From assembly GCA_029243605.1 (NCBI GenBank), contig JAQWRT010000015.1, forward strand, positions 99,392 to 163,391: a stretch of 64,000 bases of DNA, written 5' to 3'. Each line of letters opens with the position of its first letter. The stretch's first letter is position 1. The notes under the pieces were generated by a model that did no database searches, was not told the origin of the DNA, and saw only the letters and a list, made by a program, of their open reading frames with translations. A program made the translations under genes and the position numbers. The stretch comes from Myxococcota bacterium. Its GTDB lineage: Bacteria; Myxococcota_A; UBA9160; UBA4427. This document shows positions 1-64,000 of the stretch, one piece after another.

Positions 1-1
1 C

Positions 2-1516
2 GTCGAGGAGGCCGGTCTCTCGGGCCTTTGGGCGAGTTCGCTGACCCTCTCCTGCGCCGCGGGTCTGCGGGATAACAGTGAACTCACCATGACCGAGGTG
101 CTGGAGGTGCTCGAGAGCATCACCGCCCGGGCGAATATCCCGATCCTCTTCGACGGCGATACGGGCTACGGCCAGTTCAGTCATTTTCAGCAGCTGGTTC
201 GCAAGCTCTGCGTTCGCCGAGTGGGCGGCGTTTGCATCGAGGATAAAATTTTCCCGAAGACCAACTCCTTCCTGCGCTCGGAGGGACAATCCCTGGCGCC
301 GGTGGAAGAGTTCGCGGGCAAGCTTCGCGCGGGCAAGGACGCTCAGACGGATCCTGATTTCGTCGTGGTGGCCCGAACCGAGGCCTTGATTGTTGGTCTG
401 GATACCGCAGCGGCTATCGATCGCGCCGAGCGATACGTGGACGCGGGCGCCGATGCGATCCTGATTCACTCCAAGGAACGCACCTTTGCTCAGGTTCAAG
501 ATTTCATGTCGAAGTGGAGCGGCCGGGCCCCGGTGGTCTGTGTGCCCACCACGTATTACAGCACGCCCATGGAGGCCTTCGATCAGGCGGGCGTTTCCCT
601 GGTGATCTGGGCGAATCATATGCTGCGCGCGGGGATCGGTGCCATGCAGTCTGTGGCGAACGAGATCGGTGCAAAGGGAACGGCGCGAGATCTCGAGGAT
701 GCAATCGCTCCGGTCAAGGAAGTCTTCCGACTCCAGGATGCCGACGGTCTGCTCGAGGGTGAGAAGACTTATCTGCACAAGGAGTCCGGGGTGTCGGCTC
801 TCGTGTTGGCTGCGTCCCGGGGTACGGGTCTCGATGAGCTTACGTCGGATCGGCCCAAGGCGATGATTCCCGTTTCGGGCATGCCGGCCATCGAGAAAAT
901 GCTGCAGAGTATGCGTGCCGAGGGCATCAAGGATATTTCTGTGGTTCGTGGCTACCGGCCCGAGGCCCTCGCACCGGCGGGCGCGAAATTCTTCGACAAC
1001 CCCGATTGGGAAGAGAACGGCGAATTGGGATCACTGGCTGTGGCCCGAGACGCGATCAGGGGCGACACGGTCATCGCCTACGGCGATGTGGTCTTCAAGC
1101 GCTATATCCTGCACCTGCTGCTCTCGTCCGATGCACCCATCACCCTGGTGGTGGACGGCTCGCGTTCCTTCCTCGAGTCGGGACGCAGTGTCGACCGGGT
1201 GAAGGTTTCCGGTCCGGCTCCGAGCGCGTACGACGAATCTGAGAACTGGCTGGAAGCCGCCTCCGAGGGCTTGGCAGAGGATATGACCCACGGGGAGTGG
1301 ATCGGCATGCTTCGGGTTCGCGGTGAGGGGGTGGAGTCGTTCCAAGAGGCTCTGGACTCGACCTTGGCCCGGCCCGGGAGCGGCCAACTCGACCTGTGCG
1401 CGCTGCTCGACGAGATCGCCCAGGCCGACCCTCGTGCCATCCGGGTCATTTATATTCATGGCGGCTGGATCGATATCAACAGCCTGGCCGATGTCGCTCG
1501 CAGCGGCGACGTCTGA
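2..1516 (+). CDS. pepM: Phosphoenolpyruvate mutase (PepM) fused to a C-terminal LicC/MobA-like nucleotidyltransferase domain; 5' partial, continues upstream of the window
   Basis: The frame is open from nt 2 (VEEAGLSGLWASSLTLSCAAGLRDNSELT precedes the track Met at 89), so the N-terminus lies off-window. PEP-mutase/isocitrate-lyase superfamily motifs: ILFDGDTGYG, GVCIEDKIFPKTNSF, VVARTEAL, GADAILIHSK. From about nt 800 the sequence becomes an NTP-transferase fold (ALVLAASRGTGL..DRPKAMIPV..IAYGDVVF). Confidence 0.85.
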   Translation, partial: VEEAGLSGLWASSLTLSCAAGLRDNSELTMTEVLEVLESITARANIPILFDGDTGYGQFSHFQQLVRKLCVRRVGGVCIEDKIFPKTNSFLRSEGQSLAPVEEFAGKLRAGKDAQTDPDFVVVARTEALIVGLDTAAAIDRAERYVDAGADAILIHSKERTFAQVQDFMSKWSGRAPVVCVPTTYYSTPMEAFDQAGVSLVIWANHMLRAGIGAMQSVANEIGAKGTARDLEDAIAPVKEVFRLQDADGLLEGEKTYLHKESGVSALVLAASRGTGLDELTSDRPKAMIPVSGMPAIEKMLQSMRAEGIKDISVVRGYRPEALAPAGAKFFDNPDWEENGELGSLAVARDAIRGDTVIAYGDVVFKRYILHLLLSSDAPITLVVDGSRSFLESGRSVDRVKVSGPAPSAYDESENWLEAASEGLAEDMTHGEWIGMLRVRGEGVESFQEALDSTLARPGSGQLDLCALLDEIAQADPRAIRVIYIHGGWIDINSLADVARSGDV

Positions 1517-1558
1517 ACCCCTTGCCAGGCCGACTTCGGCCGAGCGGAGGCTCCACCC

Positions 1559-2743
1559 TTGCCCCTCGATCCGCAAGTTCTCTTTCGCGCGCTGCTCGGT
1601 GCGGGAATCACCGGCCTTGCCGGCGTTCCTTGCTCCATCCTCAACCATCTGACGCTTGAGGCCGAAGCATCGACGGAGATCGATTATATCCCGGCCTCGG
1701 TCGAAGGTGAGGCGGTCTCCGCCGCCGCGGGTATGTGGCTCGGGGGTGGGCTGGGCGCCGCAATGATGCAGAACTCCGGGCTGGGGAACGCGGTGAACCC
1801 GTTGGCTTCTCTCTCGGTCCCCTATGAGATTCCCGTGCTGATGATCGTCTCCTGGCGGGGCGAGCCGGGTAAGAAGGATGCGGTTCACCACTATCCCATG
1901 GGAGCGGCGACTCCGGGCCTCTTCGAGTTGCTCGATATTCCGGCGACGGTGCTTCGCGAAGAGACAGATCTGGATTCCGCGGTCAAAGATGCGGTGGCTT
2001 ATATGCGTAAGGAGCGTCGCCCTGCGGCGCTGATTGTTCCGCGCGGCCTCTTTCAGAAGCCTTCCGCCGACGGGGATGGCGAAGGGACTCGCCGGGCGGC
2101 TCCGATCCTGGCCCGGGAAGTCATTTCCGAGGCCCCTCGGGCTCGGGCGTTCGGCGGCGGGGAGTTGCCGAGTCGAACCGAAGTCCTGGGTGCCTGGCTG
2201 GAGCGTTACCCCGAGGCCCTTGCGGTTTCGACTACCGGCTTCATGTCCCGAGAGGTTTCCTCACACGGGATGGTGGACCGACATTTTCCCATGCAGGGTT
2301 CCATGGGCTTTGCCTCGGCCATCGCTCTGGGGCTCGAGCGCAGCGCGCCCGGCGGCCGACCCGTCCACGTCCTCGACGGAGACGGAGCGCTGATCATGCG
2401 TCTGGGCAGCCTCGCCACCATCGGCGCTCTGGCCCCCCGGGCCTTTACCCACGTGGTGGTCGATAATGGAACCTACGCCTCCACCGGAGGCCAGCTTACA
2501 GTTTCGCCCCATGTGGACTTTCCTGCTGCGGCCCTGGCCTGTGGCTACCGGGCAGCGGCTCACTGTCGCGGAGTCGGTGGTCTCGCGGAAGCGCTGGAGT
2601 GGGCCGGGAGCGAGGCCGGGCAAGGTCCTGTTCTGCTCCAGATTGCGGTGGACGAGCGGGAAGCCGAAGGCCTCGAGCGGCCGGCGCTTTCGCCCCAGGA
2701 GATCGCGTTGGCCTTTCGGGATGCCGTGGCAGGTCGGGGTTGA
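1559..2743 (+). CDS. ppd: Phosphonopyruvate decarboxylase (thiamine-diphosphate dependent)
   Basis: TTG start 8 nt after GGAGG (1546-1550). Ppd-type N-terminus GITGLAGVPCSIL and a TPP-binding region LDGDGALIMRLGSLATIG..VVVDNGTYASTGGQ. It sits immediately downstream of pepM, the canonical pairing. Confidence 0.85.
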   Translation: MPLDPQVLFRALLGAGITGLAGVPCSILNHLTLEAEASTEIDYIPASVEGEAVSAAAGMWLGGGLGAAMMQNSGLGNAVNPLASLSVPYEIPVLMIVSWRGEPGKKDAVHHYPMGAATPGLFELLDIPATVLREETDLDSAVKDAVAYMRKERRPAALIVPRGLFQKPSADGDGEGTRRAAPILAREVISEAPRARAFGGGELPSRTEVLGAWLERYPEALAVSTTGFMSREVSSHGMVDRHFPMQGSMGFASAIALGLERSAPGGRPVHVLDGDGALIMRLGSLATIGALAPRAFTHVVVDNGTYASTGGQLTVSPHVDFPAAALACGYRAAAHCRGVGGLAEALEWAGSEAGQGPVLLQIAVDEREAEGLERPALSPQEIALAFRDAVAGRG

Positions 2744-3504
2744 TGACCGACCGACCGAAAGCGGCGGTGATCTTGGCGGCGGGTATGGGAACGCGGCTTA
2801 AGAATGTTTTCTCGGATCGCCCCAAGGGCTTCGTGGAAATCGGCGGAGAGGGGTTGATCCATCGCTCGGTTCGCTTGCTCCAGGAAAGGGGCATCGAGCG
2901 GATCGTCATTGTTTCTGGCCATATGGGGTCGGCTTACGAAGCCCTGGCCGCCGAGCTTCCTGGTTTGGAGGTGGTTGAGAACGCTGAGTTCGCCACCACC
3001 GGCAGCATGGCGTCGCTGGCCCGTGCCCTCGAAGCCGTGAATGAAGATTTCCTTCTCCTCGAGAGCGACCTCTTCTACGAAGAGCGTGCCCTGGATGTCC
3101 TCTTGGAGGACGAAGCGCCCGATATCCTCCTGGCCTCAGGTCCTACCGGTGCCACCGATGAGGTCTGGATTGAAGCCTCCTCCGGCTGCCTTCAGAGCAT
3201 GTCCAAGGATCCCGCCGAACTCGGCGAGGTCTACGGAGAACTCGTGGGCATCGTTCGTATTTCGCATGCCCTGGCTCGGGAGATGGTCAGAGCCTATGAG
3301 CGCTTTGTCGAGGAAAACGGCCATGGCCAGATGGCGTATGAGACCGACGCCCTGGTCGAAGCCGCGGGCCAGCGCCCGGTGGCTCTACGCCTGGTTCCCG
3401 ACCTGCTCTGGGGCGAAGTCGACTACGAACACCACTACCTCCGGGTCCGAGATGAGGTGTGGCCCCGCTGGGCTTCCGGCCGGGCTGCCGATCATTCGTC
3501 ATAG
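2743..3504 (+). CDS. LicC/PntC-like nucleotidyltransferase (putative phosphonate or phosphoalcohol cytidylyltransferase)
   Basis: The ATG at 2743 overlaps the ppd stop (TGATG at 2741-2745). Nucleotide-binding loop AVILAAGMGTRL, followed by DRPKGFVEIGG and a C-terminal WGEVDYEHHY. The 48 upstream codons of track ORF 2599..3504 overlap ppd and are Arg/Gly-rich shadow. Confidence 0.8.
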   Translation: MTDRPKAAVILAAGMGTRLKNVFSDRPKGFVEIGGEGLIHRSVRLLQERGIERIVIVSGHMGSAYEALAAELPGLEVVENAEFATTGSMASLARALEAVNEDFLLLESDLFYEERALDVLLEDEAPDILLASGPTGATDEVWIEASSGCLQSMSKDPAELGEVYGELVGIVRISHALAREMVRAYERFVEENGHGQMAYETDALVEAAGQRPVALRLVPDLLWGEVDYEHHYLRVRDEVWPRWASGRAADHSS

Positions 3505-3554
3505 CCCTCGAGCCGCGAACTCGGCGCGCAAAATTTAGTTCACAGGAGAAAAGC

Positions 3555-4670
3555 ATGGATATGCCCAAGCGAAACGTCTTGCTCAACCCAGGCCCGGCGA
3601 CGACCACCGATTCGGTGAAGGCGGCTCTGGTGATCTCCGATATCTGTCCCCGGGAGCGCAGTTTTTGCGATCTCTATTCCGATGTTCGAAAGCGCCTTGC
3701 GGCCCTGGCGGGTGATCCCGACCAGGTGGTTGCGATTCCCGTAGTGGGCAGTGGGACCACAGTGCTCGAGGCGGGTCTGGTTAGCCTGATCCCTTCGGGT
3801 GGCCGGGTGCTGATTCTCGACAACGGAGACTATGGGACACGCTTGGCGGCAATCGCGGCCGCCCACGGCATCGACCACCGGCGCGTAGAATTGGGATGGG
3901 GGCAGCGGATCGATTTTGAGGCCCTCGATGCCGTACTCGCCGAAGAGCAGGGGAGGGCGACCCACCTCTTCGCCATCCATCACGAAACGAGCTCGGGCCT
4001 CCTCAATCCCTTGGACGCCCTGGTGGAGAGAGCCCACGCTCACGGTCTCAAATTGATGCTCGATGCCATGTCGAGTTTTGCGGCGATGCCCATCGAGGTG
4101 GGTGAACACGCGGTGGACATGCTCTTCTCGAGCTCAAATAAGTGTGTCCAGGGGATGGCGGGGCTGGGCATTGCCATCACCACCCGGGCGCTGCTCGACG
4201 AGGTTCGCCCGACGCCTCGGCGCTGCTACGTGTTGGACCTGGTGGCCGAGCACGATCATCTCGAGAAGACGGGCCAGAGCCGCTTTACCGTTCCTCCCCA
4301 GGTGGTATCGGCGCTTCATCAGGCGCTCGTCGAACTCGAGGCAGAAGGGATCCCCGCGCGCCAGAAGCGCTATCAGGAGAGTATGCAGACCCTGATGGCG
4401 GGGCTGGCTGAACTGGGCTTTGAATTCCTGCTCGAGGACGAGGACCAGAGCGAGATTCTGGTGGCTATCCACGAGCCGAGCGGGGACTGGTACGATTTTG
4501 ATCGCATGCACGATGCTCTCGATGCCGAGGGCTTCACCATCTATCCCGGCAAGCCCGGAGCCCAGCCGACCTTCCGGTTGGCGGTGCTGGGGGCCATCGA
4601 TGCCCGAGATATCGAGAACTTTCTTGCCGCCCTGGGTCGCTACCTCGAAGGCGTGAAGGGAAGCGCCTGA
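3555..4670 (+). CDS. phnW: 2-aminoethylphosphonate:pyruvate aminotransferase (class V aminotransferase)
   Basis: AGGAGA (3544-3549) lies 5 nt upstream of the ATG at 3555. N-terminus NVLLNPGPATT and PLP-lysine region SSSNKCVQG are typical of PhnW/AepZ. Operon context with pepM and ppd. Confidence 0.85.
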   Translation: MDMPKRNVLLNPGPATTTDSVKAALVISDICPRERSFCDLYSDVRKRLAALAGDPDQVVAIPVVGSGTTVLEAGLVSLIPSGGRVLILDNGDYGTRLAAIAAAHGIDHRRVELGWGQRIDFEALDAVLAEEQGRATHLFAIHHETSSGLLNPLDALVERAHAHGLKLMLDAMSSFAAMPIEVGEHAVDMLFSSSNKCVQGMAGLGIAITTRALLDEVRPTPRRCYVLDLVAEHDHLEKTGQSRFTVPPQVVSALHQALVELEAEGIPARQKRYQESMQTLMAGLAELGFEFLLEDEDQSEILVAIHEPSGDWYDFDRMHDALDAEGFTIYPGKPGAQPTFRLAVLGAIDARDIENFLAALGRYLEGVKGSA

Positions 4671-4671
4671 T

Positions 4672-5586
4672 TTGAAGCAGGAGATCGCGCTTCGCTTGCT
4701 TCTGACCCTCGGCGCCATCTTCGCGGTGGCCGGGGCTTGGGTGCTGGGCCAGTGGGCCGTGCGGGGTCGGACAGCTTCCCAATCCCGAATGGGGACGCGC
4801 TTCCTTGTGGAAGTCGGCATCCTGGCCGGAGTCTGGGGCCCGGCTTATTTGGGTGGCGGCTGGCTCTTGGCGGGAGTTCTAGTCCTCGCCTGGCTCTGCA
4901 CGCGGGAACTCTACGCCACCCTGAAGGTCGGCGGGGAGCGTCCGTGGGCCGGGGTGGGGGTCGCCGTGACGCTCGGCGCGATTCTTTTCGTTTACCAGTC
5001 GCCGGATGCCGCCGGCTGGCTCTTTCCCGTGGCTCTCGGGCTCTATGGGGCGCTGCGCTGGATCGTTTCCTCCCGCCAGGCCGCCCCCGACTCGCCCCTG
5101 GCCCGGGTGACCAGCACGGGACTCGGCTTTGTCTACCCCGGCTTGTGCCTCGCCGTCTTTCTTTCTCTTGGGCTGCGGGAAGAGGGCTTCGGCTATGCGA
5201 TCTTCTTCTACGGCCTGGTCGAGGCCAATGACGTCTTCGCCTACCTCGTGGGAAGCGGGATCGGCAAGCGGAAAATTTTTCCGGTGTTGAGTCCCAATAA
5301 AACCCTGGAAGGCGTTGTGGGTGGGCTCTTGGGGACCGTGGCTGTGGGCTTCGCTTTTTCCTTCGCTGTGCCCGATTTTGGCCCGTTGCGCGTCGCGAGC
5401 GCAGCGCTTCTGATCGGTTTGGCAGGGCTCGGGGGTGATCTTTTTGCCTCGGCGCTCAAGCGACGTGCCGGGGTCAAGGACTACGGCAACCTGGTCCCTA
5501 CTCAGGGCGGCGTGCTGGACGTTTACGACGCATTCTTCTTCGTAACCCCGGTCTTTTACGGTTTCCTAGAACTCACCTCGGGTTGA
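4672..5586 (+). CDS. CdsA-family (CTP_transf_1) integral membrane cytidylyltransferase-like protein, divergent signature
   Basis: TTG start 1 nt after the phnW stop. Multi-pass hydrophobic protein. Family region SPNKTLEGVVGG...GDLFASALKRRAGVKDYGNLVPTQGGVLDVYD resembles the CdsA signature, but it has Q for the usual H and V for the usual R (signature recalled from memory). Confidence 0.75.
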   Translation: MKQEIALRLLLTLGAIFAVAGAWVLGQWAVRGRTASQSRMGTRFLVEVGILAGVWGPAYLGGGWLLAGVLVLAWLCTRELYATLKVGGERPWAGVGVAVTLGAILFVYQSPDAAGWLFPVALGLYGALRWIVSSRQAAPDSPLARVTSTGLGFVYPGLCLAVFLSLGLREEGFGYAIFFYGLVEANDVFAYLVGSGIGKRKIFPVLSPNKTLEGVVGGLLGTVAVGFAFSFAVPDFGPLRVASAALLIGLAGLGGDLFASALKRRAGVKDYGNLVPTQGGVLDVYDAFFFVTPVFYGFLELTSG

Positions 5587-5623
5587 TCCGAGGGTGATAG
5601 GCTGGGGGAGGAGGGGTAGCCCC

Positions 5624-6373
5624 GTGCGATACACACTCGCCGACGTGAAGGCGTCCTACGGACCCGAGAAGGCCTGGGCCGAGATGCAGGGTGATCTGCC
5701 CTGCTATCTCATCTATCGCCCGATTTCCTTTTGGGTGGCTTTGCCCTTTCTCTGGTTGGGGATCCCCGTGCTCGTGATGACGAGCTTCTCTCTGGTGATC
5801 GCGCTCAGCCTTCCTGCCATGGCCTATTGGGGGGGAGAGCACGCCTATCTCGGGGTGGCGGGCCTGGGCTTCCTCTATCACGTCATGGACTGTGTGGATG
5901 GCAACATGGCGCGCACCCTGGGCCGCACGAGCCGCCTGGGCGCGATTCTCGACGGGACCATCGATATGAGCTTTTGGTGCCTGCTCTTGCTCTCGCTTGG
6001 ACTCCTTGTGGACGGTCAGGCCGGGGGGTTCTGGGACGGTCACGCCGTCGCGCTCTCCCTGGGGCTCGCAGTGCTCTTGCTCCTCAATCGCCAGACGCGC
6101 GACAATTTCAGCCTGCAAAATCGAGATGCCACGTATTTTCGCAGTGAGATTCCCGAGCGGCTCAGCCTCGGCGATCGCCTCATGATGGCGGTGGTCGGCC
6201 TCGAGTTCGTCTACGTCTTTGCCATAGCCCTGGGCGGGTGGTTCGGAGGGCTGGAGTGGGTTCTGCTCGGCATTGCGATCTACGTCGGCCTGATGTTCCT
6301 CGGGGCCGTCGGGCTCACATGGATTCAGGCGGCTCGTCTGGATCGGGATCCCCCGCCGCAAGATCCTCGTTGA
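5624..6373 (+). CDS. CDP-alcohol phosphatidyltransferase family protein
   Basis: Intact family motif D-x2-D-G-x2-A-R-x8-G-x3-D-x3-D (DCVDGNMARTLGRTSRLGAILDGTID) and several TM segments. I prefer the GTG at 5624, about 7 nt after a GGGGAGGAGGGG run, over the track start at 5594. Confidence 0.8.
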   Translation: MRYTLADVKASYGPEKAWAEMQGDLPCYLIYRPISFWVALPFLWLGIPVLVMTSFSLVIALSLPAMAYWGGEHAYLGVAGLGFLYHVMDCVDGNMARTLGRTSRLGAILDGTIDMSFWCLLLLSLGLLVDGQAGGFWDGHAVALSLGLAVLLLLNRQTRDNFSLQNRDATYFRSEIPERLSLGDRLMMAVVGLEFVYVFAIALGGWFGGLEWVLLGIAIYVGLMFLGAVGLTWIQAARLDRDPPPQDPR

Positions 6374-7904
6374 GCGAGCGGAACCAAGTTCGGTTTCGCT
6401 TGTAGTAGTCCAGAAAACTTTGGTAGCGGCTGTCGTAGAGTTCACGGTTCCCGGGGTTGGGCTCGAAGGTATCCGTGACTTCGACGAGATCGCTCATGGC
6501 GTCGAGTTGGTCGATTTCGCCCAGGGCGCGTAGGGCGATCAGTGCAGCGCCGCGAACCCCGCAGAATTGCGGGTTGGCCACCCGCTCGACCCTTTTGCCG
6601 AGGACATCGGCCATGATCTGGCACCAGATATCGCTTTGGGCGCCGCCGCCGGTGATTCGAACGCTGGGGACCGGGGCTCGGAGAAGTTTCTCCACGACGC
6701 CCAGGGCCCACAGGTTGTTGTACGCAACGCCCTCGAAGACCGCGCGCAGCAGGTGTCCCCGGTCGTGATCGAGAGAGAGATTGACGAACCCGCCGCGCAC
6801 GGTGGCATCGTCGACCGGGACGCGTTCGCCCATGAGCCAAGGGAAGAAGAACACGCCCCCCGCACCCGCCTCGCAGGTTTCGACCAGGTGGTTGATGGTG
6901 TCGTAGTCCGTCTCGCTGCCGAGGATTTTCTTGCGCACCCATTCCATCGAGGCACCGGCTGTCTCCTGGGTGGCAATTAGGATGTACTTGCCATATTCCG
7001 CCGCGCAAAGGGTGCCCGTGGCCGCGAAGGGATTGACGGCTCGGTCGTCGAGGTGGGTCGCGACCCACGAACTGGTGCCGAGGTAGATATGCACGTCTCC
7101 ATCCTTGACGGCCCCCGAACCTACGGCGCACGAGGGGACGTCGCCGGCGCCGGCAATCACGGGAACGCCCGGGGGCAAGCCGAGATCCGAGGCGGCCTCG
7201 GCACCGAGGTCACCGACAATCTCGGTGGAGGGCAGGACTTCGGGGAAGCGGTCGGTGTCGAGATCCAGCATGCGAAGAATCTCGGCCGACCAGCCGAGTT
7301 CTCCCTTGCGAGTCTTGAAGAGCCACCCACCGCTGGCCAGATCGTAGGTGGTCGTGGACCGCCCGGTGCAGCGCATGACGAGGTAGTCCTTGACGTCGAG
7401 CAGGCAATCGGTCTGCTCCCACAACTCGGGCCTTTCGTCGCGTAGCCATATAAACTTGGAAATCGTGTCGCGTCCGGCCAGGCTGGGCACGCCATTGGTG
7501 GCGCGTAGCCACTTGATGAGTCGGGGGAGTCCGTAGCCTGCGACCCGGGGCTGCCCCGAGGTTATCTCCCGGGCCTGTTCTCGGGAGCGCGTGTCCAGCC
7601 AGATCATGGCGTTCATGAGGGGCTTGCCCGCGGAGTCCACGGGCAGAACCCCGAACATCTGGCACGAGAAGACGACGGCGGAGACCTGAGCCGGGTCGAA
7701 GCTGGATTGGCTCCAGAGTTCCCGGGCGGCGGAAGAGATTGCGCTCCACCACGCGTAGGGGTCCTGTTCGGCCCATCCCGCCTCGGGGTAGATCACCTCG
7801 AGGCTGCTGCGGGCGCAGTCGCGGATCTCGCCCGTATGAGAAACCAGGGCGACCTTGATTTCGGACGTGCCCACATCGATCGCCAGGACATTTTGTTCGC
7901 TCAT
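6315..7904 (-). CDS. FGGY-family carbohydrate kinase (xylulokinase/glycerol-kinase-like)
   Basis: The ATG at 7904 gives MSEQNVLAIDVGTSEIKVALV, the FGGY N-terminal phosphate-binding motif. C-terminal motif ITGGGAQSDIWCQIMADVLG. The 80 extra codons of the track ORF (to 8144) run into devA and look like shadow sequence. Confidence 0.85.
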   Translation of the reverse strand: MSEQNVLAIDVGTSEIKVALVSHTGEIRDCARSSLEVIYPEAGWAEQDPYAWWSAISSAARELWSQSSFDPAQVSAVVFSCQMFGVLPVDSAGKPLMNAMIWLDTRSREQAREITSGQPRVAGYGLPRLIKWLRATNGVPSLAGRDTISKFIWLRDERPELWEQTDCLLDVKDYLVMRCTGRSTTTYDLASGGWLFKTRKGELGWSAEILRMLDLDTDRFPEVLPSTEIVGDLGAEAASDLGLPPGVPVIAGAGDVPSCAVGSGAVKDGDVHIYLGTSSWVATHLDDRAVNPFAATGTLCAAEYGKYILIATQETAGASMEWVRKKILGSETDYDTINHLVETCEAGAGGVFFFPWLMGERVPVDDATVRGGFVNLSLDHDRGHLLRAVFEGVAYNNLWALGVVEKLLRAPVPSVRITGGGAQSDIWCQIMADVLGKRVERVANPQFCGVRGAALIALRALGEIDQLDAMSDLVEVTDTFEPNPGNRELYDSRYQSFLDYYKRNRTWFRSLNEDLAAGDPDPDEPPESM

Positions 7905-8025
7905 TGACTGAAAATTCCCTCGCCCATTCGCCGGCCCGGCCTCGCGCGACATCCCAGGACTTTGACCGTAGCCGAGGGGTCGATGCAGGGAAACGGTGGG
8001 GTGCCGGGTCGTGATTCGCCAGATC

Positions 8026-8727
8026 TCATTCGGAGAGCCGCACGTCTGAGTCCAGTTGACCATCGACGAGATTGATGAGTCGGTCCGCCGACTCAAAAAC
8101 TCGGGCATCCTGGGTGACCATGAGTACGGTGGTGCCTCGCTCATGGGCGAGCTCAGCGAGTAACCCGAGAACGATCTCGGTGTTTTCCCCGTCGAGGGCC
8201 GCCGTGGGTTCGTCGGCGAGGACCAGGGCCGGGCGGTGTACCAGGGCTCGGGCGATGGCGACTCTCTGCCTTTGGCCGCCGGAGAGTTGGTGGGGGCGAT
8301 AGTCGAGCCGTTCCCCCAGGCCGAGCTGGGTCAGCAGCGCACGAATGCGGTCGTCCATTTGGTCGGCGGCTTCGGGGTGAAGGTCTCCAGCCATCTGGAC
8401 GCTCTGAAAGGCCGTGAGTGCAGGGAAGAGGTTGTGGAGCTGAAAGATGAAGCCGAGTTGCTGGCGATAGCTTTCGAGTCCCGGGCTCTCGAGGGTATTG
8501 AGGTCGTGACCCAGGACATTCAGTTGTCCGCCCTGGGGCCGGCGCAGGGCACCCACCAAGGAGAGCAGGGTTGTCTTACCCGAGCCCGAAGGCCCCGTCA
8601 TGATCGCGAACTCACCGGGTTCGAGAGAGAGATCAATCTCGAAGAGAACCTGCTTGGCGGTTTCGCCCGTTCCGAACGAGTAGTCCAGCCCTGCGATTTC
8701 AATGGCCTTGTTCGCTGCGGAAGTCAT
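8026..8727 (-). CDS. ABC exporter ATP-binding subunit, DevA-like
   Basis: Walker A GPSGSGKTT, ABC signature LSGGQRQRVAIARAL, Walker B LVLADEPTAALD. The ATG at 8727 has a GGAG about 6 nt upstream. Operon context with DevC/DevB-like genes. Confidence 0.9.
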   Translation of the reverse strand: MTSAANKAIEIAGLDYSFGTGETAKQVLFEIDLSLEPGEFAIMTGPSGSGKTTLLSLVGALRRPQGGQLNVLGHDLNTLESPGLESYRQQLGFIFQLHNLFPALTAFQSVQMAGDLHPEAADQMDDRIRALLTQLGLGERLDYRPHQLSGGQRQRVAIARALVHRPALVLADEPTAALDGENTEIVLGLLAELAHERGTTVLMVTQDARVFESADRLINLVDGQLDSDVRLSE

Positions 8728-8803
8728 GGAAGCTCCAGGCGCTCGCTTGATCGAAAATTCTCGAGTTGAGGATACATTCGTTTCGCCCGGGCTTCCTCCC
8801 GGC

Positions 8804-9943
8804 TTAGAAGAGTTCAGCAGGCTCAAGATTGCGGACTTTGCGCAGGGCGAGGGTTCCGGCCAACGTGCACATGCTGACGGCGAGGAGACCCACATTGAGA
8901 GCATCGCCCAAGCTTATGCCCGCTGGGAGCCCACTGCTCCAGCCAAGGACTGCCAGCATGAACGACCCCAGGACGAGAGAAGGCACGAAGCCCAGGGCGG
9001 AAAGCAGCACGGACTCGACCATGACGACGAATTGGATGTAGCTATCTCCGTAGCCCATGGCCTTGAGCGTGGCGAATTCGGCGAGGTGGTCGAGGACTTC
9101 GGTGTAGAGAATCTGATAACAGATGACGACTCCGACCGCGAAGCCGAGGGCAACGCCGACGAGCAAGATGACACTAATGGGGGTGCCCGTGCGCCAATAG
9201 TCGAGGTCGCGGTCGATCAGTTGGGCTTTCGAGAAAGCTCGCACATCGCCGGGAAGTGTGAGAGCGAGATTTTCGAGGACCCGATTCATTTCGGCGCCAG
9301 GCTTGAGCCTGAGTAGGGCAATTTCGATCCAGTCAGGGCTCTGGCGTGTCAGCTCGAAAAAGGTTTCGTCCGAGACAAGAAGGCTGCCATCGACTTCGAA
9401 ATCCGTGCCCAAGGGAAAGCTGCCGACGATTTCGATTTCCCGGAGGCTCACCTGGGCGATGCCATCGGGTAATTTGCCGTAGGAATCCCGGGCGTGGGAG
9501 TCCAGAAATGCCGTTCCGATGCGATTGAGCTTGTCGACGTTTTCGTTTACCTCGTCGATGAGAAAGGTGGGCTCCCTGGGATTGAAGCCGATCACCCGAA
9601 TCGGGTGCAGGGTCTCCTCCTCGAGATTCTTCCACTGTTCGAGAGCGATCCAGAGAGGGGAAGCGCTTTCGACCCCCTCGACGGAAAGGGCCTGATAGAG
9701 CCTCTCCTTGTGCATTCTGTTTCGGGCAAGGAAGGGGTCCTTCTCCTTGTTGATGACGAGGATATCCGCATCGACTTCGCGCAGGAGCTGGATCGCGCTG
9801 TCCAAAAGTGCGTTTCGAAAACCGATTTGGAGCAGCATCAGGAGCAGGGCGAATGTGACTCCGCCCACTGAGGCGATGAGGCGCCCTCGCTCGTGCATCA
9901 GGAGCCTGAACGAAAAAACGACTGCCCTCATGAGTTTGAGCAT
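8804..9943 (-). CDS. ABC exporter permease, DevC/FtsX-like (paralog 2)
   Basis: N-terminal TM (RLIASVGGVTFALLLMLLQIGF), a large periplasmic region, and a C-terminal FtsX-type TM bundle. Its start shares one nt with the stop of the upstream permease (TGATG on the minus strand at 9945-9941). Confidence 0.85.
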   Translation of the reverse strand: MLKLMRAVVFSFRLLMHERGRLIASVGGVTFALLLMLLQIGFRNALLDSAIQLLREVDADILVINKEKDPFLARNRMHKERLYQALSVEGVESASPLWIALEQWKNLEEETLHPIRVIGFNPREPTFLIDEVNENVDKLNRIGTAFLDSHARDSYGKLPDGIAQVSLREIEIVGSFPLGTDFEVDGSLLVSDETFFELTRQSPDWIEIALLRLKPGAEMNRVLENLALTLPGDVRAFSKAQLIDRDLDYWRTGTPISVILLVGVALGFAVGVVICYQILYTEVLDHLAEFATLKAMGYGDSYIQFVVMVESVLLSALGFVPSLVLGSFMLAVLGWSSGLPAGISLGDALNVGLLAVSMCTLAGTLALRKVRNLEPAELF

Positions 9944-11127
9944 CAGAAGAGCTCCGCCGGGTCAGCTCGCTGGAGCCGGCGAGCCGAGATCAGCGCCGAC
10001 AGGGAACACATGATGAGGCTGAGAGCCAGAATGCCCAGTACCAAGCTTGGCGTCATGTAGATCGGGAGATCCGTAATGTCCTGGATCAGGGGGAAGGCGA
10101 CGAGGCTGAGGAAAAGAGCCGGGCCAAATCCGAGCAGGGCGTAGATCCAGGCCTGTTCGATGATGTAGCGAATTAACTGTTTTTGGGAATAACCCATGGC
10201 GCGGAGTGTGGCGTAGAGGGGGAGGTGATTGCGAATATCGGTGGAGAGAATCTGGAAGAGCACGACCAACCCCACGAGGAACCCGGCCAGGGTACCCATT
10301 CCAAAGATGTCACCGACGGCGGTGTTCTCCACCCAGTGCTGAGTTTGCAGATCGTTCAGTTCGCTTTGGGTGATGACACGGACGTCCTTGGGAAGAGTCT
10401 GCTTGAGGGCCTCGGCGACCTGGTCGACATCGCTGCCCGGTGCGAGGCGAACCAATCCGAGATGGGGTGAGTCCAGGGGGTGGTTGGCGAAGAAGCGGGA
10501 GAATGTGTCGTCGCTCATAAGCATGGCGCCGGCGGCGAGGAAACCGACGCCGAGTTTGAAGTCGCCGACGACCTGGGCGCTCTGGTTGCGCACTTCGACC
10601 TTGCCGTCGGGATCTCGGGGGCCGCATTTATCGCGGGTCATTCGATCGAGGAGGACGGTGCTGGTGGGTTTCAGGGCCTCTAATTGCTCGGTCACCCCGG
10701 GCAGGATCAACGGCGAAGTGTCCGTGTCCGCGGCGATGGGGAAGCCGATGGCAAAGAGCCGACAGTTGGCACCGTTGACCGGGTCTCGCCAATTCGCGTA
10801 GCGAAAGTAGACGGGGGTCGTCCCGATGACTTCGGGTTGGGTTTGGGCCTGGTAGAGGCGGCTGGCGGGGATCGTGCCCGTGGCCCCCAGATAGGCGAAG
10901 CGCGGTGAGATCAAGACGATGTCGGCGTCGAAGCGGCCCGAAACAGCGAGCGCCGTATTCAGCACTGCACCGTAGAAGCCGAGTTGGACGAACATGACCA
11001 GGATTGCGAAGCCGATGCCGGCGGCGGCCACCGCGGTACGGGTCTTCTTGTGCGACACCAGTTGGATGGAGAAGGGGACCGGTCGCGAGGGGCCGCTCCG
11101 TCGTGTGTACGCGGATACGGGGCTCAA
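9943..11127 (-). CDS. ABC exporter permease, DevC/FtsX-like (paralog 1)
   Basis: Same architecture as the neighbouring permease (TAVAAAGIGFAILVMFVQLGF ... C-terminal FtsX-type TMs, ending PAELF like its paralog). The TTG start overlaps the devB-like stop (TTGA). Confidence 0.85.
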   Translation of the reverse strand: MSPVSAYTRRSGPSRPVPFSIQLVSHKKTRTAVAAAGIGFAILVMFVQLGFYGAVLNTALAVSGRFDADIVLISPRFAYLGATGTIPASRLYQAQTQPEVIGTTPVYFRYANWRDPVNGANCRLFAIGFPIAADTDTSPLILPGVTEQLEALKPTSTVLLDRMTRDKCGPRDPDGKVEVRNQSAQVVGDFKLGVGFLAAGAMLMSDDTFSRFFANHPLDSPHLGLVRLAPGSDVDQVAEALKQTLPKDVRVITQSELNDLQTQHWVENTAVGDIFGMGTLAGFLVGLVVLFQILSTDIRNHLPLYATLRAMGYSQKQLIRYIIEQAWIYALLGFGPALFLSLVAFPLIQDITDLPIYMTPSLVLGILALSLIMCSLSALISARRLQRADPAELF

Positions 11128-12146
11128 GGCTCTTCGGCTGGCCCCAGGTGAATACGGAGCTGACCCTCGAGGTTGGTCATCCTTTCGGCCAACTCGTTCT
11201 TCTCGAGGAGAACCCGTACCTGGACGATGCGCAGCCCCCGAGGCGCGGTGGGGTCCTCGCCGGTCACGCTATTGCTGAAGATCATTTCGCCCACCGAAGA
11301 GACGCTCCCCTCCAAGGAGTCGGGCAATGCGGGGCTCGTGAAGGTTGCCTTCTGGCCCACTTCCACCAACCGGATTTCGTTGGCATGCACCTCGGCGACG
11401 GCCACCATGTTGTTCGTGTCCCCGATGCTCAGCACCGGGTTCATGTCGACGCGCTCGCCCTGCTTCATCAGGATCCGTAGGACACGGCCGGCGATGGGCG
11501 ACTTGATCATGGTGCTTCCCATGCGCGACTCGGCCTGGGTGACCTGGTTTTGGGCTTCCCGAAGGACGAGGTCCACGTTGGCGGTTTTCCGTTCGAGGAG
11601 GGCGCGGGCTTCGTGGAGATGCTCCTCGGCCCGCCGTACCTGGAGCTGGGCGTCCCGGAACTCCTTCCCCGCGCTAAAACCTTTGCGGCTCAGCCCCTCC
11701 TGGCTCGTGACCTCCTCCCGGGCGTAGGCGAGTTCGGCTTCGATGGCGCGGACTCGGGCGAGTTGGGCGTCCACCTCCAGGGGTTCGAGGCGCGCGCGCT
11801 CCAAGTCGATACGTGCGGCCTCGAGTTCGGCGGCGCGGAGCGGGTAGCTTCCGAGCAAGACGAGTACCTGGTCGGTGAGGACATGACTCCCCTCCTGGAC
11901 GAGGATCTGCTGGATCACGTCGTTGGAAGCGGCGGCGACGTTCACGACCCGACTCGAGGGCTCCAGGCGAGCGAGGGAAACCAGGCTCGTACGCTCGGGT
12001 GTTGTTGAGGCCGGCGCTTTGGTCGCCGGGGACGGGGCGGGTTCGGCCAGAGACTCGCCGCAGCCCACCGTCCCAAGGGCCCAGAGGCCGATCGTGGCGA
12101 GCACGAGGGCCGCTTTCCGAATCTGGGTGTTGTCGGGCGTAGGCAT
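11124..12146 (-). CDS. HlyD/DevB-family periplasmic adaptor (membrane fusion) lipoprotein
   Basis: Signal peptide with lipobox-type cysteine (LWALGTVGC). Long coiled-coil-like Ala/Glu/Arg/Leu region, then a beta-barrel C-terminus typical of membrane fusion proteins. First gene of the exporter operon. Confidence 0.85.
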   Translation of the reverse strand: MPTPDNTQIRKAALVLATIGLWALGTVGCGESLAEPAPSPATKAPASTTPERTSLVSLARLEPSSRVVNVAAASNDVIQQILVQEGSHVLTDQVLVLLGSYPLRAAELEAARIDLERARLEPLEVDAQLARVRAIEAELAYAREEVTSQEGLSRKGFSAGKEFRDAQLQVRRAEEHLHEARALLERKTANVDLVLREAQNQVTQAESRMGSTMIKSPIAGRVLRILMKQGERVDMNPVLSIGDTNNMVAVAEVHANEIRLVEVGQKATFTSPALPDSLEGSVSSVGEMIFSNSVTGEDPTAPRGLRIVQVRVLLEKNELAERMTNLEGQLRIHLGPAEEP

Positions 12147-12316
12147 GGGGAATGAGGCCGGTCTTCCTGCTCTCCGAGGAGGCGGCCCAAGCGGCCCACG
12201 ACTCGTCCGGAAATGGTTGGCGGGGGCGGTTTAGGGGAGGGGCCGCCTCGCCCCCCAGCGCGCGGCGCGAGTATAGGGGCGGCTCCGGGGGCTGCGCTAT
12301 CCGCTGCCCCTCGGGG

Positions 12317-12343
12317 AAAAAGAGGCTCTCAGGGCGCCCTGAG
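12317..12343 (-). terminator. Possible intrinsic terminator after the amidohydrolase gene
   Basis: The minus-strand RNA reads CUCAGGGCGCCCUGAG (perfect 16-nt palindrome, 12328-12343, containing the stop codon), followed by AGCCUCUUUUUCCCC. The stem must open to form a loop and the U-tract is short. Confidence 0.3.
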
Positions 12344-13789
12344 GGGCTCTAGAGCCGACTCAGTTCGTCCCCAAACTCGTTTTCCGTCGATCCACACGGC
12401 GCTCAGGTCCTTGGCGTCCAGGCGCAGCCGAGCCTGGCGCCAGGGGCGATCGAGGAGCATCAGGTCGGCGGGCTGTCCGGCGGCCAGGGGGCCGCGCGGC
12501 TGGCCCGGTGCCTCGAGCGGCGAGGTGAAGAGGCCGAGAGCCTGCTCGGGGGTCAAAGCCTCTTCCTCGACGCGCATGCCGGCTCCCCCGGCCGAGCGCC
12601 GCTCCACCGCGGCCCGCATGGCCGCCCAGGGATCGCACGCGCCGAAGGGGGCATCGGTGCCTCCGCCCAGGGGCACCTGGGCCTCGATGAAACCCCGGCC
12701 GCGGTAGAGCCAGGGTTGGTCGTGCCGGGGAACCTCTCGGCGGTAGACGTCCCCTCTTTCGAGCAAGAAATTCGGTTGGGTCACCACGGTGACCCCGAGC
12801 CTCGCGAGCCATTCCACGATATCCGGGGGCGCCAGGCTGGCGTGCTCGATGCGGTCGCCGGGCCCGCCCCCGGCGCTCTCGAGGGCGGCGGCGGCCATCA
12901 CGATTTCGGCTCGGGTAACGCAGTGAAAAGCCACCCGGCGCCGGTCGCGGTGGGCCTGGCGAATTTTGTCGACGAGGGCGTGCTCTTCGGGGAGGTGGTC
13001 CTCGTCGAGCATCACCTTCAGTTCGCCGCAGTGCATGGAGGGCGTTCGGTGCAAGGGCAGGCTCGGGTCCCCCATCACCCGGAGTCGCTGGGGCAATTCC
13101 CCCGAGACCTTCGCCGCGGCCAGGAGCGCCCAGGCCTCCGGGCCGTTGCTGGGGGTGGCGTCGCAGACGCCGGTCACTCCGAGACGGGCGAGTTCGGCGC
13201 CCACTTCGCCCAGACCGGGAGGGCTGGCGGAACCCATGCGCTCGCGCAGCCAGGGGTCGGCCCGGCGCAAACGGCCCTGGGCCCGGTCTTCGGCGTCCGG
13301 GTCTTTCGCCGTTTTCCCGGGGCCCTCGGTCCCCAGGTCCAGGGCGGCGAGGCCCTTGGAATTGACGAACCAGAAGACGCCGCTTCGGTGCTGTATGCGA
13401 ACCGGGACGTCATCCACCATCGAATCGATACGATGGCGATCGAGGGGGCCGGCGACGCTCTCGTGGTAACCGACGCCGCGCACCCAGCGGGCGCTTCCCT
13501 CGGCTTCGCGAGCTTGGGAAGCGGCCTTTTTCAAAGCCGTCTCCAATTCGGATGCGTTGCCCACCGTCGGGGGGCCGCAGGCCACCGAGTCCCGGGCGGC
13601 GGCGAGGGCGAGCAGATGGATATGGTGGTCGTGGAGGCCGGGCAGCAGGGCGCCGGCTCGGGCATCCAGGCGTGCCTCGCCGGACTCGGGCCCGAGCGTC
13701 GGGCCCAGGTCGGCGATGCGTCCGTCGCGGATGCGCAGGGCTGCCCGGGCGCCATTGATCTCCGCGTTCTCGATGAGGAGCGGGGTCAT
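12329..13789 (-). CDS. Metal-dependent amidohydrolase (YtcJ-like, amidohydrolase family 3)
   Basis: The ATG at 13789 gives MTPLLIENAEING.., with HxH metal site LPGLHDHHIHLL. The 136 upstream codons of the track ORF are Arg/Pro/Gly shadow over the upstream gene. The start overlaps the upstream stop (ATGA). Confidence 0.8.
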   Translation of the reverse strand: MTPLLIENAEINGARAALRIRDGRIADLGPTLGPESGEARLDARAGALLPGLHDHHIHLLALAAARDSVACGPPTVGNASELETALKKAASQAREAEGSARWVRGVGYHESVAGPLDRHRIDSMVDDVPVRIQHRSGVFWFVNSKGLAALDLGTEGPGKTAKDPDAEDRAQGRLRRADPWLRERMGSASPPGLGEVGAELARLGVTGVCDATPSNGPEAWALLAAAKVSGELPQRLRVMGDPSLPLHRTPSMHCGELKVMLDEDHLPEEHALVDKIRQAHRDRRRVAFHCVTRAEIVMAAAALESAGGGPGDRIEHASLAPPDIVEWLARLGVTVVTQPNFLLERGDVYRREVPRHDQPWLYRGRGFIEAQVPLGGGTDAPFGACDPWAAMRAAVERRSAGGAGMRVEEEALTPEQALGLFTSPLEAPGQPRGPLAAGQPADLMLLDRPWRQARLRLDAKDLSAVWIDGKRVWGRTESALEPLRAP

Positions 13790-15186
13790 GAGCGGGTGCC
13801 GGGCTGGGTTGGTTGGGCCACGGCGGCGAGCAGGCGGGCGGTATCGGCGCCAAGGGCAGCGGCTGGACCCCGGCTCTCTCGGGCCCGGGGCGGCGCCACA
13901 GCCTCGACCCCGGTTGCGGTGAGCACCTGCCAACCCCGGTGGTGGGCGGCGATTTCGACCCCGGTCTCGGGGCCGGCCGCGGCCAGGGCGTGCCGGGTGA
14001 CCGCCGAGAGGGAGACGTCGAGCAGGGCTCCCCGGCCCCGCCGGTGGTGGGCGAGAGAGGCGACCGCAGCATGAAGGCCTGTGAGCGGATCCGCGATGGC
14101 GTCCCCGCAGAAAGAGGGAGGAGCGCTGTCCCCGTACCGGATGGCCGCGCCCGCACCCACCGCAGCGTCGTCTCCGAAGCCGACCCAGTGACCGCATTCG
14201 CCTTGGCGCCCGTGCCCGGTGATGGAGAGCCAGACGCGACCCGAACCTCCGCCGACCAGATCCTCGGCGGAGATTCCGAGTTGAGCCAGGGCCCGGGGGC
14301 GAGCGCTTTCCACCACGATCTCAGCCCACTCGAGAAGCCGGTGGAATTCGGCCATGCCCGGGCGCGAGTCGAGGTCGAGGACCACGCTTTGTTTGCCCGC
14401 GTTCATGAGGTCGTAGAAGCCGGTTTCACCCCGCCGGGCCCCATCGGGGCGCCCCCGGCTTTCGAGCTTGATGACGTCGGCGCCCGCTGCGGCGAGGAGT
14501 TGGGCGCAGAGCGGGCCGGCCCAGAGCGAGGAAAGATCGAGCACCCGGGGCGAGGTCGAAGCCGGTCCGGGGCGGGGGGTGCCGGGGCCGATTCGAAGCC
14601 ACGGCTCCGGGGCCGGGGATGGCGCGGGGGCGGGCAGGGCGGCCAGGGCCAGTCCCAAAAGGCGCCCCCGGTTGACCCAGGCCTCGGTTGTTCGCTGGGG
14701 GAGCACCCGCTCGGCGAATGCCCACGGGTCTTCTCCAGGCTGCGGGGTGCGCTCGAGCCAGGCCGGCAGGAGTTCCCGATCGTCCGAACGCGGTAGGTTG
14801 ACGGCCAGCCAGCCGTCCCGAGCGGCGAGCAGACGGCAGCCACCCCCCGGTGCGATGGGTCCCCGGCGGGTGAGGTTCATGCGCGCTGCCCGTTCGCCGA
14901 GCAGGGCGGGGCCGTCGAGGCGGGCGAGGTCGGGGCTCTCCGGGGCCAGGGACGCCAGGGCCAGGGCCGCGCCCCGGGCGGCCAGGGCCAGGGGCCCCGG
15001 CGACAAGGCCGGCGGGCCGGCCGCCGGGCCCGTCAGAGACATGGCTCCCGAGCGAGCCCATTCGGCCGCGGGAGAGAGTCCGGGGTCGAGCGCCGAGCTT
15101 TTGGGCAGGGGGGCCGGGGCCACTCCGCAGTCGGCCAACAGGTCTCGGGCGTAGTCCGAGGCTGAGGGGGTGAGGGGGGCGGGCAT
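13786..15186 (-). CDS. Family III (CaiB/BaiF) CoA-transferase-like protein with an extra N-terminal ~200-aa region
   Basis: The canonical N-terminal CaiB motif occurs only at about residue 215 (VLDLSSLWAGPLCAQLLAAAGADVIKLE). It is followed by ITGHGRQG and a complete domain. The preceding region resembles the middle/small-domain part of the same family. Confidence 0.75.
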   Translation of the reverse strand: MPAPLTPSASDYARDLLADCGVAPAPLPKSSALDPGLSPAAEWARSGAMSLTGPAAGPPALSPGPLALAARGAALALASLAPESPDLARLDGPALLGERAARMNLTRRGPIAPGGGCRLLAARDGWLAVNLPRSDDRELLPAWLERTPQPGEDPWAFAERVLPQRTTEAWVNRGRLLGLALAALPAPAPSPAPEPWLRIGPGTPRPGPASTSPRVLDLSSLWAGPLCAQLLAAAGADVIKLESRGRPDGARRGETGFYDLMNAGKQSVVLDLDSRPGMAEFHRLLEWAEIVVESARPRALAQLGISAEDLVGGGSGRVWLSITGHGRQGECGHWVGFGDDAAVGAGAAIRYGDSAPPSFCGDAIADPLTGLHAAVASLAHHRRGRGALLDVSLSAVTRHALAAAGPETGVEIAAHHRGWQVLTATGVEAVAPPRARESRGPAAALGADTARLLAAVAQPTQPGTRS

Positions 15187-15530
15187 GCTTTGGGCTCCGG
15201 TGCGATCGGGTGCCGGACCGACGGCGTCGGATTTCGCTCGTCGGGCGGGGCCCTGCCGGGACAGAACTTCAGCCGGGCTGCAAGGACCCCAGGACCCGGG
15301 AAGACAAGGCTAACATCCGCCGCCCATTGCGGCTATTTTCCCGACCCCGCTCGATGCGGTGGCGCTTTCGGTGGCGTAGGCCTCGTTGCTCTTAATCCAG
15401 CGGCGGGCAGGTCCCCAAGCGGGATCGGTGCGGAGAGGCCGCACGGATCGCGAGCCAGGAGATGCCCCGGCCAAGGAGCCGGGGGAGCGAAGAACCCGGA
15501 TTCGTTCGGGCAAGACGAAAGGGAGAAAAT

Positions 15531-15842
15531 ATGGCGGTCCTCAAGGCCGGTACCCGTTTGAAGAGCAGCGTGTGCAGCACCGAGGTGATGGTGGTCGCGG
15601 CGCCCAAAGACGATGTGGAAGTGACGTGCGGCGGAGCTCCGTTGGCGGAGTTGGGCGCGGATACTCCCGACGGAGGCTCCATCGCGGAAGGCGCCGCCGA
15701 GGGCACCCAGATCGGCAAGCGCTACGTGAACGAAGCCGGTGATCTTGAGATCCTGTGCACGAAGCCCGGTGAAGGATCGCTGGGCGTGGGCGGAGCTCTC
15801 TTGACCGTGAAGGGCGCCAAGCCTCTCCCGTCGTCCGACTAA
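15531..15842 (+). CDS. Small conserved hypothetical protein (103 aa)
   Basis: GGGAGA lies 5 nt upstream of the ATG at 15531. Strong third-position GC bias. It leads the co-directional AMP-ligase/crotonase/CoA-transferase genes. No catalytic motif recognised. Confidence 0.6.
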   Translation: MAVLKAGTRLKSSVCSTEVMVVAAPKDDVEVTCGGAPLAELGADTPDGGSIAEGAAEGTQIGKRYVNEAGDLEILCTKPGEGSLGVGGALLTVKGAKPLPSSD

Positions 15843-15896
15843 CGCTGGAACCAAAGCCCGGATCCTAAGCCAGGAACCCAAGCCAGGGAATTCACG

Positions 15897-17402
15897 ATGA
15901 ATTTGATGATGTTGTTGGAGATGGCCGCCGAGGGGATGGGCGACCGGGTGGCCGTGGTGAGCGGCGACGTTCGATTGACCTACGGCGAGCTCTTCGAGGC
16001 CTCGGGCCGGGCGGCTGCCCGCTTGCGGGCGAGCGAGCTCGATCACCTCGCGATTCTCGATACGAGTAGCCCAGCCCTACCCGTGGCGGTTTTTGCCGCG
16101 GCCTGGGCGGGCAAGCCCTTCGTCCCGCTCAACTATCGCCTGACGGGCGACGAACTCGACCGCTTGCTCGAGCAGATCCTGCCGGGGCAACTCATCACCG
16201 ACGCCGACCGAGTGGACAGCCTGGCCGGTCGCTCGGGCCTCGAAGTGATCGGACGGGGTGATTACCTGGCCAGCGCTCGTGCTAAGGATGCCGAGTCTTT
16301 GGAACGCGAGTGGTCCATGGACCCCGATGAAATCGCGATCCTACTCTTCACCAGCGGGACAACGGGTCCGCCCAAGGCGGCGGTGATCCGTCACAAGCAC
16401 CTGGTCAGCTATATCCTGATGTCGGTGGAGTTTATGTCCGCCGACGAAAATGATGCCGCCCTGGTTTGTGTCCCGCCCTACCATATTGCCGGGATGGCGG
16501 CGATCGCCAGCTCGGTCTACGCGGGCCGTCGCATCGTTCAGTTGCCGAATTTTACGCCCGAGGCCTGGCTCGAATTGGCTCGTAAGGAGCAGGTCACCAA
16601 CGCCTTCGTGGTGCCGACCATGCTGGCCCGGATCGTCGAGTTGCTCGAGGGTGAGGGAAGCGCCGATCTCCCGCACCTGCGCGCGCTGTCCTATGGCGGC
16701 GGCAAGATGCCCCAGTCGGTGATCGAGCGGGCACTGGAACTCTTCCCGGAAACGAATTTTGCCAACGCCTATGGGTTGACGGAAACGAGCTCGACGATTT
16801 CGATTCTCGGTCCCGAGGATCACCGCGCCGCCATCGTCAGCGACGATCCCAAGGTGCGTCGCCGCCTGGTCTCGGTGGGGCAGCCCCTGCCGGCCATCGA
16901 GGTCGAAATTCGCGACGATGAGGGCAATGCTCTCGGAGCCAATGAGCGTGGAGAGATCTACGTGCGGGGGGAACAGGTCTCCGGCGAATACCTAGGGAAG
17001 GGCAGCCAGGTTCAGGAAGACGGGTTTTTCCCCACTCGGGACGGTGGCTCCCTGGATGAGGACGGATATCTCTTCATCGAGGGCCGAATCGACGACATCA
17101 TCGTTCGCGGGGGTGAGAATATTTCTCCCGGCGAGATCGAGGATGTCCTGCTCAAACACGAAGCCATCGCCGACGCCGCTGTGGTCGGACTCCCGGACGA
17201 GCAATGGGGCGAGAAGGTCGTGGCTGCGGTGGTCTACAAGGCGGGCGATTCGGCCTCTGAGGCCGAACTTCAGCAATGGGTGAAGGATCGCTTGCGTTCG
17301 TCGCGAACCCCCGAGAGCTTCGATTTCTGGCCTGAGTTGCCGTATAACGAGACGGGTAAATTGCTGCGCCGGACGGTGCGCTCCCGGCTGATGGCCGGGT
17401 GA
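15897..17402 (+). CDS. Acyl-CoA synthetase (AMP-forming, ANL superfamily)
   Basis: AMP-binding motifs LLFTSGTTGPPKAAV, YGLTETSS, and DGYLFIEGRIDDIIVRGGENISPGEIE. Confidence 0.9.
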   Translation: MNLMMLLEMAAEGMGDRVAVVSGDVRLTYGELFEASGRAAARLRASELDHLAILDTSSPALPVAVFAAAWAGKPFVPLNYRLTGDELDRLLEQILPGQLITDADRVDSLAGRSGLEVIGRGDYLASARAKDAESLEREWSMDPDEIAILLFTSGTTGPPKAAVIRHKHLVSYILMSVEFMSADENDAALVCVPPYHIAGMAAIASSVYAGRRIVQLPNFTPEAWLELARKEQVTNAFVVPTMLARIVELLEGEGSADLPHLRALSYGGGKMPQSVIERALELFPETNFANAYGLTETSSTISILGPEDHRAAIVSDDPKVRRRLVSVGQPLPAIEVEIRDDEGNALGANERGEIYVRGEQVSGEYLGKGSQVQEDGFFPTRDGGSLDEDGYLFIEGRIDDIIVRGGENISPGEIEDVLLKHEAIADAAVVGLPDEQWGEKVVAAVVYKAGDSASEAELQQWVKDRLRSSRTPESFDFWPELPYNETGKLLRRTVRSRLMAG

Positions 17403-18460
17403 TTCGGGTCGCGGAGGAACCCCGCTTCCTCTCGCTCCCCGAGGCGTTGGATCGTCTCCTCTCCCCCTACGCCCTCGAGGAATTCGCGCCCCTGACCGGG
17501 GACGGGGTATTGGTGGTGGATCTCCCGGTGGAAGATCGGCGGGCGCCAGCCACGACCCGGGTAGAAGCCGCCGCCGAGGCGCTCAGCGAGTTGGCCTGCC
17601 CCACGGTGGCTCTGGCTCCGGCGGATCCATCCCCCGCGGCCGCCGCCCTGATGTCGGCCTTCGACGTGGTGCTGCCCGGAGACGCCGCTGGGCTCGAGTC
17701 GATCCTTGCCCGCATTCGCGCACGCCCCCGGGCCGCCCTGGCTCTCGTGCAACTTCTCCGCCACAACGCTGAGTTGAGCATCCACGAGGGTTTGATTGCC
17801 GAGTCCCTGGTCTATTCGACTCTTCAGGCCGGGCCGGAATTCGCCGAGTGGCTCGAAACCCACTCTCCTACCCCCTCCGAGGAGACCGGGGAACCCGCGG
17901 TTCAGGTGGAGCGGGTGGACGCCACGCTCTTCCTGACCCTGAATCGCCCGGCTCGCCACAACGCGTTCGGCGTGGCGCTGCGCGACGGTCTGGTGGAGGG
18001 CCTGCAACTCGCGGTCTGGGACGAGGAGATCGAGGAGATCGTCCTGGCCGGGGCGGGCCCGTCCTTTAGCAGCGGCGGTGACCTCGACGAATTCGGAACC
18101 TTTCCCGACCCCGCGACGGCCCACACCGTGCGCAGTATCCGGAATCCCGGCCGACTCCTCGCTCGACTCGCCGATCGTTGCCGGGCGCGGGTCCACGGGG
18201 CGTGCATCGGGGCCGGGGTGGAGTTGCCGGCCTTTGTTTCCCGAGTGAGCGCGGCGCCCGACGCTTTCTTTCAACTTCCGGAGTTGGCCATGGGATTGGT
18301 GCCCGGGGCTGGGGGAACGGTCAGCTTGCCCCGAAGGATCGGCCGCCAGCGCACCGCTTGGCTGGCTCTCGGCGGCGAGCGAATCGACGCCGAAACCGCG
18401 CTGGACTGGGGCTTGATCGACCGCATCGAGTCGGATGCGGCTGCGCCTCGCGCTCGTTAG
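17399..18460 (+). CDS. Enoyl-CoA hydratase/isomerase (crotonase) family protein with a ~150-aa N-terminal extension
   Basis: The GTG start overlaps the upstream stop (GTGA). Crotonase core LTLNRPARHNAF..GAGPSFSSGGDLDEF starts at about residue 170. Confidence 0.75.
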   Translation: MIRVAEEPRFLSLPEALDRLLSPYALEEFAPLTGDGVLVVDLPVEDRRAPATTRVEAAAEALSELACPTVALAPADPSPAAAALMSAFDVVLPGDAAGLESILARIRARPRAALALVQLLRHNAELSIHEGLIAESLVYSTLQAGPEFAEWLETHSPTPSEETGEPAVQVERVDATLFLTLNRPARHNAFGVALRDGLVEGLQLAVWDEEIEEIVLAGAGPSFSSGGDLDEFGTFPDPATAHTVRSIRNPGRLLARLADRCRARVHGACIGAGVELPAFVSRVSAAPDAFFQLPELAMGLVPGAGGTVSLPRRIGRQRTAWLALGGERIDAETALDWGLIDRIESDAAAPRAR

Positions 18461-18501
18461 CTTCGACGTTCGTTCAATCAAGGAAATGGGGAGGGACAGT
18501 G

Positions 18502-19719
18502 ATGGCAGGTCCGTTGGCAGGGATAAAAGTCGTTGAGTTGGGGGTCTGGGTCGCGGGCCCCGCCGGAGGCTGCATCCTGGGTGATTGGGGGGCCGACGTG
18601 ATCAAGATCGAGCCGCCGGGAGTGGGGGATCCCTCGCGCCTCTTCGACCGACTGTTGGGTGCGGATATGCCTTTTAACCCAATTTTCGAAAATGATAATC
18701 GCAACAAGCGAAGCATCGTCATCAATATCGCGGACTCCCAGGGGCAGGCACTCGCCTACGAGCTCATCGATGATGCCGATGTTTTCATCAGCAACGTGCG
18801 GCCTGCTTCCCTCGCGCGCCTGGGTCTCGATCCGGACACCCTGCGCGCGCGCAACCCCCGGCTGATTTACGCCTCGATCACGGGGTACGGCCTCGAGGGC
18901 CCCGATGCGGATCGCGCCGCCTACGATGTCGCCGCTTTTTGGTCCCGGGCGGGGATCGCGGCCTCCCTGATTCAGGAGGGGCAGCCCCCGCCCTTTCAGC
19001 GCGGGGGGATGGGCGATCATAATACGGGGCTCGCTGCCGCCGGCGCGATTTCGGCGGCTCTCTTCGAGCGCGAACGGACCGGGGAGGGGCAGCTCGTCGC
19101 GACGTCTCTGTTGCGCGAGGGCATGTACACCTTGAGCTTCGATATGGCGGTGAGCCTGCGCTTTGGCGTCGATGTTCAGCTTGGAAACCGCGCCACCATG
19201 GGAAACCCGGTGATGAACAACTACAAGGACAGTGACGGCAGATGGTTCTGGTTGGTCGGTCTGGAGGGGGCGCGGCACTGGCCGGCCCTGGCTCGGGCAG
19301 CTGGGCACCCCGAATGGATCGAGGACCCCCGCTTCAAGGAGGAGGCCGCCCGTGCGCTCAATGCCCCCGAACTGATTGTTCTGTTGGATGCGATTTTTGC
19401 CACCCGCACCCGGGAGGAGTGGGGTGAGGTTTTCGACGCCGAAGAAGATCTCTGGTGGGCACCGGTGCAGACCATTCAGGAGGTGCTCCAGGATCCCCAA
19501 GCCCACGCAGCCGGAGGCTTCGTCGAGGTTCCCGATGGCGCGGGGACGACCCTGTTGCCCGCCACTCCGGTGGATTTTGGCGGCCGCCCCTGCGAGCAAC
19601 GCAATATGGCCCCGGCCCACGGAGCCGACAGCGACGCCATCTTGGCGGAACTCGGCCACCCGCCCGAAGAGATCGATAGGCTCCGGGAGGCCGGGGTGGT
19701 GGCCGGAGCCAGGGAGTAG
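18502..19719 (+). CDS. Family III CoA-transferase (CaiB/BaiF)
   Basis: GGGGAGGGA lies about 5 nt upstream of the ATG at 18502. N-terminus MAGPLAGIKVVELGVWVAGPAGGCILGDWGADVIKIE. The upstream part of the track ORF overlaps the crotonase gene. Confidence 0.9.
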   Translation: MAGPLAGIKVVELGVWVAGPAGGCILGDWGADVIKIEPPGVGDPSRLFDRLLGADMPFNPIFENDNRNKRSIVINIADSQGQALAYELIDDADVFISNVRPASLARLGLDPDTLRARNPRLIYASITGYGLEGPDADRAAYDVAAFWSRAGIAASLIQEGQPPPFQRGGMGDHNTGLAAAGAISAALFERERTGEGQLVATSLLREGMYTLSFDMAVSLRFGVDVQLGNRATMGNPVMNNYKDSDGRWFWLVGLEGARHWPALARAAGHPEWIEDPRFKEEAARALNAPELIVLLDAIFATRTREEWGEVFDAEEDLWWAPVQTIQEVLQDPQAHAAGGFVEVPDGAGTTLLPATPVDFGGRPCEQRNMAPAHGADSDAILAELGHPPEEIDRLREAGVVAGARE

Positions 19720-19759
19720 GCGTTCGCGAATTCAGGCGCCGAACGCGCGGCTCCCGCGT

Positions 19760-22700
19760 TCACCAGCGCAGGTAGAACTCGGCGGAGATCACGTGGAGGT
19801 CATAACCGCTTCCCGTGTAGTAGTCGTAGTCGAGGCCGACCAGGGGGGTTTCGGCGATACTCATGAGGTAGCCGGTACCGACGAAGAGTTGGTTGTCGTC
19901 GGCCGGGGCACCCTTGGTGACGAATGGGGCGGCCCCGGGCACGTTGTAGAAACTCGCGGCTACGGGTCGGGCGAGGTTCCCGAAATCATGGGTCCAGCCC
20001 GCACGAAATTCGGGCTCGATGCCGAATTCACCGTTCAGGGTGAAGAGGGTGCTGATGCGTGCGCCCAGGGTGGTCTGCCACGAGTCGAAACTCTCGGACC
20101 GGACCGCCAAGGAGAGGTCCCCAGCGCCGTTTTCCTGAAAGGCATCCTGGGTCAGCCGGTTGTACTGGAGGCGAACCATGGGGCGGTAGGCCAGTCGGGT
20201 CGGGTCCCCCAAAAGCACGCCGGCCTCGGCGAGGAAGCCGGCCTCCTGGCCCGATGAACGAGCCCCGGCCCGGCGGTTGATGTCTTCGAAGGCGATTCGC
20301 CGGTCGGTCTCGAAATCGGTATACGCGTAGCGACCCGCAAAGCCGGCGTAGTAGTGATCGCCTTCCCAACTCCCGTAAAGGGCGGCTTGGTAGGTGTTGC
20401 CCTCGGCGCTGAGCCCCCGATTGCCCGTCAGGGAGTAGCGGGTGTAGCCGAAGCCGACGCCGAGTCGCGCCTCCTCGCTCTCGCCCAGGCCGCTATCGAA
20501 GCCCACGGCGATTCCGCCGCTATCGCTCTTGATCGTCGAGGCGTTGACTTCGCCAGCTCGCCGCGAAAAAAAGCCTCCGGCATCGAGCCATCCCCCGGCC
20601 CCTCGGGTCGAGCTTTCTTCGGTCCCCGCCGCTCCGGCAGCGGCCAAGGGTTTGCCGGCTGCTCCCCGGAGTGCCTGCTTTCGGTTCAGGCTGCCCGCGC
20701 GGTAATCGTTTGCGGTAAAGCGCCGGGAGATCGCCTGTCCGAAGGCAGTGGCATTGGCCAGGCGGGGGTTGGTGAAAGCGCCCAGACTTTCGCCGGCTAC
20801 TTGGTTGAGTACACCGGGGACCTGGCTCGCCGTCAGGATATTCAGGCTCTCCTGGATCTCCAGGGCATCGGGTGAGCCCGAGTTGAGGAGTTGGTCAAAG
20901 GCGGGGGCCGTGGCCCTTTGGTTGGGGGTTTGGGCGTAGTCGTCGAGCCGGTTGGCGTTCTGTACAAGGGTGAAGGTCAGCCTTTGGGTGCCCCCATCCC
21001 GGGGTTGTACGGTGAGCGGTCCGATTTCCAGAAACGCAAAGTCGGGCGCCGTTGTGCCAATGCCCTGGGTTCCTCCGTTGAAGTCGCAGAAGTCTGGGGT
21101 GCAGATTTCGAAGGCCTCGATGATTTCATAGGTCTCGATCGAGTCGTAGAGCCCCGGGGAGGGTGTGATGGAGACCACGATATTGTCGAGAAGGACGCGA
21201 TTATTTCCTGCGCTCAGAAGGGAGGCCTGGGCCTGGTCGTTGACGGTTACCGCGAGTTCTGCGGCCGGTTCGAAAATGACTTCGCTCGCCAGGCTTACAC
21301 TGTCCGTGGCTCCGCCCAAGTCGAGAAGGCCGCGATTGGTCAGTTCGCTGCCGAGTTCCAGGGCGCCCGCCGCGTTGACCAGGCTGCCGCCGGCTTCCAC
21401 TATGATATTTGAGGTCGAGGTCAAATCGCCGAGCAGGCGCAGGCTTCCCAGGCTCACCTGGGTTTCGCCGGTGTATTCCTGACCGGCGGCGAGGCTCAAC
21501 GATCCTGATCCGGATTTCACGAAATTGCCCGCGCCGCTCACGATATGGCTGTAGGTCTGCCCGTCGCTGAGCGAAAAATCGACGTTGGCTCCTCCGCTCA
21601 CCTCCACGTGGTCGGGCAGGCTCAAAGTGTCGAGACGCAGGGTTCCCTCCTGGACGCTGGTGCCCCCTTGATAACTGTTCGTGCCGGTCAGGGTGAGCGT
21701 CGAGTCGATTCCTCGCTTGGTCAGTCTGCCCAGGCCCGTGATGGCCCCGGAATGGACCCCATCCTCGGCTTGTTCAAAAAGGACCTCGGTCGTTGATCCG
21801 TCGAGCTCGATGTTGCCGGGAAAGCTCGAGGCGTCGCCCAAAATTCGCCCGGCGGTGACCAGGAGCCCTCCGGTGAACGTGTTCGCTCCCGAGAGTCGGA
21901 GGTCGTTGAGGCCGATCTTCTCGACCTGGCCCGCTCCGCTGATGTTGCCCGAGAAGTCGGGGTCCGCCGTCGCGCCATAGAGTTGCAGGGTGGCGTCTTG
22001 GGCCACCGCGACATCTCCGGTGATGGTGGTGGATTCTCCGTAGAGGATGCCCGCCAGGATTTCGATCCCCTGGTCGACGGCGACGCTTCCCTGGCCGTCG
22101 ACGAATCGGAGGGTGCGCGTGCCGTCCTTGGTGAAGCGCCCCTCGCCGGTGATCTCGCCGATATATGAGAATTGGCTGATGGCGTCATCCTTCCAGGTCA
22201 GGGCGGCGTCCTTCGCCACGGAAATATTCCCCTGGATTCCTTCCCCGTGGCCGCGCAGTTCACCCCCAAGGACCTGGGTGCCTCCGGTGTAGGTGTTGAC
22301 GCCCAGGAGGTCGAGCAGGGTGTCTCCCTCTTTGACCAGGCTGCCCTCGCCGTTGATATCGTCGCCAATCTGGTACTCGAAGCTGTAATTGAAACCGAGT
22401 GTTGCGTCGGCGTCGACCACGAATTGGGAGGAAACATCTTCACTGTCGACTTGGGCGCTACCGAAGATGTCGAGATCGACCAGGGTGGCCTGGCCGGATT
22501 CGACGTGCAGCAATACGAAGTCTGCACCGACGTCTTCCGCGGTGGTGATCCAGAAACTGATCGTTCCCGTGGCATCGAGGGTGACCTGGCGTTCGGTCCC
22601 GGGATCCAGGAGTTGCAGGTCGATTTCGGGCAAGGGGGCGTCTTGGCCGAGAGTGAGGGTGAGGAATTCCAGGTCGTCCGGAATGAACTCGATGATGTTG

Positions 22701-22897
22701 TCGGTATTCGCCCCACCATTGGCCGATAGGATGGCGCTGTCGAGACTCCCAGGGATGTCGCGACCGTTATTGATGACGGTGAATATATCGGGGATGATCA
22801 CAACTTCTTCGGCACGGATCCCGAAAGCGAGGAAAAGCCCGGCGATCACCAGGGGCAGGGCCGTTCGGGACCTGGGTTGAAAACGATCTTTCTGCAT
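19760..22897 (-). CDS. Autotransporter outer-membrane protein with PATR-type passenger repeats
   Basis: Signal peptide (ALPLVIAGLFLAFGIRA). Repeated units LRLSGANTFTGGLLVTAGRILG, LTLTGTNSYQGGTSVQEGTLRL and SLSLAAGQEYTGETQVSLGSLRL. The C-terminal ~270 aa is an alternating-hydrophobic beta-barrel ending AEFYLRW. Confidence 0.85.
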   Translation of the reverse strand: MQKDRFQPRSRTALPLVIAGLFLAFGIRAEEVVIIPDIFTVINNGRDIPGSLDSAILSANGGANTDNIIEFIPDDLEFLTLTLGQDAPLPEIDLQLLDPGTERQVTLDATGTISFWITTAEDVGADFVLLHVESGQATLVDLDIFGSAQVDSEDVSSQFVVDADATLGFNYSFEYQIGDDINGEGSLVKEGDTLLDLLGVNTYTGGTQVLGGELRGHGEGIQGNISVAKDAALTWKDDAISQFSYIGEITGEGRFTKDGTRTLRFVDGQGSVAVDQGIEILAGILYGESTTITGDVAVAQDATLQLYGATADPDFSGNISGAGQVEKIGLNDLRLSGANTFTGGLLVTAGRILGDASSFPGNIELDGSTTEVLFEQAEDGVHSGAITGLGRLTKRGIDSTLTLTGTNSYQGGTSVQEGTLRLDTLSLPDHVEVSGGANVDFSLSDGQTYSHIVSGAGNFVKSGSGSLSLAAGQEYTGETQVSLGSLRLLGDLTSTSNIIVEAGGSLVNAAGALELGSELTNRGLLDLGGATDSVSLASEVIFEPAAELAVTVNDQAQASLLSAGNNRVLLDNIVVSITPSPGLYDSIETYEIIEAFEICTPDFCDFNGGTQGIGTTAPDFAFLEIGPLTVQPRDGGTQRLTFTLVQNANRLDDYAQTPNQRATAPAFDQLLNSGSPDALEIQESLNILTASQVPGVLNQVAGESLGAFTNPRLANATAFGQAISRRFTANDYRAGSLNRKQALRGAAGKPLAAAGAAGTEESSTRGAGGWLDAGGFFSRRAGEVNASTIKSDSGGIAVGFDSGLGESEEARLGVGFGYTRYSLTGNRGLSAEGNTYQAALYGSWEGDHYYAGFAGRYAYTDFETDRRIAFEDINRRAGARSSGQEAGFLAEAGVLLGDPTRLAYRPMVRLQYNRLTQDAFQENGAGDLSLAVRSESFDSWQTTLGARISTLFTLNGEFGIEPEFRAGWTHDFGNLARPVAASFYNVPGAAPFVTKGAPADDNQLFVGTGYLMSIAETPLVGLDYDYYTGSGYDLHVISAEFYLRW

Positions 22898-22914
22898 GTG
22901 TCTCCCTGGGTTCT

Positions 22915-23787
22915 CTAGCTCTCGGACTCTTTAAGCTTGCGTCTGCACTTTCGAGCTAGGCCGGGTCGGCCGGTTTGTTCGAAGGCATCGGCAGCGAAAG
23001 CATAGAGGTCGAGCAGTTTGGAATCATCGGGGGGGAGATGCGTTTCATAGAGTTCGATCGCACGCTCGAGGTTCTTATTGGCAGGAATTGCATTGCCGAG
23101 CATGATCTCTGCCATCGCCAGGCTAATGTGGACGCCACCCATCTGCACGCTGTCGGAAACTCCGGCGGCATTGAGGTTGTAGAGGACGCGCTTTGAGTAG
23201 CTTCGCATCCGCTTTGCCTCCCCAAGGTCCTGGGCGACCTCGAGCAGTTCGAGAAGGATTTCGGTGATTTCAGGCGAGGTGCGCGGCTTGTTGATTTCGA
23301 GGATTTCGACGCTTCGGGTCCAGTGACGCTCGGCCCAGGGCAGGGCACCCAGGGCCCGAGTGGTCTCGGCGAGTTTGCCCAGGGGGAGCAGGTTTTTCTC
23401 GGATTCCGGGCCGTAAACCTCGGAGTAGATGCTCACCGCCTGCTGGAGAGGAACGAGTGCATCCCGGTAGCGGGTGAGTTGGAAGCTGACGGCACCGAGG
23501 TTGTAGGAAAGGATGCCGGTCCTGGCGTGGCGCGGGCCGAGTTCCTGCTGCGCCAGGGTGTGGGCTTTGCGCGCGTAGAGGAGCGCCTTCTCGAGATCCT
23601 TCTCGGTCAGGGCTTGCTTGTACTGGGTGTACGCTTCCTGGTAGTCGGCGGCCAGGCCATTGGGGGCGATGGCGACGATAAAGAAGCCGACGAGCAGAAG
23701 GAGGGCGAGGGCAGCGCCCGGGGATGAGGCCGACTTGCTCGGGAGGCGTTGGCGGGAGAGCTCACATAAAGGAAGGGCGCTCACCAA
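22915..23787 (-). CDS. Membrane-anchored or secreted TPR-repeat protein
   Basis: One N-terminal hydrophobic segment (AALALLLLVGFFIVAIA), then repeated Ala/Tyr/Leu helical pairs (YTQYKQALTEKDLEKALLYARKA.., YNLGAVSFQLTRYRDAL..). The start is uncertain (TTG 23787 or GTG 23784). It overlaps the upstream gene end. Confidence 0.65.
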   Translation of the reverse strand: MVSALPLCELSRQRLPSKSASSPGAALALLLLVGFFIVAIAPNGLAADYQEAYTQYKQALTEKDLEKALLYARKAHTLAQQELGPRHARTGILSYNLGAVSFQLTRYRDALVPLQQAVSIYSEVYGPESEKNLLPLGKLAETTRALGALPWAERHWTRSVEILEINKPRTSPEITEILLELLEVAQDLGEAKRMRSYSKRVLYNLNAAGVSDSVQMGGVHISLAMAEIMLGNAIPANKNLERAIELYETHLPPDDSKLLDLYAFAADAFEQTGRPGLARKCRRKLKESES

Positions 23788-26170
23788 TGATCCCCTCCTC
23801 GCGCAAACGCGCCAATTCTTCCGACGTCAGCCCGAGTTCTCGTCCGAGGACTTCGTCGTTGTGCTGCCCCAAGGTCGGGGGTGGGCGACGGTGTAGGGCC
23901 CGAGGCAGCCCCGAGAAAGCCATGGGGAGGCTAGGGTAGCGCGCCTCGCCCGAGCGCGGATGCTCCATCACCTGGAAGAACCCACGGTCCTCGAGTTGGG
24001 GGTTCGGGGACAGGGAGTGGGCATTGATGAGGGTCTCGGCCGGAATGCCTGCCTTCTGGAGTGCGGTGAGGATCTTTTCTCGGGGCTGGGTGGTCAGCCA
24101 AGCCTCCAACGCTTCATCGATGGCATCGTGTTGGGCACGGCGCCCCTCGCGTGAATCCAGCTCCGGGTTCTGAGACCACTCCGGGTCGCCCATGATTTCG
24201 CGCAAGGTTCGCCAGCGGGCATCGTCGGGAATTGCCAAGGCGATGAGTTCGTCGGCCTCGGCTGTTCGGTAGACGCCCTGAGGCGCCGAAACCGGTCCCC
24301 GGTTTTCGTCTCGGATCAGAAGTTGACCGTAATGGGAGAATTCCATGACCTGCTCGGCAGCCAGGTTGATCGCGACTTCCATCAGCGGGACCTCGACAAG
24401 CTGTCCTTTTCCGGTGCGTCGGCGATGTTCGAGGGCAAGTTGCAGGGCATAGACGGCGTGCATGCCGCCGATGGGGTCGCACGCCCCCCGAATCACAAGG
24501 GGCAGATCGGAGTAGCCAGTGAGCCACGCAAGCCCGCTCACCTGCTCCACCGTCATGGCGAAGCCGGCTCGATCGCGCCAGGGGCCCTCGAGCCCGAAGG
24601 CCGGCATTCGAACCATGATGATGCGCGGGTTGATTTGACTGACGTCGTTCCAGCCGAGCCCGAAGTTCTCGAGCACCCGGGCCGAATAGTTCTCGATCAC
24701 GATATCGGCCTCGGCGAGCATTCTTCGGAGGATCTGCATGCCCTCCTCGGTGTCCAAGGCCAGGGTGATCCCGCGTTTGCCAGGGTTTGCACCGTGGAAG
24801 ACCGGCGACCATTCCCAGATTTCATCGTTGGGCACGGCGCCGGCGAAGCGCATGCCGTCCGGGCGTTGGACGGACTCCACCTTGACTACATCCGCACCCA
24901 TATCGGCGAGGTAGGAGGCGGCCACCGGGCCGGCCCAGAATGCGGTGAGGTCCACCACGCGCAGGCCCGCCAGGGGGAGTGGGTCGGCGGAGGGGTCCGC
25001 CTCGGGCTGGGGGGGTGGCGCCGCTGCCAACTCACCCAGGATCGCCTCGGCGTGTTCATCGAGCCGAGGCGAGGGGGCCGGCGGGCGCAGGGGCGCGGCT
25101 CCCAGTTGGTAGGGAGGGCGGGGCTGGAGGAAGCCGCCCGGTCCTTCTCGCAGGATTTTCCGGGCCTTGACCTGTTCCATTTCGGGCAGGCTCTGGCCGT
25201 TGCCGATTTCGGCGACCGGGATCCGTAGGAGTCCCGCGAGTTCGATCAACTCCTCGACGCTGCGCTGAGATGTCCAACCCTGGATCATCTCCTGCATGAA
25301 GTCGATGTGCTCCATGCGGGCTCGACCGTCGAGGTATTGGTGGTCTTCGGCGATATCCTGGCGGCCGAGCATTGCGCAAAAATCGGTCCACTGTTGCCCG
25401 GTGATGACGCAATAACCCACGTAGCCATCGCTTGCGGGTTCGATGGAGGGGATCTCGATGCCACGGGGAAGCGGGCCCTCGAACCACTGGCTGCTCAGGT
25501 CGTGGTAGATGGTCAGGCAGGTCAGCATGCTCTCAAAGATCGAGAGATCTACGTGGTGTCCAAGGCCGGTCTTGCGCGCGGAAAAGACCGCGCTGAGGGC
25601 AGCCGGGGCGGCGAAGCTTCCCGCTGCCCACTCGCCAATGCGCCCCCCTGCAGCCACGGGCTTGCGGCCGGGTAGGCCGCGGTAGTCGATGGAGCCGGTC
25701 GCGGCCTGGAGGGTGAACTCGGTGGCGGGCCGTTCGGCGTGGGGGCCCTCGAGGCCCCAGGGCGAGATGGAGAGGATCGAGAGCCGCGGGTTCACCGCCT
25801 GCAACTCCTCGATCCCCAGGCCGCGTTCGGCGAGGCCGCCCGGGCCGTGGTCTTCGATGAGCAGGTCGGCTCGTGCGGCCAGGCCGAGGATTTTCTCCCT
25901 GTCCTCGGCGCGCGCGGGATCCAGGGCGATACTGCGCTTGGAGGCGTGCAGGAACTGAAAGAGAACGCCGTCCTCACCCGTGGGCACTGCAGTTCCCGAG
26001 GCGGTCCAGTTCCGCAGCGGGTCGCCGCCGTCGGGGCTCTCGACCTTGATTACATCGGCTCCGGCATCGGCCAACAGCTTGCTGCAGTAGGGACCAGCGA
26101 TACCGCTCGAGAGGTCGACGACCCGCCATCCAGCGAGGGGCCAAGCATCGGGTTGGTGCGCTTCCATCAC
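23762..26170 (-). CDS. Tandem-domain family III CoA-transferase (two CaiB/BaiF domains in one polypeptide)
   Basis: Two copies of the N-terminal family motif: WRVVDLSSGIAGPYCSKLLADAGADVIKVE (residue ~15) and LRVVDLTAFWAGPVAASYLADMGADVVKVE (residue ~395). Each is followed by a full domain. Confidence 0.85.
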   Translation of the reverse strand: MMEAHQPDAWPLAGWRVVDLSSGIAGPYCSKLLADAGADVIKVESPDGGDPLRNWTASGTAVPTGEDGVLFQFLHASKRSIALDPARAEDREKILGLAARADLLIEDHGPGGLAERGLGIEELQAVNPRLSILSISPWGLEGPHAERPATEFTLQAATGSIDYRGLPGRKPVAAGGRIGEWAAGSFAAPAALSAVFSARKTGLGHHVDLSIFESMLTCLTIYHDLSSQWFEGPLPRGIEIPSIEPASDGYVGYCVITGQQWTDFCAMLGRQDIAEDHQYLDGRARMEHIDFMQEMIQGWTSQRSVEELIELAGLLRIPVAEIGNGQSLPEMEQVKARKILREGPGGFLQPRPPYQLGAAPLRPPAPSPRLDEHAEAILGELAAAPPPQPEADPSADPLPLAGLRVVDLTAFWAGPVAASYLADMGADVVKVESVQRPDGMRFAGAVPNDEIWEWSPVFHGANPGKRGITLALDTEEGMQILRRMLAEADIVIENYSARVLENFGLGWNDVSQINPRIIMVRMPAFGLEGPWRDRAGFAMTVEQVSGLAWLTGYSDLPLVIRGACDPIGGMHAVYALQLALEHRRRTGKGQLVEVPLMEVAINLAAEQVMEFSHYGQLLIRDENRGPVSAPQGVYRTAEADELIALAIPDDARWRTLREIMGDPEWSQNPELDSREGRRAQHDAIDEALEAWLTTQPREKILTALQKAGIPAETLINAHSLSPNPQLEDRGFFQVMEHPRSGEARYPSLPMAFSGLPRALHRRPPPTLGQHNDEVLGRELGLTSEELARLREEGIIGERPSFM

Positions 26171-26214
26171 GCTCCTTCAGGGTTCTTTGTCGCGCGGGGA
26201 GTGATTTTCTGCGG

Positions 26215-27900
26215 CTACTCGTCTTCGATCTGGATATTTTCGCTTTCGCCGGTCAGGACGTTCTTCAGAACTTTACCCGCGGCATTTCGGGGGAGGGGGT
26301 CCTGCCTGATATCCCATTCGCTCGGGACCTTGTAGGCCGCCAGGGTTTCCCCCGTCCAGCGGGCGAGTTCGTCGGGATCGAGGCTTGCTCCCGGAGCGGG
26401 CACAACAATGGCCTTGACCGCTTGGCCGAGTTCTTCGTGGTCGACGCCCACCACCGCGCACTCGCCCACCTTGGGGTGGGCATCGATGCGGTGTTCGATT
26501 TCGACGGGATAAACATTTTCTCCCGAGCGAAGGATCATGTCCCGGGCGCGTGAGTTGATGAAAAGGTAGCCCGCATCATCCAGGCGACCGATATCCCCGG
26601 TGGCAAGCCATTGCCCGGGTTTGATGGTTTTCGCCGTGGCCTCTGGATTGCGCCAATAGCCCAGCATCAGGTAGGCGCTGCGGATGTGGATCTCGCCGTA
26701 TTCCCCGGCGGGTAGCGGCTTGTCGTTCTCGTCGCGGATCTCGACCTGGTGGCCCGCCGCGACGAGACCCGCCGAAGTCGGCCGATCCACGAGTTCCACG
26801 CCCCCGATAATCGTGCCCATTCCCCCGGACTCCGACAGCCCATAACCCAGCCCCAGGTTTCCGGCCGCTTTGGGAAAGGCTTCGCGCATCCTTTGCTGGA
26901 GATCCGGGCTGGTCGGCGCTCCCCCGAACCCAATGCTACGCAGGCTGGAGAGATCGTAACGCTCCCGGGAGGGGTGGTTGATCACCAGAGCGCCCGAACT
27001 CCCCAGGGCGCTCCACATGGTGACCTTCTCCTTCTCCATCAGGCGCATGACATCCTCGGGGTCGAAGCGCGCGTCGCGGTAGACGGTTTTGATTCCCTGG
27101 CTGAGCATCATGATGACCGCGGCGTAGAGCCCGGAAAGGTGAAAGAGGGGAACGGTGACCAGGCTGCAAGGGCTCGGTGCTTCGCCGGACTCCGGGCTGT
27201 TCGTCCCGCTCTGAGCCGCAATCATGAAGCGTTCGAGCCCGTGGAGAGCCTGGGTCTTCGTGAAGCCCACTAGGGCCCGATGGCTGACCATGGCGCCCTT
27301 GGGTCGGCCCGTGGTGCCGCTCGTGTAGAGAATCAGGCACGGGTCGTCTTCGTCGATGGGCGCGTCGGGCAGTTCGGGGGCGACTTCGCCCTCCATCAGC
27401 CCGGCGAACTCGCTCTCGATTTCCAGGGTGGGGACGCCCAGTTCGAGTTCCTGGATTCGAGCCAGGCGCTTGCGATCACCGATCAAGAGCTTGGGTTCGC
27501 TATGCCCGGTGGCGTACTCGATCTCGTCTGCGGTCCAGAGCCCGTTGAAGGCCACCAAAATCCCGCCCAGGCTGGCGACGGCCCACCAGGTCATGACCCA
27601 TTCGGTGCTGTTGGCCGCGAGCAGGGCCACCCGGTCGCCCTTTTGGATCCCATATTCCTCGGCGAGGGATCGGGCGATTTTTGCCACGCGTTGGATGTGA
27701 TCGGCGTAAGTGATTCTCAGGTCGCCCTGGACGAGATATTCCTGATCACCGTGGACCGCGGAGTTCTGCAGGAGCTCGCGAACCGACCTCTCGCGGTTTT
27801 TGAAGACCTTCAGGGTCTCCCCGAAAACGGTCTCCTCGGTGAGTTCGAAGGGGCCCTCGGGGCCGGTCAATTGTTGGCGGATTTCTTCGCGTAGAGTCAA
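26215..27900 (-). CDS. Acyl-CoA synthetase (AMP-forming, ANL superfamily)
   Basis: Motifs ILYTSGTTGRPKGAMVSH, GYGLSESGG, and TGDIGRLDDAGYLFINSRARDMILRSGENVYPVEIE. TTG start at 27900. Confidence 0.9.
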   Translation of the reverse strand: MTLREEIRQQLTGPEGPFELTEETVFGETLKVFKNRERSVRELLQNSAVHGDQEYLVQGDLRITYADHIQRVAKIARSLAEEYGIQKGDRVALLAANSTEWVMTWWAVASLGGILVAFNGLWTADEIEYATGHSEPKLLIGDRKRLARIQELELGVPTLEIESEFAGLMEGEVAPELPDAPIDEDDPCLILYTSGTTGRPKGAMVSHRALVGFTKTQALHGLERFMIAAQSGTNSPESGEAPSPCSLVTVPLFHLSGLYAAVIMMLSQGIKTVYRDARFDPEDVMRLMEKEKVTMWSALGSSGALVINHPSRERYDLSSLRSIGFGGAPTSPDLQQRMREAFPKAAGNLGLGYGLSESGGMGTIIGGVELVDRPTSAGLVAAGHQVEIRDENDKPLPAGEYGEIHIRSAYLMLGYWRNPEATAKTIKPGQWLATGDIGRLDDAGYLFINSRARDMILRSGENVYPVEIEHRIDAHPKVGECAVVGVDHEELGQAVKAIVVPAPGASLDPDELARWTGETLAAYKVPSEWDIRQDPLPRNAAGKVLKNVLTGESENIQIEDE

Positions 27901-28091
27901 AGCTGGCCTTCCGGGTCTGGCTGCCGGCGGCCGGGAGGCCGGGCAGGGAGGGGTTCGCGATTCAAGATCTTACCCTGAACGATGCCCGCTTTCACGGGTT
28001 CCTGTGCGGGCGGAGCCACGGGATCCGTGTAGCATTCGCATTCGGCCGGGCGCGTCCTGCGTTCCGGACCGGCCTCGAGAGGTAGAATGCG

Positions 28092-28949
28092 ATGAAAGAG
28101 TTGGACGGACGTGTTGCGGTGGTCACCGGCGCTGCCAGCGGGATCGGTCGGGCTTTTAGCCAGCGCTTGGCCGCCCAGGGGATGAAGGTCGTGATGGCCG
28201 ATGTGGAGGGAGGCGCCCTCGAGGCGGCAGCGGGCGCCCTGAAAGCCGATGGACACCAGGTGCTGGCGGTTCAGACCGATATCAGCCAGGCGGATTCGGT
28301 GAGTGCCCTGGCCGAGCGCGCTGTGGATGCCTACGGAAAGGTGCATGTTCTCTGCAATAATGCGGGGGTTTTCGCGGCAGGGCTCTCCTGGGAAGCACCC
28401 CAATCCGATTACGATTGGGTCTTCGGGGTCAACGTCTGGGGCGTCCTTCACGGCCTCAGAAGTTTCGTGCCGCATATGCTCGCCCACGGCGAGCCGAGCC
28501 ATATCGTCAATACCGCCTCGATGGCCGCGGTGACCACGGCCCCCTTCACGGCGCCCTATTACATGAGCAAGGCGGCGGTTTTTTCACTTTCCGAGAGCCT
28601 TTACGGAGAGATGCAGGCGCGCTCGGCGGCCATCGGGGTTTCGGTCCTGTGCCCCGAACTCGTGGATACGGCGATTGCTCGGGGCGAGCGCAATCGCCCC
28701 GAACACCTGAAGCGCAAAAGCGGGGAGGGGGATTCACCCGAGCGCGAGCTTGTGGAGCAGGCGATTCATGCGGCGACGCCGACGGGCTCCGACCCCACGG
28801 TTCTGGCAGATCGCGCCATCGAGGCGATCTACGAGAATCGTTTCTACGTATTGGCCCCGGAAGGCAATTCCTGGCGCGATGCCTGCAATACTCGGCTCGA
28901 GGATATTCGCCTAGCCCGAAACCCCACCAACGCGTTGCCCGATCCGTGA
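28092..28949 (+). CDS. Short-chain dehydrogenase/reductase (SDR)
   Basis: Cofactor motif VTGAASGIGRA, NNAG, and catalytic Y-x3-K (YYMSKAA). Confidence 0.9.
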   Translation: MKELDGRVAVVTGAASGIGRAFSQRLAAQGMKVVMADVEGGALEAAAGALKADGHQVLAVQTDISQADSVSALAERAVDAYGKVHVLCNNAGVFAAGLSWEAPQSDYDWVFGVNVWGVLHGLRSFVPHMLAHGEPSHIVNTASMAAVTTAPFTAPYYMSKAAVFSLSESLYGEMQARSAAIGVSVLCPELVDTAIARGERNRPEHLKRKSGEGDSPERELVEQAIHAATPTGSDPTVLADRAIEAIYENRFYVLAPEGNSWRDACNTRLEDIRLARNPTNALPDP

Positions 28950-29009
28950 TTGGGGGGAGCGCGCAATGGGCCGGGCTGAGCAATAGAGTCAACGAAACGA
29001 GGAGATGAG

Positions 29010-29804
29010 ATGGGACGTCTTGACGAAAAAGTGGCGCTGGTCACAGGGGCGGCTTCGGGGATCGGTGCCGCGGTCGCATTGCGCTTTGCCCAGGAGGGCG
29101 CTCGGATCGCCGGAATCGATATCCAGGAACTCGACGACGGCGACTGGGCCGAGGCGGCTCGACTCTCGGGAGTCGGCCGGATGCATAAGCTCGACGTGCG
29201 CGATAAGTCCGCCATGGTCGCTGCCGTGGCCGAAGTGGAAGCAGAGTTTGGGCGGGTGGATATCCTGGTCAACTCAGCGGGCGTCGCGGGGGGAGGCCCC
29301 GTCCACCTGATTCCCGACGAGGAGTGGGATCGGGTGATGGATATCAACCTGAAGGGCACCCTGCACGCCTGCCAGGCCGTGGTTCCCGGAATGTTGAGTA
29401 GACAAGCGGGGAGCATCGTCAACGTCGCCAGCGTCGAGGGGATCGAGGGCTTCGAGGGGGGGAGCGCCTACAATGCCTCAAAGGGGGCGGTGATTCTCCT
29501 GACCCGCAATATGGCGATCGATTATGGGCGTCGCGGGATCCGGGTCAACGCGGTCTGTCCGGGCTTCATCGAGACCCCTCTTTTTAGTGCCACGTTGGAG
29601 AATGAGGGCATGGCCCAGGTGCGCGAGAAGATCCGGGAAGCGCATCAACTCGGGCGCTTTGGTCGCCCCGAGGAAATCGCAAACGGTGCGCTCTTCCTCG
29701 CCTCCGATGAGGCCTCATTCGTCACCGGTCAGGCGCTTCCCGTGGATGGAGGCTATACCGCCGGCCATCGCTTCGGCATCGCCGAGATGATGGGACTCGA
29801 TTGA
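29010..29804 (+). CDS. Short-chain dehydrogenase/reductase (FabG-like SDR)
   Basis: VTGAASGIGAA, NSAGV, catalytic SAYNASKGAV, and C-terminal VDGGYTAG. Confidence 0.9.
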   Translation: MGRLDEKVALVTGAASGIGAAVALRFAQEGARIAGIDIQELDDGDWAEAARLSGVGRMHKLDVRDKSAMVAAVAEVEAEFGRVDILVNSAGVAGGGPVHLIPDEEWDRVMDINLKGTLHACQAVVPGMLSRQAGSIVNVASVEGIEGFEGGSAYNASKGAVILLTRNMAIDYGRRGIRVNAVCPGFIETPLFSATLENEGMAQVREKIREAHQLGRFGRPEEIANGALFLASDEASFVTGQALPVDGGYTAGHRFGIAEMMGLD

Positions 29805-29828
29805 GAGGGTGTTCCTGAGGGGCGGGCT

Positions 29829-32800
29829 CTAGAAACTCAAGCGGACCCGGCCGGTCACCGCGTTGACCGTGGTGTCCTTCCAGAGGAAGCCGTCGTAGCG
29901 AAGGGTGAAGGTGAGTCGGTCGGCCACCAGGGGCGTCCAGTCGAGTCCGACACCCACTTCGAAGCCCTGCTGGAAGCTCTGGCTTTCGATGCTGAAGGCG
30001 TCGGTGGTCGAATCGAGAAAGCGGGCCTCAAGTCGGTTCTGCTCTTCGCCCAGAGGCTGGCGCCAGCGCAGGGAGAGGTGGGGTCGCCAGACGCCGTCGA
30101 CATTCTCGAGCAGGTCGGTCCAGTAGCCGTTCTTGTGCAGGGCCGTAGTGAGGTCGAACCCAACACGAGCGGTTCCCGTGGAGTCGGTACGGCTCGGCAG
30201 GACTAGGGCTGCGCCGCCACCGCCACTCTCGCTGATCTCGGATTGCAGCAGCGCCGTGTAGTCCAGGGAGAGGGTGGGGCTGATCAGGAACGCGCCGCTT
30301 TCGACGCCATACTCGGCCTCGATACGAATTTCGAGGCGGTCAATCCCGTAGTCCGCCTCGGCGCGGTTGACGAACTCGCCGATGGAGAAATCACGAACCC
30401 GGTGTTGCCAGCTGTGGCCGTAGCTCGTCACGCCCTGGAGGCGAAAATTGCCCGTGGTGTATCCCGCGTAGAGTCCGAGATCCAGGGTCTTGAAGTCGCC
30501 GGGGCCCGCCCCATCCACGTGAATCGAACCGTAGGCGGTGCCCAGGGAAGCGGAGACCACGAGGTTTTCGTCGACCCGGCGATCGACGCCCAGGGCGACG
30601 CCTCCGGCATTATCGCTGTATGATATCTGTCCCGGCCGGCCCTGGTAGTTGCCGAACTGGCCGTAGGATGTGATCCACGGCTCCAGGGGGCGCTCGCGAC
30701 AGAGAGTTCGTGTGCGCGGGTCGGTCACCACCTGACCCGGGGGAGCGATGCAGAAGCGTGGTCGTTCGAGGAGTGCCTGGACGAAGCGGTTGCCGAGTTC
30801 CAGGGTCGCCTGGGTGTGGGCGCCGTAGGCCGCGGGGCTGAGTTGGTCCATGGCATCGAGGTAGCTGTCGAAGCCCAGGATTTCGGTCTGAGAGACGAGA
30901 GCCTGGGTGCCGCTGCTGGCGCCCGGGGCAGAGAGGGCGGTGACGGCTTGGGAGGTGGCCCATTGGTTGTCGGAGTACCCGGTGACGTTCACCGAGAGTG
31001 AGACCTGGTTGGCCGAATAGACCGGAGCGCCAATGACGAAATCGGGGTTTTCGGGCAAGACGATCCGGTCGAACTCGTTGATGCGACCCCCGTCTGCCTG
31101 AAGGAGGATGAACTCTGCGGGCCCGCGAAAGCCTCCGCCGATGATGATTTCGAGGAGGCCATCAGCGAGGGCAGCGCTCCCGGTGGTGGTCAGGAGGGGG
31201 CCGCCCCGGGTCGCCTGGCTGAGAAGAGCTTGCAGGGTGGGCTCGGGGTCGCCGGGTTGGGGTACCAGGGAAGTCGGTGGTGCGTGGCTATAGCTTCCAT
31301 CGATGGTGGTGGGCGCGAGCAGGGCGAGGGTTCCGTTGCGATCCACCACGACATCGCGGTTTTCGGGGCTCTGCCCGGTGAGTTGCCAGCGCCCGGAGTC
31401 GACTCGGAGCGAAGTAAAATTCTCGGCCAGGCCCGAGTCAAATTGCCCCAGAGCACCCCGCTCTCCCGTCAGCTCGAGGGTATTGCTGCCGATCCCTCCA
31501 TCGACGACGGGCATTCCGAGATCGCTGAGTTCCGCCCCGGTGGCCAGCTGGAAACGATCGTCGCCTTCGCCGAGGAGCACGGTGCCCTGAATGAGGCCCG
31601 CGTTAAGAATGACGTCGTTCCCGGGCGAGCCCTGGATCGCGATCCCCCGGCCAGGGACGCCGAGGTCGCTGAGGTCGGCCAGGATCGACGCTCCCGCCCC
31701 ATTCTCGATTCGGCTCTCGCCGCCCGGGAGGGCTTCGCCCATGATGACGAGCGCCCCGGCTGCGGGGTCGGTGCTGCGCAGGACGCCGCCCGGATTTCCG
31801 GATGCCCCCGCCGCATTGCTGAAGCTGGCTTGTTCGGGGTCCGAGTGGGCCCCGATCTCGATGCCGCGGCTTCCGCTTCCGCCGATGCTGATCTCTCCTT
31901 GGTTGACGAAGAGGCTGTCGACGCCGGCGCGGATCGCGACGGCATCGCTGCCCAGGACTTCCAAGCTCCCCGAGTTTTCACCCTCGGCGAGGATTCCGAA
32001 ATCAAAGCCCAGGGCTCCTGCGCCGTTGAGGATCAGGGTTCCGGCGTTGATCGCCCGGCCGCCGCCCTCGACTTGGATGCCGATGACTGCGTCTCCCGTC
32101 ATTTCGAGGGAGGCCCCGAGTTCGTTAATCGTGGTGGTTGCCTGGCCGCCCTGAAGGCCGACGCTGTCGTTCGCATTGAAAACCATGGTGCCCAGGTTGC
32201 CGCCTGGGTTGGCGTTGCTGCCCAGGCGAATGCCGATACTGCCCGGAGCCGACGAGGTGATGGAGCCTTGATTGGTGATCTGGCCGCCGAAGTCGGCCCC
32301 TGCGAGGCCCACTGCGTCGAGGGCCGTGGCCTCCAAAACGATGCGGGCGCCGGGCTGGTTGTCGATGACTGTGTTGCGGCCCCCGGCCAGGCCGATGGTG
32401 CCAGCGCCGCTGAGGGTCAGGTCTCCGGCCTGGGTAATCTGGGAGCCGTTTCCCAGGGAGGCACCCGTGGCTTGATCACCGGAAACCGTGATCGAGCCGG
32501 TGTTCTCGAGGAACACCCCATTCGTCCCGAAAACGCCGGTGGCATTGGAGCCCGAGACCTCGAGGCTACCCGTGTTGAAAACCCCGGAAGAGTCCAGGAC
32601 CGCGATTCCAACGCTGTCGCTGCCAGCCACTTCGATGGTTCCATCATTCTGGCTGCGGGTCGGGCTTCCGACATTGATGCCGAAGGCGCCTGGGCCGGTG
32701 ACGACGATCGAGCCACTGAGCGAATTGACGAAGGGGGCGGCTTCAGACGAGCTCCCATCGCCGCCGAGGATTCCGCTGCTGGCGCCGCCGATCACTTCAA

Positions 32801-33119
32801 TCCGGCCGTTGTTGGTGACGGCGCTGGTATTCTCCACCACGATGCCATCTCCGGGAGCCGTGACCGTGGCGTTCTCCTCGATCACCACGGTGACGGAATC
32901 GACGCCCGTGGGAACCGAATAACCCGCTGGGTTGTTGCCGGAGCAGCTGACCGTGTCCCCGGGCGAAGCGGGGTCCGGTAGACAGGCGGCCGAGAGCGGG
33001 AGGGCGGGGAGGACGAGGACGCCACCCAGCAGAAGGAGAGCCCCTCCTCGGGCCACCCGGCGTCTGGCCCAGCACACGGCTCCATGGGCTCCCTGACGGG
33101 GTTTGCCGCTCCAGCTCAT
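29829..33119 (-). CDS. Autotransporter outer-membrane protein (large Gly/Ser/Thr-rich beta-helical passenger), possibly lipidated
   Basis: Signal peptide ending LPALPLSAAC (lipobox-like). Long repetitive G/S/T/N/V passenger. C-terminal beta-barrel ending GRVRLSF. Confidence 0.8.
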   Translation of the reverse strand: MSWSGKPRQGAHGAVCWARRRVARGGALLLLGGVLVLPALPLSAACLPDPASPGDTVSCSGNNPAGYSVPTGVDSVTVVIEENATVTAPGDGIVVENTSAVTNNGRIEVIGGASSGILGGDGSSSEAAPFVNSLSGSIVVTGPGAFGINVGSPTRSQNDGTIEVAGSDSVGIAVLDSSGVFNTGSLEVSGSNATGVFGTNGVFLENTGSITVSGDQATGASLGNGSQITQAGDLTLSGAGTIGLAGGRNTVIDNQPGARIVLEATALDAVGLAGADFGGQITNQGSITSSAPGSIGIRLGSNANPGGNLGTMVFNANDSVGLQGGQATTTINELGASLEMTGDAVIGIQVEGGGRAINAGTLILNGAGALGFDFGILAEGENSGSLEVLGSDAVAIRAGVDSLFVNQGEISIGGSGSRGIEIGAHSDPEQASFSNAAGASGNPGGVLRSTDPAAGALVIMGEALPGGESRIENGAGASILADLSDLGVPGRGIAIQGSPGNDVILNAGLIQGTVLLGEGDDRFQLATGAELSDLGMPVVDGGIGSNTLELTGERGALGQFDSGLAENFTSLRVDSGRWQLTGQSPENRDVVVDRNGTLALLAPTTIDGSYSHAPPTSLVPQPGDPEPTLQALLSQATRGGPLLTTTGSAALADGLLEIIIGGGFRGPAEFILLQADGGRINEFDRIVLPENPDFVIGAPVYSANQVSLSVNVTGYSDNQWATSQAVTALSAPGASSGTQALVSQTEILGFDSYLDAMDQLSPAAYGAHTQATLELGNRFVQALLERPRFCIAPPGQVVTDPRTRTLCRERPLEPWITSYGQFGNYQGRPGQISYSDNAGGVALGVDRRVDENLVVSASLGTAYGSIHVDGAGPGDFKTLDLGLYAGYTTGNFRLQGVTSYGHSWQHRVRDFSIGEFVNRAEADYGIDRLEIRIEAEYGVESGAFLISPTLSLDYTALLQSEISESGGGGAALVLPSRTDSTGTARVGFDLTTALHKNGYWTDLLENVDGVWRPHLSLRWRQPLGEEQNRLEARFLDSTTDAFSIESQSFQQGFEVGVGLDWTPLVADRLTFTLRYDGFLWKDTTVNAVTGRVRLSF

Positions 33120-33261
33120 TCCTGCCTCCTCCTGGCCCCGGATTTTGCTGGCGTGGGGGGATCGCCGCTCTTCTGGTTTTACGGGTTTCCGGGGGGCAAG
33201 CCTTAGCGAGATCGTACCGCGCCGAGCTCGGGGGGATAAAAACTCCCAGGGTGCGGATTTT

Positions 33262-34356
33262 TCAGCTCTCGGGCACCAGGCACGAGTGGATCGATTCCTC
33301 GTCGGGGATCTCCCGGGCCAGGGTGCGGATGGCGAGTTCGGCCTCTCGCAATGCGAATCGGTGAGTGTGCATTTTTTCGATGGGGGTGCTGCGCGATTCG
33401 ATCAACCGGATGGCGTTGGCGTAGCCCGAGGACGTCACGCCGATGGCGCCGCGCAGGGTGATCTCCTTCATAACGACTTTGTCGGAGATGAAATCGGGGA
33501 CGGCCTTGAACCCCTTGGTGCCCGCGAGAACGACGCTGCCCCCAAAGGTGACGAAGTCGAGGGCCTGAATAATGGGTTCGGTGGCGTAGGAGGAGACGTC
33601 GACCACGACATCGGCCCCTCGGCCGTTGGTGATTTCACGAACCCTTTGGACCGGATCCTCGTTCTGGACGTCGATGGTGTGGTGAGCGCCGAAATGTCGG
33701 GCGAGTTCGAGTTTGCGATGGTCGGCGGCCAAGCCCGTCACGATGATCTGAGCCGCGCCGGCTTCCCGGCAAGCCAGTACACACGAGAGCCCGCGCTGGC
33801 CTGGCCCCATGATCACCACCGTGTCCCCGGGCCGGGTGCCCGGCATCTCCACGCCCCAGCGAAAACCCGCACCCAGGGGGTTGAACATGACGGCGAGCTC
33901 GGCCGGAAGTGTGGGATCGATTTTGTGCACGATGCTGTTGGGGTGGAGGTACATGAATTGGGAGTAGGCGCCCCAGAGCCCGGGCGCATCGGCCAGGGGG
34001 ATATAGGAATAGATGCGGCGAGTGGGACAGAGGTGGTAGCTCCCGGTCAAGCAATTCGAGCAGTTCCGGCAGGCGAGCATGGTTTCCACCGCAACGCGGT
34101 CCCCCACGTCGACGCCCCAGCGCGTGGCGGCGCCGTCCCCGATCCGTTCGATGATGCCCAGGGGCTCGTGGCCCGGGATGGCGGGCATGGGGCTGCGCAG
34201 GACACCCTCGAATTGCTCGTAATCGCTGCCGCAAATCCCGCACGCCTCGATTCGGAGCAGGGCGTCATCGTGTCCGATTTCGGGGATGGCCACGTCCTGG
34301 GCGGCGAGTTGGCGGGGGGCCGTGTGGACCATGGCCAGGCTGGTTTTCGTCGGCAT
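33262..34356 (-). CDS. Zinc-dependent alcohol dehydrogenase (MDR superfamily)
   Basis: The ATG at 34356 gives MPTKTSLAMV... Catalytic Zn site EACGICGSD..GHEPLG, structural Zn cysteines CRNCSNCLTGSYHLC, and NAD fold VIMGPGQRG. Confidence 0.9.
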   Translation of the reverse strand: MPTKTSLAMVHTAPRQLAAQDVAIPEIGHDDALLRIEACGICGSDYEQFEGVLRSPMPAIPGHEPLGIIERIGDGAATRWGVDVGDRVAVETMLACRNCSNCLTGSYHLCPTRRIYSYIPLADAPGLWGAYSQFMYLHPNSIVHKIDPTLPAELAVMFNPLGAGFRWGVEMPGTRPGDTVVIMGPGQRGLSCVLACREAGAAQIIVTGLAADHRKLELARHFGAHHTIDVQNEDPVQRVREITNGRGADVVVDVSSYATEPIIQALDFVTFGGSVVLAGTKGFKAVPDFISDKVVMKEITLRGAIGVTSSGYANAIRLIESRSTPIEKMHTHRFALREAELAIRTLAREIPDEESIHSCLVPES

Positions 34357-34471
34357 GCGTTGCTCCCATCGTCGATTGTGCCCCGCGATGGTACTTTCGA
34401 AGGCGCTCGATCCCCAGACCCGGGTGGGGATCGCGTAGAAAATTGGCTCGGGGAGGACGATTGGGGGGGGA

Positions 34472-35200
34472 ATGAAGATCGGCGTCATCGGCGAGATCGA
34501 GGGCGCGGGGGACGAGGCCCGCCTGGATCGGCTCGCAGCGGCGGAAACCCAAGGCTATGCGGCGGTTTGGCTCGACGTGGCCCCCGGCGTCGAGGCCTCG
34601 GCGGGGCGCAGCCTCTTTGGCCTGGCGCGCATCGCCGAGAGCAGTCGCTCCGCGCGGATCGGGCTGCGCGCGCCCCTGCCCGCCGACCTGCACCCCCTCC
34701 GCCTCGCCGAGGACCTGGCCGCCCTGGATATCCTCTCGGGGGGTCGCCTGGATTGGGCGCCTCGGGCGGGGGCCTGCGCCGAGAGCCTCGAGATCGTGCT
34801 CAACGCCTGGCGGGGCGAGCCCTTCGCGCATCGCGGTGCGCGCTTCGAATTTCCCGAACTGCGCTGCCTGCCGCGCCCCGAGCAGGCGCCGCACCCGGCC
34901 CTATGGTTCGAGCCCGGAGAGACGCCTCCCGGCGCCTCGGAACCGGGCTGCACCGGGTGGCTCGAGGATGTGCTGCCGGGCCAGTCCGCCGAAAGGCCCG
35001 GTGGATCGGGCCCTCGGGTGCTGGTCTATCCGCTTTCGAGTGCGGGCGGGCGCGGCCCCAAGGAATGGCGCGGCGAACTCGAGGCTTGGCGAACCCGGGC
35101 CGACCCGGATTGGGTCTTGGTCTGTCCTGGGAGCGACGAGGCGCATGCGGCCGAAGCTCAGCGGAGCTTCGCCGGGGAAATCGCCGAACTCAACGCTTGA
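34472..35200 (+). CDS. Luciferase-like (LLM) flavin/deazaflavin oxidoreductase family protein, short and divergent
   Basis: LLM-like segments YAAVWLDV.., LRLAEDLAALDILSGGRLDW. It is shorter than typical family members. It converges on, and overlaps by 11 nt, the next LLM gene. Confidence 0.6.
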   Translation: MKIGVIGEIEGAGDEARLDRLAAAETQGYAAVWLDVAPGVEASAGRSLFGLARIAESSRSARIGLRAPLPADLHPLRLAEDLAALDILSGGRLDWAPRAGACAESLEIVLNAWRGEPFAHRGARFEFPELRCLPRPEQAPHPALWFEPGETPPGASEPGCTGWLEDVLPGQSAERPGGSGPRVLVYPLSSAGGRGPKEWRGELEAWRTRADPDWVLVCPGSDEAHAAEAQRSFAGEIAELNA

Positions 35201-36197
35201 AGACGTCGAGAATGGTGTCGAGATTGGCGCGTACCCGGGCCGGGGCAACGCCCACCTGGGGTGCGTAGAGCATCACCTCTTCGGCCAGATCATCCCATTG
35301 GGCCAGCCGATCTCGGGCTTCATCGGGTGTGCAGGCGATGGCAATTTCGTCGACCAGGGAATCGGGGATAGCCTCGGCCATGGCGCGGATATCGAAGGTG
35401 GCCAGGGCGGCGCGGCAGGCATCGGCGACCTCGGGCAGCCCGTGGTAATCGAGAATCGTGCGATAGACCGAGACCGTGTAGTAGAAACCGATTTGTCCCT
35501 TGGCGTCGCGAATCGCCTGTTCGCGATCATCGGAGAGCGAGGTCATGACGTAGGGGACGAGTTGGCAGGCGCCAGGCTCCCGACTCGCACCGGCTTCGGC
35601 CTCGCGCAGGGTGGGCAGGGTTACCTCTCGGTGCCAGCGTCGGGTGGCGATGGGGTGGCCCACCATGCCATCGGCCTGGGCGCCGGCGGCGGCCATCATT
35701 CCGCGATTGACCGCGGCGAGCCAGAGGGGGATCTCTTCCCGGGCGGCGCCCGGGCGGGAGTAGACGGGAATCTTCAGGTCGTAGAAATCCCCCTCGAACC
35801 TGAAGCCCAGGCCCCCGGCCGCGCGAAAGAGTTGACGCAAGAGCACGAGCAGTTCTCGGCTTCGAGCGGCGGGCTTGGAAAAGGGGACACCGAACCACTC
35901 CTCGTTCATGCGCGAGGTTCCACTGCCCAACCCCAGGATCATCCGTCCCTGGGATAACTCGTCGATGTCCATGGCCGCCGTGGCGTGGGTGAGGGGAGAG
36001 CGGACAAAGGCGCTGGCGATCCCCGTACCCAGGCGGATTCTCTCGGTGGCCTGGGCCAAGGCCCCGAGCACCGGGAAGGTCTGCTGGTTGAAAAACTCGC
36101 AGGCGTAGACCGCGTCAAAGCCCGCTTCTTCCGCGCGTACGCCCAACTCGACGTTGCCCCGCGCGCTGCCTCCCGTGAGAATGAGGCCCAGATCCAT
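35190..36197 (-). CDS. Luciferase-like monooxygenase (LLM) class oxidoreductase
   Basis: EEAGFDAVYACEFF, RIRLGTGIASAF, DIDELSQGRMILGLGSG. Full-length TIM-barrel LLM pattern. Confidence 0.85.
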   Translation of the reverse strand: MDLGLILTGGSARGNVELGVRAEEAGFDAVYACEFFNQQTFPVLGALAQATERIRLGTGIASAFVRSPLTHATAAMDIDELSQGRMILGLGSGTSRMNEEWFGVPFSKPAARSRELLVLLRQLFRAAGGLGFRFEGDFYDLKIPVYSRPGAAREEIPLWLAAVNRGMMAAAGAQADGMVGHPIATRRWHREVTLPTLREAEAGASREPGACQLVPYVMTSLSDDREQAIRDAKGQIGFYYTVSVYRTILDYHGLPEVADACRAALATFDIRAMAEAIPDSLVDEIAIACTPDEARDRLAQWDDLAEEVMLYAPQVGVAPARVRANLDTILDVFKR

Positions 36198-36504
36198 GGG
36201 TTTCCGCCTCCCGCCGCGTTTGGGTGACCTTCGTTAGTGTCCTCACTCTAGTATGCCCGCTCGCCCGATGCTGGGTGTCTCGGTGGCCCCTGCCTCGCGC
36301 TGGAATGTCGCCAGGCCTCGGCGGGTCGGTGACTTCGAAAACCTTCGATTTGCTTTCCGGGAGTCAAGCGGCGAAGATGATGAGGGTGAAATTGCTCAGG
36401 GAGCGTGACCGGTTGATGTACGCGGATCTCTCTAGCTCGGCGGTCGAGGCTGCGGCGCCAAGCCGCTGGCCAAGGCGCTCCCCCGGCCGACCTTGGAGTT
36501 GCGG

Positions 36505-37032
36505 ATGAGTCCGCTGGTCCCAGGGAGCAACGAAGCGGCCTTGGGTCGCTGGTGGACCCTGGGCGGCGTTGAGATGCTCGACGTGATGTCCAGCGTCGAG
36601 CAGTTGCTCGATCAAGGGCGCACGGTGCATATCGGCACAGACGCGCAGCAGTCGTCGCGCCGGATGGAGTTCGTCACCGTGCTCTGCGCTTTGAATCCCG
36701 GCAAGGGAGGGCGCGTCTTCTATACCCGGCAATTCGCCGAAAAGGATATGTCGCTCTTCGACAAGCTTTCGATGGAGACCTGGCTAAGCCTGGAACTCGC
36801 CCTGCGGATGAATGCCGAGTTCGATCTTCCCTCGGACAAGAAACGCATTTGGGTTCACGTCGATGCCAATCCCGATACCCGATTCGACTCGAGCAGCTAT
36901 GTCAAACAGCTCGCGGGTATGGTGGCGGGGAGCGGTTTTCCCGTGCTCGTGAAGCCCGATGCCTGGTGCGCCTCGCATGTCGCCGATTTCGCGGTCAAGA
37001 ACAAGCACCGTCGGGTGCTCACCCGGGGCTAG
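36505..37032 (+). CDS. YkuK-like RNase H-fold protein (DUF458 family)
   Basis: VHIGTDAQ (compare IGTDSQ of the family), and the ~175-aa size. Start is the ATG at 36505 (alternative TTG at 36493). Its stop overlaps the pheT stop in a shared CTAG (37029-37032). Confidence 0.65.
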   Translation: MSPLVPGSNEAALGRWWTLGGVEMLDVMSSVEQLLDQGRTVHIGTDAQQSSRRMEFVTVLCALNPGKGGRVFYTRQFAEKDMSLFDKLSMETWLSLELALRMNAEFDLPSDKKRIWVHVDANPDTRFDSSSYVKQLAGMVAGSGFPVLVKPDAWCASHVADFAVKNKHRRVLTRG

Positions 37033-39455
37033 CCGTTACGGAGTTCGCCGCCGAGTTCGCTGACCAGGGCCTCGAAACGTTTGAGGAATTTTTGCTCGTC
37101 TTTCTCGGTGAGCGTCTTCTTCTCGGATTGCAGCGTGACGTGGTACGCCAGGGATTTGCGACCGGCCCCCACGCTGTCGCCCCGGTAGAGGTCGAAGAGT
37201 TCGGCGTCGGCAACGCTGCCCTTGCCGGCCTTTGTGATGGCGCTGTGAACCTCGGCGGCGGTGGTGGTCTCGGGCAGGGCAACGGCGACGTCGAGTTTGA
37301 TGCCCGGGTAGCGAGCCAGGGCCTTATATCGGCTCCCGCGTTTCGGTGCCTTCAGTAGGGCGTCGATGGAAACCTCGCCGACGGCGACCTCGCTGGCCTG
37401 CTCTCCCGAGAGGCCGAGGGCGGCGTGAAGGCCCGGGTCGAGTTCTGCGACGACGGCGAGCACATCTCCGCTCTCGGTGCAGACGGCTTCGAGGGCCTTG
37501 GCCGGGTGGGCCCAGACCGGCGGGTCCGGAGCGGGTCGCCAGTGGGTCTCCGCGGCCTCGAGTTGATCGAGCAGGTCGGTGACAACGCCCTGAAGCCGGT
37601 TGAATGCGTGGGCGTCGAAGCGGGCTCCGGCGCCGGCGGGGGCGCTGGCCCAGACGAGGCCCGCGAGGTGGAGTTCCTGGGGTTCCCGGTTTCGGTCCTC
37701 GGGATCGGGCAGGTATCCCTTGCCGACTTCGAAGAGGCGGACATCGTCGAGAAGCCGGCGATTGGTCTCGAGGCCGGCCAGGAGTGAGGGTGCCACCGAA
37801 CGGCGAATGCGTTCCTCGCCGTGGGCGACGGGGTTGACGATGCGGACGTGGGGCAGATCGAGCATGCCCAATTTCTCGAGCAGTGCGTCGTGAACGAAGG
37901 AGTAGCTGAGGGTTTCATGGAAACGCCCGGCCCCGGCCAGGCGGTCCTGAAGCGCCCGCACGAGGTGTCGCCGGGGATCCTTGGGCGGCGGTGTGATATC
38001 GGCCCGCATGAACTTCTCTTCGATATTTCCGTAGCGGTAGATACGGCCGATCTCTTCCACCAGATCCCGGTCGAGATGAACGTCCTTGGTGGAACGCGAG
38101 GAGGGGACCGCCACCGCGTAGCTCGCCCCGTCTTTTTCGACTCCGAAACCGAGACGCTCGAGGATCGAGGTGATCTCCTCGTCGGGGATGGCCTTGCCGA
38201 GTTCCCTCCGCACCTGTTCGGGCCGAAGGGTCAGGGTGTGCGCCGGATCCGTCCACTCGCCTACATCGGTGGGCGGAGCGGGGAAACTCACCTCGGGCTG
38301 AAGTTCACGCAGGAGTCGTGCGAAGTGGGCGCCGGCGCGCTGGGGCAGGGTGGGGTCGAGGCTCTTCTCGAAGCGTGCCGAAGCATCGGTGCGCAGGCCC
38401 AGCCGCGAGGAGGTGCGGCGCACCACCGCCGGAGCGAAGGTGGCGATCTCGAGGAGGAGAGCGTCGGTCGTGTCCCCGACTTTGGAACCCTCGCCTCCCA
38501 TGATCCCAGCCAGAGCGACGGGACGATCGGCCGAGCAGATCAGCAGGTCACTCGGTTGGAGGGCTCGGTCTTCCCCGTCGAGGGTTGTCATTTGCTCGCC
38601 TTCGCGGGCCATCCGGATCGCGATTCCGTCTGAGTCCAGGGCGTGGCGGTCGAAGGTGTGGTTGGGTTGGCCGAGGTCGAGCATGACGAAATTCGAGAGG
38701 TCCACCAGACAGTCGATGGAGCGTTGCCCCACCGCGAGGAGCAGGCCCTTGAGCCAATCCGGGGATTCCGTCGCCTGGGCGCCATCGATCTGCAGGCCGA
38801 TATAGCGCGAGCAGGCCGGGGTCTCGATGCGGATCGGGTAGGGGGCGCCGTCGCCCCACTCGGGCCAATCGAAGGAGAGCGGCTTGAGGGGGCGGCTATA
38901 GATGGCGGCGATTTCCGCCGCGATGCCGCGATGGCCCCAGAGGTCGGGCCGGTGGGTGAGGGATTTGTTGTCGATCTCGATCACCCAGTCGTCGAGGCCC
39001 ACGGCGTCGGCCACGGGTTGGCCGATCTCGGCCGCTTCGGGAAGCACCCAAATGCCGTCGTGATCCTCGCCGAGTTCGAGTTCCCGAACCGAGCAGATCA
39101 TGCCCCGGCTCTCGACTCCCCGAATCTTGGATTTCTTGATCTTGAAATCTCCGGGCAGGACGGTGCCCACGGTGGCTACGGCGACCTTCTGGCCGGCATC
39201 GACATTGGTTGCCCCGCAGACAATGTTGAGATTTTCCTCCTCACCGACATCCACGGTGCAGACGCTGAGCTTGTCGGCATCGGGATGCGGAACCCGGGTC
39301 TCCACCCTTCCGACCCGGACGGCCGAGAGGTGCGGTGCGAATTTCTCGAGCCCTTCGACCTCGGCGGTGGAGAGGGTGAGATCCTCGCAAAGTTGCTCGG
39401 GGGAGATGCCTTCGAGGTCGACATGCCGGCCCAGCCAGCGGTAGGAGACGTACAT
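37029..39455 (-). CDS. pheT: Phenylalanine--tRNA ligase beta subunit
   Basis: The ATG at 39455 gives MYVSYRWLGRHVDLEG, the conserved PheT N-terminus. About 808 aa. The start overlaps the pheS stop (TAATG). Confidence 0.95.
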   Translation of the reverse strand: MYVSYRWLGRHVDLEGISPEQLCEDLTLSTAEVEGLEKFAPHLSAVRVGRVETRVPHPDADKLSVCTVDVGEEENLNIVCGATNVDAGQKVAVATVGTVLPGDFKIKKSKIRGVESRGMICSVRELELGEDHDGIWVLPEAAEIGQPVADAVGLDDWVIEIDNKSLTHRPDLWGHRGIAAEIAAIYSRPLKPLSFDWPEWGDGAPYPIRIETPACSRYIGLQIDGAQATESPDWLKGLLLAVGQRSIDCLVDLSNFVMLDLGQPNHTFDRHALDSDGIAIRMAREGEQMTTLDGEDRALQPSDLLICSADRPVALAGIMGGEGSKVGDTTDALLLEIATFAPAVVRRTSSRLGLRTDASARFEKSLDPTLPQRAGAHFARLLRELQPEVSFPAPPTDVGEWTDPAHTLTLRPEQVRRELGKAIPDEEITSILERLGFGVEKDGASYAVAVPSSRSTKDVHLDRDLVEEIGRIYRYGNIEEKFMRADITPPPKDPRRHLVRALQDRLAGAGRFHETLSYSFVHDALLEKLGMLDLPHVRIVNPVAHGEERIRRSVAPSLLAGLETNRRLLDDVRLFEVGKGYLPDPEDRNREPQELHLAGLVWASAPAGAGARFDAHAFNRLQGVVTDLLDQLEAAETHWRPAPDPPVWAHPAKALEAVCTESGDVLAVVAELDPGLHAALGLSGEQASEVAVGEVSIDALLKAPKRGSRYKALARYPGIKLDVAVALPETTTAAEVHSAITKAGKGSVADAELFDLYRGDSVGAGRKSLAYHVTLQSEKKTLTEKDEQKFLKRFEALVSELGGELRNG

Positions 39456-40504
39456 TAGAACTGCTCCAAAAAGCGAATGTCGCCGCCGAGAAGGTGGCGG
39501 ACGTCGTCGATGGTATGCCGCAGCATGACCAGGCGGGAGAGGCCGAGGCCGAAGGCGAAAGCGCCCCATTCCTCGGGATCCACACCGCCCGCGCGAAGCA
39601 CGTTGGGGTGAACGAGTCCGCAGGGCAGAAGTTCGATCCAGCGGGTTCGTTTGCAGACCCGGCAGCCCTCCTCGCAGAAGGGGCAGCGGGCATCGAGTTC
39701 GAAGCCGGGCTCGACGAAGGGGAAATAGCCCGGGCGGAGCCGGACCTCGAGATCCCGGTCGAAGATGCCGCGCAGCAGGGTCTTCATGGCGCCGATCAGG
39801 TGGGCGACCGAGATGTCGCGGTCGACGACCAGGCCCTCCATCTGGTGGAAGGTGTGGTCGTGGCTCGCATCGGTGGATTCGTGGCGAAAGACCTTGCCGG
39901 GGATCACGACTCGCAAAGGGGGCTCGAGGTTTTCCAGCGCCCTGATCTGGACCGGCGAGGTGTGGGTGCGGAGGACCAGATGCCCATCCCCCTCGCAGAA
40001 AAATGTGTCGTGGCTATCCCGGGCGGGGTGGTCGGCGGGGATATTCAGCGCCTCGAAATTGTAGTAGTCGGTTTCGATCTCCGGGCCATCGAGTATCCGG
40101 TAGCCCATGGATTGGAAGAGATCCTCGAGTTCTCGGGTGACTTGGGTCAGGGGGTGGAGCGATCCGCGCTGGGGCCGGGGCGGGGGCAGACTGGGGTCGA
40201 AGCCCTGGCCCTCGCGTTCGGCGGCCACCTGGGCGTCGGCCAAGCCGCGTTGCCGGGCTTCAAGGGCCTGCTGGACCCCTTTTTTCAGGATATTCGCCTG
40301 CTTCCCCGCCTCGGGTCGCTCCTCGGGCGGGGCGTTGGGAATCGAGGCCAGCAGGCGTGCGACCACGCCCTGCTTGCCGACGTACTCGCGCTCGACTTCC
40401 TTGAGCGCCTCGGGGCTCTCGCAGGCGAGGATTTTCGCTTCGGCCTCGGCGAGGGTTGGGGCGCTTGAGTCGTTGCCGGCGTCGCCGGATGCGGGATCGG
40501 ACAC
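39455..40504 (-). CDS. pheS: Phenylalanine--tRNA ligase alpha subunit
   Basis: GTG start 5 nt after AGGAGA. Class II aaRS core (HPLTQV.., FRHESTDASHDHTFHQMEGL, GLVHPNVL). Directly upstream of pheT. Confidence 0.95.
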   Translation of the reverse strand: MSDPASGDAGNDSSAPTLAEAEAKILACESPEALKEVEREYVGKQGVVARLLASIPNAPPEERPEAGKQANILKKGVQQALEARQRGLADAQVAAEREGQGFDPSLPPPRPQRGSLHPLTQVTRELEDLFQSMGYRILDGPEIETDYYNFEALNIPADHPARDSHDTFFCEGDGHLVLRTHTSPVQIRALENLEPPLRVVIPGKVFRHESTDASHDHTFHQMEGLVVDRDISVAHLIGAMKTLLRGIFDRDLEVRLRPGYFPFVEPGFELDARCPFCEEGCRVCKRTRWIELLPCGLVHPNVLRAGGVDPEEWGAFAFGLGLSRLVMLRHTIDDVRHLLGGDIRFLEQF

Positions 40505-40591
40505 GTAGATCTCCTGGCAGCAGTGGGCGGGTCGCCTGGGCGCGGATCTTAACGAATCAAGGCCGGGGCGTCTCGGCGCAGGGCGCCCGGG

Positions 40592-41788
40592 CTACGCGTT
40601 TTCGGGGCGAGGCGCGGCGCTGCTCTGAAGTCCGAGGGAGAGCAGGGCTCCGATGGCGAAGAGGGCAGCCGCCAGATAGAAGGGGAAAGTGCCGGACATA
40701 TCGTAGAGAAAGCCCGCCAGGAGGGGGCCGAAGATTCGGGCCAGAGCGGCGCTGGATTGGAAGAACCCCATCAACTCGCCTCGGCTCGAGGCCTCGCCCC
40801 GCATGGAGATCAGGCTCGTCATGGGCGGCTGGGCAATGGCCCGGCCCAGAGCCAAGACCGCCAGGGGGATCATCAGGAGGCCGACGGTATGGATCGAGGG
40901 AATCACGGGAAAGGCCAGGGCCATGAGCACGAGCCCGCTGACCAGCATTCGCTTCTCTCCCAGACGATCGACCAGGGGGCGGATGCCGCCACCCTGGATA
41001 CTGGCCATGACCACCGCCATGGCAACGAGGATATAAGCGACCTGGCGGACCGAATACCCGAATTCGTCACTCATCCAGTAAAAGAAGGTCGATTCGAGTT
41101 GGGCGACTCCCACGGTAAAGAAGAGATTCGTCCCACAGATGCGGGCCACCACCGGATCGGACAGGGCCGCTCGCAGGCCGGCGCGCCGGGTTTCCCGAGC
41201 CTCGTGGCGCTCGGGCTCCCGGAGAGCAAAGGCCGCCCACAGGAGGTTGATTCCCGCGAGCCCAGCGGCGACGAAGGCGGGCAGGCTCGCCGAGAAGGGG
41301 TGGAGCAGGCCGCCGAGAGCCGGGCCGAGAATGAAGCCGATCCCGAAGGAGGCCCCCACCATGCCCATCCAGCGTGTGCGCTCACTCTCGTCGGTGACAT
41401 CGGCCACGTAGGCCGTGGCCACACTGATATTGGCGCTGAAGAGTCCCGAGAGGAGTCGGGAGATGAAGAGCCCCAGGATGCTCTCGGCCAGGCCGAGCAT
41501 CAGGAGCGCGCCGCAGGTCCCGGCGATGGTGATCAGCATGATCGGCCGACGTCCGAAGCGGTCCGAGGCCCGGCCCCAGATCGGGGAAAAGATGAATTGC
41601 AGCGCGGCGTGGGTCGCGAGCAGGATGCCCAGGATCCCCGCCGAAGCCCCGAGATCCTTGGTGTAGGCGGGGAGGATCGGAATCACGATCCCAAAGCCGA
41701 TCAGGTCGACGATGATGACGCTGAAGAGGATCGGCAGGGTCGAGCCGGTGCGCTCGGTTGTGGCCGAACCCGGGCTGCTCTCTGTCAA
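40592..41788 (-). CDS. MFS transporter (Tet/drug-H+ antiporter-like)
   Basis: About 12 TM segments and MFS motif A GRASDRFGRRPIM. Confidence 0.85.
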   Translation of the reverse strand: MTESSPGSATTERTGSTLPILFSVIIVDLIGFGIVIPILPAYTKDLGASAGILGILLATHAALQFIFSPIWGRASDRFGRRPIMLITIAGTCGALLMLGLAESILGLFISRLLSGLFSANISVATAYVADVTDESERTRWMGMVGASFGIGFILGPALGGLLHPFSASLPAFVAAGLAGINLLWAAFALREPERHEARETRRAGLRAALSDPVVARICGTNLFFTVGVAQLESTFFYWMSDEFGYSVRQVAYILVAMAVVMASIQGGGIRPLVDRLGEKRMLVSGLVLMALAFPVIPSIHTVGLLMIPLAVLALGRAIAQPPMTSLISMRGEASSRGELMGFFQSSAALARIFGPLLAGFLYDMSGTFPFYLAAALFAIGALLSLGLQSSAAPRPENA

Positions 41789-41818
41789 GATGTCGCCTCT
41801 TTCCCTGGGCCCAAGCGA

Positions 41819-42943
41819 TCAGGCGCTTCCCTGGGCGAGCATCCTGCCCAGGCTTCTCAGCTGGTAGGTGGCTCCACCCAGGCTCAGTTCGAGTTGCTTG
41901 GCGTAGAGGAAGTAGCGATGCAGCGGGTAATCGCGATCGACGCCCATTCCACCGTGGAGGTGCGCGGCGGAATGGACAACCCGTTGTCCGCCCTCGGCGG
42001 CCCAATATTTCGCGACGGCCACTGCTTCGCTGGCCGGCAGGTTAGCGGAGATCCGCCAGGCGGCCTGCCAGGCGGTCAGGCGGACGGCCTCGGTGTCCAC
42101 GTAGGCATCGGCCTGACGCTGGCCCACGGCCTGGAAGGTCGCGATGGGCTGGCCGAATTGTTTGCGGGATTTGGTGTACTCGGCGGTCAGGCGGAGCGCC
42201 TCCTCGCAGACCCCCAGAGCCAGGGAGCACAGGGCGGCGGTGCCGCGCTCGCGGATCCAGTGGAGGATCTCGGCGCCTTGGTCGGCGGCCCCCAGGCGAT
42301 CCGCTTTCTGCATCCGGGCCCCGGTCAGTTCGAGGGTGGCCTCGGGCTGGCCGCTGGTGGTGAGGAGGGGGACTATTTCGACGCCCTCGGTCTCGGGGTC
42401 GACGATAAAGAGGCCCACGCTCCTGTCGTCCAGGGTCGCCGGAACGATTAATCGATGCGCGAGTTGTCCGGCGGGCACGCAAACCTTGCGACCCTCCAGG
42501 CGGAAACCCTTGCCGTCGCTGTGGGCCCGGGTGACGGGCTCCGTCGGGTTGGCCTGGTCCTCGACCAGGGCCGAGGTCAGGATCAACTCACCCTGGGCAG
42601 CGCCCGGGAGAAGCGCCTGCTTTTGGGCCTCGCTGCCGAATTCGGCGATGGGCAGGGCGCCGAGCACTGCGGATTCGAGTAGGGGGATGGGTGCCGTTCG
42701 TCGGCCGATTTCCTCGAGGATCCGGCTCAGTTCGAAGAAGCCCTGGCCCGAGCCGCCGTAGAGTTCGGGGATGGCGATGCCGAGCAGGCCGGCTTCCGCC
42801 ATTTCTCGCCAGAGCTTCGGGTCGAAGCGCGGTCCCTCCTGGGCTTCGATTTCGCGTAGTCGGTCGTGGCTGGCGCTATCCGTCAGGATCTGTGCGGCCA
42901 GGCCGGCGAAAGCCAACTCGTCTTCTGTGGGAGCAAAGTTCAT
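41819..42943 (-). CDS. Acyl-CoA dehydrogenase family protein
   Basis: ACAD N-terminus (FAPTEDELAF.., AGLLGIAIPELYGGSG) and C-terminal helical domain (HGGMGVDRDYPLHRYF). Confidence 0.85.
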   Translation of the reverse strand: MNFAPTEDELAFAGLAAQILTDSASHDRLREIEAQEGPRFDPKLWREMAEAGLLGIAIPELYGGSGQGFFELSRILEEIGRRTAPIPLLESAVLGALPIAEFGSEAQKQALLPGAAQGELILTSALVEDQANPTEPVTRAHSDGKGFRLEGRKVCVPAGQLAHRLIVPATLDDRSVGLFIVDPETEGVEIVPLLTTSGQPEATLELTGARMQKADRLGAADQGAEILHWIRERGTAALCSLALGVCEEALRLTAEYTKSRKQFGQPIATFQAVGQRQADAYVDTEAVRLTAWQAAWRISANLPASEAVAVAKYWAAEGGQRVVHSAAHLHGGMGVDRDYPLHRYFLYAKQLELSLGGATYQLRSLGRMLAQGSA

Positions 42944-42963
42944 TTGCCGACTCCGTTCTTTGT

Positions 42964-44142
42964 CTACATGCGCGGGACTCGGGGAAGCCCGAGTCCGAAG
43001 AGGCCGATGAGATCACGCTGGATCTCGTTGGTGCCCCCGCCGAAGGTGAGGATAAGGAGGCTGCGGTAGAGGGACTCCACGTAGCCGTGAACGAGGTCGT
43101 CGGGGGAGCCCCGTCGCAGGTAGGCGCGCTCGCCCATGATCTCCATCAGGAGACGGAATGCCTCGAGGTAGAACTCGGTCCCGAAGACTTTGATGCTCGA
43201 GGCATCGGCGGTGTCGAGTTTGCCCTGGGTGCTCGACCAGGCGACCTTCCAGTTGAGCAGGCGCAGGAAGTGGAGGCCCGAGTGGACCCGCGCCAGGTTG
43301 ACCTGGACCCATTCCTGGTCGATCACCCGTTCTCCGCTGGCGGTGCGGGTCTCCCGGGTCCATTCGAGCACCTGGTCGTAGGCGCTTTCCAGCATGCCCG
43401 GGGAGCAGATGGTGACTCGCTCGTGATTGAGTTGGCTGGTGATCAGCTTCCAGCCCTTGTTCTCGCCTCCGACGAGCCGGGAGGCGGGCACCCGAACGTT
43501 ATCGAAATAGGTGCTGCAAATATTGTGGTCCGAGAGCAGGGACATGGGCTCGGCCTTGATGCCCTCGCTGTCCATGTCGACGACGAACATCGAGATGCCC
43601 GCGTGCTTGGCCGCCTCGGGATCGGTCCGGGTGGCGAGCCAGATATAGTCGGCATCGCTCGCCAGGCTCGTGTAGACCTTTTGCCCGTTGATGAGGTAGT
43701 CGTCCCCCTGGCGCTCGGCCCGGGTGATCAGGGAAGCGAGGTCGGTGCCCGAGCCGGGCTCGGTGTAACCGATGCAGAAGTGAATCTCGCCCTTGAGGAT
43801 TCGGGGTAGGAAAAAATCCTTCTGTTCCTGGCTGCCGTTGCGGTAGAGGGTGGGGCCCACCGTGTTGATGGTCAGCATGGGCACCGGAGCTCCCGAGCGC
43901 ATGGATTCGTCGAAGAAGATGAATTGCTCGATGTCCGAGCGTCCCTGGCCGCCGTATTCCTCGGGCCAGCCGATGCCCAGCCAGCCATCGGTGCCCATCT
44001 GCCGGACCACACTGCGCATGGCCTCGCCGGTTCCGTGGCCTTCGTGAATGGCCTGTCGGACGTCGGGGGTCAGCAATTTGTCATAGTAGGCCCGGAGTTC
44101 TTGGCGAAGGGCTTCCTGCTCCGGCGTGTAGGCGATGTGCAT
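42964..44142 (-). CDS. Acyl-CoA dehydrogenase family protein
   Basis: The ATG at 44142 gives MHIAYTPEQEALRQELRAYYDKL.. The sequence continues GWLGIGWPEEYGGQG and CIGYTEPGSGTDLA. The upstream 154 track codons are shadow in the intergenic region. Confidence 0.85.
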   Translation of the reverse strand: MHIAYTPEQEALRQELRAYYDKLLTPDVRQAIHEGHGTGEAMRSVVRQMGTDGWLGIGWPEEYGGQGRSDIEQFIFFDESMRSGAPVPMLTINTVGPTLYRNGSQEQKDFFLPRILKGEIHFCIGYTEPGSGTDLASLITRAERQGDDYLINGQKVYTSLASDADYIWLATRTDPEAAKHAGISMFVVDMDSEGIKAEPMSLLSDHNICSTYFDNVRVPASRLVGGENKGWKLITSQLNHERVTICSPGMLESAYDQVLEWTRETRTASGERVIDQEWVQVNLARVHSGLHFLRLLNWKVAWSSTQGKLDTADASSIKVFGTEFYLEAFRLLMEIMGERAYLRRGSPDDLVHGYVESLYRSLLILTFGGGTNEIQRDLIGLFGLGLPRVPRM

Positions 44143-44561
44143 TTCGTCTCCCAGGCTTCCCGGGATGGGTAGCCAGGTGGTGGGTTCACGGTCCCTCGAC
44201 TCGATATTCGCGGCGGATCCGGGGCCGCTGGGCCCGGGCCCGGATTCGGTGACCCGGGTGGAATCCCCGGCCATTCTCGACCTCTCGGGTGCGGGACGAG
44301 AATGCCGCGTTGGGACGTCTACGTCGACCCGCTCGCCCGGGCGGCTTCCTGGCCCCGGGCGTGCATCAAATCGCTGCCCGTTTTGGTCCCGAGACCGATT
44401 GGCTTGGCGCATCTCCCCGCTTTGGTTAGCGTCAGGCGGTCCGCGGCCGCTCGGCGTGCGCCCGCCACCGACGCACACCGGACACGAGGTCCCCTGAACC
44501 CGATATTTGACCACGAGGGCAGCGCTCGCTCCCCTCGTCGAATCAGCGAGGAAGATCTGGA

Positions 44562-46031
44562 ATGAGTGATCCCACCAGCGACGGTCACCTGTCCGATTGG
44601 GCACACAATGCCCATCTGGCCGAAGACATGATCCCTCGGGTGGGGCGTCTCTATCGCGACCGGGGCGTCATCATCACGATCTTCGGTCATTCCCTGGTGA
44701 ATAAGACGCCGATCGAAATCATTCAGCTCCACGAGACCGCCCAGCAAAATTTCCAGGTTGCCATCTCTCTGGCCGATACCCATCCCGTCCTCGAGGTCAT
44801 TTCGGAACTCGATCTCTCACCCGCGCGGATCGATATCGGGACCCTCTTCACCCAGAGCCTGGGCAGTGGGGGCGCGGCCAACGTCGCCCAGGTCGTGGCT
44901 GCGGAGTTGGCGCACGTTTGCACCGGGCGCGCTTCGATTCGCCCGAAACCCCAGGACGTCGTCCTCTACGGATTCGGGCGGATCGGTCGCTTGGTGACCC
45001 GTATCCTCGTGGGCAAGACCGGCCGCGGCGACGCTCTGCGTTTGCGGGCTGTGGTGGTGCGCGAGGGGGGCAGCAAAAAGGACGACCTCCAGAAGCGGGC
45101 CAGCCTCCTGCGCCGGGATTCGGTCCATGGCCACTTCCAGGGAACCATCACCGTCGACGAAGAGGGCGAGGCGCTCATCGTCAACGGCAACCGGATCTTG
45201 GTCATCTACTCCGACGGCCCCGACGAGATCGATTACACCGACTACGGGATTCACGATGCCCTGATCGTCGACAACACCGGAAAATGGCGTACCCGGGAAG
45301 AGTTGGGACGTCACCTCAAGGCCCCGGGCTCCTCCCAGGTAATTCTGACGGCGCCGGGGAAGGGCGATATCTCCAATTTTGTCTACGGGGTGAATCACGA
45401 GAGCATGCGCGAGGCCGGCCCTCTGATCTCGGCAGCGAGTTGTACCACCAACGCCATCGTGCCGGTGCTCAAGGTGGTCCATGACGAATTCAAGATCGTG
45501 GCCGGGCACATGGAGAGCTGTCACTCCTTCACCAACGACCAGAACCTCATCGACAACTACCATAAGAAGGATCGCCGGGGTCGAGCGGCGACCCTGAATA
45601 TGGTGGTGACCGAGACCGGGGCCGCGAAGGCCGTCGCGGCGGCTCTGCCTGATTTGGCCGGGAAGCTGACGGGCAACGCGGTTCGCGTGCCGACGCCGAA
45701 CGTTTCCCTCGCGATCCTCAACCTGCACCTGTCCCGGGCGACCGAGGTGGGAGAACTCAATGGGCTGTTGCGAGCCGCCTCCATCGAGGGTCCCCTGCAA
45801 AATCAGATCGACTACGTCACCTCGAGCGAGGTGGTCTCGAGCGATTTTGTGGGCAACCGGTATGCGGGCATCGTCGATGCCAAGGCGACCATCGTCAACG
45901 GTGAGTACTGCGTCCTCTACGTCTGGTACGACAATGAATTCGGCTATAGCCGGCAGGTCGTCCGTTGCCTCGAGGAGTTGGCGGGACTCGTGATGCCGAA
46001 TCTGCCCCAGCGCGAGGCCACAAAGGGCTGA
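44562..46031 (+). CDS. gap: Glyceraldehyde-3-phosphate dehydrogenase, long form with N-terminal extension
   Basis: NAD-binding VVLYGFGRIGRLVTR and catalytic SCTTNAIVPVLK. About 130-aa N-terminal extension, as in long-form proteobacterial GAPDH paralogs. Confidence 0.9.
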   Translation: MSDPTSDGHLSDWAHNAHLAEDMIPRVGRLYRDRGVIITIFGHSLVNKTPIEIIQLHETAQQNFQVAISLADTHPVLEVISELDLSPARIDIGTLFTQSLGSGGAANVAQVVAAELAHVCTGRASIRPKPQDVVLYGFGRIGRLVTRILVGKTGRGDALRLRAVVVREGGSKKDDLQKRASLLRRDSVHGHFQGTITVDEEGEALIVNGNRILVIYSDGPDEIDYTDYGIHDALIVDNTGKWRTREELGRHLKAPGSSQVILTAPGKGDISNFVYGVNHESMREAGPLISAASCTTNAIVPVLKVVHDEFKIVAGHMESCHSFTNDQNLIDNYHKKDRRGRAATLNMVVTETGAAKAVAAALPDLAGKLTGNAVRVPTPNVSLAILNLHLSRATEVGELNGLLRAASIEGPLQNQIDYVTSSEVVSSDFVGNRYAGIVDAKATIVNGEYCVLYVWYDNEFGYSRQVVRCLEELAGLVMPNLPQREATKG

Positions 46032-46062
46032 GGCTCGGCCTCGCCGCCCGGGCGCCACTTGG

Positions 46063-47010
46063 CTAGAAGGTCACCGTCGCGTAGCCGCGCACAAGCCCGG
46101 CCGAATCGAAGCCGCTCTTGACGAGTCGGTTGCCCCGGGCGTCTTCGATGCTGAGTTCCCCGGCCACCGCCATGCCGCCCTGGGCCACGATGCGTAGCCT
46201 CGGGGAGAAGCGCAATTCAAGGGCGGCGAGCAGGGGCACCGAGGTCTCCTGGGCGATCCCATTCGGGTTGGCCCCGCCCGTGGCCAGGCGGAAACGCTGG
46301 CGGTCGTAGCCCGCGGTGAGCACGCCCTGGAAAGTTTCACTGGGGCTCCAGATCAGGGCCACCTCGCCCCCCTGGTAGGGGCCGCCGCGGGTCTGGAGGC
46401 GAAGTTCCGAGCCCATCTTCCAGTCCAGGGAAACCGCGGGGTAGACATTCGATTCCTCGCCCAGAGCGCTGCGGATACCGATTCCCAGGCCCGCGGTGAA
46501 GGTCGACGAGATCTTCCATTGGAGCAGAGCGACGGCCCCGGCGGTGATCGCATCGGCCTCGGCCCGGTTCGCGGCATTCCAGCGGATGGGGACCATGAAG
46601 CGAATTCGGATCGCCGGGGTCAGCAGCAGGCTGGCCTGGGGCGAGAGGTCGAGTCGGTGGACATCCTGCCAGGCCGATGGGCTAAAGCAGGCGGCCGGGT
46701 CGGCGCAAGCCGCCCCGGAATCCCCTGCGAATTCGAAGGCGGTGTGGGTGTAGGACGCGTCGAAGCCGAGTTGGATGCTCTCGGTCAGCGGCCCTTCCGC
46801 CCAGGCCGCGATCTCGTATTGCAGGGTCTCGAAATTTCCCCCGGCGTCGATGTCGGTGCCCATCTGGTAGCGGGCCGCCCCGCCGATCTTTGCATCCCAT
46901 TGGGGCGCGTCGCGTTCCACCGAGGGAAAGGCGACTTGGGCCAGGGCGGGGTTGAACCCGAACCCGATCAAGCAGGTCGCCAGGGCCAGGCTTCGCCCGA
47001 TCCGGAACAT
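46063..47010 (-). CDS. Putative outer-membrane beta-barrel protein
   Basis: The ATG at 47010 gives signal peptide MFRIGRSLALATCLIGFGFNPALAQV. Alternating-residue strands throughout and a C-terminal ...YATVTF (terminal Phe). It starts 1 nt after the stop of the upstream PPOX-like gene. Confidence 0.65.
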   Translation of the reverse strand: MFRIGRSLALATCLIGFGFNPALAQVAFPSVERDAPQWDAKIGGAARYQMGTDIDAGGNFETLQYEIAAWAEGPLTESIQLGFDASYTHTAFEFAGDSGAACADPAACFSPSAWQDVHRLDLSPQASLLLTPAIRIRFMVPIRWNAANRAEADAITAGAVALLQWKISSTFTAGLGIGIRSALGEESNVYPAVSLDWKMGSELRLQTRGGPYQGGEVALIWSPSETFQGVLTAGYDRQRFRLATGGANPNGIAQETSVPLLAALELRFSPRLRIVAQGGMAVAGELSIEDARGNRLVKSGFDSAGLVRGYATVTF

Positions 47011-47011
47011 T

Positions 47012-47479
47012 TCAGTAGATCCCCTCGAGCTTGCTGTGATCCCAGCTGACGATCTTTTCCGGGCGAACGAGGATCGCGGTCTTTTTGGGCGCCATGCTCC
47101 TCGAGGCCTGCTCGAGGACATCCCTGGGAATGTCCGGAGTGTTTCGCAAAAGCACCGCCATGTGGAGGGCATGGATTCGCTCGATATCGTCCTGGACGAG
47201 TTCGGCCCGGGTGCCGATGGAGGCGCCGCGCAGGGCATTGTACTCGTCGCCGTCCTCGAAGAGCAGGGTGATGCGCGGGTCGCGTTCGAGGTTCTTGACC
47301 TTTTGGGACTTGCTGAAGGTTTCGAGCACGATGGCGCCGTCCTCTACGGCGAACCAGAGGGGCATCAGGTGAGGGCTTCCATCGCGCTGGACGGTGGCGA
47401 CCTGGACGGTCTTCTGGCTCTCGACGAATTGCCAGAACTCTTCGTCACTCATACGGATTTGGTCGCGTCGCTTGGGCAC
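47012..47479 (-). CDS. Pyridoxamine 5'-phosphate oxidase (PPOX)-family flavin/deazaflavin-binding protein
   Basis: Split-barrel family pattern VQVATVQRDGSPHLMPLWFAVEDGAIVL..KVKNLERDPRITL. Confidence 0.75.
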   Translation of the reverse strand: MPKRRDQIRMSDEEFWQFVESQKTVQVATVQRDGSPHLMPLWFAVEDGAIVLETFSKSQKVKNLERDPRITLLFEDGDEYNALRGASIGTRAELVQDDIERIHALHMAVLLRNTPDIPRDVLEQASRSMAPKKTAILVRPEKIVSWDHSKLEGIY

Positions 47480-47677
47480 ATGGCCTCCTTCATTTGACTG
47501 TGCGGAGCATCGTATCAGAGGAGGGGCCTAGCTCGCTCTGGGAGGTCCTTTTCCCAAGGGGGCAGCCGGATTGGCGGACGTTCGACGAAAGCCGGGGTCT
47601 CGGGTAGAGGGGCGCACGGTTTGTGGTAGGCTGCCCGCCGAAACCGATCAGAGCGTGCGCCGCGGGAGGATTTTTAA

Positions 47678-47896
47678 ATGGGCAAGCGAAGCAAGACGGG
47701 CGTTCTCAAGCGCCTGCGCGAGGTTAAAAAAGCCGAGAAGGCCGCCCACAAGCGCGAGGAAATGCGCGAGCGCAAGGAATCGGGAGTCGCCCCCGAGGCG
47801 CCCCCTCCGGGCGCAACCCTGGCCACCGCCGAGGATCTCGCGGGCTATGGCTTTCCCGTGGACGAAGAAGACGAGCAGGAAGAGGAAGAGGCGTAG
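47678..47896 (+). CDS. Small charged hypothetical protein (72 aa; basic N-terminus, acidic tail)
   Basis: GGAGGA lies 7 nt upstream of the ATG. Third-position GC bias matches the neighbouring genes. The competing antisense ORF (47648..47923) is hydrophobic, low-complexity and has no RBS. Confidence 0.55.
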   Translation: MGKRSKTGVLKRLREVKKAEKAAHKREEMRERKESGVAPEAPPPGATLATAEDLAGYGFPVDEEDEQEEEEA

Positions 47897-47936
47897 CCTC
47901 AGGCCCTTCGAGTTCCCGGCCAATGGTCATCTCTGC

Positions 47937-48932
47937 TTAGGAGAGAGCGTCCCGCCGCAGATGATCGCCGTCGTCGGGCAGGAGTTCTTCGAGCCGTTGG
48001 GCCTGTTCCTCACCGAGAACCCCAGGCACCTGGATTCGTAGGGTGACGTAGAGGTCGCCGGCTTCACGCCCGCCTCCCGCCGGAACGCCCTTGCCCTTCA
48101 GGCGAAGACGGCTGCCGCCGTTGCTGCCCGCGGGCACGCTCAGGGTGACCGCTCCCTCGAGGGTGGGGACTTCGATCTTGGCGCCTCGGATGGCTTCCAC
48201 CACGGTGATCGGGACCTCCATCCCGAGGTCGCGATGGGTCCGCTTGAGGTACCGGTGGGGCCGAACGCGCACCGTCGCCATGAGGTCGCCCGCGGGTCCA
48301 CCCTGGGCGCCCGCTCCCCCCTTGCCCGCGAGCCGAATCCGGCCACCGTCATCGACTCCGCTGGGGATGCGAATGGTCAAGGTCTCGCGTTTGTGGCTTC
48401 CATTGGGTTGGGGCCGATCGAGATCTACGCGCTTTTCACAGCCGCGAACCGCCTCGGCGAAATCCAGGTCGAGGGTGGTCTCGAGGTCCGCCCCCTTCTG
48501 GGCGCGCGGGGTGTGGCCCCCCTGGCCGCCGCCGAAGAGGTCTTCAAAGATGTTCCCGAAGCCGCCGCCCTGGGCCTCGGAGAAATCGCCGCCGCCGCCG
48601 AAGCCGCCGCCGCCGAAACCCTGGCCGAAGCCGCCCCCAAAGCCGGGTCCCGCCCGCCGAGCCTTGTCGGCGTCGAAATTGGGATCGATGGCGATTTCGC
48701 CGAACTCGTCGTAGTCGCGTCGGCGCTTTTCGTCGGAAAGGACGGTGTAGGCCGCGGAGATCTGCTTGAAGCGCTCCTCGGCCTTGGCGTCGTCGGCATT
48801 GCGGTCCGGGTGGTATTGCTGGGCGAGCTTTCGGTACGCCTGCTTGATCGTCGAGGCGTCCGCATCCCGAGGGACGCCGAGTTCTTTGTAGAGGTCTTTC
48901 GCTTGTTGTCTGGCCACGGGGTTTTCGAGCAC
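47937..48932 (-). CDS. cbpA: J-domain co-chaperone without zinc finger (CbpA-like DnaJ homolog)
   Basis: J-domain DLYKELGV..AYRKLAQQYHPDRN..., Gly/Phe-rich linker, DnaJ C-terminal beta domains, and no CxxCxGxG repeats. The start is uncertain (GTG 48932 or GTG 48917). Confidence 0.8.
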   Translation of the reverse strand: MLENPVARQQAKDLYKELGVPRDADASTIKQAYRKLAQQYHPDRNADDAKAEERFKQISAAYTVLSDEKRRRDYDEFGEIAIDPNFDADKARRAGPGFGGGFGQGFGGGGFGGGGDFSEAQGGGFGNIFEDLFGGGQGGHTPRAQKGADLETTLDLDFAEAVRGCEKRVDLDRPQPNGSHKRETLTIRIPSGVDDGGRIRLAGKGGAGAQGGPAGDLMATVRVRPHRYLKRTHRDLGMEVPITVVEAIRGAKIEVPTLEGAVTLSVPAGSNGGSRLRLKGKGVPAGGGREAGDLYVTLRIQVPGVLGEEQAQRLEELLPDDGDHLRRDALS

Positions 48933-49054
48933 TCCTTATCGCCGCGCTTTGGGGGAGTCTCCCCCAAGGCGCCCGGGCGAACCCCTATCCTAAGCACCTC
49001 GGGCGAGCGATCAAGCGCTCGGGGGAATCCCGCGGGCAACCTCGGCCGGCTCGC

Positions 49055-51994
49055 CTAGTCGTCGAGCAGGGCCAGAAGGTCGTCCCGGGTGAGTCCCGAG
49101 CCGCCGCCTCCCTCACCCAGGGCGGCCTCAGAGAGCGCTCGTTTGCGCGCATGGAGCTCAAGGATCCGCTCCTCCACCGTCCCCAGGGCCACCAGGCGAT
49201 GCACCACCACCGGCCGGGTCTGGCCGATGCGATGGGCTCGATCCGCGGCCTGGTCCTCCACCGCAGGATTCCACCACGGGTCGAGGAGAAAGACGTGGTC
49301 GGCGGAGGTCAGGTTGAGCCCGGTGCCGCCTGCGCGCAGGGAGATCAGCATGACCGAGGCCCCCTCGGCGTCGTCGAAGCGGCGGATGACTCCTGGGCGG
49401 TCCCGGGTGGATCCGTCCAGGCGTTCGAAGGCGATCCCCGCAGCGCCCAGGGCCGGCTCGACCCGGTCGAGGAAGCTCGTCCATTGGGAGAAGACCAGGG
49501 CCTTATGGCCGTCCTCGAAGGCCTGGCTGAGCCTTTCGACGAGCAGGTCGACCTTGGTCGAGCGCTCGGCGTCCTGTCCGGGGACCAGTCCCGGGTGGCA
49601 AGCGGCCTGGCGAAGGCGCAGCAGGGCTTCGAGGGCCTCCATCATGTTGCCCCCGTCGCGCAGGCTCTCGACCACTCGGCTCAGGCTGGCCGCTCGCACG
49701 CTGTCGTAGACGTCGCGTTCCTCGGCGCTCAACTCGCAATGCAGGACCACGTCGCTGCGCGGCGGCAACTCCGGGGCGACATCGCGTTTGAGTCGGCGGA
49801 GCACGAAGGGTCGGACCCGGTCGCGAAGTCGGCTCGCGGCGCTCGCGTCGCCCTCGCCGATGGGGCGCGCGTAGCGATCCTGAAAATCCCGTCGTCCCCC
49901 GAGCAGGCCCCGGTTGAGGAAATGCAACTGGCTCCAGAGTTCCTCGAGCCGGTTTTCGACCGGGGTGCCCGTGAGGGCGATGCGGAAGTCGGCTTCCATC
50001 GCCTGAGCGGCTTGGGCGACCTGGCTCTCGGGGTTTTTGATATTTTGGGCCTCGTCGAGGACCAGGGTACGCCAGCGTTCCTCGGCCAATTGATCGTTAT
50101 CCAGGCGCATGATGGCGTAGCTGGTGAGCACCACGTCGGCTTCGCGGTCGAGGGTGCGCTTCGGGCCGTGATAGGTCGAGACCCGGAGGCCCGGGCGAAA
50201 GCGCTCGAGCTCCTCGCTCCAGTTGTGGATCAGGCTCGTGGGCACCACCACCAGGGCGCGGCTCTCGAGCGCGCAGATTGTCTGGAGGGTCTTGCCCAGC
50301 CCCATATCGTCCGCGAGCAGGGCACCCAGACCCGCCCCGCGCAGGAAGTGCAACCAGTCGACCCCGTGACGTTGGTACTCGCGCAATTCCGCCCGGAGGT
50401 CGCTGGGCAGGGGAGCGGGAGGAATGCCGGAAAAGTTTTCGAGCAGCGGGCGCAGACCACCGAGTTGGGGGGGAGCCGGCTCGTCGAGGTCTTCGCAAAG
50501 CCGTCCGAGGTCGGGCAGCACGCAGGCCGGGACCTCGCCGCGTGGGTCCCGGGCCGCGAGCAGGTCGGCGATCCGGTGGCCGAAGCGGGCGAGCCAGTCC
50601 GCGGGCAGCGGGGCAAAGCCGCCGCCGTTTAGGGAAACCATGGAGTCGCCCCGGCGCCAGGCACCGATCACGCTCTCGGCCGAAGCCACGCCGGCACGTC
50701 CGGGGCGCCCGCTCTCGGAATCCGCGGGCAGGGAGAAGGAGACGTCGAAGGTCGAGCTGGCGACCTCGAGCGCCGGGATCAATTCCGGGGCGCGAAAAAA
50801 AGCGCGGTGGGCGTCGCCCTGGAGATCGCCGCGCCAGCCCGCCAAGCGATCGGCAAATTCGATGGCCTCTTCCCCGGAAAGGACGACCTTTCGACCCGCC
50901 TTGAGTCCGAGGCCTCTTTCGAGTTCGACCAGAGCGCTGCGCTCGGCGGCGGGGTCGCGCAGGGGGAGGGGGCCTTGGATATGGACCAAGCGACCGGCAT
51001 CGACCCGGGCGCTGGGCGGGTCTCCGTAGACCAGAGAGGGGAGGATGGAGAGTTGGTCCCCCTCCCGGGCCGACGCGATTTGGACGCGGGGCGGATCGCC
51101 GCGCTGGGTCGCAGGCAGGCGATCGGTCTCGATACGAACCGGGATTCGCGCTTCGAGGCTGGGCAGCACCTCGCTCACGAGTTCCCCGAGTTGATCGTCG
51201 CTGAAGAACTGGCCCCGGGGAAGTTGCTCGCGCTCCCGGCCGTCGAATTTGGGGTCGCCCATGGCGCGCAGGGTGTCGCCGGAGAGAACGACCCCACTCC
51301 CGAAGGTTCGGGTCACCGAGCCGTCCTGCTCGACGAAGAGCCTCACCCCGCCGGGTGCATCGACCACCCGGGCCAGGGGGAGCACCCGCTCGGAGGAGAC
51401 CGCCACGGGTTCACCGTCGAGGATCACGCGCTCGCAGTCCGCCAGGGCGTCGAATAATTGGATCATGGCCTCCCGGGGCAGCACGGGCTCCCGGAAAATT
51501 CCGAGGATTCGCTCCACCTTCATGTCCCGGCCGCTGGCGTCGAAGCGGGGACCGCTGACCCGGCCCGCCGCGAGGGCGGTGAGACTGTGTTCGAGGGGGA
51601 GCACTCTCTCGCCGGTCACCACCTCTCGGGTCAGGGACAGGCTCTTCTTGCCCTGGCTATCGAAGCGGTAGCGTAGGCGCCCGGTGCTGCTCGCGGCCTT
51701 GGGCAGTGCGTCGCCTTCCTTACGGGCCTTGCGTAGGGCGATGATCGCGGCGGTGACGTGCTCGCACGGATCCTCCTCTCCCTGGCAACTGCACTCCCAA
51801 TCCTCATCCTCGGGGTAGAGGGTGACCGTCGGGGTCTTCAGGCCCTGGCGGGTGGAGACCCGCAGCACCACTTCCTCGGGCTTGGACTTCTCGCCGCTGA
51901 CGGCTTCGGCGCGCACGAGTTCAACCCCCCGAGACCAGACGGGTCGAGAGGCGGCTTCCTGGATTGCCTGAAAGAGGGCCTGGGTCGCGCGCAT
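49055..51994 (-). CDS. SNF2-family helicase with N-terminal SWIM zinc finger
   Basis: SWIM motif [12 protein letters not shown]. Helicase motif [13 protein letters not shown], motif [13 protein letters not shown], and C-terminal motif [20 protein letters not shown]. Confidence 0.9.
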
Positions 51995-52076
51995 GCCAGG
52001 AGTCTACCCGGCGCGGGCGAGTTTTCCCGGGCCTTGGGCGCTCCCTTTATTTCCCGGGCTCGGGTATTCTCGCCCC

Positions 52077-53366
52077 ATGAGCGCCCCTTCGATCTCCGTT
52101 TATCGCGTTTCGCGCGCTACGGCGCGCGTCCTTGGCCAAGGCCACCCCTGGATTTTGCCCGATGGGGAGAGCGACGATCCCTCGGGTTGGCCCCCGGGCA
52201 CTCGGGTCGAGGTGGTGGGTCCCGGCGAGCAGCGCCTGGGTCTCGCCCGGGTGGAGGGCACCGGGCCCATCGCCGCGCGGATCTGGGCCCGGGCCGGGGT
52301 CGAGACCCTGGACGATGCCGAGGAGGTCCCGCTTCGGGTGAAGCGGGCGGTGGCCCACCGCCGGGGTCTGGCCAAGCGGGGAGCGAGCCTCCGCAGTTTC
52401 GAGGGCCGTCCCCATACCGATGCCCTGCGGCTGATTCACGGTGAGGCCGATGGGCTGCCCGGGCTCTGGGTCGACCGCCTGGGAAGCGTGCTCCGGGTGT
52501 TGGTCAGCGGCCGGGCTTGCCAGGGGCTAGTGGGCCCGGTGATCGAGGCCCTCGAGGCCGAGGAGTGGCCCGGGGGTCCGGGCCGAGTCATCGAGGTCCT
52601 TCAGCTTCCCAGCGCCGAGCGTCCGCCGGGCCCTCTGGTGGCCTGGCGCACGGCGCCGGAGCCGGATTGGCTCGCCGAAAACCTCGATCCCCGGGGCCGT
52701 CTCCGGGTGCATGAAAGAGGGCTGCGCTTTCAGGTGGATCCAGGCCTCGGCGATCCGCGCCGGCCCCGTCCGGGGGTGGGGCTCTTTCTCGACCAGCGCG
52801 AGAACCGGGAGACCCTGGCGAGCGCCGCCCAAGGAGGCGATTGGCTGAACCTCTTCGCCCACACCGGTGCGTTCAGCGTGGCCCTACTGGCCGCGGGCGC
52901 CCAGCGCGTGACCAGCGTGGATCTCTCGGGTCCGTATCTGGCCTGGCTCGGCGATCATCTCGCGCTCAACGCCGAGTTCGGGGTCGAGGAGGCGCGGCAC
53001 CAGGCGGTGCGCCACGACGGGCGTCGCTATTTGGCGAGCTTGAGCCGCCGGGAACGTTTCGATGGGATCGTGCTCGATCCCCCCACCGCCGCCGCTGCCG
53101 GGCGTCGCTTCTGGTCGGTGCAACGCGATCTCGAGCCCCTGGTGGTCGAGGCCTTGGGTCGCTTGAGGCCCGGAGGTCGCTTGCTCGTCTGCCGCAACTG
53201 GCGCCGAGCCCGGGGGTCGCTTCCCGATCTGGTCGAGGGGGCCGCCGGGCGCGCCGGGGTTCGCCTGGACACGGTGGAGGATGCCGGTCCCGGCCCGGAT
53301 TTTCCCCGTCGAAGAGCCTTTCCCGAAGGCGATTCGTTCCGGGGGGTTCTCGTGCGTCGAAGCTAG
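52077..53366 (+). CDS. Class I SAM-dependent rRNA methyltransferase, RlmI/YccW-like (PUA + MTase)
   Basis: The ATG at 52077 gives MSAPSISVY.. with GHPWI (PUA-like N-terminus). GLFLDQRENR, NLFAHTGAFSVA (SAM motif), VLDPP. Confidence 0.75.
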   Translation: MSAPSISVYRVSRATARVLGQGHPWILPDGESDDPSGWPPGTRVEVVGPGEQRLGLARVEGTGPIAARIWARAGVETLDDAEEVPLRVKRAVAHRRGLAKRGASLRSFEGRPHTDALRLIHGEADGLPGLWVDRLGSVLRVLVSGRACQGLVGPVIEALEAEEWPGGPGRVIEVLQLPSAERPPGPLVAWRTAPEPDWLAENLDPRGRLRVHERGLRFQVDPGLGDPRRPRPGVGLFLDQRENRETLASAAQGGDWLNLFAHTGAFSVALLAAGAQRVTSVDLSGPYLAWLGDHLALNAEFGVEEARHQAVRHDGRRYLASLSRRERFDGIVLDPPTAAAAGRRFWSVQRDLEPLVVEALGRLRPGGRLLVCRNWRRARGSLPDLVEGAAGRAGVRLDTVEDAGPGPDFPRRRAFPEGDSFRGVLVRRS

Positions 53367-53388
53367 ACCCCGTCGCCGGGGTTCGCGG

Positions 53389-54036
53389 TTACTCGGCGCT
53401 GGGGGCGGGGTCCGAGGGCCAGACTATCGCGTCGAGTTTCGCGCGCAGGGACGCGTTGATGGGGTCCGAGGCGCCGTCCAGGTTCAGCGCGGCCTGGGCG
53501 ATTTGAGCCGCCATGACCGGGTTGCCCGCCGCCACTGCCTGCTCGGCGTGGCTGAGCATCAGGGGGCCGGCCACGTCGAAGTTGATCCGCCGGTCGGCCT
53601 GCTCCTGAACGATCAGGATTTGGACGAGTTCGGCGGCTTGATCTTGGGAGCCTTCGGCATCGAGGGCCTGGGCGAGGATCGTGATATTGACCAGCGAGGT
53701 CTTGACGCGCACGTCGTGGTCCTCGAGAGCGGCGGTCTGGGCCAGGGCGGAGAGGAAGGCGCTCTGGGCCCCGTCATAATCGCCCACGAGCATGGCATCC
53801 CGTCCCCGGGACGAGAGTTCGGCCCAGCTGTAGGGGCTGTCGGCCCCGGGCTCGGATGCGGCGGGCTCTGGTGCCGTCCATTTGGAGGCATCCGGGGCCG
53901 GCTGCGCCGGGGCGCCGCTCCTGTCCTTGGGGAAGCTGAGGCTGTCGGCTGAAAGACTTCCGCCGTTGCAGCCGAGCCCTAAGGCGATGAGGAGGGTGGC
54001 GAAGCCGAGCGCGCAGTGGATCCGAGAATCAATCAT
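53389..54036 (-). CDS. Hypothetical lipoprotein
   Basis: The ATG at 54036 overlaps the upstream stop (ATGA). Signal peptide and cysteine FATLLIALGLGC. The helical Ala/Gln-rich remainder has no recognisable catalytic motif. Confidence 0.55.
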   Translation of the reverse strand: MIDSRIHCALGFATLLIALGLGCNGGSLSADSLSFPKDRSGAPAQPAPDASKWTAPEPAASEPGADSPYSWAELSSRGRDAMLVGDYDGAQSAFLSALAQTAALEDHDVRVKTSLVNITILAQALDAEGSQDQAAELVQILIVQEQADRRINFDVAGPLMLSHAEQAVAAGNPVMAAQIAQAALNLDGASDPINASLRAKLDAIVWPSDPAPSAE

Positions 54037-54968
54037 GCCGTGAATGTACCCCGAAGTTGGGTGCACGCCTCGTCCACCGCCAAATTTGCCTTGTCGATGG
54101 CCGCTCCCATGCCGAAGAAGCCGTGAAAGAGACCGTTATAGCGGGTCAGCCGGGTTTCGATCCCCGCGCTTTCGAGGCGCCGGGCGTAGGCCTCGCCCTC
54201 GTCGCGCAGCGGGTCGAATTCGGCGGTGAGCACCGTCGCCGGGGGCAATCCGGCGAGGACGGCGGCGCGCAGAGGCGAGGCGAGTTCGTCGCCGCCCTGG
54301 GCGGGATCCGCCAGATAGTGGTTCCAAAACCATTCCATCAGCGGGAGGGTGAGCATGTAGCCGTCGGCGTTTTCTCGGTACGAATCCGTGTCGAATGCGT
54401 AGTCGGTGACGGGGTAAATGAGGAGCTGGTGGCACAGGACCGGGCGCTGGCGATCTCGGGACATCAGGGCCACCACCGCCGCCAGGTTTCCGCCGGCACT
54501 GTCTCCGCCGACGGCCACGCGGTTGGGATCGGCCCCGATTTCCGCTGCGTTTTCGGCCACCCAGGCCGTGGCTGCGTAACAGTCCTCGGGCGCCGCCGGA
54601 AAGGGGTTTTCCGGAGCCAGGCGGTAGTCGACGGACACCACCATGCAGCCGGCTCCCCGGGCGAGGGCGCGGCAGGTGCCGTCGTGGGTGTCGATGTCGC
54701 CGATCACGAAGCCGCCGCCGTGGAAGTAGACCAGGACCGGCAGTTGGGGCTCTTCGTCGGGGGTGGACGGCGCGTAGATTCGCACGGGGATCTCTCCGGC
54801 AGTTCCGGGAATCGTACGGTCCTCGATTCTCGCCACGGGGACCGATGTGTCGGGGGTGTTCATCTGGGCGAAGAACTCGCGCGCTTCCGCCACCGTCGCG
54901 TCGAGGTCGAAGCTGGGGGCCGAGTTGATAAGATCGAGGACTTGCTTGGCCTGAGGATCGAGGGGCAT
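54033..54968 (-). CDS. Alpha/beta hydrolase, hormone-sensitive-lipase-type (family IV) esterase
   Basis: The ATG at 54968 gives MPLDPQAKQVLD.. Oxyanion-hole motif HGGGF, nucleophile elbow GDSAGGN. The upstream 68 track codons are unsupported. Confidence 0.85.
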   Translation of the reverse strand: MPLDPQAKQVLDLINSAPSFDLDATVAEAREFFAQMNTPDTSVPVARIEDRTIPGTAGEIPVRIYAPSTPDEEPQLPVLVYFHGGGFVIGDIDTHDGTCRALARGAGCMVVSVDYRLAPENPFPAAPEDCYAATAWVAENAAEIGADPNRVAVGGDSAGGNLAAVVALMSRDRQRPVLCHQLLIYPVTDYAFDTDSYRENADGYMLTLPLMEWFWNHYLADPAQGGDELASPLRAAVLAGLPPATVLTAEFDPLRDEGEAYARRLESAGIETRLTRYNGLFHGFFGMGAAIDKANLAVDEACTQLRGTFTA

Positions 54969-55119
54969 GGCGGGTTCCTTGAGGCTGCGCGGGTTTTGAG
55001 GGCCCAGTTCTCGACCCGGGGCGAGTCTACCCCAGGCACGGAAATCATCGAGTGCGTCTACCGCCCGAAGGGCGCTAGGCTCAAACGGGATTTGGAGCGC
55101 GGTCGCAGGGGAGGTGGAG

Positions 55120-56535
55120 ATGCAGGGGCATCGAGGCGGACTGGGCGTTTTTCTGATCACCGGACTGCTCATCGGTGGGGTACTGAGTTCAGCGGGGCGA
55201 GCCGCCTCGGATGAGGCCGCCTCGTCCGACGGGGAAACAAGCCCCCAGGTAGCCGGGCTGGCCTTCGTCGACGATTGGACGCGCGAGAATCTCGAGAACC
55301 TGGTGGAACTCTACCGCGAGTTGCACGCCCACCCGGAACTCTCCCTTCAAGAGACGAAGACGGCGGCCCGGGTTGCCGAGGCCTTTGAGCAGGCGGGCTA
55401 CCGGGTGACCTCCGGGGTCGGGGGCACCGGGGTCGTGGGCGTGCTGAAGAACGGCCCCGGGCCGACCCTGATGATTCGGGGCGACATGGATGCCTTGCCC
55501 GTGAGCGAGGAGAGCGGCCTCGAGTACGCAAGTGAGGTCACCGCGCTGCTGCCCGACGGCCGCACGACCGGGGTCATGCACGCCTGCGGGCACGACGTGC
55601 ACACGACGAACCTCGTGGCCAGCGCTCGCCTGTTGGCCGAGGCCCGGGATCTGTGGAGCGGAACCCTGGTGATGGTTGCCCAGCCCGCCGAGGAAATCGG
55701 CCAGGGTGCTCGGGACATGATGGCGGCGGGACTCTTCGAGGATTTCCCCCGGCCCGATTATACCCTGGCCCTGCATGTGGACTCGGACTTGGCCGCGGGC
55801 ACCCTGGGCTTTACGCCGGGTTTCGCCTTCGCCAATGTCGATTCCGTGGACGTGACCTTCTACGGGCGCGGCGGTCACGGCGCACGCCCGCACTCGGCCA
55901 TCGACCCCATCGTTACGGCGGCCTCCTTTGTGAGTTCCGTGCAGACCCTGGTCAGCCGTCGCCTGAATCCTCAGGATCCGGGGGTGGTGACCGTGGGGTC
56001 GATCCATGCGGGCACCAAGCACAACGTGATTCCCAACGAGGCCCGGCTTCAGTTGACGGTGCGCTCGTACAGCGACGAGACCCGGGGGCAACTGCTCGAA
56101 GGGATCGCCCAGATCGCCGCCGATACCTGCCGCGTCTTTCAATGCCCGCGCCCACCCGGGGTGACGGTGCGCGAGGAGTACACCCCGGCGCTCTACAACG
56201 ACCCGGCCTTTACGGCCCGGGCGGTGGCGCTCTTTGGCGAGGTCTTCGGGGCGGAGCAGGTCTTCGAGATGACGCCCACCATGGGGGGCGAGGATTTCGG
56301 CCGCTACGCCCGGGCCCTGGATGTGCCGGGCCTGATGTTTCGAGTCGGCGCCCAGGATCCCGAGCGCTTTGCAGCGAGCCGGGCGCCGGGGGCTGTGCCC
56401 TTGCCCGGGGTCCATTCGAGCGGCTTCGCTCCCGCCGCCGAGCCGACCTTGGATACGGCCATTCGGGCCATGGGATTGCTGGCCCTGGACGTCCTGACGA
56501 GCGGGGCGAAGCCCGGGGATGCGCAGTCGCCCTGA
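55120..56535 (+). CDS. Secreted M20-family amidohydrolase/peptidase (M20D, hippurate-hydrolase-like)
   Basis: GGGGAGG lies 6 nt upstream of the ATG at 55120. Signal peptide LGVFLITGLLIGGVLSSAGRA. Motifs LHAHPELS, IRGDMDALP, MHACGHDVHT. Confidence 0.85.
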   Translation: MQGHRGGLGVFLITGLLIGGVLSSAGRAASDEAASSDGETSPQVAGLAFVDDWTRENLENLVELYRELHAHPELSLQETKTAARVAEAFEQAGYRVTSGVGGTGVVGVLKNGPGPTLMIRGDMDALPVSEESGLEYASEVTALLPDGRTTGVMHACGHDVHTTNLVASARLLAEARDLWSGTLVMVAQPAEEIGQGARDMMAAGLFEDFPRPDYTLALHVDSDLAAGTLGFTPGFAFANVDSVDVTFYGRGGHGARPHSAIDPIVTAASFVSSVQTLVSRRLNPQDPGVVTVGSIHAGTKHNVIPNEARLQLTVRSYSDETRGQLLEGIAQIAADTCRVFQCPRPPGVTVREEYTPALYNDPAFTARAVALFGEVFGAEQVFEMTPTMGGEDFGRYARALDVPGLMFRVGAQDPERFAASRAPGAVPLPGVHSSGFAPAAEPTLDTAIRAMGLLALDVLTSGAKPGDAQSP

Positions 56536-56553
56536 TCCGAGGCGAGGGTAAAT

Positions 56554-56769
56554 TCAGGCCAGCAGGGCCAAGATTTCCTGGTCTTCGGGAAAGCGTCCTG
56601 TGGCCTGCTTGGAGAAGAGCAGGCGGCCGTCGCAGACGACGTCGAAGACGCCCCCGTCGCCCTTGAGGAGTTGGGCTTCGTGGCCGGTGGCCTCGAGGAG
56701 GGCGGCGGCCAGACTGGCCGCCCGGGGTTGGAAATTTCAACGCACGCAGTAGGTAATCGTGATTTCCAT
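56554..56769 (-). CDS. SelW/Rdx-family selenoprotein (71 aa) with in-frame UGA (Sec) at codon 11
   Basis: The ATG at 56769 has GGAG 6 nt upstream. Translation is MEITITYCVR-U-NFQPRAASLAAALLEATGHEAQLLKGDGGVFDVVCDGRLLFSKQATGRFPEDQEILALLA. The CxxU redox motif sits exactly where Rdx proteins carry CxxC/CxxU. Family hallmarks G-x-F-[ED]-V..DG.L..SK...GRFP lie downstream of the TGA (56739-56737), in the same frame, through to the TGA at 56556-56554. Confidence 0.8.
56704..56722 (-). promoter_or_regulatory. Putative bacterial SECIS hairpin
   Basis: The minus-strand RNA reads UGA-AAUUUCCAACCCCG-GGCGGCC-AGUCU-GGCCGCC. That is a 7-bp G/C stem (extendable with flanking G/C) and a 5-nt loop containing GU. 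The loop starts about 21 nt after the UGA, within the spacing expected for bacterial SECIS elements. Confidence 0.65.
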
Positions 56770-56877
56770 GCGGGGCTCCGGGTCCGGGCTTCGGGCCCGG
56801 TTCGGGGGAAGTGTGGCCCAGCCTTCCCCTCCCTGGCAAGGGCGGCGTGGCCGCGATCCGGGGCCTAGACTCGCGGC

Positions 56878-57660
56878 ATGCTCGAGGCCTTCGAAGAAAG
56901 CGAGTTCTGCCACGAGGGCGTGACCCGACGGGTCTTCTATGCGGGCGCCGGCCCCGGCGTCGTGATCATGCACGAGGTTCCGGGCCTCTATCCCGCGATG
57001 GCGGAATTTGCCGAGCGGGTGGTGGCGGCGGGGTTTCGGGTGGCGCTGCCCGAACTCTTTGGCACCACCGGGCGCCCGGTCTCCCCGGGATACGCCTTGG
57101 CCGAGATCACCCGGGCCTGCATCAGCCGGGAGTTCCATGTCCTCGCCTCCCGGGGCTCGAGTCCCATCACCACCTGGCTGCGGGCTCTGTGCCGAGAGTT
57201 TCATGCCGAGTGCGGCGGGCCGGGGGTGGGCGCGATCGGCATGTGCTTGACCGGGAACTTCGCGCTCTCCCTGATGGTGGACCCCTGGGTGATGGCGCCC
57301 GTGCTTTCCCAGCCCTCGCTGCCCTTTCCCCTGGGTGCCGAGCGCCGCCGCGGGCTGCACCTGTCCGACGACGATCTCGAAGTCGTGCGCCGCCGGGCTT
57401 GCGACGAGGGGGTCGGCGTTTTGGGCCTGCGCTTTACCCGGGATCCCATGTCCCCCCCCGAGCGCTTCGAACGTCTGCGTGAAGAACTCGGCGACGGCTT
57501 CGAGGGGATCGAGATCGATTCGGGCCCGGGCAACCCTCATGGCATTGCCCGCAGCGCGCACAGCGTGGTGACGAACGATCTGATCGACGAAGCCGGGCAT
57601 CCGACACGCCAGGCCCTCGACCGGGTGCTGGAATTTTTCGGCGAACGCCTGGGCGGCTAG
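56878..57660 (+). CDS. Dienelactone hydrolase family protein
   Basis: Alpha/beta hydrolase with DLH-type nucleophile region GAIGMCLTGNFA (Cys nucleophile) and the N-terminal pattern GVVIMHEVPGL. Confidence 0.75.
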   Translation: MLEAFEESEFCHEGVTRRVFYAGAGPGVVIMHEVPGLYPAMAEFAERVVAAGFRVALPELFGTTGRPVSPGYALAEITRACISREFHVLASRGSSPITTWLRALCREFHAECGGPGVGAIGMCLTGNFALSLMVDPWVMAPVLSQPSLPFPLGAERRRGLHLSDDDLEVVRRRACDEGVGVLGLRFTRDPMSPPERFERLREELGDGFEGIEIDSGPGNPHGIARSAHSVVTNDLIDEAGHPTRQALDRVLEFFGERLGG

Positions 57661-57669
57661 TCGAGGAAC

Positions 57670-58842
57670 TCAGCGTCGCTCGAAGAGCGCCAGGGTCTCG
57701 ACGTGTTCGCCGTGGGGGAAGAGCGCGTAGGCCTCGAGCCGGGTGAGTTGCATGCGCCCGCCCGCGATCAGCGCGCGCGCCTCTCGCAGGAGGGCGGGGA
57801 GCCCGCAGCTCACATAGGCGAGCCGGGCCGGGGGCGCGTCGGCGAGGGCACCCACGAGTTCGTCGCCGAGGCCGCGCCGAGGCGGGTCGACGATCACGGC
57901 GTCGCAGCTTGCAAGGAGACCGCGAAGTTCGGGGATCCGGGCCGCGTCGCCGGGATGAACCTGGGCCCGGCTGCGCATTTCCGGGGCGCAGCCCGCCAGG
58001 GAGAGGGCTAGGCCGCGCAGGGAGTCCTCGCCGCGCTCGTTGAAATGCACCTCGGCGCCTCGGGCCAGCACGGGCAGCCCCAGGGCGCCGCACCCGGCGT
58101 AGAGATCCGCCACCCGGGGCGCGTTGCCCGGGTCGCTGTCCGGGCCGGGGGAGGCCCCGGCAAGAGCGAAGTCCGCGACGCGCTCGGTCAGGCTGTCGGC
58201 GAGGTCGAGGTTCGCCTGGCCAAAGGCGCCGGGGGGAAAGTGAACCGTCACTCCACCCATGGTTTCGCAGGCCGTTTCGGGGCCGGCGAGCCGGGCCCAC
58301 TTGGGGCCGAGGATGCTGTTCGTGCGCTCGGGCTGGCCGTTCCACCAGAGACTGTGGAGCGAGTCGCCGAGAATTTCGATCAGCCGGGCGGCCGCGGGCT
58401 CGAAGGGCTCGGGGGAACTCGAGTTGCAGATCACCACGACCTGGGCGCGGTTGTGCGCGCGCTCCACCACGACCTGGAGGTAGCGCACGAGCCCGCTGTG
58501 GTGTTCCTCCCGGTAAGGGGGCGTCCCGGTTTCGCGCAGCGCCTGCTTCAGCCCGGCGACGACGCGGTTGATTCGGGGATGGTGGATCACGCAGCGGGGG
58601 ATGTCGACGACACTGTGGCTGCCCGGGGCGAAGAGTCCGATCTTGGGCGAGCGCGCCCGACCGCGCACCGCCAAGCGGGCTCGGCGGCGCCACTCGAGGG
58701 GGGCGCCCTCATGGACCGGGGGCGGGGGCAGGGCGCTCTCGGCCGCCAACTCCTTGAGTTGGGCGAAGGCCCCGGGGTCGATTCCGCCCTGGCCGAGCCG
58801 AGGGCAGCCGGGGCAAGCGGGCCGATGGGAACATTCGATCAA
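57670..58842 (-). CDS. RumA/TrmA-family SAM-dependent RNA (uracil-5-)methyltransferase
   Basis: Only the C-terminal ~390 aa of the 944-aa track ORF looks genuine. It has an N-terminal Cys cluster CSHRPACPGCP, SAM motif DLYAGCGALGLP, DPPRRGL, and a YVSCG nucleophile region. I propose the TTG start at 58842, with AAAGGA 5 nt upstream. The rest of the track ORF is antisense to ygiQ. Confidence 0.7.
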   Translation of the reverse strand: MIECSHRPACPGCPRLGQGGIDPGAFAQLKELAAESALPPPPVHEGAPLEWRRRARLAVRGRARSPKIGLFAPGSHSVVDIPRCVIHHPRINRVVAGLKQALRETGTPPYREEHHSGLVRYLQVVVERAHNRAQVVVICNSSSPEPFEPAAARLIEILGDSLHSLWWNGQPERTNSILGPKWARLAGPETACETMGGVTVHFPPGAFGQANLDLADSLTERVADFALAGASPGPDSDPGNAPRVADLYAGCGALGLPVLARGAEVHFNERGEDSLRGLALSLAGCAPEMRSRAQVHPGDAARIPELRGLLASCDAVIVDPPRRGLGDELVGALADAPPARLAYVSCGLPALLREARALIAGGRMQLTRLEAYALFPHGEHVETLALFERR

Positions 58843-58956
58843 GACAGTCCTTTCCGCGACGCGTCCGAAGCGCTCGCCGCCCGGAAGGGCAGGGGATCCG
58901 CGCCGGTCCAGGGGATCGCCTAGTATGGCATTTTCGTCGCCGGGGAGTGCAGCCAG

Positions 58957-60930
58957 ATGAAACCAGCCAAGACGCCTGGAAGCCCCGGGGCGAGTTCGGG
59001 TTCCGGCGACTTTCTCCCCACCTCCCGGGCCGAGATGGAGGCCCGGGGTTGGGATCAGGCGGATATCGTTTTCGTCTCCGGCGACGCCTACGTCGACCAC
59101 CCTTCCTTTGCCGCGGCCCTGCTCGGCCGCTGGCTCGAGGCCCACGGCTTCCGGGTGGCGATCCTGGCCCAGCCCGATTGGCAGAGCGCCGACGCCTGGC
59201 GGGCCCTCGGCCCGCCGCGTCTGTTTTATGCCGTCAGCGCGGGCAATATGGATTCGATGATCAACCACTACACCGCGAACCGAAAGCGCCGAGGGGCCGA
59301 TGCCTACTCGCCCGGGGGCCGGATCGACCGGCGTCCAGATCGCGCCTCGGTGGTCTACACCCAGCGCTGCCGAGAGGCGTTCAAGGGGGTCCCGGTGGTC
59401 ACCGGCGGCGTCGAGGCTTCCCTGCGCCGGGTGGCCCACTACGATTATTGGTCGGACAAGGTGCGGCCGAGTCACCTCGTCAACTCCAAAGCCGATCTGC
59501 TCGCCTTCGGTATGGGAGAGCACACGATCCTCGAAATCGCCCGGCGTCTCGATGCCGGCGAGGACGCGAGCGCCCTGCGCGATCTCCGGGGCGTCGCCTA
59601 TTTGCTCGGAGCCAAGGGCGAACTCCCGGATCACAGCTTTCGTGACGCGCCGGAGGAGGACGAGAAAGACGTCGTGCTCCCCGGTTACGAAGAGGTCCTC
59701 GCCGACAAGCGCGCTTTTGCCGTGGCCACCCGTCAGGTGCACCGGGAAACAAACCCCGGCAACGCGCAGCGCCTGATCCAAGCCCACGGCGACCGGCGGG
59801 TGGTGATCAACCCCCCGGCGCTGCCCGTGGAGACGGCAGAACTCGATCGCCTCCACGAGCTTCCCTACGCCCGGGCGCCGCATCCGAGTTACGAAGAGAA
59901 AATTCCGGCCTGGCAGACCATCGCCGACTCGGTGCAGATCATGCGCGGTTGTTTTGGGGGCTGCACGTTCTGCTCGATCACCCTTCACCAGGGGCGTCGC
60001 ATTCAGAGCCGCAGCGAGGGCTCGGTGCTTCGGGAACTCGAGGCCGTCGCGGCGCGCCCCGGCTTCAAGGGGCATGTGAGCGATATCGGGGGACCCACGG
60101 CCAACATGTACCGCATGCGGTGCACCCGCCCCGAGATCGAGGCGCGTTGCCGCAGGCTCTCGTGCGTGCATCCCAAGGTCTGCAAATTGATGGGCACGGA
60201 TCACACGCCCCTGCGCGACCTCATGCGAAAGAGCCGGGGCCTGGCGGGGATCAAGAAGGTGAACGTGGCCTCGGGGATTCGCATGGATCTGGCCGCCGAC
60301 GACCCCGCCTATCTCGAGGAACTCGCGACCCACCATGTCGGCGGGCACCTGAAGGTGGCGCCGGAGCACGCCAGCGAAAAGGTGCTGGAGAAGATGAAGA
60401 AGCCCGGGGGCGACAGCTTTGATCGCTTTGCGGCGGGCTTTCGCGCGGCGTCCGAGCGGGCGGGCAAGGAGCAATACCTCGTGCCCTATTTCATCGCGAG
60501 CCACCCGGGCTCCGGGCTCGAAGAGATGATCGAACTTGCGCTTTATCTAAAGAAGAACGGCTATCGGCCGCGGCAGGTCCAGGACTTCATCCCCGCCCCG
60601 ATGGATCTGGCAACGTGCATGTACTACACGGGCCTCGATCCCGAGACCCTCGAGCCCGTGGAGAGCGCGCGCACAGCGAGCGAGCGCGGGCTTCAGCGCG
60701 CGCTGCTCCAGTATTGGGAACCCGCCAATCACGCGACGGTCAAGCGCGCCCTCGAGCGCGCCGGGCGCCGGGACCTGATCGGCGACGGCCCCGGCTGCCT
60801 GATCCCGGCCCGGGCCCCGGTTATTCGAGATTCTGGGCCGGCGGCGGGCTCTTCACGCGGAAACGAGCCCGGCTACCGCGGCCCCGCCCGGCGTCGGCGA
60901 CGGGGAACCGGCCCGGCTTCGCGGGACTAG
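58957..60930 (+). CDS. ygiQ: YgiQ-family radical SAM protein (UPF0313)
   Basis: Family N-terminus [33 protein letters not shown], then [10 protein letters not shown], and a radical-SAM cysteine triad in [11 protein letters not shown]. Confidence 0.9.
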
Positions 60931-61062
60931 CGCGCCCTCGCTCTCTCGGCGCCAAGGTGCAGAGGGTGGGCAGCCCGCCCGAAGGTCTAGGGCATCCAGT
61001 CCGAAGGGTGGTGGGGGAAGGATAAAACCCTCATGTTTTTCGGCGAGCGATCCGTTTTTTGG

Positions 61063-61091
61063 TTGGAATCCATATTTTCTCTGTCATAACT
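61063..61091 (+). promoter_or_regulatory. Candidate sigma70-like promoter for the large secreted-protein gene
   Basis: This is the only clearly AT-richer stretch in the window. TTGGAA (61063-61068), a 16-bp spacer, then CATAAC (61085-61090). Both hexamers match the consensus only weakly (4/6). Confidence 0.25.
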
Positions 61092-61187
61092 GGGCTGTGA
61101 TCCGATGTTATTGGCCTTTCCCCGGCGTGGACTCGCCGGGGGAGGACGGGCTGTCCAGAGAGTTTTTTCTTAGAACGCAGGCCATCG

Positions 61188-64000
61188 ATGCTGGGGACAC
61201 AGGAGGCGCTGAAAATCGGCGAATCAGCGTTGCGTCGGATCCTCTGGCTCTTGGTGATCCCTGGGGTGTTGCTGGCATCGTCCGGTTCGGCCTCGGCCCA
61301 GGTGCTGGATCTTCGGGTCCAGAGTTTCAGCGTCAGTTATAGCCACGACTTTGCCTATCTCTCGGGCTCGGAAAACGTGTCCATGGACATCGTTCTTGAG
61401 ACCAGTGTGAACTGCACCGGCACGGGCACTATTCTTGCCGGAACGATCGACTCGCCGCCCGCTTTCCAGGCCTCGGTTGACTTGGTTGAAGTCAGCCTGG
61501 GAACCGTGGTTGCCAAGTTGCCCATCGCCGCCTTCCCCGTCCCGGCCGCTCATGTCTCCGGCCGACCGAGCGGTTCGTTCCCCGGGATCTGCTTCGCCGG
61601 CTATTCCGCATCCGGCGGTCCCGTTCTGTCCGTCGCCGACCTGACCAGCACCGCGGGCTTTGAGGCCTTCATCGCCACCGCCCGAGCCAGCGGCAATTCT
61701 GTCCAGGCGCGGGTCGAGATCGACAGTACGGCTCTGGTGGCGGAAACCAACGAGACGAATAACGAGTGGGTCGAGCCCACGGTGCTCGACCTCTATCCCC
61801 TGAGTGGGACCCTTTTGTACGGCGCTATTTCGGTTCCTCTGGTTACGGCCACGATCTTCGACGGACTGTGCCCAGCGGGCCAGGCCGCGGCGGTGAATGT
61901 CCAGGGAACATGGCAACCTTCTCCCGGCAATCCATGGACCCCCGTCCCCGTAGCCGTTCCCGCTCTGCAATGCCTAGCGCTGCTCGCGAACGGAAATCAA
62001 TTCGACCTCGAGGCCTTGGGTGACACGTCGGTGGGGACCGCGAGCGGAAGCCTGGCGGGCTTTGCGGTCGACGTTTCCAACGTGGTTCTCGGCGCGACCG
62101 GGGCGAGGCCGGGTCAGCTCTCCCTTGAACTGCCCGAAGGCCACACCCATCACGCCGACGACGGCAGCGGCCGCCCCGAGGCTCGGGGGAGGCGGCAGAT
62201 CACCTTCGCGACGGTGTCCCCGGCGGCGACAAGCGATTTCGATCTGCTCCAAGCCGGCGGGTTGGCTGGATTCCTCCACGCCCGTTCGAACCCCCTGTCC
62301 TTCGAACTCGTCTCCTTGAGCCTGACGGCGACCTCCCTCGACGGAAAGTTCGCCGGCGCGGTTTATCCCTACAACGTTGACTTCTCGCCGCGTGATCCGC
62401 GAATTCGGACGGGCTTGCGGAGCAATGACCAGCGAATGCGCCTCCCCAGCGCGGGAACCTTTCTCTTCTCCCTCTTGCCCTCAGGGCTTCAGACCAGCGT
62501 GGCTTTCGATCCGGGGGTTGGGGGGCTCCACTTTCCCGCACTCAGGTCGTTTTGGAATAATTACTCCCTGAATATCATCGACGGCAGGTTGGAAGAGAAC
62601 GGGGTCCTCTCCCCTGAAATCTACGGCTTTACTCAGTCCTCGGATTGCCCGGGTTGCGACGAAGACAAGTACGGCGTCGGTTTCAATCTTGCCGCTTCGC
62701 ATACGGGCACGGACTGGGATGGGGCCAGTGTGGCCCGGGTGTCGGCCCTGGGAGCGGACCCGGAATGGGGCCCCCTGGATCCGAATTCGGGGTTGCAGAT
62801 CTACACCCGTTCGGGCGATATGAATCATCCTGCGGTGGTCGCAGTCCCCGGTTTTCACGCCCAGGCAACCGGGGGAGGGGGCGACGTTTCCGTGGCCGAG
62901 TATCTGCTCGGCATGCGGGAGGCGGCCTGGACCGGCGCCATCGTCAAGTTCGGGGCACACCACCTCCTTCCGAGCACCGAGAGCCGAAGCGGGAACTTCT
63001 TCATGGCCGGGGTCTCGGTGGGCCCCGATCTCTACAGCTCGGGCCCTCTCAACCTGCCCATGGTGGGAAGCCTCGGGAGTGACTTGGGCCAACGGGGGAT
63101 TCCGACGGATCCCGCGCCCGGTCTCATCATTGGTTTCGGCGGAATCCTCGCGCCCGACTATCACTATGTCGCCAACAACTCGGGGGCGAAATATGTGGTG
63201 CGCCCGGCGGGGGTGACGGGGGTCTTCAACTCCGATGTGGCTCCCTCACCGACGGTCTACGGCTATACGCTCCCCCTGACCCGCTTCGGAATTCGTCAGG
63301 TCGTGAACGAGATCGACCCCTATAGCTGGATCGACGGCAAGGTCGTGGTGCCCGGGAAGGGCGATTTCGAGATCGTCTTCCAATCCCTCGCACTCGAATG
63401 CAGCGGCGATATCGGCGAGGGGCTCGTGGTCCGGGAAACCTGTGGAGACGGGGTGGGCGCCGATGTCAACTGCAACGAGACCCTGAGCGCTTGGAATACC
63501 CGCATGGAGGAGATTCTCGGCATCGCCTTCGAGGGAAGCGGCAACCAGTGTCTGGCCTCGAACCGAGAACTGGAAGTGGCCAGTGTCGTGGACATCAAGG
63601 CCCTGGAGAGTTGGGTGGGTCTGACGGCGACCTGGTCTTCGGCGGGGGATCCGTCGAATGCATCCTTGACCTCGACCACGGATCAGGTTTGGGACAGTCC
63701 CGACGGAGGAGTCACCCCTGGCTTCTCAACCGCGATGTCCGAGGATGTGGTCCTGGATCTTGGGGGTTATTACATTTTCAAGGGCGATGTGGGTGTTCCC
63801 TTCTGGGAAGCCCTGGACGCCGAGATGCGTTTTCAGAACGACGCGGGTGCGGGCGGCGAATTCGTCCGAGCCCAGTCGATTGCCTACTCCGCTACGGGCG
63901 GCTGCGTGTTTCCCGACCACCTGGGCATGAGTTCGGCCGATCTGTCCCAGGAATTGGAAGTCACTTGCAACGTGGACGCCGACTACACCTGGGGGGGGAC
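61188..64000 (+). CDS. Very large secreted protein of unknown function (CARDB-like N-terminal module); 3' partial, runs off the window
   Basis: Hand translation from the ATG at 61188 gives 937 codons with no stop to nt 64000. The ORF is absent from the track because it lacks a stop. The in-frame upstream stop is at 61098. Signal peptide ALRRILWLLVIPGVLLASSGSASA|QV. The ETNETNNEW motif is typical of CARDB-type adhesion domains. The codon third-position G/C bias looks like coding sequence. All track ORFs in 61.1-63.9 kb are short and out of frame or antisense. Confidence 0.8.
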   Translation, partial: MLGTQEALKIGESALRRILWLLVIPGVLLASSGSASAQVLDLRVQSFSVSYSHDFAYLSGSENVSMDIVLETSVNCTGTGTILAGTIDSPPAFQASVDLVEVSLGTVVAKLPIAAFPVPAAHVSGRPSGSFPGICFAGYSASGGPVLSVADLTSTAGFEAFIATARASGNSVQARVEIDSTALVAETNETNNEWVEPTVLDLYPLSGTLLYGAISVPLVTATIFDGLCPAGQAAAVNVQGTWQPSPGNPWTPVPVAVPALQCLALLANGNQFDLEALGDTSVGTASGSLAGFAVDVSNVVLGATGARPGQLSLELPEGHTHHADDGSGRPEARGRRQITFATVSPAATSDFDLLQAGGLAGFLHARSNPLSFELVSLSLTATSLDGKFAGAVYPYNVDFSPRDPRIRTGLRSNDQRMRLPSAGTFLFSLLPSGLQTSVAFDPGVGGLHFPALRSFWNNYSLNIIDGRLEENGVLSPEIYGFTQSSDCPGCDEDKYGVGFNLAASHTGTDWDGASVARVSALGADPEWGPLDPNSGLQIYTRSGDMNHPAVVAVPGFHAQATGGGGDVSVAEYLLGMREAAWTGAIVKFGAHHLLPSTESRSGNFFMAGVSVGPDLYSSGPLNLPMVGSLGSDLGQRGIPTDPAPGLIIGFGGILAPDYHYVANNSGAKYVVRPAGVTGVFNSDVAPSPTVYGYTLPLTRFGIRQVVNEIDPYSWIDGKVVVPGKGDFEIVFQSLALECSGDIGEGLVVRETCGDGVGADVNCNETLSAWNTRMEEILGIAFEGSGNQCLASNRELEVASVVDIKALESWVGLTATWSSAGDPSNASLTSTTDQVWDSPDGGVTPGFSTAMSEDVVLDLGGYYIFKGDVGVPFWEALDAEMRFQNDAGAGGEFVRAQSIAYSATGGCVFPDHLGMSSADLSQELEVTCNVDADYTWGG

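What the first reader, a model, noticed from the sequence alone, without database searches (positions are those of the whole stretch)
1..6373. Complete AEP -> nucleotide-activated AEP -> lipid head-group transfer operon: candidate bacterial phosphonolipid pathway
Six co-directional genes are packed with 0-50 nt gaps (TGATG overlap at 2741-2745, 1-nt gap at 4671), which implies a single transcript. PepM, Ppd and the class-V transaminase form the established route PEP -> phosphonopyruvate -> phosphonoacetaldehyde -> 2-aminoethylphosphonate. LicC/PntC-type nucleotidyltransferases are known to convert AEP to CMP-AEP. In place of glycan or teichoic-type transferases, the operon ends with two polytopic membrane lipid enzymes. 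One is a CdsA-family protein. The other is a CDP-alcohol phosphatidyltransferase with an intact DCVDGNMARTLGRTSRLGAILDGTID motif. The simplest reading is a Kennedy-like transfer of the phosphonate head group from CMP-AEP to diacylglycerol or another lipid alcohol, which would give a C-P analogue of phosphatidylethanolamine. As far as I know, a defined bacterial gene set for phosphonoglycerolipid assembly has not been shown experimentally.
Basis: partly seen in the sequence, partly recalled or inferred. Interest (0 to 1): 0.8.

Follow-up and report, generated by a model that had tools for sequence, protein, structure and literature searches.

The report
Phosphonate lipid-decoration operon, marine Myxococcota variant
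This operon from an uncultured marine myxobacterium makes the C-P compound 2-aminoethylphosphonate, activates it with CMP and very probably attaches it to a membrane lipid. It is a new variant of a cluster type predicted since 2013 whose product has never been shown chemically.

Summary
In detail: six tightly packed + strand genes at 1-6373 with the stated junctions and an intact CDP-alcohol transferase motif.

1. Gene 1 is a PepM-nucleotidyltransferase fusion, so there are two NTase domains.
2. The operon continues upstream of the window, with a GT4 glycosyltransferase in the source contig.
3. The "CdsA" is a YnbB-like paralogue. In about 20 related loci it belongs to a conserved, phosphonate-independent module: FGGY sugar kinase, PIP-synthase-like transferase and a DevBCA/TolC-type exporter. 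Two myxobacterial loci keep that module but have lost every phosphonate gene.

AEP synthesis and CMP-AEP formation are well supported. Gene 3 scores 169 bits against the crystallised T. denticola PntC, and all five of its key residues are conserved. Within this lineage the terminal transferase (CPT6) never occurs without PntC and stays with it when PepM and Ppd are lost. Its model best matches enzymes that use soluble CDP-alcohols. This supports a Kennedy/DIPPS-like transfer of AEP to a lipid; the acceptor is unknown.

The idea is not new. Yu 2013 and Li & Horsman 2022 describe "Group 1 phosphonolipid" clusters. This variant lacks their oxygenase and HpnL-like gene, and its transferase is not orthologous. 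Interest is moderate.

The parts
1..1516 (+). PEP mutase (PepM/Ppm, aa 1-~255 of the visible part) fused to a C-terminal NTP_transf_3 nucleotidyltransferase domain (window ~782-1513). The 5' end is cut by the window edge (about 37 codons missing).
   Evidence: TIGR02320 310.7 bits, PF13714 174.7 bits and PF12804 39.2 bits. The Ppm motif EDKIFPKTNS is present. The full-length protein is 541 aa in the source contig and in relatives. The NTase P-loop is AASRGTG instead of GxG(T/S)R, a change also seen in the Burkholderiales fusion.
1559..2743 (+). Phosphonopyruvate decarboxylase (Ppd).
   Evidence: TIGR03297 330.9 bits, above the 312.5 cut-off; TPP_enzyme_N and TPP_enzyme_C domains.
2743..3504 (+). 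PntC-type 2-aminoethylphosphonate cytidylyltransferase (makes CMP-AEP). Its start overlaps the Ppd stop (TGATG).
   Evidence: 169.4 bits, E 1.1e-48 to T. denticola Tde1415 PntC (PDB 6PD1/6PD2) over residues 6-242. Functionally tested or ligand-contacting residues R15, K25, E104, K153 and E196 are all conserved.
3555..4670 (+). AEP:pyruvate aminotransferase (AEPT, PhnW/AepZ type).
   Evidence: TIGR03301 377.9 bits, above the 360.8 cut-off. It is absent from the otherwise identical operon in L004/L005/L006/L028, L026, L027, L031 and L147.
4672..5586 (+). YnbB-like paralogue of CDP-diacylglycerol synthase ('CdsL'). It belongs to the conserved flanking lipid module and is not specific to the phosphonate module.
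   Evidence: PF01148 167.9 bits, but only 75 bits against the CdsA equivalog (cut-off 385). All TmCdsA catalytic residues are kept (D144, K167, D219, K226, D246, D249), while the signature PGHGGxxDRxD is PT[QH]GGVLD[VL]YD, invariant in 30 subfamily members. hhalign matches E. coli YnbB over 266 columns (E 4e-31) but CdsA only over the C-terminal 120. It is always next to an FGGY kinase and is retained in loci without pepM.
5624..6373 (+). 'CPT6': a lineage-restricted CDP-alcohol phosphotransferase-family membrane enzyme, the candidate CMP-AEP:lipid AEP-phosphonotransferase. An alternative GTG start lies at 5594.
   Evidence: PF01066 30.5 bits; the catalytic motif is invariant in 32 homologues. 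No NCBIfam equivalog comes near its cut-off. The family is small: 79 clusters, all uncultured Myxococcota-like. The AF2 model has pLDDT 91.5, and the best PDB matches are AF2299 and IPCT-DIPPS. In the Myxococcota clade it is never seen without PntC.
6315..7904 (-). FGGY-family sugar/polyol kinase (xylulokinase-like), convergent with gene 6. It is the conserved partner of CdsL.
   Evidence: TIGR01312 344.9 bits, below the 380.25 cut-off. It is adjacent to CdsL in nearly every subfamily locus (the one exception, L027, has it about 8 kb away) and lies on the same strand in L012, L031, L032 and L033.
8026..8730 (-). DevA-type ABC exporter ATPase.
   Evidence: TIGR02982 287 bits, just below the 295.8 cut-off. 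The position is conserved in relatives.
8804..9943 (-). DevC-type ABC exporter permease.
   Evidence: TIGR01185 316.8 bits, above the 290.35 cut-off.
9943..11127 (-). Second DevC-type permease.
   Evidence: TIGR01185 283.4 bits, just below the cut-off.
11124..12146 (-). DevB-type membrane fusion protein.
   Evidence: TIGR02971 170.7 bits, above the 129 cut-off. A TolC-like OEP gene lies upstream of the operon in the source contig and in relatives.

Best explanation
The operon has two parts. One is a phosphonate head-group module that sits inside, and is co-transcribed with part of, an older lipid locus.

Well supported by homology:
- PepM (fusion protein) and Ppd convert PEP to phosphonoacetaldehyde.
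- AEPT makes 2-aminoethylphosphonate (AEP).
- The stand-alone NTase is a PntC that makes CMP-AEP from CTP and AEP.

Inferred:
- CPT6 (5624-6373) uses CMP-AEP as a soluble CDP-alcohol-type donor. It transfers the aminoethylphosphonyl group to a hydroxyl of a membrane lipid and releases CMP. This is the chemistry of choline/ethanolamine phosphotransferases and of IPCT/DIPPS.
- My single best guess for the acceptor is diacylglycerol, which would give the C-P analogue of phosphatidylethanolamine. The acceptor is not determined.
- The CdsA-family gene is not part of this chemistry. It is a YnbB-like CTP-dependent liponucleotide synthase. It works with the adjacent FGGY kinase and a PIP-synthase-like transferase to build another CDP-DAG-derived lipid.
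- The DevBCA/TolC-type exporter next door probably moves the lipid product(s) of the locus to the outer membrane.
- The role of the PepM-fused NTase domain is unknown.
For: AEP pathway:
- The Ppd and AEPT equivalog HMMs score above cut-off; the truncated PepM scores just below (310.7 vs 319.55 bits). The Ppm motif is present.

PntC:
- 169 bits to Tde-PntC, with all five key residues conserved.

Coupling of CPT6 to PntC:
- In about 20 related Myxococcota loci, CPT6 occurs only where PntC occurs.
- L021 and L026 have lost PepM and Ppd but keep GT4, PntC and CPT6.
- L011/L023 and L022 have lost GT4, PepM, Ppd, PntC, AEPT and CPT6 together. They keep CdsL, FGGY, the small CDP-OH transferase and DevBCA/OEP. 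In a CdsL NJ tree (no bootstrap support computed) they nest inside the pepM-positive clade, which indicates co-loss.
- More distant DCxDGNMA-type transferases sit directly next to an NTase and/or PepM, Ppd or AEPT in 10 of 46 metagenome loci, or 7 of about 19 loci with at least 8 kb.

CPT6 itself:
- The catalytic motif is invariant.
- The AF2 model has pLDDT 91.5. Top PDB matches are AF2299 and IPCT-DIPPS. The best sequence hit in the PDB is CEPT1. All of these use soluble CDP-alcohols.

CdsL is not phosphonate-specific.

Exporter assignment.

Published precedent for the same logic in other pepM clusters: PMC8942020, PMC5987646, PMC6697681.
Against: - No biochemical data exist for any member of the CPT6 family.
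- Two loci (L015, L019) have the full AEP pathway and PntC but no CPT6 within view.
- CPT6-like genes at 36-45% identity occur without a visible NTase (L099, L149), next to Stealth, GT4 or Dev genes.
- Structural ranking against PIP synthases, which use CDP-DAG, is close: E 1e-4 versus 8e-3, with TM about 0.6 for both. NCBIfam's weak best hits for gene 6 are AIP/PIP synthases.
- CPT6 lies immediately after a CDP-DAG-synthase-like gene, which would also fit a CDP-DAG donor.
- Nothing identifies the acceptor. GT4 co-varies with the module, which hints at a glycolipid rather than DAG.
Confidence: 0.45

Rival explanations
1. The donor chemistry is the same (CMP-AEP used by CPT6), but the acceptor is not DAG. 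Instead it is the specialised lipid or glycolipid made by the surrounding locus: CdsL, the FGGY kinase, the PIP-synthase-like transferase and optionally GT4. The product would be an AEP-decorated phospho(glyco)lipid, exported by DevBCA/TolC.
For: - The phosphonate module is always embedded in this locus.
- GT4 occurs only in loci that have PntC and is co-lost with it.
- The exporter is DevBCA-type. DevBCA is annotated as the heterocyst glycolipid exporter family.
- The closest structural relative, DIPPS, transfers to a polyol phosphate and not to DAG.
- CdsA and YnbB can make sugar-PP-DAG glycolipid precursors (PMC6362211).
Against: - CPT6 is present in loci without GT4 (the L004 group).
- The product of the host locus is unknown.
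- No precedent is known to me for a CDP-OH_P_transf enzyme decorating a glycolipid sugar.
Confidence: 0.25
2. CPT6 is a conventional phosphatidyltransferase. It takes CDP-DAG from the adjacent CdsL and transfers phosphatidyl to an alcohol, or to a phosphonate or phosphate oxygen. CMP-AEP is used by a different, unidentified transferase.
For: - CdsL and CPT6 are adjacent, 37 nt apart.
- Gene 6's weak best NCBIfam hits are AIP/PIP synthases and ClsA.
- PIP synthases are close structural matches.
- CPT6-like genes occur without an NTase in L099 and L149.
- L015 and L019 manage without CPT6.
Against: - AEP has no hydroxyl, and this lineage has no oxygenase to add one.
- CdsL persists without CPT6, whereas within the clade CPT6 never persists without PntC.
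- No other candidate CMP-AEP transferase (LicD, for example) is seen in these loci.
Confidence: 0.15
3. The phosphonate ends up on a polysaccharide or protein, or is released as a soluble metabolite. The two membrane enzymes would then be general phospholipid genes that merely share a transcript with the phosphonate genes.
For: - Most characterised AEP decorations in bacteria are on glycans (PMC6697681).
- CdsL is indeed independent of the phosphonate genes.
- A GT4 gene is part of the module.
Against: - CPT6 is a narrow family of 79 clusters tied to PntC. It is not a housekeeping enzyme.
- No LicD, Wzx/Wzy or polysaccharide genes lie in the 10 kb flanks.
- The small PIPS-like transferase already fills the housekeeping-like slot.
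Confidence: 0.1

Closest known systems
'Group 1 phosphonolipid' / 'Burkholderiales_CDP-OH' pepM gene-cluster families (Yu et al. 2013 as cited in PMC8942020; Li & Horsman 2022, PMC8942020; Nostoc example in PMC5987646)
   Same: Both have a Ppm fused to a PF12804 NTase, plus Ppd, AEPT, a second stand-alone PntC-type NTase and a CDP-alcohol phosphatidyltransferase-family membrane protein. The predicted logic is the same: CMP-activated aminophosphonate transferred to a lipid. The fused NTase domain is orthologous (39% identity, same AASRGxG P-loop).
   Different: This cluster has no 2OG-Fe(II) oxygenase, so the head group is AEP and not 1-hydroxy-AEP. It has no LPG_synthase_TM/HpnL-like gene. The CDP-OH transferase shares only the catalytic motif with the Burkholderiales one (hhalign, 48 columns, Prob 84%). 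The stand-alone PntC is T. denticola-like and only about 25% identical to the Burkholderiales one. Here a YnbB-like gene sits in the operon, and the neighbourhood is FGGY/DevBCA rather than hopanoid/isoprenoid genes.
Tde1415 PntC, AEP cytidylyltransferase of Treponema denticola (PDB 6PD1/6PD2; PMC6697681)
   Same: Gene 3 aligns over the whole PntC domain (E 1e-48). The GXG(T/S)R...PK motif, K153 and the AEP-amine ligands E104 and E196 are conserved.
   Different: Gene 3 is stand-alone here, not fused to AEPT. In T. denticola the downstream transferases are thought to be LicD-like enzymes or glycosyltransferases acting on glycans.
IPCT/DIPPS and AF2299 (archaeal CDP-alcohol phosphotransferases; PDB 4MND, 4O6M/N)
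   Same: Both pair a soluble NTP_transf_3-type cytidylyltransferase with a 6-TM CDP-OH_P_transf enzyme that uses the soluble CDP-alcohol as donor. These are the best structural matches to the CPT6 model. Gene 3 also hits the IPCT part (57 bits).
   Different: Here the two activities are separate proteins. The donor would be a CMP-phosphonate. The DIPPS acceptor is inositol-1-phosphate, not a lipid. Sequence identity is about 17-21%.
Eukaryotic Kennedy-pathway choline/ethanolamine phosphotransferases (CEPT1/CHPT1; PDB 8GYW, 8ERO)
   Same: These transfer a phospho-head group from a CDP-alcohol to diacylglycerol. They are the best sequence hits to gene 6 in the PDB (E 0.004). The route AEP -> CMP-AEP -> diacylglyceryl-AEP is accepted for eukaryotes (pathway cited in PMC9765203).
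   Different: They are 10-TM eukaryotic enzymes. The structural match to the CPT6 model is poor (E 0.7-1), and only the motif region aligns.
E. coli YnbB (CdsA paralogue of the ynbABCD operon; PMC6362211)
   Same: The CdsL profile aligns with YnbB over almost its full length, including the N-terminal half (E 4e-31). Like ynbA-ynbB, it sits next to a small CDP-alcohol phosphatidyltransferase gene. YnbB and CdsA make CDP-DAG and the glycolipid precursor GlcNAc-PP-DAG.
   Different: The signature is PT[QH]GGVLD[VL]YD instead of PGHGGLLDRID. The partner transferase is PIPS-like and resembles YnbA only at the motif. The partner FGGY kinase and DevBCA exporter have no counterpart in the ynb operon.
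DevBCA-TolC glycolipid exporter of heterocystous cyanobacteria (NCBIfam TIGR01185, TIGR02971, TIGR02982)
   Same: The four genes at 8026-12146 hit the DevA, DevC (twice) and DevB models at or near their cut-offs. A TolC-like gene lies upstream.
   Different: The organism is a myxobacterium and there are two DevC paralogues. The substrate is unknown, and any link to the phosphonolipid is inferred from synteny alone.

Membership tests
PEP mutase (Ppm/PepM) | Catalytic motif EDKxxxxxNS, which separates Ppm from other isocitrate-lyase superfamily members (PMC6697681). | tested here: met
   EDKIFPKTNS is present in the translation. TIGR02320 scores 310.7 bits against a 319.55 cut-off, with about 37 N-terminal residues missing.
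Phosphonopyruvate decarboxylase | Score above the equivalog cut-off of TIGR03297, with both TPP domains. | tested here: met
   330.9 bits, above 312.5; TPP_enzyme_N and TPP_enzyme_C present.
AEP aminotransferase (PhnW/AepZ) | Score above the equivalog cut-off of TIGR03301. | tested here: met
   377.9 bits, above 360.8.
PntC (AEP cytidylyltransferase) | GXG(T/S)R-X4-8-PK motif with Arg15 and Lys25, plus Lys153 and the AEP-amine ligands Glu104 and Glu196 of Tde-PntC. | tested here: met
   In the HMMER alignment to 6PD1, gene 3 has R18, K28, E107, the SMSK lysine and the AYE glutamate at these positions.
PntC (AEP cytidylyltransferase) | Preference for AEP over phosphocholine or phosphoethanolamine in an enzyme assay. 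| not testable with these tools
   This needs purified protein.
PntC (applied to the PepM-fused NTase domain) | Canonical GXG(T/S)R phosphate-binding loop. | tested here: not met
   The loop is AASRGTG, with the Arg shifted by three positions; the PK is kept. The same variant occurs in the Burkholderiales and Roseomonas fusions. The domain scores only 21.6 bits to 6PD1.
CdsA (CDP-diacylglycerol synthase, equivalog) | Score above the NF008635 cut-off and the signature PGHGGxxDRxD. | tested here: not met
   75 bits against a 385 cut-off. The signature is PTQGGVLDVYD, invariant in the subfamily.
CTP_transf_1 superfamily (catalytically competent member) | Metal and catalytic residues of TmCdsA: D144, K167, D219, K226, D246, D249 (PMC4083444). 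| tested here: met
   All are conserved: D187, K210, D256, K263, D283 and D286 of gene 5. E222 is replaced by Ala.
YnbB-like CdsA paralogues | Homology extending through the N-terminal half, which is not shared with CdsA. | tested here: met
   hhalign covers 266 columns with YnbB (E 4e-31) against 120 C-terminal columns with CdsA (E 1.5e-21).
CDP-alcohol phosphatidyltransferase superfamily (PF01066) | Motif D-x2-DG-x2-AR-x7-8-G-x3-D-x3-D on a 6-TM fold. | tested here: met
   The motif is invariant or nearly so (D4 in at least 90%) in 32 homologues. Pfam scores 30.5 bits, above 22. The AF2 model (pLDDT 91.5) matches AF2299, DIPPS and PIPS.
CDP-alcohol phosphotransferases that use a soluble CDP-alcohol donor (CPT/EPT/DIPPS type) | Demonstrated use of a CDP-alcohol (here CMP-AEP) rather than CDP-DAG as donor. 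| tested here: inconclusive
   Top sequence and structure hits are of this type, but the margins over PIP synthases are small. Co-occurrence with PntC supports this donor type. An enzyme assay is needed.
'Burkholderiales_CDP-OH' / Group 1 phosphonolipid gene-cluster family | Seven-gene core: Ppm-PntC fusion, Ppd, AEPT, second PntC, 2OG-Fe(II) oxygenase and two phospholipid-associated genes (CDP-OH transferase plus an LPG_synthase_TM/HpnL-like protein). | tested here: not met
   Five of the seven functions are present. The oxygenase and the HpnL-like gene are absent from the source contig and from all relatives. The CDP-OH transferase is not orthologous.
DevBCA-type ABC exporter | Scores above the cut-offs of TIGR01185 (DevC), TIGR02971 (DevB) and TIGR02982 (DevA). 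| tested here: met
   DevC scores 316.8, above 290.35 (the second copy scores 283.4). DevB scores 170.7, above 129. DevA scores 287 against 295.8, marginally below.

The most novel reading that the evidence does not exclude

The proposed steps are:
1. The FGGY kinase supplies a sugar or polyol phosphate.
2. The YnbB-like CdsL and the PIPS-like transferase turn it into a DAG-(pyro)phosphate-linked lipid, analogous to MPIase 'compound I' or to phosphatidylinositol phosphate.
3. GT4 glycosylates this lipid.
4. PntC and CPT6 cap it with aminoethylphosphonate.
5. DevBCA-TolC exports it.

CPT6 would then be the first CDP-alcohol-family enzyme shown to decorate a complex lipid with a phosphonate. Marine Myxococcota would be an unrecognised source of lipid-bound marine phosphonate.
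Probability: 0.15. Interest if true: 0.75.

Novelty: new variant of a known kind. Interest (0 to 1): 0.45.

Why it matters
About half of bacterial pepM clusters are predicted to make phosphonolipids or phosphonoglycans. Yet the step after CMP-AEP has never been shown for any bacterial cluster I could find in the literature. PMC8942020 states that the products of the large lipid-type groups are uncharacterised.

This variant offers a minimal, separable test pair, PntC plus a 249-aa transferase. In nature the pair survives without PepM and Ppd (L021, L026), so it should work in a heterologous host fed AEP. A positive result would define the first bacterial CMP-AEP:lipid phosphonotransferase.

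The analysis also corrects a tempting mis-annotation. The 'CdsA' is part of a different, conserved and so far undescribed lipid/exporter locus.

The carriers are pelagic marine Myxococcota MAGs (TARA, ALOHA, Antarctic). The product would therefore add to the lipid-bound share of the marine phosphonate pool, though probably only as a minor contributor.

Tried and rejected
1. An exact look-up of the Ppd protein found nothing. The source contig was reached through gene 6 instead, but without its DNA.
2. I considered CdsL as the lineage's housekeeping CdsA sitting next to a pgsA-like gene. I set this aside because the profile aligns full-length with the YnbB paralogue, the CdsA signature is altered, the equivalog score is far below its cut-off, and the neighbouring transferase is PIPS-like rather than PgsA-like. 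It is not formally excluded, because I could not scan a whole genome for a second cdsA.
3. I considered CPT6 as an orthologue of the Burkholderiales cluster transferase or of E. coli YnbA. Both were rejected, since only the motif aligns.
4. I considered recent horizontal insertion of the phosphonate genes. There is no GC anomaly (0.63-0.64 across 1-8 kb), and the tree indicates old association with secondary losses.
5. I tried to use fold ranking to decide donor type. It was not decisive.
6. Literature searches for an experimentally shown bacterial CMP-AEP-to-lipid transfer found none. Yu et al. 2013 itself is not in the library, so it is cited only through PMC8942020 and PMC5987646.
7. The sulfatase-family gene next to the CPT6-like gene in L012 was suspected to be an EptA/LtaS-type head-group transferase. 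Its family hits are arylsulfatase-like and weak, so I dropped it.

Full report
**1. The observation**

The six + strand genes are real.
- Gene 1 runs off the 5' edge of the window to 1516.
- Ppd is 1559-2743.
- Gene 3 starts at 2743, so its ATG overlaps the Ppd stop as TGATG at 2741-2745.
- The aminotransferase (best start 3555) ends at 4670.
- The CdsA-family gene starts at 4672, a 1-nt gap.
- The last gene is 5624-6373, with an alternative GTG start at 5594.

A convergent FGGY kinase gene (6315-7904, - strand) overlaps the end of gene 6, so the transcript stops there.

| Gene | Model | Bits | Cut-off |
|---|---|---|---|
| PepM | TIGR02320 | 310.7 | 319.55 (gene truncated) |
| Ppd | TIGR03297 | 330.9 | 312.5 |
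| NTase | PF12804 | 61.7 | 27 |
| AEPT | TIGR03301 | 377.9 | 360.8 |
| CdsA-family | PF01148 | 167.9 | 24 |
| CDP-OH transferase | PF01066 | 30.5 | 22 |

The Ppm-specific motif EDKxxxxxNS is present as EDKIFPKTNS. The CDP-alcohol motif is exactly as quoted. GC content is even across the region.

**2.

Gene 1 is a fusion. Residues ~265-504 form an NTP_transf_3 domain. The full protein is 541 aa in the source contig and in relatives. About 60% of Ppm enzymes carry such fusions (PMC6697681).

The fused domain is not a typical PntC. It scores only 21.6 bits against the PntC structure. Its phosphate loop reads AASRGTG instead of GxG(T/S)R. The same variant is found in the Burkholderiales fusion. 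Its substrate is unknown.

The stand-alone gene 3 is a close homologue of the crystallised AEP cytidylyltransferase Tde1415. It scores 169 bits (E 1e-48) and aligns over residues 6-242. It retains R15, K25 and K153, whose alanine mutants lose more than 90% of activity. It also retains E104 and E196, which contact the AEP amine. Synthesis of AEP and its conversion to CMP-AEP are therefore well supported by homology.

**3. Source and relatives**

- Gene 6 is 100% identical to a JGI marine metagenome protein. On its 17-kb contig the operon is preceded by a GT4 glycosyltransferase on the same strand, a divergent 220-aa CDP-OH transferase and a TolC-like OEP gene.
- The nearest genome is the MAG "Myxococcota bacterium ANT-51" (GCA_028823175.1), with 91-98% amino-acid identity across the locus.
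- Other relatives are marine Myxococcota/"Deltaproteobacteria" MAGs from TARA, ALOHA and TMED.
- The rest of the window is ordinary chromosome: PheST, acyl-CoA enzymes and autotransporters.

**4. The neighbourhood survey changes the reading of the "CdsA" gene**

The CdsA-family protein defines a tight subfamily, with a score gap from about 190 bits down to about 100 bits for generic CdsA.
- The catalytic residues of TmCdsA are all kept (PMC4083444).
- The family signature PGHGGxxDRxD is replaced by an invariant PT[QH]GGVLD[VL]YD.
- The CdsA equivalog model scores 75 bits against a 385 cut-off.
- A profile of the subfamily aligns with E. coli YnbB, the CdsA paralogue of the ynbABCD operon, over 266 columns including the N-terminal half (E 4e-31). 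It aligns with E. coli CdsA only over the C-terminal 120 columns.

I tabulated 17 query proteins by tblastn over about 30 loci found through this gene. I call the protein CdsL.
- CdsL is next to an FGGY kinase in nearly all of these loci. They share a strand, 30-100 nt apart, in L012, L031, L032 and L033.
- CdsL is nearly always accompanied by a small CDP-OH transferase, a four-gene ABC exporter and an OEP gene.

Family scans identify these neighbours:
- The kinase is xylulokinase-like (345 bits, below cut-off).
- The small transferase is archaetidylinositol-phosphate/PIP-synthase-like (126 and 87 bits, below cut-off).
- The exporter is DevA/DevC/DevC/DevB-type: DevC 316.8 (cut-off 290.35), DevB 170.7 (cut-off 129), DevA 287 (cut-off 295.8).

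This module exists without any phosphonate gene in the closed 6.25-Mb chromosome OZ252299.1 (L011/L023), in L022, and in two Vicinamibacteria MAGs (L032, L033). In an NJ tree of CdsL (no bootstrap support computed), L011 and L022 nest inside the pepM-positive clade. They have therefore lost GT4, PepM-NT, Ppd, PntC, AEPT and gene 6 together while keeping CdsL.

My conclusion is that CdsL is not a phosphonate-pathway enzyme. It is a specialised liponucleotide synthase of an older lipid/exporter locus into which the phosphonate module is embedded. YnbB and CdsA are reported to make both CDP-DAG and the glycolipid precursor GlcNAc-PP-DAG (PMC6362211). This is a plausible model for a CdsL-kinase pair, but it remains an inference.

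**5. Gene 6 (CPT6)**

Its family is small: 79 clusters at 90% identity in the 5.8-billion-protein collection. All are uncultured and Myxococcota-like, and none has a meaningful name. The catalytic motif HVxDCxDGNMART...G...DG..D is essentially invariant. No NCBIfam equivalog comes near its cut-off.

Within the clade:
- CPT6 is present in at least 14 distinct loci, and every one has PntC.
- L021 and L026 lack PepM and Ppd but retain GT4, PntC and CPT6.
- The pepM-less loci lack CPT6.

Exceptions:
- L015 and L019 have the full AEP pathway and PntC, but no CPT6 in view.
- At 36-45% identity, CPT6-like genes occur next to Stealth, GT4 or Dev genes. One has an NTase nearby (L150) and two do not (L099, L149).

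More distant transferases share the DCxDGNMA motif. They lie beside an NTase and/or PepM, Ppd or AEPT in 10 of 46 metagenome loci, which is 7 of about 19 loci with at least 8 kb of sequence. This is a strong enrichment for a pathway found in about 5% of genomes (PMC8942020).

On structure and sequence:
- The AlphaFold model is confident (pLDDT 91.5).
- Its best PDB matches are AF2299 and IPCT-DIPPS (E 1e-4 to 9e-4), followed by PIP synthases (8e-3 and above). PSS, PgsA and CEPT1 rank lower.
- By sequence, the best PDB hit is CEPT1 (E 0.004).

Together this favours, without proving, a soluble CDP-alcohol-type donor, here CMP-AEP.

**6. Mechanism**

Well supported by homology:
- PEP -> PnPy -> PnAA -> AEP -> CMP-AEP.

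Inferred:
- CPT6 transfers aminoethylphosphonyl from CMP-AEP to a lipid hydroxyl.

Not determined:
- The acceptor. DAG is the only lipid acceptor with precedent in this enzyme family, so it is my single best guess.
- GT4 co-varies with the module, and the module is always embedded in the CdsL/FGGY/PIPS-like/DevBCA locus. An AEP-decorated phospho(glyco)lipid is therefore a serious alternative. Ceramide cannot be excluded.
- AEP has no hydroxyl and no oxygenase is present. A CDP-DAG + phosphonate-alcohol route, conceivable for the 1-hydroxy-AEP clusters of Burkholderia, is therefore unlikely here.

**7. Comparison with what is known**

These comprise a Ppm-PntC fusion, Ppd, AEPT, a 2OG oxygenase, a second PntC and two phospholipid-associated genes. 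They make up 36% of the pepM neighbourhoods in RefSeq analysed by Li & Horsman (PMC8942020). A pathway scheme has also been drawn for Nostoc and Burkholderia (PMC5987646).

I retrieved two such clusters, from Mycetohabitans pBRH01 and a Roseomonas plasmid. Their two lipid genes are a CDP-OH transferase and an LPG_synthase_TM (HpnL-like) protein, not a CdsA homologue.

The window's cluster differs in five ways:
- It has no oxygenase.
- It has no HpnL-like gene.
- Its transferase is non-orthologous.
- Its PntC is T. denticola-like.
- Its genomic setting is different.

It is therefore a new variant of a known, still only predicted, kind.

I found no paper demonstrating the lipid product or the transferase activity in bacteria. 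PMC8942020 says explicitly that the phosphonolipids of these groups have not been characterised.

**8. Verdict**

The AEP/CMP-AEP steps and a Kennedy/DIPPS-like transferase are supported. The role given to the CdsA-like gene, the claim that the operon is complete, and the implied novelty are not.
- Interest is moderate (0.45). The main value is a compact PntC + CPT6 pair that would let the missing post-CMP-AEP step be tested.
- A by-product is the recognition of a conserved YnbB-like/FGGY/PIPS-like/DevBCA lipid locus of unknown product.

Noticed in passing
window 4672-12146, with upstream genes seen in L010:1267-3491; also L011, L022, L032, L033: A conserved locus contains a YnbB-like CdsA paralogue, an FGGY (xylulokinase-like) kinase, a PIP-synthase-like CDP-OH transferase, a DevA/DevC/DevC/DevB exporter and a TolC-like OEP. 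It exists with or without the phosphonate genes, including in two Vicinamibacteria MAGs. It looks like a pathway for an exported CDP-DAG-derived lipid of unknown structure.
   Followed up: partly
L004/L005/L006/L028, L027, L031, L147 (no AEPT); L021, L026 (no PepM/Ppd); L031 (no Ppd): Relatives carry trimmed versions of the operon. Several lack the aminotransferase. Two keep only GT4, PntC and CPT6 (L021 also keeps AEPT). This suggests either AEP salvage from seawater or a different substrate for PntC.
   Followed up: partly
window 782-1513; L007:9793-10569; L008:9781-10500: The NTase domain fused to PepM has a conserved non-canonical phosphate loop, AASRGxG instead of GxG(T/S)R, and a 12-16 residue insertion. 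Both features are shared between the Myxococcota and Burkholderiales fusions (the Roseomonas fusion's loop is more divergent). Its substrate and role are unknown.
   Followed up: partly
L007 (Mycetohabitans pBRH01) and L008 (Roseomonas plasmid): The Burkholderiales-type phosphonolipid clusters sit beside isoprenoid and hopanoid genes: dxs, ispH, polyprenyl synthetase, hpnH, shc and an MMPL transporter. This hints at a hopanoid- or isoprenoid-linked acceptor in those lineages.
   Followed up: no
L099:9308-17999; L149:2178-3918; L150:281-5298: CPT6-like transferases at 36-45% identity are neighbours of Stealth-family hexose-1-phosphoryltransferases and GT4 genes. In L150 the neighbours also include a LicD-like gene, an NTase and a PAP2 phosphatase.
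   Followed up: partly
L012:16323-18638: In the ALOHA MAG the CPT6-like gene has moved into the exporter operon, next to a 527-aa sulfatase-family (PF00884) protein.
   Followed up: partly
window 19760-22897 and 29829-33119 (- strand): Two large autotransporter genes of 1045 and 1096 aa, with a PF03797 beta-domain; the first also has PATR repeats.
   Followed up: no
window 12001-16000: GC rises to 0.70-0.72 over the amidohydrolase and CoA-transferase genes. Long ORFs overlap on both strands here, which is probably a GC-driven artefact of ORF calling.
   Followed up: no
window 49055-53366: An SNF2-family helicase (979 aa, - strand) lies back-to-back with a SAM-dependent methyltransferase (457 aa, + strand).
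   Followed up: no

What the first reader, a model, noticed from the sequence alone, without database searches (positions are those of the whole stretch)
4672..6373. Divergent CdsA-family protein paired with the CDP-alcohol transferase: lipid-donor or lipid-acceptor supply?
The CdsA-like protein keeps the family core (SALKRRAGVKDYGNLVP.QGGVLD). It reads PTQGGVLDV where canonical CDP-diacylglycerol synthases have P-x-H-G-G-x-x-D-R (signature recalled from memory). The same fold family includes CTP-dependent polyprenol/phytol kinases. The protein may therefore make CDP-DAG, in which case the transferase would attach a hydroxylated head group. It may instead phosphorylate or activate a different lipid. 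These options predict chemically different products: a phosphatidyl-X lipid versus a true phosphono-lipid.
Basis: partly seen in the sequence, partly recalled or inferred. Interest (0 to 1): 0.55.

Follow-up and report, generated by a model that had tools for sequence, protein, structure and literature searches.

The report
Accessory CdsA-like enzyme in phosphonolipid cluster
A divergent copy of the enzyme that normally makes CDP-diacylglycerol sits in a marine Myxococcota gene cluster for a phosphonate-bearing, exported membrane lipid. It belongs to a conserved non-housekeeping clade that keeps the catalytic core but has a rebuilt substrate pocket, so it probably feeds a specialised lipid pathway rather than bulk phospholipid synthesis.

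Summary
Window 4672-5586 encodes a 304-aa CdsA-family protein reading ...SALKRRAGVKDYGNLVPTQGGVLDVYD, where canonical enzymes read PGHGGxxDRxD. The change defines a clade: V/L/I replaces Arg247 in 81/81 members, against Arg in 33/33 canonical sequences. The gene is under purifying selection (dN/dS 0.07). All six residues shown essential in T. maritima CdsA are kept, as is the cytidine loop (SPNKTLEG). The clade-specific changes cluster in the loop proposed to hold the glycerol-phosphate end of phosphatidate.

It does not look like housekeeping cdsA. In 23 loci it lies in one module:
- a TolC-like protein;
- a PIP-synthase-like CDP-alcohol transferase (CPT-A);
- a GT4 glycosyltransferase;
- in 15/23 loci, the 2-aminoethylphosphonate (AEP) biosynthesis genes PepM/Ppd/AEPT plus a cytidylyltransferase;
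- the CdsA-like gene;
- in 15/23 loci, the neighbouring transferase at 5594-6373 (CPT-B);
- an FGGY sugar kinase (23/23);
- a DevBCA-type glycolipid exporter.

Best reading (about 0.5): a dedicated liponucleotide synthase supplies the CDP-lipid donor for CPT-A. The neighbouring CPT-B more probably adds AEP from CMP-AEP. Main rival (about 0.27): it activates a non-phosphatidate phospho-substrate. The kinase and housekeeping readings are unlikely. I could not check whether the same genome also has a canonical cdsA. I rate this a new variant of a known kind, with moderate interest.

The parts
2..1516 (+). PEP mutase (N-terminus cut by the window edge) fused to a C-terminal NTP_transf_3 (PntC-type) cytidylyltransferase domain
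   Evidence: Pfam PEP_mutase E 1e-41 plus NTP_transf_3 E 9e-10; TIGR02320 275.6 bits, matching model positions 62-282 only. The full-length fusion is seen in L005 and L002.
1559..2743 (+). Phosphonopyruvate decarboxylase (Ppd)
   Evidence: TIGR03297 330.9 bits, above the cutoff of 312.5.
2743..3504 (+). Stand-alone NTP_transf_3/IspD-like nucleotidyltransferase (PntC-like). Predicted to make CMP-AEP or a CDP-polyol.
   Evidence: Pfam NTP_transf_3 E 1e-16, IspD E 6e-7. Present in 18/23 related loci, including one without PepM within 10 kb (L003).
3552..4670 (+). 2-aminoethylphosphonate:pyruvate aminotransferase (AEPT)
   Evidence: TIGR03301 377.9 bits, above the cutoff of 360.8.
4672..5586 (+). 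CdsL: a divergent CdsA-family intramembrane cytidylyltransferase of the 'Arg247-less' clade
   Evidence: PF01148 E 5e-49. TmCdsA E 1e-19, or 9e-33 with a profile. AF2 pLDDT 89.8; Foldseek TM 0.60-0.69 to 4Q2E/4Q2G. Forms a single clade in an unbootstrapped, midpoint-rooted NJ tree. dN/dS 0.07-0.19.
5449..5529 (+). Signature region S260...D286: S-x-x-K-R-x4-K-D-Y-G-x3-P-T-Q-G-G-V-L-D-V-Y-D. This is the M8 end plus the B-loop.
   Evidence: Clade-discriminating substitutions S234Y, G240T, H241Q, R247V, I248Y in TmCdsA numbering. Lowest model confidence falls here (pLDDT 59 for residues 271-280).
5624..6373 (+). CPT-B: a CDP-alcohol phosphotransferase family protein, 249 aa from GTG 5624 (the mechanical ORF starts at 5594)
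   Evidence: PF01066 30.5 bits. Full CDP-alcohol signature. Best solved relative is human CEPT1 8gyw, E 0.004. 42-43% identical to CPT_242/241 of L002/L003. P0280 is 100% identical and 249 aa. GGAGG lies upstream of 5624.
6315..7889 (-). FGGY-family sugar kinase (xylulokinase-like), the invariant neighbour of CdsL. Its 3' end overlaps the CPT-B 3' end by 59 nt.
   Evidence: FGGY_N/FGGY_C. TIGR01312 XylB 344 bits against a cutoff of 380. Best PDB match is E. coli xylulokinase 2itm, E 1.5e-53. Adjacent in 23/23 loci, with a partial copy at the contig end in L009.
8026..8742 (-). DevA-type ABC ATPase
   Evidence: TIGR02982 286.9 bits, cutoff 295.8.
8804..11127 (-). Two DevC-type FtsX permeases (8804-9943 and 9943-11127)
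   Evidence: TIGR01185 316.8 and 283.4 bits, cutoff 290.35.
11124..12146 (-). DevB-type membrane-fusion protein
   Evidence: TIGR02971 170.7 bits, above the cutoff of 129. A TolC-like OEP lies at the other end of the module in L005 and 13 other loci.

Best explanation
CdsL (4672-5586) is an active, non-housekeeping paralogue of CDP-diacylglycerol synthase. It uses CTP and the same two-metal cytidylyl-transfer chemistry as CdsA, but its phospho-acceptor pocket (the B-loop) has been rebuilt.

It works inside a conserved envelope-lipid module. In my model, CdsL makes a CDP-activated lipid (CDP-diacylglycerol or a close analogue) in the membrane. The PIP-synthase-like transferase CPT-A lies just upstream of the window start by synteny with L005. 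CPT-A couples that donor to a phosphorylated sugar or polyol supplied by the adjacent FGGY kinase. GT4 extends the head group.

In this lineage, AEP made by PepM/Ppd/AEPT is activated to CMP-AEP by a PntC-type cytidylyltransferase. The CEPT-like neighbour CPT-B (5624-6373) then transfers it to a lipid or glycolipid hydroxyl. The DevBCA/TolC system exports the finished phosphono-(glyco)lipid to the outer membrane.

Shown: family membership, fold, retention of catalytic residues, the clade-specific pocket changes, purifying selection, and gene association.

Inferred: every substrate, the order of steps, and the export role.
For: Family and fold:
- Full-length PF01148 match and CdsA fold.
- All six residues whose alanine mutants lose at least 98.5% of TmCdsA activity are conserved. 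D144, K167, D219, K226, D246 and D249 (PMC4083444) correspond to D187, K210, D256, K263, D283 and D286. The SPxKxxEG cytidine loop is also kept.
- The discriminating substitutions lie in the B-loop, which PMC4083444 assigns to the glycerol-3-phosphate moiety of PA, and at W141E and E222A.

Not housekeeping-like:
- NCBIfam CdsA equivalog scores 75 bits against a cutoff of 385.
- It forms a clade separate from the E. coli CdsA and YnbB clades.
- No uppS/dxr/rseP context. E. coli shows ispU-cdsA-rseP.
- Only 23 loci were found in 185,579 species genomes with a clade-specific peptide pattern. They include Vicinamibacteria at 38-43% identity with the same FGGY neighbour, which overlaps CdsL by 22 nt in L022.

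Module conservation:
- FGGY 23/23, DevA 22/23, CPT-A 18/23 (the rest are truncated upstream), PepM 15/23, CPT-B 15/23.
- CPT-A scores 126-134 bits on the archaetidylinositol-phosphate synthase model and 87-95 bits on the PIP-synthase model. Both enzymes use CDP-lipid plus an alcohol phosphate.
- The exporter matches DevB and DevC above their cutoffs.

Wider clade and precedent:
- Other Arg-less CdsA-likes sit in CPT-CdsL-GT4, CPT-CdsL-GHMP kinase-UbiA, MIPS/Spt-like, and FAS-like clusters.
- E. coli YnbB is an accessory CdsA paralogue next to the CDP-alcohol transferase YnbA, and it does not complement a cdsA knockout (PMC6362211).
Against: - A housekeeping CdsA would normally already supply CDP-DAG. 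The model does not explain why a dedicated enzyme with a rebuilt pocket is kept in every locus.
- Loss of the otherwise invariant Arg247 and His241, with gain of Glu/Tyr/Thr/Gln, argues that the second substrate is not ordinary phosphatidate.
- No phosphatase for a phosphatidyl-X-phosphate intermediate was identified.
- The FGGY substrate is unknown.
- Some PepM-containing loci (L007, L011) lack CPT-B. AEP transfer must then be done by another enzyme, possibly CPT-A.
- There is no experimental datum for any member of the clade.
Confidence: 0.5

Rival explanations
1. CdsL keeps the CTP chemistry but no longer acts on phosphatidate. One option is that it cytidylylates the phosphorylated sugar or polyol made by the neighbouring kinase. 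That would follow Kennedy-type logic: kinase, then CdsL makes CDP-X, then CPT-A puts X-phosphate on a lipid. A second option is that it acts on a non-glycerolipid phosphate such as a sphingoid or ceramide phosphate. A third option is that it couples a sugar phosphate to nascent CDP-DAG to give a pyrophosphate-linked glycolipid, as E. coli CdsA/YnbB do for GlcNAc-PP-DAG.
For: - Every clade-defining change is in or next to the proposed phosphatidate head-group site. The new residues (E47, E184, Y271, T277, Q278, Y285) are polar hydrogen-bonding residues. The lost ones include the invariant Arg and His.
- A small-molecule kinase is the tightest partner: FGGY in 23/23 Myxococcota/Vicinamibacteria loci, and a GHMP kinase in the Anaerolineae relative.
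- Minimal loci (L014, L015) hold only CPT-A, CdsL, kinase and exporter, with no soluble cytidylyltransferase.
- One relative sits beside MIPS and Spt-like/KR genes.
- CdsA-family enzymes can use a sugar phosphate: GlcNAc-PP-DAG is formed from PA, CTP and GlcNAc-1-P (PMC6362211).
- Kennedy-like CDP-inositol routes have been proposed in bacteria (PMC9246714).
Against: - No CdsA-family enzyme is known to cytidylylate a soluble substrate.
- CPT-A resembles CDP-lipid-using AIPS/PIPS (126-134 and 87-95 bits) more than CDP-inositol-using IPCT/DIPPS (49-53 bits).
- The protein keeps the full multi-helix membrane architecture of CdsA.
- FGGY kinases usually phosphorylate primary hydroxyls rather than anomeric ones. 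That fits an acceptor role for X-P at least as well.
Confidence: 0.27
2. CdsL is simply the lineage's housekeeping CDP-diacylglycerol synthase. It has drifted in sequence and happens to lie beside the cluster.
For: - It keeps all catalytic residues and is under purifying selection.
- No canonical cdsA was found in the 64-kb window or in any fetched flank.
- I could not examine whole genomes.
Against: - The context is never uppS/dxr/rseP. It is always FGGY plus the DevBCA module.
- The clade is patchy: about 20 Myxococcota species plus Acidobacteriota with the same neighbours.
- One MAG carries two copies (L006 and L009).
- The invariant Arg/His of all canonical enzymes are replaced.
- Relatives in other phyla lie in specialised lipid clusters.
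- The YnbB precedent shows that such paralogues coexist with cdsA.
Confidence: 0.07
3. CdsL is a CTP-dependent lipid kinase (dolichol, phytol or diacylglycerol-kinase type). It would phosphorylate the lipid acceptor rather than make a liponucleotide.
For: These kinases share the PF01148 superfamily (general knowledge). A lipid-phosphate or DAG-handling step would fit a lipid cluster.
Against: - CdsL retains the CdsA-specific C-terminal block S-x-x-K-R-x4-K-D...G-G-x-x-D-x-x-D, including the D219/D249 metal dyad and K226/D246.
- It scores 210 bits full-length on an HMM built only from bacterial CdsAs.
- Its only solved relatives are CdsA, and far more weakly CarS.
- From memory, the kinases lack this block. 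I could not obtain their sequences to test this directly.
Confidence: 0.04
4. CdsL is a catalytically dead scaffold or regulatory subunit for the neighbouring transferases.
For: Loss of Arg247, His241 and the K+ ligand Glu222.
Against: - All residues proven essential in TmCdsA are invariant across the clade.
- E222 is not universally conserved, and E222A keeps 16.7% of activity.
- Strong purifying selection, including on the new residues (Tyr285 in 81/81).
Confidence: 0.03

Closest known systems
CdsA, CDP-diacylglycerol synthase (T. maritima TmCdsA, PDB 4Q2E/4Q2G; E. coli CdsA)
   Same: Same Pfam family and fold (TM 0.6-0.69). Same cytidine loop (SPxKxxEG). Same metal-binding Asp dyad and accessory Lys/Asp residues. 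Similar length and number of membrane helices.
   Different: - B-loop signature is PTQGGVLDVYD instead of PGHGGxxDRxD. W141 becomes Glu and the K+ ligand E222 becomes Ala.
- Scores far below the NCBIfam equivalog cutoff (75 against 385 bits).
- Only 38% identity, over the C-terminal 122 aa, to E. coli CdsA.
- Accessory-cluster context instead of uppS-cdsA-rseP.
E. coli YnbB, the CdsA paralogue of the ynbABCD operon
   Same: An accessory CdsA paralogue encoded with a CDP-alcohol phosphotransferase. It shares the E-x-N-D motif (Glu at the TmCdsA W141 position) and lacks Glu222. It is the better E. coli BLAST match (98.6 against 79.7 bits). YnbB does not replace CdsA for bulk phospholipid synthesis.
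   Different: YnbB keeps the canonical PGHGG..DRID. It forms a separate clade in the NJ tree, with P0114/L028, which carries ynbA/C/D-like neighbours. CdsL loci have no YnbC/YnbD homologues. Neither CPT-A nor CPT-B is close to YnbA (E of 1e-4 or weaker).
'Group 1' / 'Burkholderiales_CDP-OH' predicted phosphonolipid clusters (Yu 2013, as summarised in Li & Horsman 2022, PMC8942020)
   Same: PepM fused to a PntC-type cytidylyltransferase, Ppd, AEPT, a second PntC-like enzyme, and a CDP-alcohol phosphotransferase. The predicted Kennedy-like transfer of a CMP-activated aminophosphonate to a lipid is also the same.
   Different: - No 2-oxoglutarate dioxygenase in the window.
- No CdsA-like gene, FGGY kinase or DevBCA exporter is described for Group 1.
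- A word-based homologue search with CPT-B found only 58 proteins, all in this Myxococcota-type lineage and none from Burkholderia.
- Products of both cluster types remain uncharacterised.
Bacterial and archaeal inositol-lipid pathway (CDP-DAG or CDP-archaeol plus inositol-1-phosphate via PIPS/AIPS; mycobacterial PgsA1-PimA; Bacteroides BT_1523)
   Same: CPT-A is closest to AIPS/PIPS. A GT4 with MshA/PimA-type similarity sits beside it. The donor would be a CDP-lipid, which is the product expected of a CdsA-family enzyme.
   Different: CPT-A scores below the curated cutoffs (126-134 against 180 bits). No MIPS lies in these loci. A sugar kinase (FGGY) replaces it as the likely source of the alcohol phosphate. 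A dedicated CdsA paralogue is not part of the known pathways.
DevBCA-TolC heterocyst glycolipid exporter of cyanobacteria
   Same: The ATPase, two FtsX-type permeases and the membrane-fusion protein match the DevA/DevC/DevB models at or near their curated cutoffs. A TolC-like protein is encoded at the other end of the module.
   Different: Different phylum and a different, unknown cargo. There are two DevC paralogues. Linkage to phosphonate and CDP-lipid genes is not known for DevBCA.

Membership tests
CdsA / PF01148 cytidylyltransferase family (broad family) | Full-length match to the family profile | tested here: met
   PF01148 E 5.2e-49, profile positions 2-263 of 264. 210 bits on an HMM built from 34 canonical bacterial CdsAs.
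CdsA / PF01148 cytidylyltransferase family (broad family) | CdsA membrane fold | tested here: met
   AF2 model pLDDT 89.8, pTM 0.87, with 10 helices of at least 4 residues by DSSP. Foldseek top hits 4q2e/4q2g, probability 1.0, TM 0.60-0.69 over 264-279 columns.
CdsA / PF01148 cytidylyltransferase family (broad family) | Catalytic residues shown essential in TmCdsA (D144, K167, D219, K226, D246, D249) and the SPxKxxEG loop | tested here: met
   D187, K210, D256, K263, D283, D286 and SPNKTLEG are invariant in the clade.
Canonical (housekeeping-type) CDP-diacylglycerol synthase CdsA | Signature P-G-H-G-G-x-x-D-R-x-D (the B-loop; PROSITE-type signature recalled from memory and checked on 33 canonical sequences plus TmCdsA, EcCdsA and EcYnbB) | tested here: not met
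   CdsL reads P-T-Q-G-G-V-L-D-V-Y-D. At position 247 the clade has V/L/I in 81/81 members, against R in 33/33 canonical sequences.
Canonical (housekeeping-type) CDP-diacylglycerol synthase CdsA | Score above the curated equivalog cutoff | tested here: not met
   NF008635 75 bits against a cutoff of 385; only the C-terminal 125 residues matched.
Canonical (housekeeping-type) CDP-diacylglycerol synthase CdsA | Housekeeping gene context (uppS/ispU-cdsA-rseP/dxr), and being the only cdsA in the genome | tested here: inconclusive
   Context criterion not met: 23/23 loci show the FGGY/DevBCA/CPT module, against E. coli ispU-cdsA-rseP. Whether a second, canonical cdsA exists in the same genomes could not be checked. 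None was found in the window or the flanks.
Canonical (housekeeping-type) CDP-diacylglycerol synthase CdsA | PA + CTP gives CDP-DAG + PPi activity; complementation of cdsA | not testable with these tools
   Needs biochemistry or genetics.
YnbB-type accessory CdsA paralogue | Groups with E. coli YnbB in a phylogeny | tested here: not met
   In the NJ tree, EcYnbB groups with P0114, P0096 and P0102, and CdsL forms its own clade. The tree has no bootstrap support.
YnbB-type accessory CdsA paralogue | Encoded with a CDP-alcohol phosphotransferase and with YnbC/YnbD-type hydrolase and phosphatase | tested here: inconclusive
   A CDP-alcohol transferase partner is present (CPT-A and/or CPT-B). No YnbC/YnbD-like genes lie in the CdsL loci, whereas L028 (P0114) has them. 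CPT-A and CPT-B are not YnbA orthologues.
CarS (CDP-archaeol synthase) | Match to CarS profiles or structure | tested here: not met
   NF003114 23.6 bits against a cutoff of 148. A profile search gives 5GUF E 0.21 against TmCdsA 9e-33. Foldseek gives 5guf TMq 0.28.
CTP-dependent lipid kinases (dolichol kinase, phytol kinase VTE5, yeast Dgk1) | Kinase-type C-terminal motif in place of the CdsA K-R...K-D...GG..D..D block; grouping with the kinases in a tree | not tested
Retention of the CdsA block argues against membership, but that rests on my recollection of the kinase motifs.
Group 1-type phosphonolipid gene cluster (PMC8942020) | PepM-PntC fusion, Ppd, AEPT, second PntC, CDP-alcohol phosphotransferase | tested here: met
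   All five are present at 2-6373.
Group 1-type phosphonolipid gene cluster (PMC8942020) | 2-oxoglutarate/Fe(II) oxygenase, and a second phospholipid-associated gene. An hpnL-like membrane protein appears in the Nostoc/Burkholderia cluster figure of PMC5987646; equating it with that second gene is my inference. | tested here: not met
   Neither is found among the genes at 2-15186 of the window. PhyH/TauD-type oxygenases occur only in some relatives: L003, L021, L023, L001.

The most novel reading that the evidence does not exclude
CdsL and the wider 'Arg247-less / Tyr248' clade may be CdsA-fold enzymes that have switched their second substrate away from phosphatidate. They might activate the phosphorylated sugar or polyol made by the adjacent FGGY or GHMP kinase, or a non-glycerolipid phosphate. 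They might instead form a pyrophosphate-linked glycolipid in an MPIase-like reaction. That would define a previously unrecognised membrane-embedded route to CDP-activated head groups or lipids. In this cluster it would feed a phosphonate-decorated exported glycolipid.
Probability: 0.27. Interest if true: 0.78.

Novelty: new variant of a known kind. Interest (0 to 1): 0.55.

Why it matters
Phosphonolipid and phosphonoglycan clusters make up about half of bacterial phosphonate biosynthetic capacity, yet no bacterial pathway beyond CMP-AEP formation has been worked out (PMC8942020, PMC6697681).

This locus offers a compact, testable module. It contains a dedicated CdsA paralogue, two distinct CDP-alcohol transferases, a sugar kinase, a glycosyltransferase and a DevBCA/TolC exporter, fused to the AEP pathway in marine Myxococcota.

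The finding also exposes a broad CdsA-like clade with no description found in the literature searched. It comprises 66 of the 150 best 50%-identity representatives. Its proposed lipid-phosphate pocket has been rebuilt and it always sits in specialised lipid clusters.

Working out its substrate would show how liponucleotide synthases diversify. It could also identify the lipid carrier of marine particulate phosphonates.

Tried and rejected
1. Looking for a canonical cdsA in the same genomes.
- An HMM of canonical CdsAs, run against all ORFs of the window and of 27 loci, found only the CdsL genes.
- Context look-ups of the best canonical hits P0114 and P0088 landed in unrelated assemblies: a ynbABCD-like operon and an ftsH-cdsA-psd context.
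- The listing of cluster members gave no taxonomy for ten canonical hits.
- I decided against spending the last large protein search on this, because a same-genome hit was unlikely to rank in the top 120.

2. Yu et al. 2013 (PNAS) is not held in the library. Its 'Group 1' description is taken second-hand from PMC8942020 and PMC5987646.

3. Literature searches found nothing describing this clade or module. They covered phosphonolipid with a CdsA-like enzyme, Myxococcota phosphonate clusters, and PIP synthase with CdsA clusters.

4. Placing CdsL among the dolichol, phytol and DAG kinases was not possible, because no sequences were available. Only CdsA and CarS comparisons were made.

5. P0131 (an Arg-less representative) lies on a 1.6-kb contig and gave no context.

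6. I considered and rejected that the adjacent CPT-B is the obligate partner of CdsL (absent in 8/23 loci). I also rejected that CPT-B is an orthologue of CPT-A (only a roughly 30-aa motif match).

7. I considered that the H241Q change alone defines the clade and rejected it. Several members keep His. Loss of Arg247 with Tyr248 is the constant feature.


Full report
**What is at the coordinates**

The + strand of window 2-6373 carries a tightly packed operon:
- PEP mutase fused to an NTP_transf_3 domain (2-1516; the N-terminus is cut by the window edge).
- Phosphonopyruvate decarboxylase (1559-2743; TIGR03297 above its cutoff).
- A stand-alone NTP_transf_3/IspD-like nucleotidyltransferase (2743-3504).
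- 2-aminoethylphosphonate (AEP) aminotransferase (3552-4670; TIGR03301 above its cutoff).
- The CdsA-like gene, called CdsL here (4672-5586).
- A CDP-alcohol phosphotransferase, called CPT-B here (mechanical ORF 5594-6373).

CdsL starts at a TTG one base after the AEPT stop codon, behind an AAGGGA Shine-Dalgarno site. Homologues start with the same MK(Q/E/D)EIA. CPT-B probably starts at GTG 5624, behind a GGAGG site. A 100%-identical database protein, P0280, has that 249-aa length.

Convergent to the operon are an FGGY sugar kinase (6315-7889, minus strand) and a four-gene ABC exporter (8026-12146, minus strand).

CdsL reads FASALKRRAGVKDYGNLVPTQGGVLDVYD. TmCdsA, E. coli CdsA, E. coli YnbB and all 33 canonical database hits read ...KD-S-G-x3-P-G-H-G-G-x-x-D-R-x-D.

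The homologue search showed a sharp break. There are 86 proteins with E from 1e-180 to 1e-28, the named ones mostly labelled Myxococcota or Deltaproteobacteria MAGs. All carry the variant motif. The canonical enzymes follow from E 1e-23 downward.

I compared 81 full-length clade members with 33 canonical sequences. In TmCdsA numbering, the discriminating positions are:

| Position | Canonical | CdsL clade |
|---|---|---|
| S234 | Ser | Tyr/Phe |
| G240 | Gly | Thr |
| H241 | His | Gln (73/81; a few keep His) |
| R247 | Arg 33/33 | Val/Leu/Ile 81/81 |
| I248 | variable | Tyr 81/81 |
| W141 | Trp | Glu 80/81 |
| E222 | Glu | Ala 80/81 |
| query residue 47 (N-terminal region) | Ala | Glu |

The gene is under purifying selection: dN/dS is 0.066 against the ANT-51 orthologue and 0.14-0.19 against more distant ones.

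**What kind of protein it is**

- It matches PF01148 end to end (E 5e-49) and scores 210 bits on an HMM built only from canonical bacterial CdsAs.
- An AlphaFold2 model is confident (pLDDT 89.8, pTM 0.87). Its only strong structural matches are TmCdsA 4Q2E/4Q2G (TM 0.60-0.69). CDP-archaeol synthase 5GUF is a weak partial match.
- A clade profile hits TmCdsA at E 9e-33 and CarS at E 0.21.

Using the numbering offset deduced from the S223C/S258C mutants in the PDB sequences, the following residues are all conserved: D144, K167, D219, K226, D246 and D249. Alanine mutants of these lose at least 98.5% of TmCdsA activity. The SPxKxxEG loop assigned to the cytidine moiety is also conserved (PMC4083444).

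The same paper assigns the M8-M9a 'B-loop', which carries the HGGxxDRxD motif, to a tunnel. Together with helix M1, that tunnel would hold the glycerol-3-phosphate group and one acyl chain of phosphatidate. The clade-specific changes sit in that loop. In the model, this is also the least confident stretch (pLDDT 59).

My inference is that CTP binding and cytidylyl-transfer chemistry are retained, and that the site for the second, phospho-acceptor substrate has been rebuilt. One invariant cationic residue (Arg) and the invariant His are lost. Acidic and hydroxyl or amide side chains (Glu, Tyr, Thr, Gln) are gained.

**Relationship to known paralogues**

In an NJ tree (no bootstrap), CdsL forms its own clade. 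It is separate from the E. coli CdsA-type sequences and from a YnbB clade made of EcYnbB, P0114, P0096 and P0102.

BLAST favours YnbB slightly: 98.6 bits and 42% over 117 aa, against 79.7 bits for CdsA. YnbB shares the E-x-N-D motif and lacks Glu222, but it keeps PGHGG..DRID.

YnbB is the closest conceptual precedent. It is an accessory CdsA paralogue encoded next to the CDP-alcohol transferase YnbA. It does not complement a cdsA knockout. Like CdsA, it contributes to making GlcNAc-PP-diacylglycerol from PA, CTP and GlcNAc-1-phosphate (PMC6362211).

**Gene context**

This is the most informative evidence. A scan of one genome per GTDB species with the clade-specific peptide pattern found 23 loci. 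Twenty of these are true clade members. Three more loci came from exact-protein look-ups.

I annotated the flanks by BLAST against labelled reference proteins. This gives one recurring order:

TolC-like OEP, then CPT-A (minus strand), then [Acetyltransf_9], GT4, [PepM-NTP, Ppd], NTPt, [AEPT], CdsL, [CPT-B], FGGY, DevA, DevC, DevC, DevB.

Counts over 23 non-redundant loci, including the window:

| Gene | Loci | Note |
|---|---|---|
| FGGY | 23/23 | partial at the contig end in L009; adjacent, or separated only by CPT-B, in all but L019 |
| DevA | 22/23 | |
| CPT-A | 18/23 | the other loci are truncated upstream |
| NTPt | 18/23 | |
| PepM | 15/23 | |
| CPT-B | 15/23 | |

The complete 6.25-Mb Myxococcota chromosome OZ252299.1 (L001/L015) has only OEP, CPT-A, CdsL, FGGY and DevABC at this site, with no phosphonate genes. 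Vicinamibacteria homologues at 38-43% identity keep the FGGY neighbour, which overlaps CdsL by 22 nt in L022.

L005 is a Myxococcota MAG (ANT-51) with 94% CdsL identity and the same gene order as the window. It shows what lies just upstream of the window start: OEP, CPT-A, GT4.

**The two transferases are different families**

- CPT-A (206-220 aa) scores 126-134 bits on the archaetidylinositol-phosphate synthase model and 87-95 bits on the PIP-synthase model. Both are below the curated cutoffs but are clear relatives. Those enzymes join a CDP-lipid to an alcohol phosphate.
- CPT-B is the window's neighbour gene. It is 42-43% identical to the 241/242-aa transferases of L002 and L003. It has a complete CDP-alcohol signature. 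Its best solved relative is human choline/ethanolamine phosphotransferase CEPT1 (E 0.004, weak). A word-based search found only 58 relatives, all in this lineage.

The exporter matches the DevB and DevC models above their cutoffs and the DevA model just below. This is the heterocyst-glycolipid exporter type. GT4 shows MshA-, MGlcDAG- and GlcNAc-PG-synthase-type similarities. The FGGY kinase is xylulokinase-like: TIGR01312 scores 344 bits against a cutoff of 380, and its best PDB match is 2itm.

**A wider clade**

An exhaustive HMMER search of 1.84 billion representatives gave 28,893 family members, of which only 36 had E at or below 1e-30. Among the best 150, 66 have lost Arg247. Most of those carry Tyr at position 248, reading GG..D[VILA]YD.

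Contexts of four such representatives, plus one canonical-motif relative:
- Anaerolineae: CPT, CdsL, GHMP kinase, UbiA.
- An operon of CPT, CdsL and GT4.
- MIPS, OEP, a class-I/II aminotransferase, an SDR, CdsL ... GT4, ABC.
- GT4, then CdsL beside a FAS-like cluster.
- P0087 is the canonical-motif sequence that branches nearest CdsL. It lies between a fatty-acid desaturase/SDR pair and a DevBCA-like exporter.

So these divergent CdsA-likes are recurrent components of specialised lipid or glycolipid clusters. They commonly sit with a PIPS-like transferase, a GT4 and a small-molecule kinase.

**Interpretation**

The most economical model assigns each conserved gene one job:
1. CdsL makes a CDP-lipid.
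2. The FGGY kinase makes a phosphorylated sugar or polyol.
3. CPT-A joins them, as PIP and AIP synthases do.
4. GT4 extends the head group.
5. In PepM-bearing lineages, AEP is activated to CMP-AEP (PntC logic, PMC6697681) and transferred by the CEPT-like CPT-B.
6. DevBCA-TolC exports the product.

The donor would serve the off-window CPT-A rather than the adjacent CPT-B. The locus would then encode both phosphatidyl-type and phosphono-ester chemistry, not one or the other. I give this model about 0.5.

Its weakness is that it does not explain why a dedicated enzyme with a rebuilt phosphatidate pocket is invariably kept. The rival, at about 0.27, is that CdsL acts on something other than ordinary phosphatidate. 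Candidates are the kinase product (Kennedy-type kinase, cytidylyltransferase, CDP-alcohol transferase logic; compare PMC9246714), a different lipid phosphate, or an MPIase-like pyrophosphate coupling.

The remaining readings are unlikely:
- Housekeeping CdsA: about 0.07.
- CTP-dependent lipid kinase: about 0.04.
- Dead scaffold: about 0.03.

**Limits**

- No member of the clade has been studied experimentally.
- All substrates are inferred.
- The NJ tree has no support values.
- The kinases of the superfamily could not be included in any comparison.
- The key refutation test, whether a canonical cdsA exists in the same genomes, could not be run. Only 20-kb flanks were readable. The window itself holds none. 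The rest of the window is ordinary chromosome: PheST, DnaJ, GAPDH, acyl-CoA dehydrogenases, CoA-transferases and autotransporters.

**Novelty and verdict**

The phosphonate half of the cluster is a member of the known, still uncharacterised, Group 1-type predicted phosphonolipid clusters (PMC8942020). I found no description in the held literature of two things:
- the Arg247-less CdsA-like clade;
- its fixed association with a sugar kinase, a PIPS-like transferase and a DevBCA exporter.

I rate it a new variant of a known kind, namely an accessory CdsA paralogue in the manner of YnbB. Interest is 0.55.

Noticed in passing
window 5594-5630: The CDP-alcohol transferase ORF is called from GTG 5594. 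A GGGGAGGAGGGG Shine-Dalgarno site at 5606-5617 and a 100%-identical 249-aa database protein (P0280) point to GTG 5624 as the real start.
   Followed up: partly
window 6315-6373 and 7890-8144: The convergent FGGY kinase and CPT-B genes overlap by 59 nt at their 3' ends. The mechanical FGGY ORF (609 aa) carries an N-terminal extension of about 85 aa that is absent from homologues (about 510-525 aa) and overlaps the DevA gene, so the extension is probably spurious.
   Followed up: partly
window 8026-12146 (minus strand); L005 1177-2832: The ABC exporter next to the cluster is of the DevBCA (heterocyst glycolipid exporter) type and has two DevC paralogues. A TolC-like outer-membrane protein sits at the other end of the module in 14 related loci. 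DevBCA-type exporters also flank the canonical-motif relative P0087 (L039).
   Followed up: partly
L033/L034, L035/L036, L037, L038: Arg247-less CdsA-likes from other sources sit in other specialised clusters: CPT, CdsL, GHMP kinase, UbiA prenyltransferase (Anaerolineae); a CPT, CdsL, GT4 operon; inositol-1-phosphate synthase, OEP, aminotransferase (serine-palmitoyltransferase-like family), SDR, CdsL; and GT4, CdsL next to a FAS-like ACP/KS/FabA/AT set. The third hints at a link to sphingolipids or inositol lipids.
   Followed up: partly
L002, L011, L012, L016, L017, L019, L020, L027 (upstream of GT4/PepM): An Acetyltransf_9 protein of about 390-400 aa, with no NCBIfam match, was seen in 8 loci, all of which carry PepM. 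It is absent from the window's closest relative, L005. It might N-acylate AEP or the head group.
   Followed up: no
L013 and L018: These loci have NTPt (and, in L013, a full AEPT; L018 shows only an 81-aa AEPT match) plus CdsL and CPT-B, but no PepM/Ppd within the fetched flank. Either the C-P bond genes lie elsewhere or AEP is scavenged.
   Followed up: no
L006 and L009 (DUCT01000170.1 and DUCT01000182.1, MAG UWMA-0336): One MAG carries two CdsL copies (68% and 64% identical to the query) on two contigs. This may be strain mixing in the bin or a true duplication.
   Followed up: no
L028 (contig of P0114): A ynbABCD-like operon in an environmental assembly: YnbB-like CdsA paralogue, SnoaL-like protein, YnbA-like transferase (44% identical to EcYnbA), hydrolase/methyltransferase, and PAP2/DSPc phosphatase. 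This shows the YnbB-type module is conserved outside Enterobacteria.
   Followed up: partly
L025/L026 (Thermoguttaceae) and L024 (Myxococcota): Further CdsA-like variants matched the clade-specific peptide pattern. The Thermoguttaceae proteins read KDSGTNVPGFGGFLDVYD (His to Phe, Arg to Val) and group with canonical sequences in the NJ tree. This suggests Arg247 was lost more than once.
   Followed up: no
window 12000-16000: G+C rises to 70-72% here, against about 63-65% around it. Many long overlapping ORFs occur on both strands. The amidohydrolase ORF (12329-14197) has an Arg/Pro-rich N-terminal extension of about 140 aa that is probably not translated. Amidohydro_3 and CoA_transf_3 follow the exporter in most related loci.
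   Followed up: no
window 15897-34500: Two large autotransporters (19760-22897 with PATR repeats, and 29829-33119) are interleaved with two more family-III CoA-transferases (one of them a double-domain 802-aa protein), two AMP-binding ligases and two SDRs. This looks like an acyl-CoA or organic-acid metabolism island.
   Followed up: no
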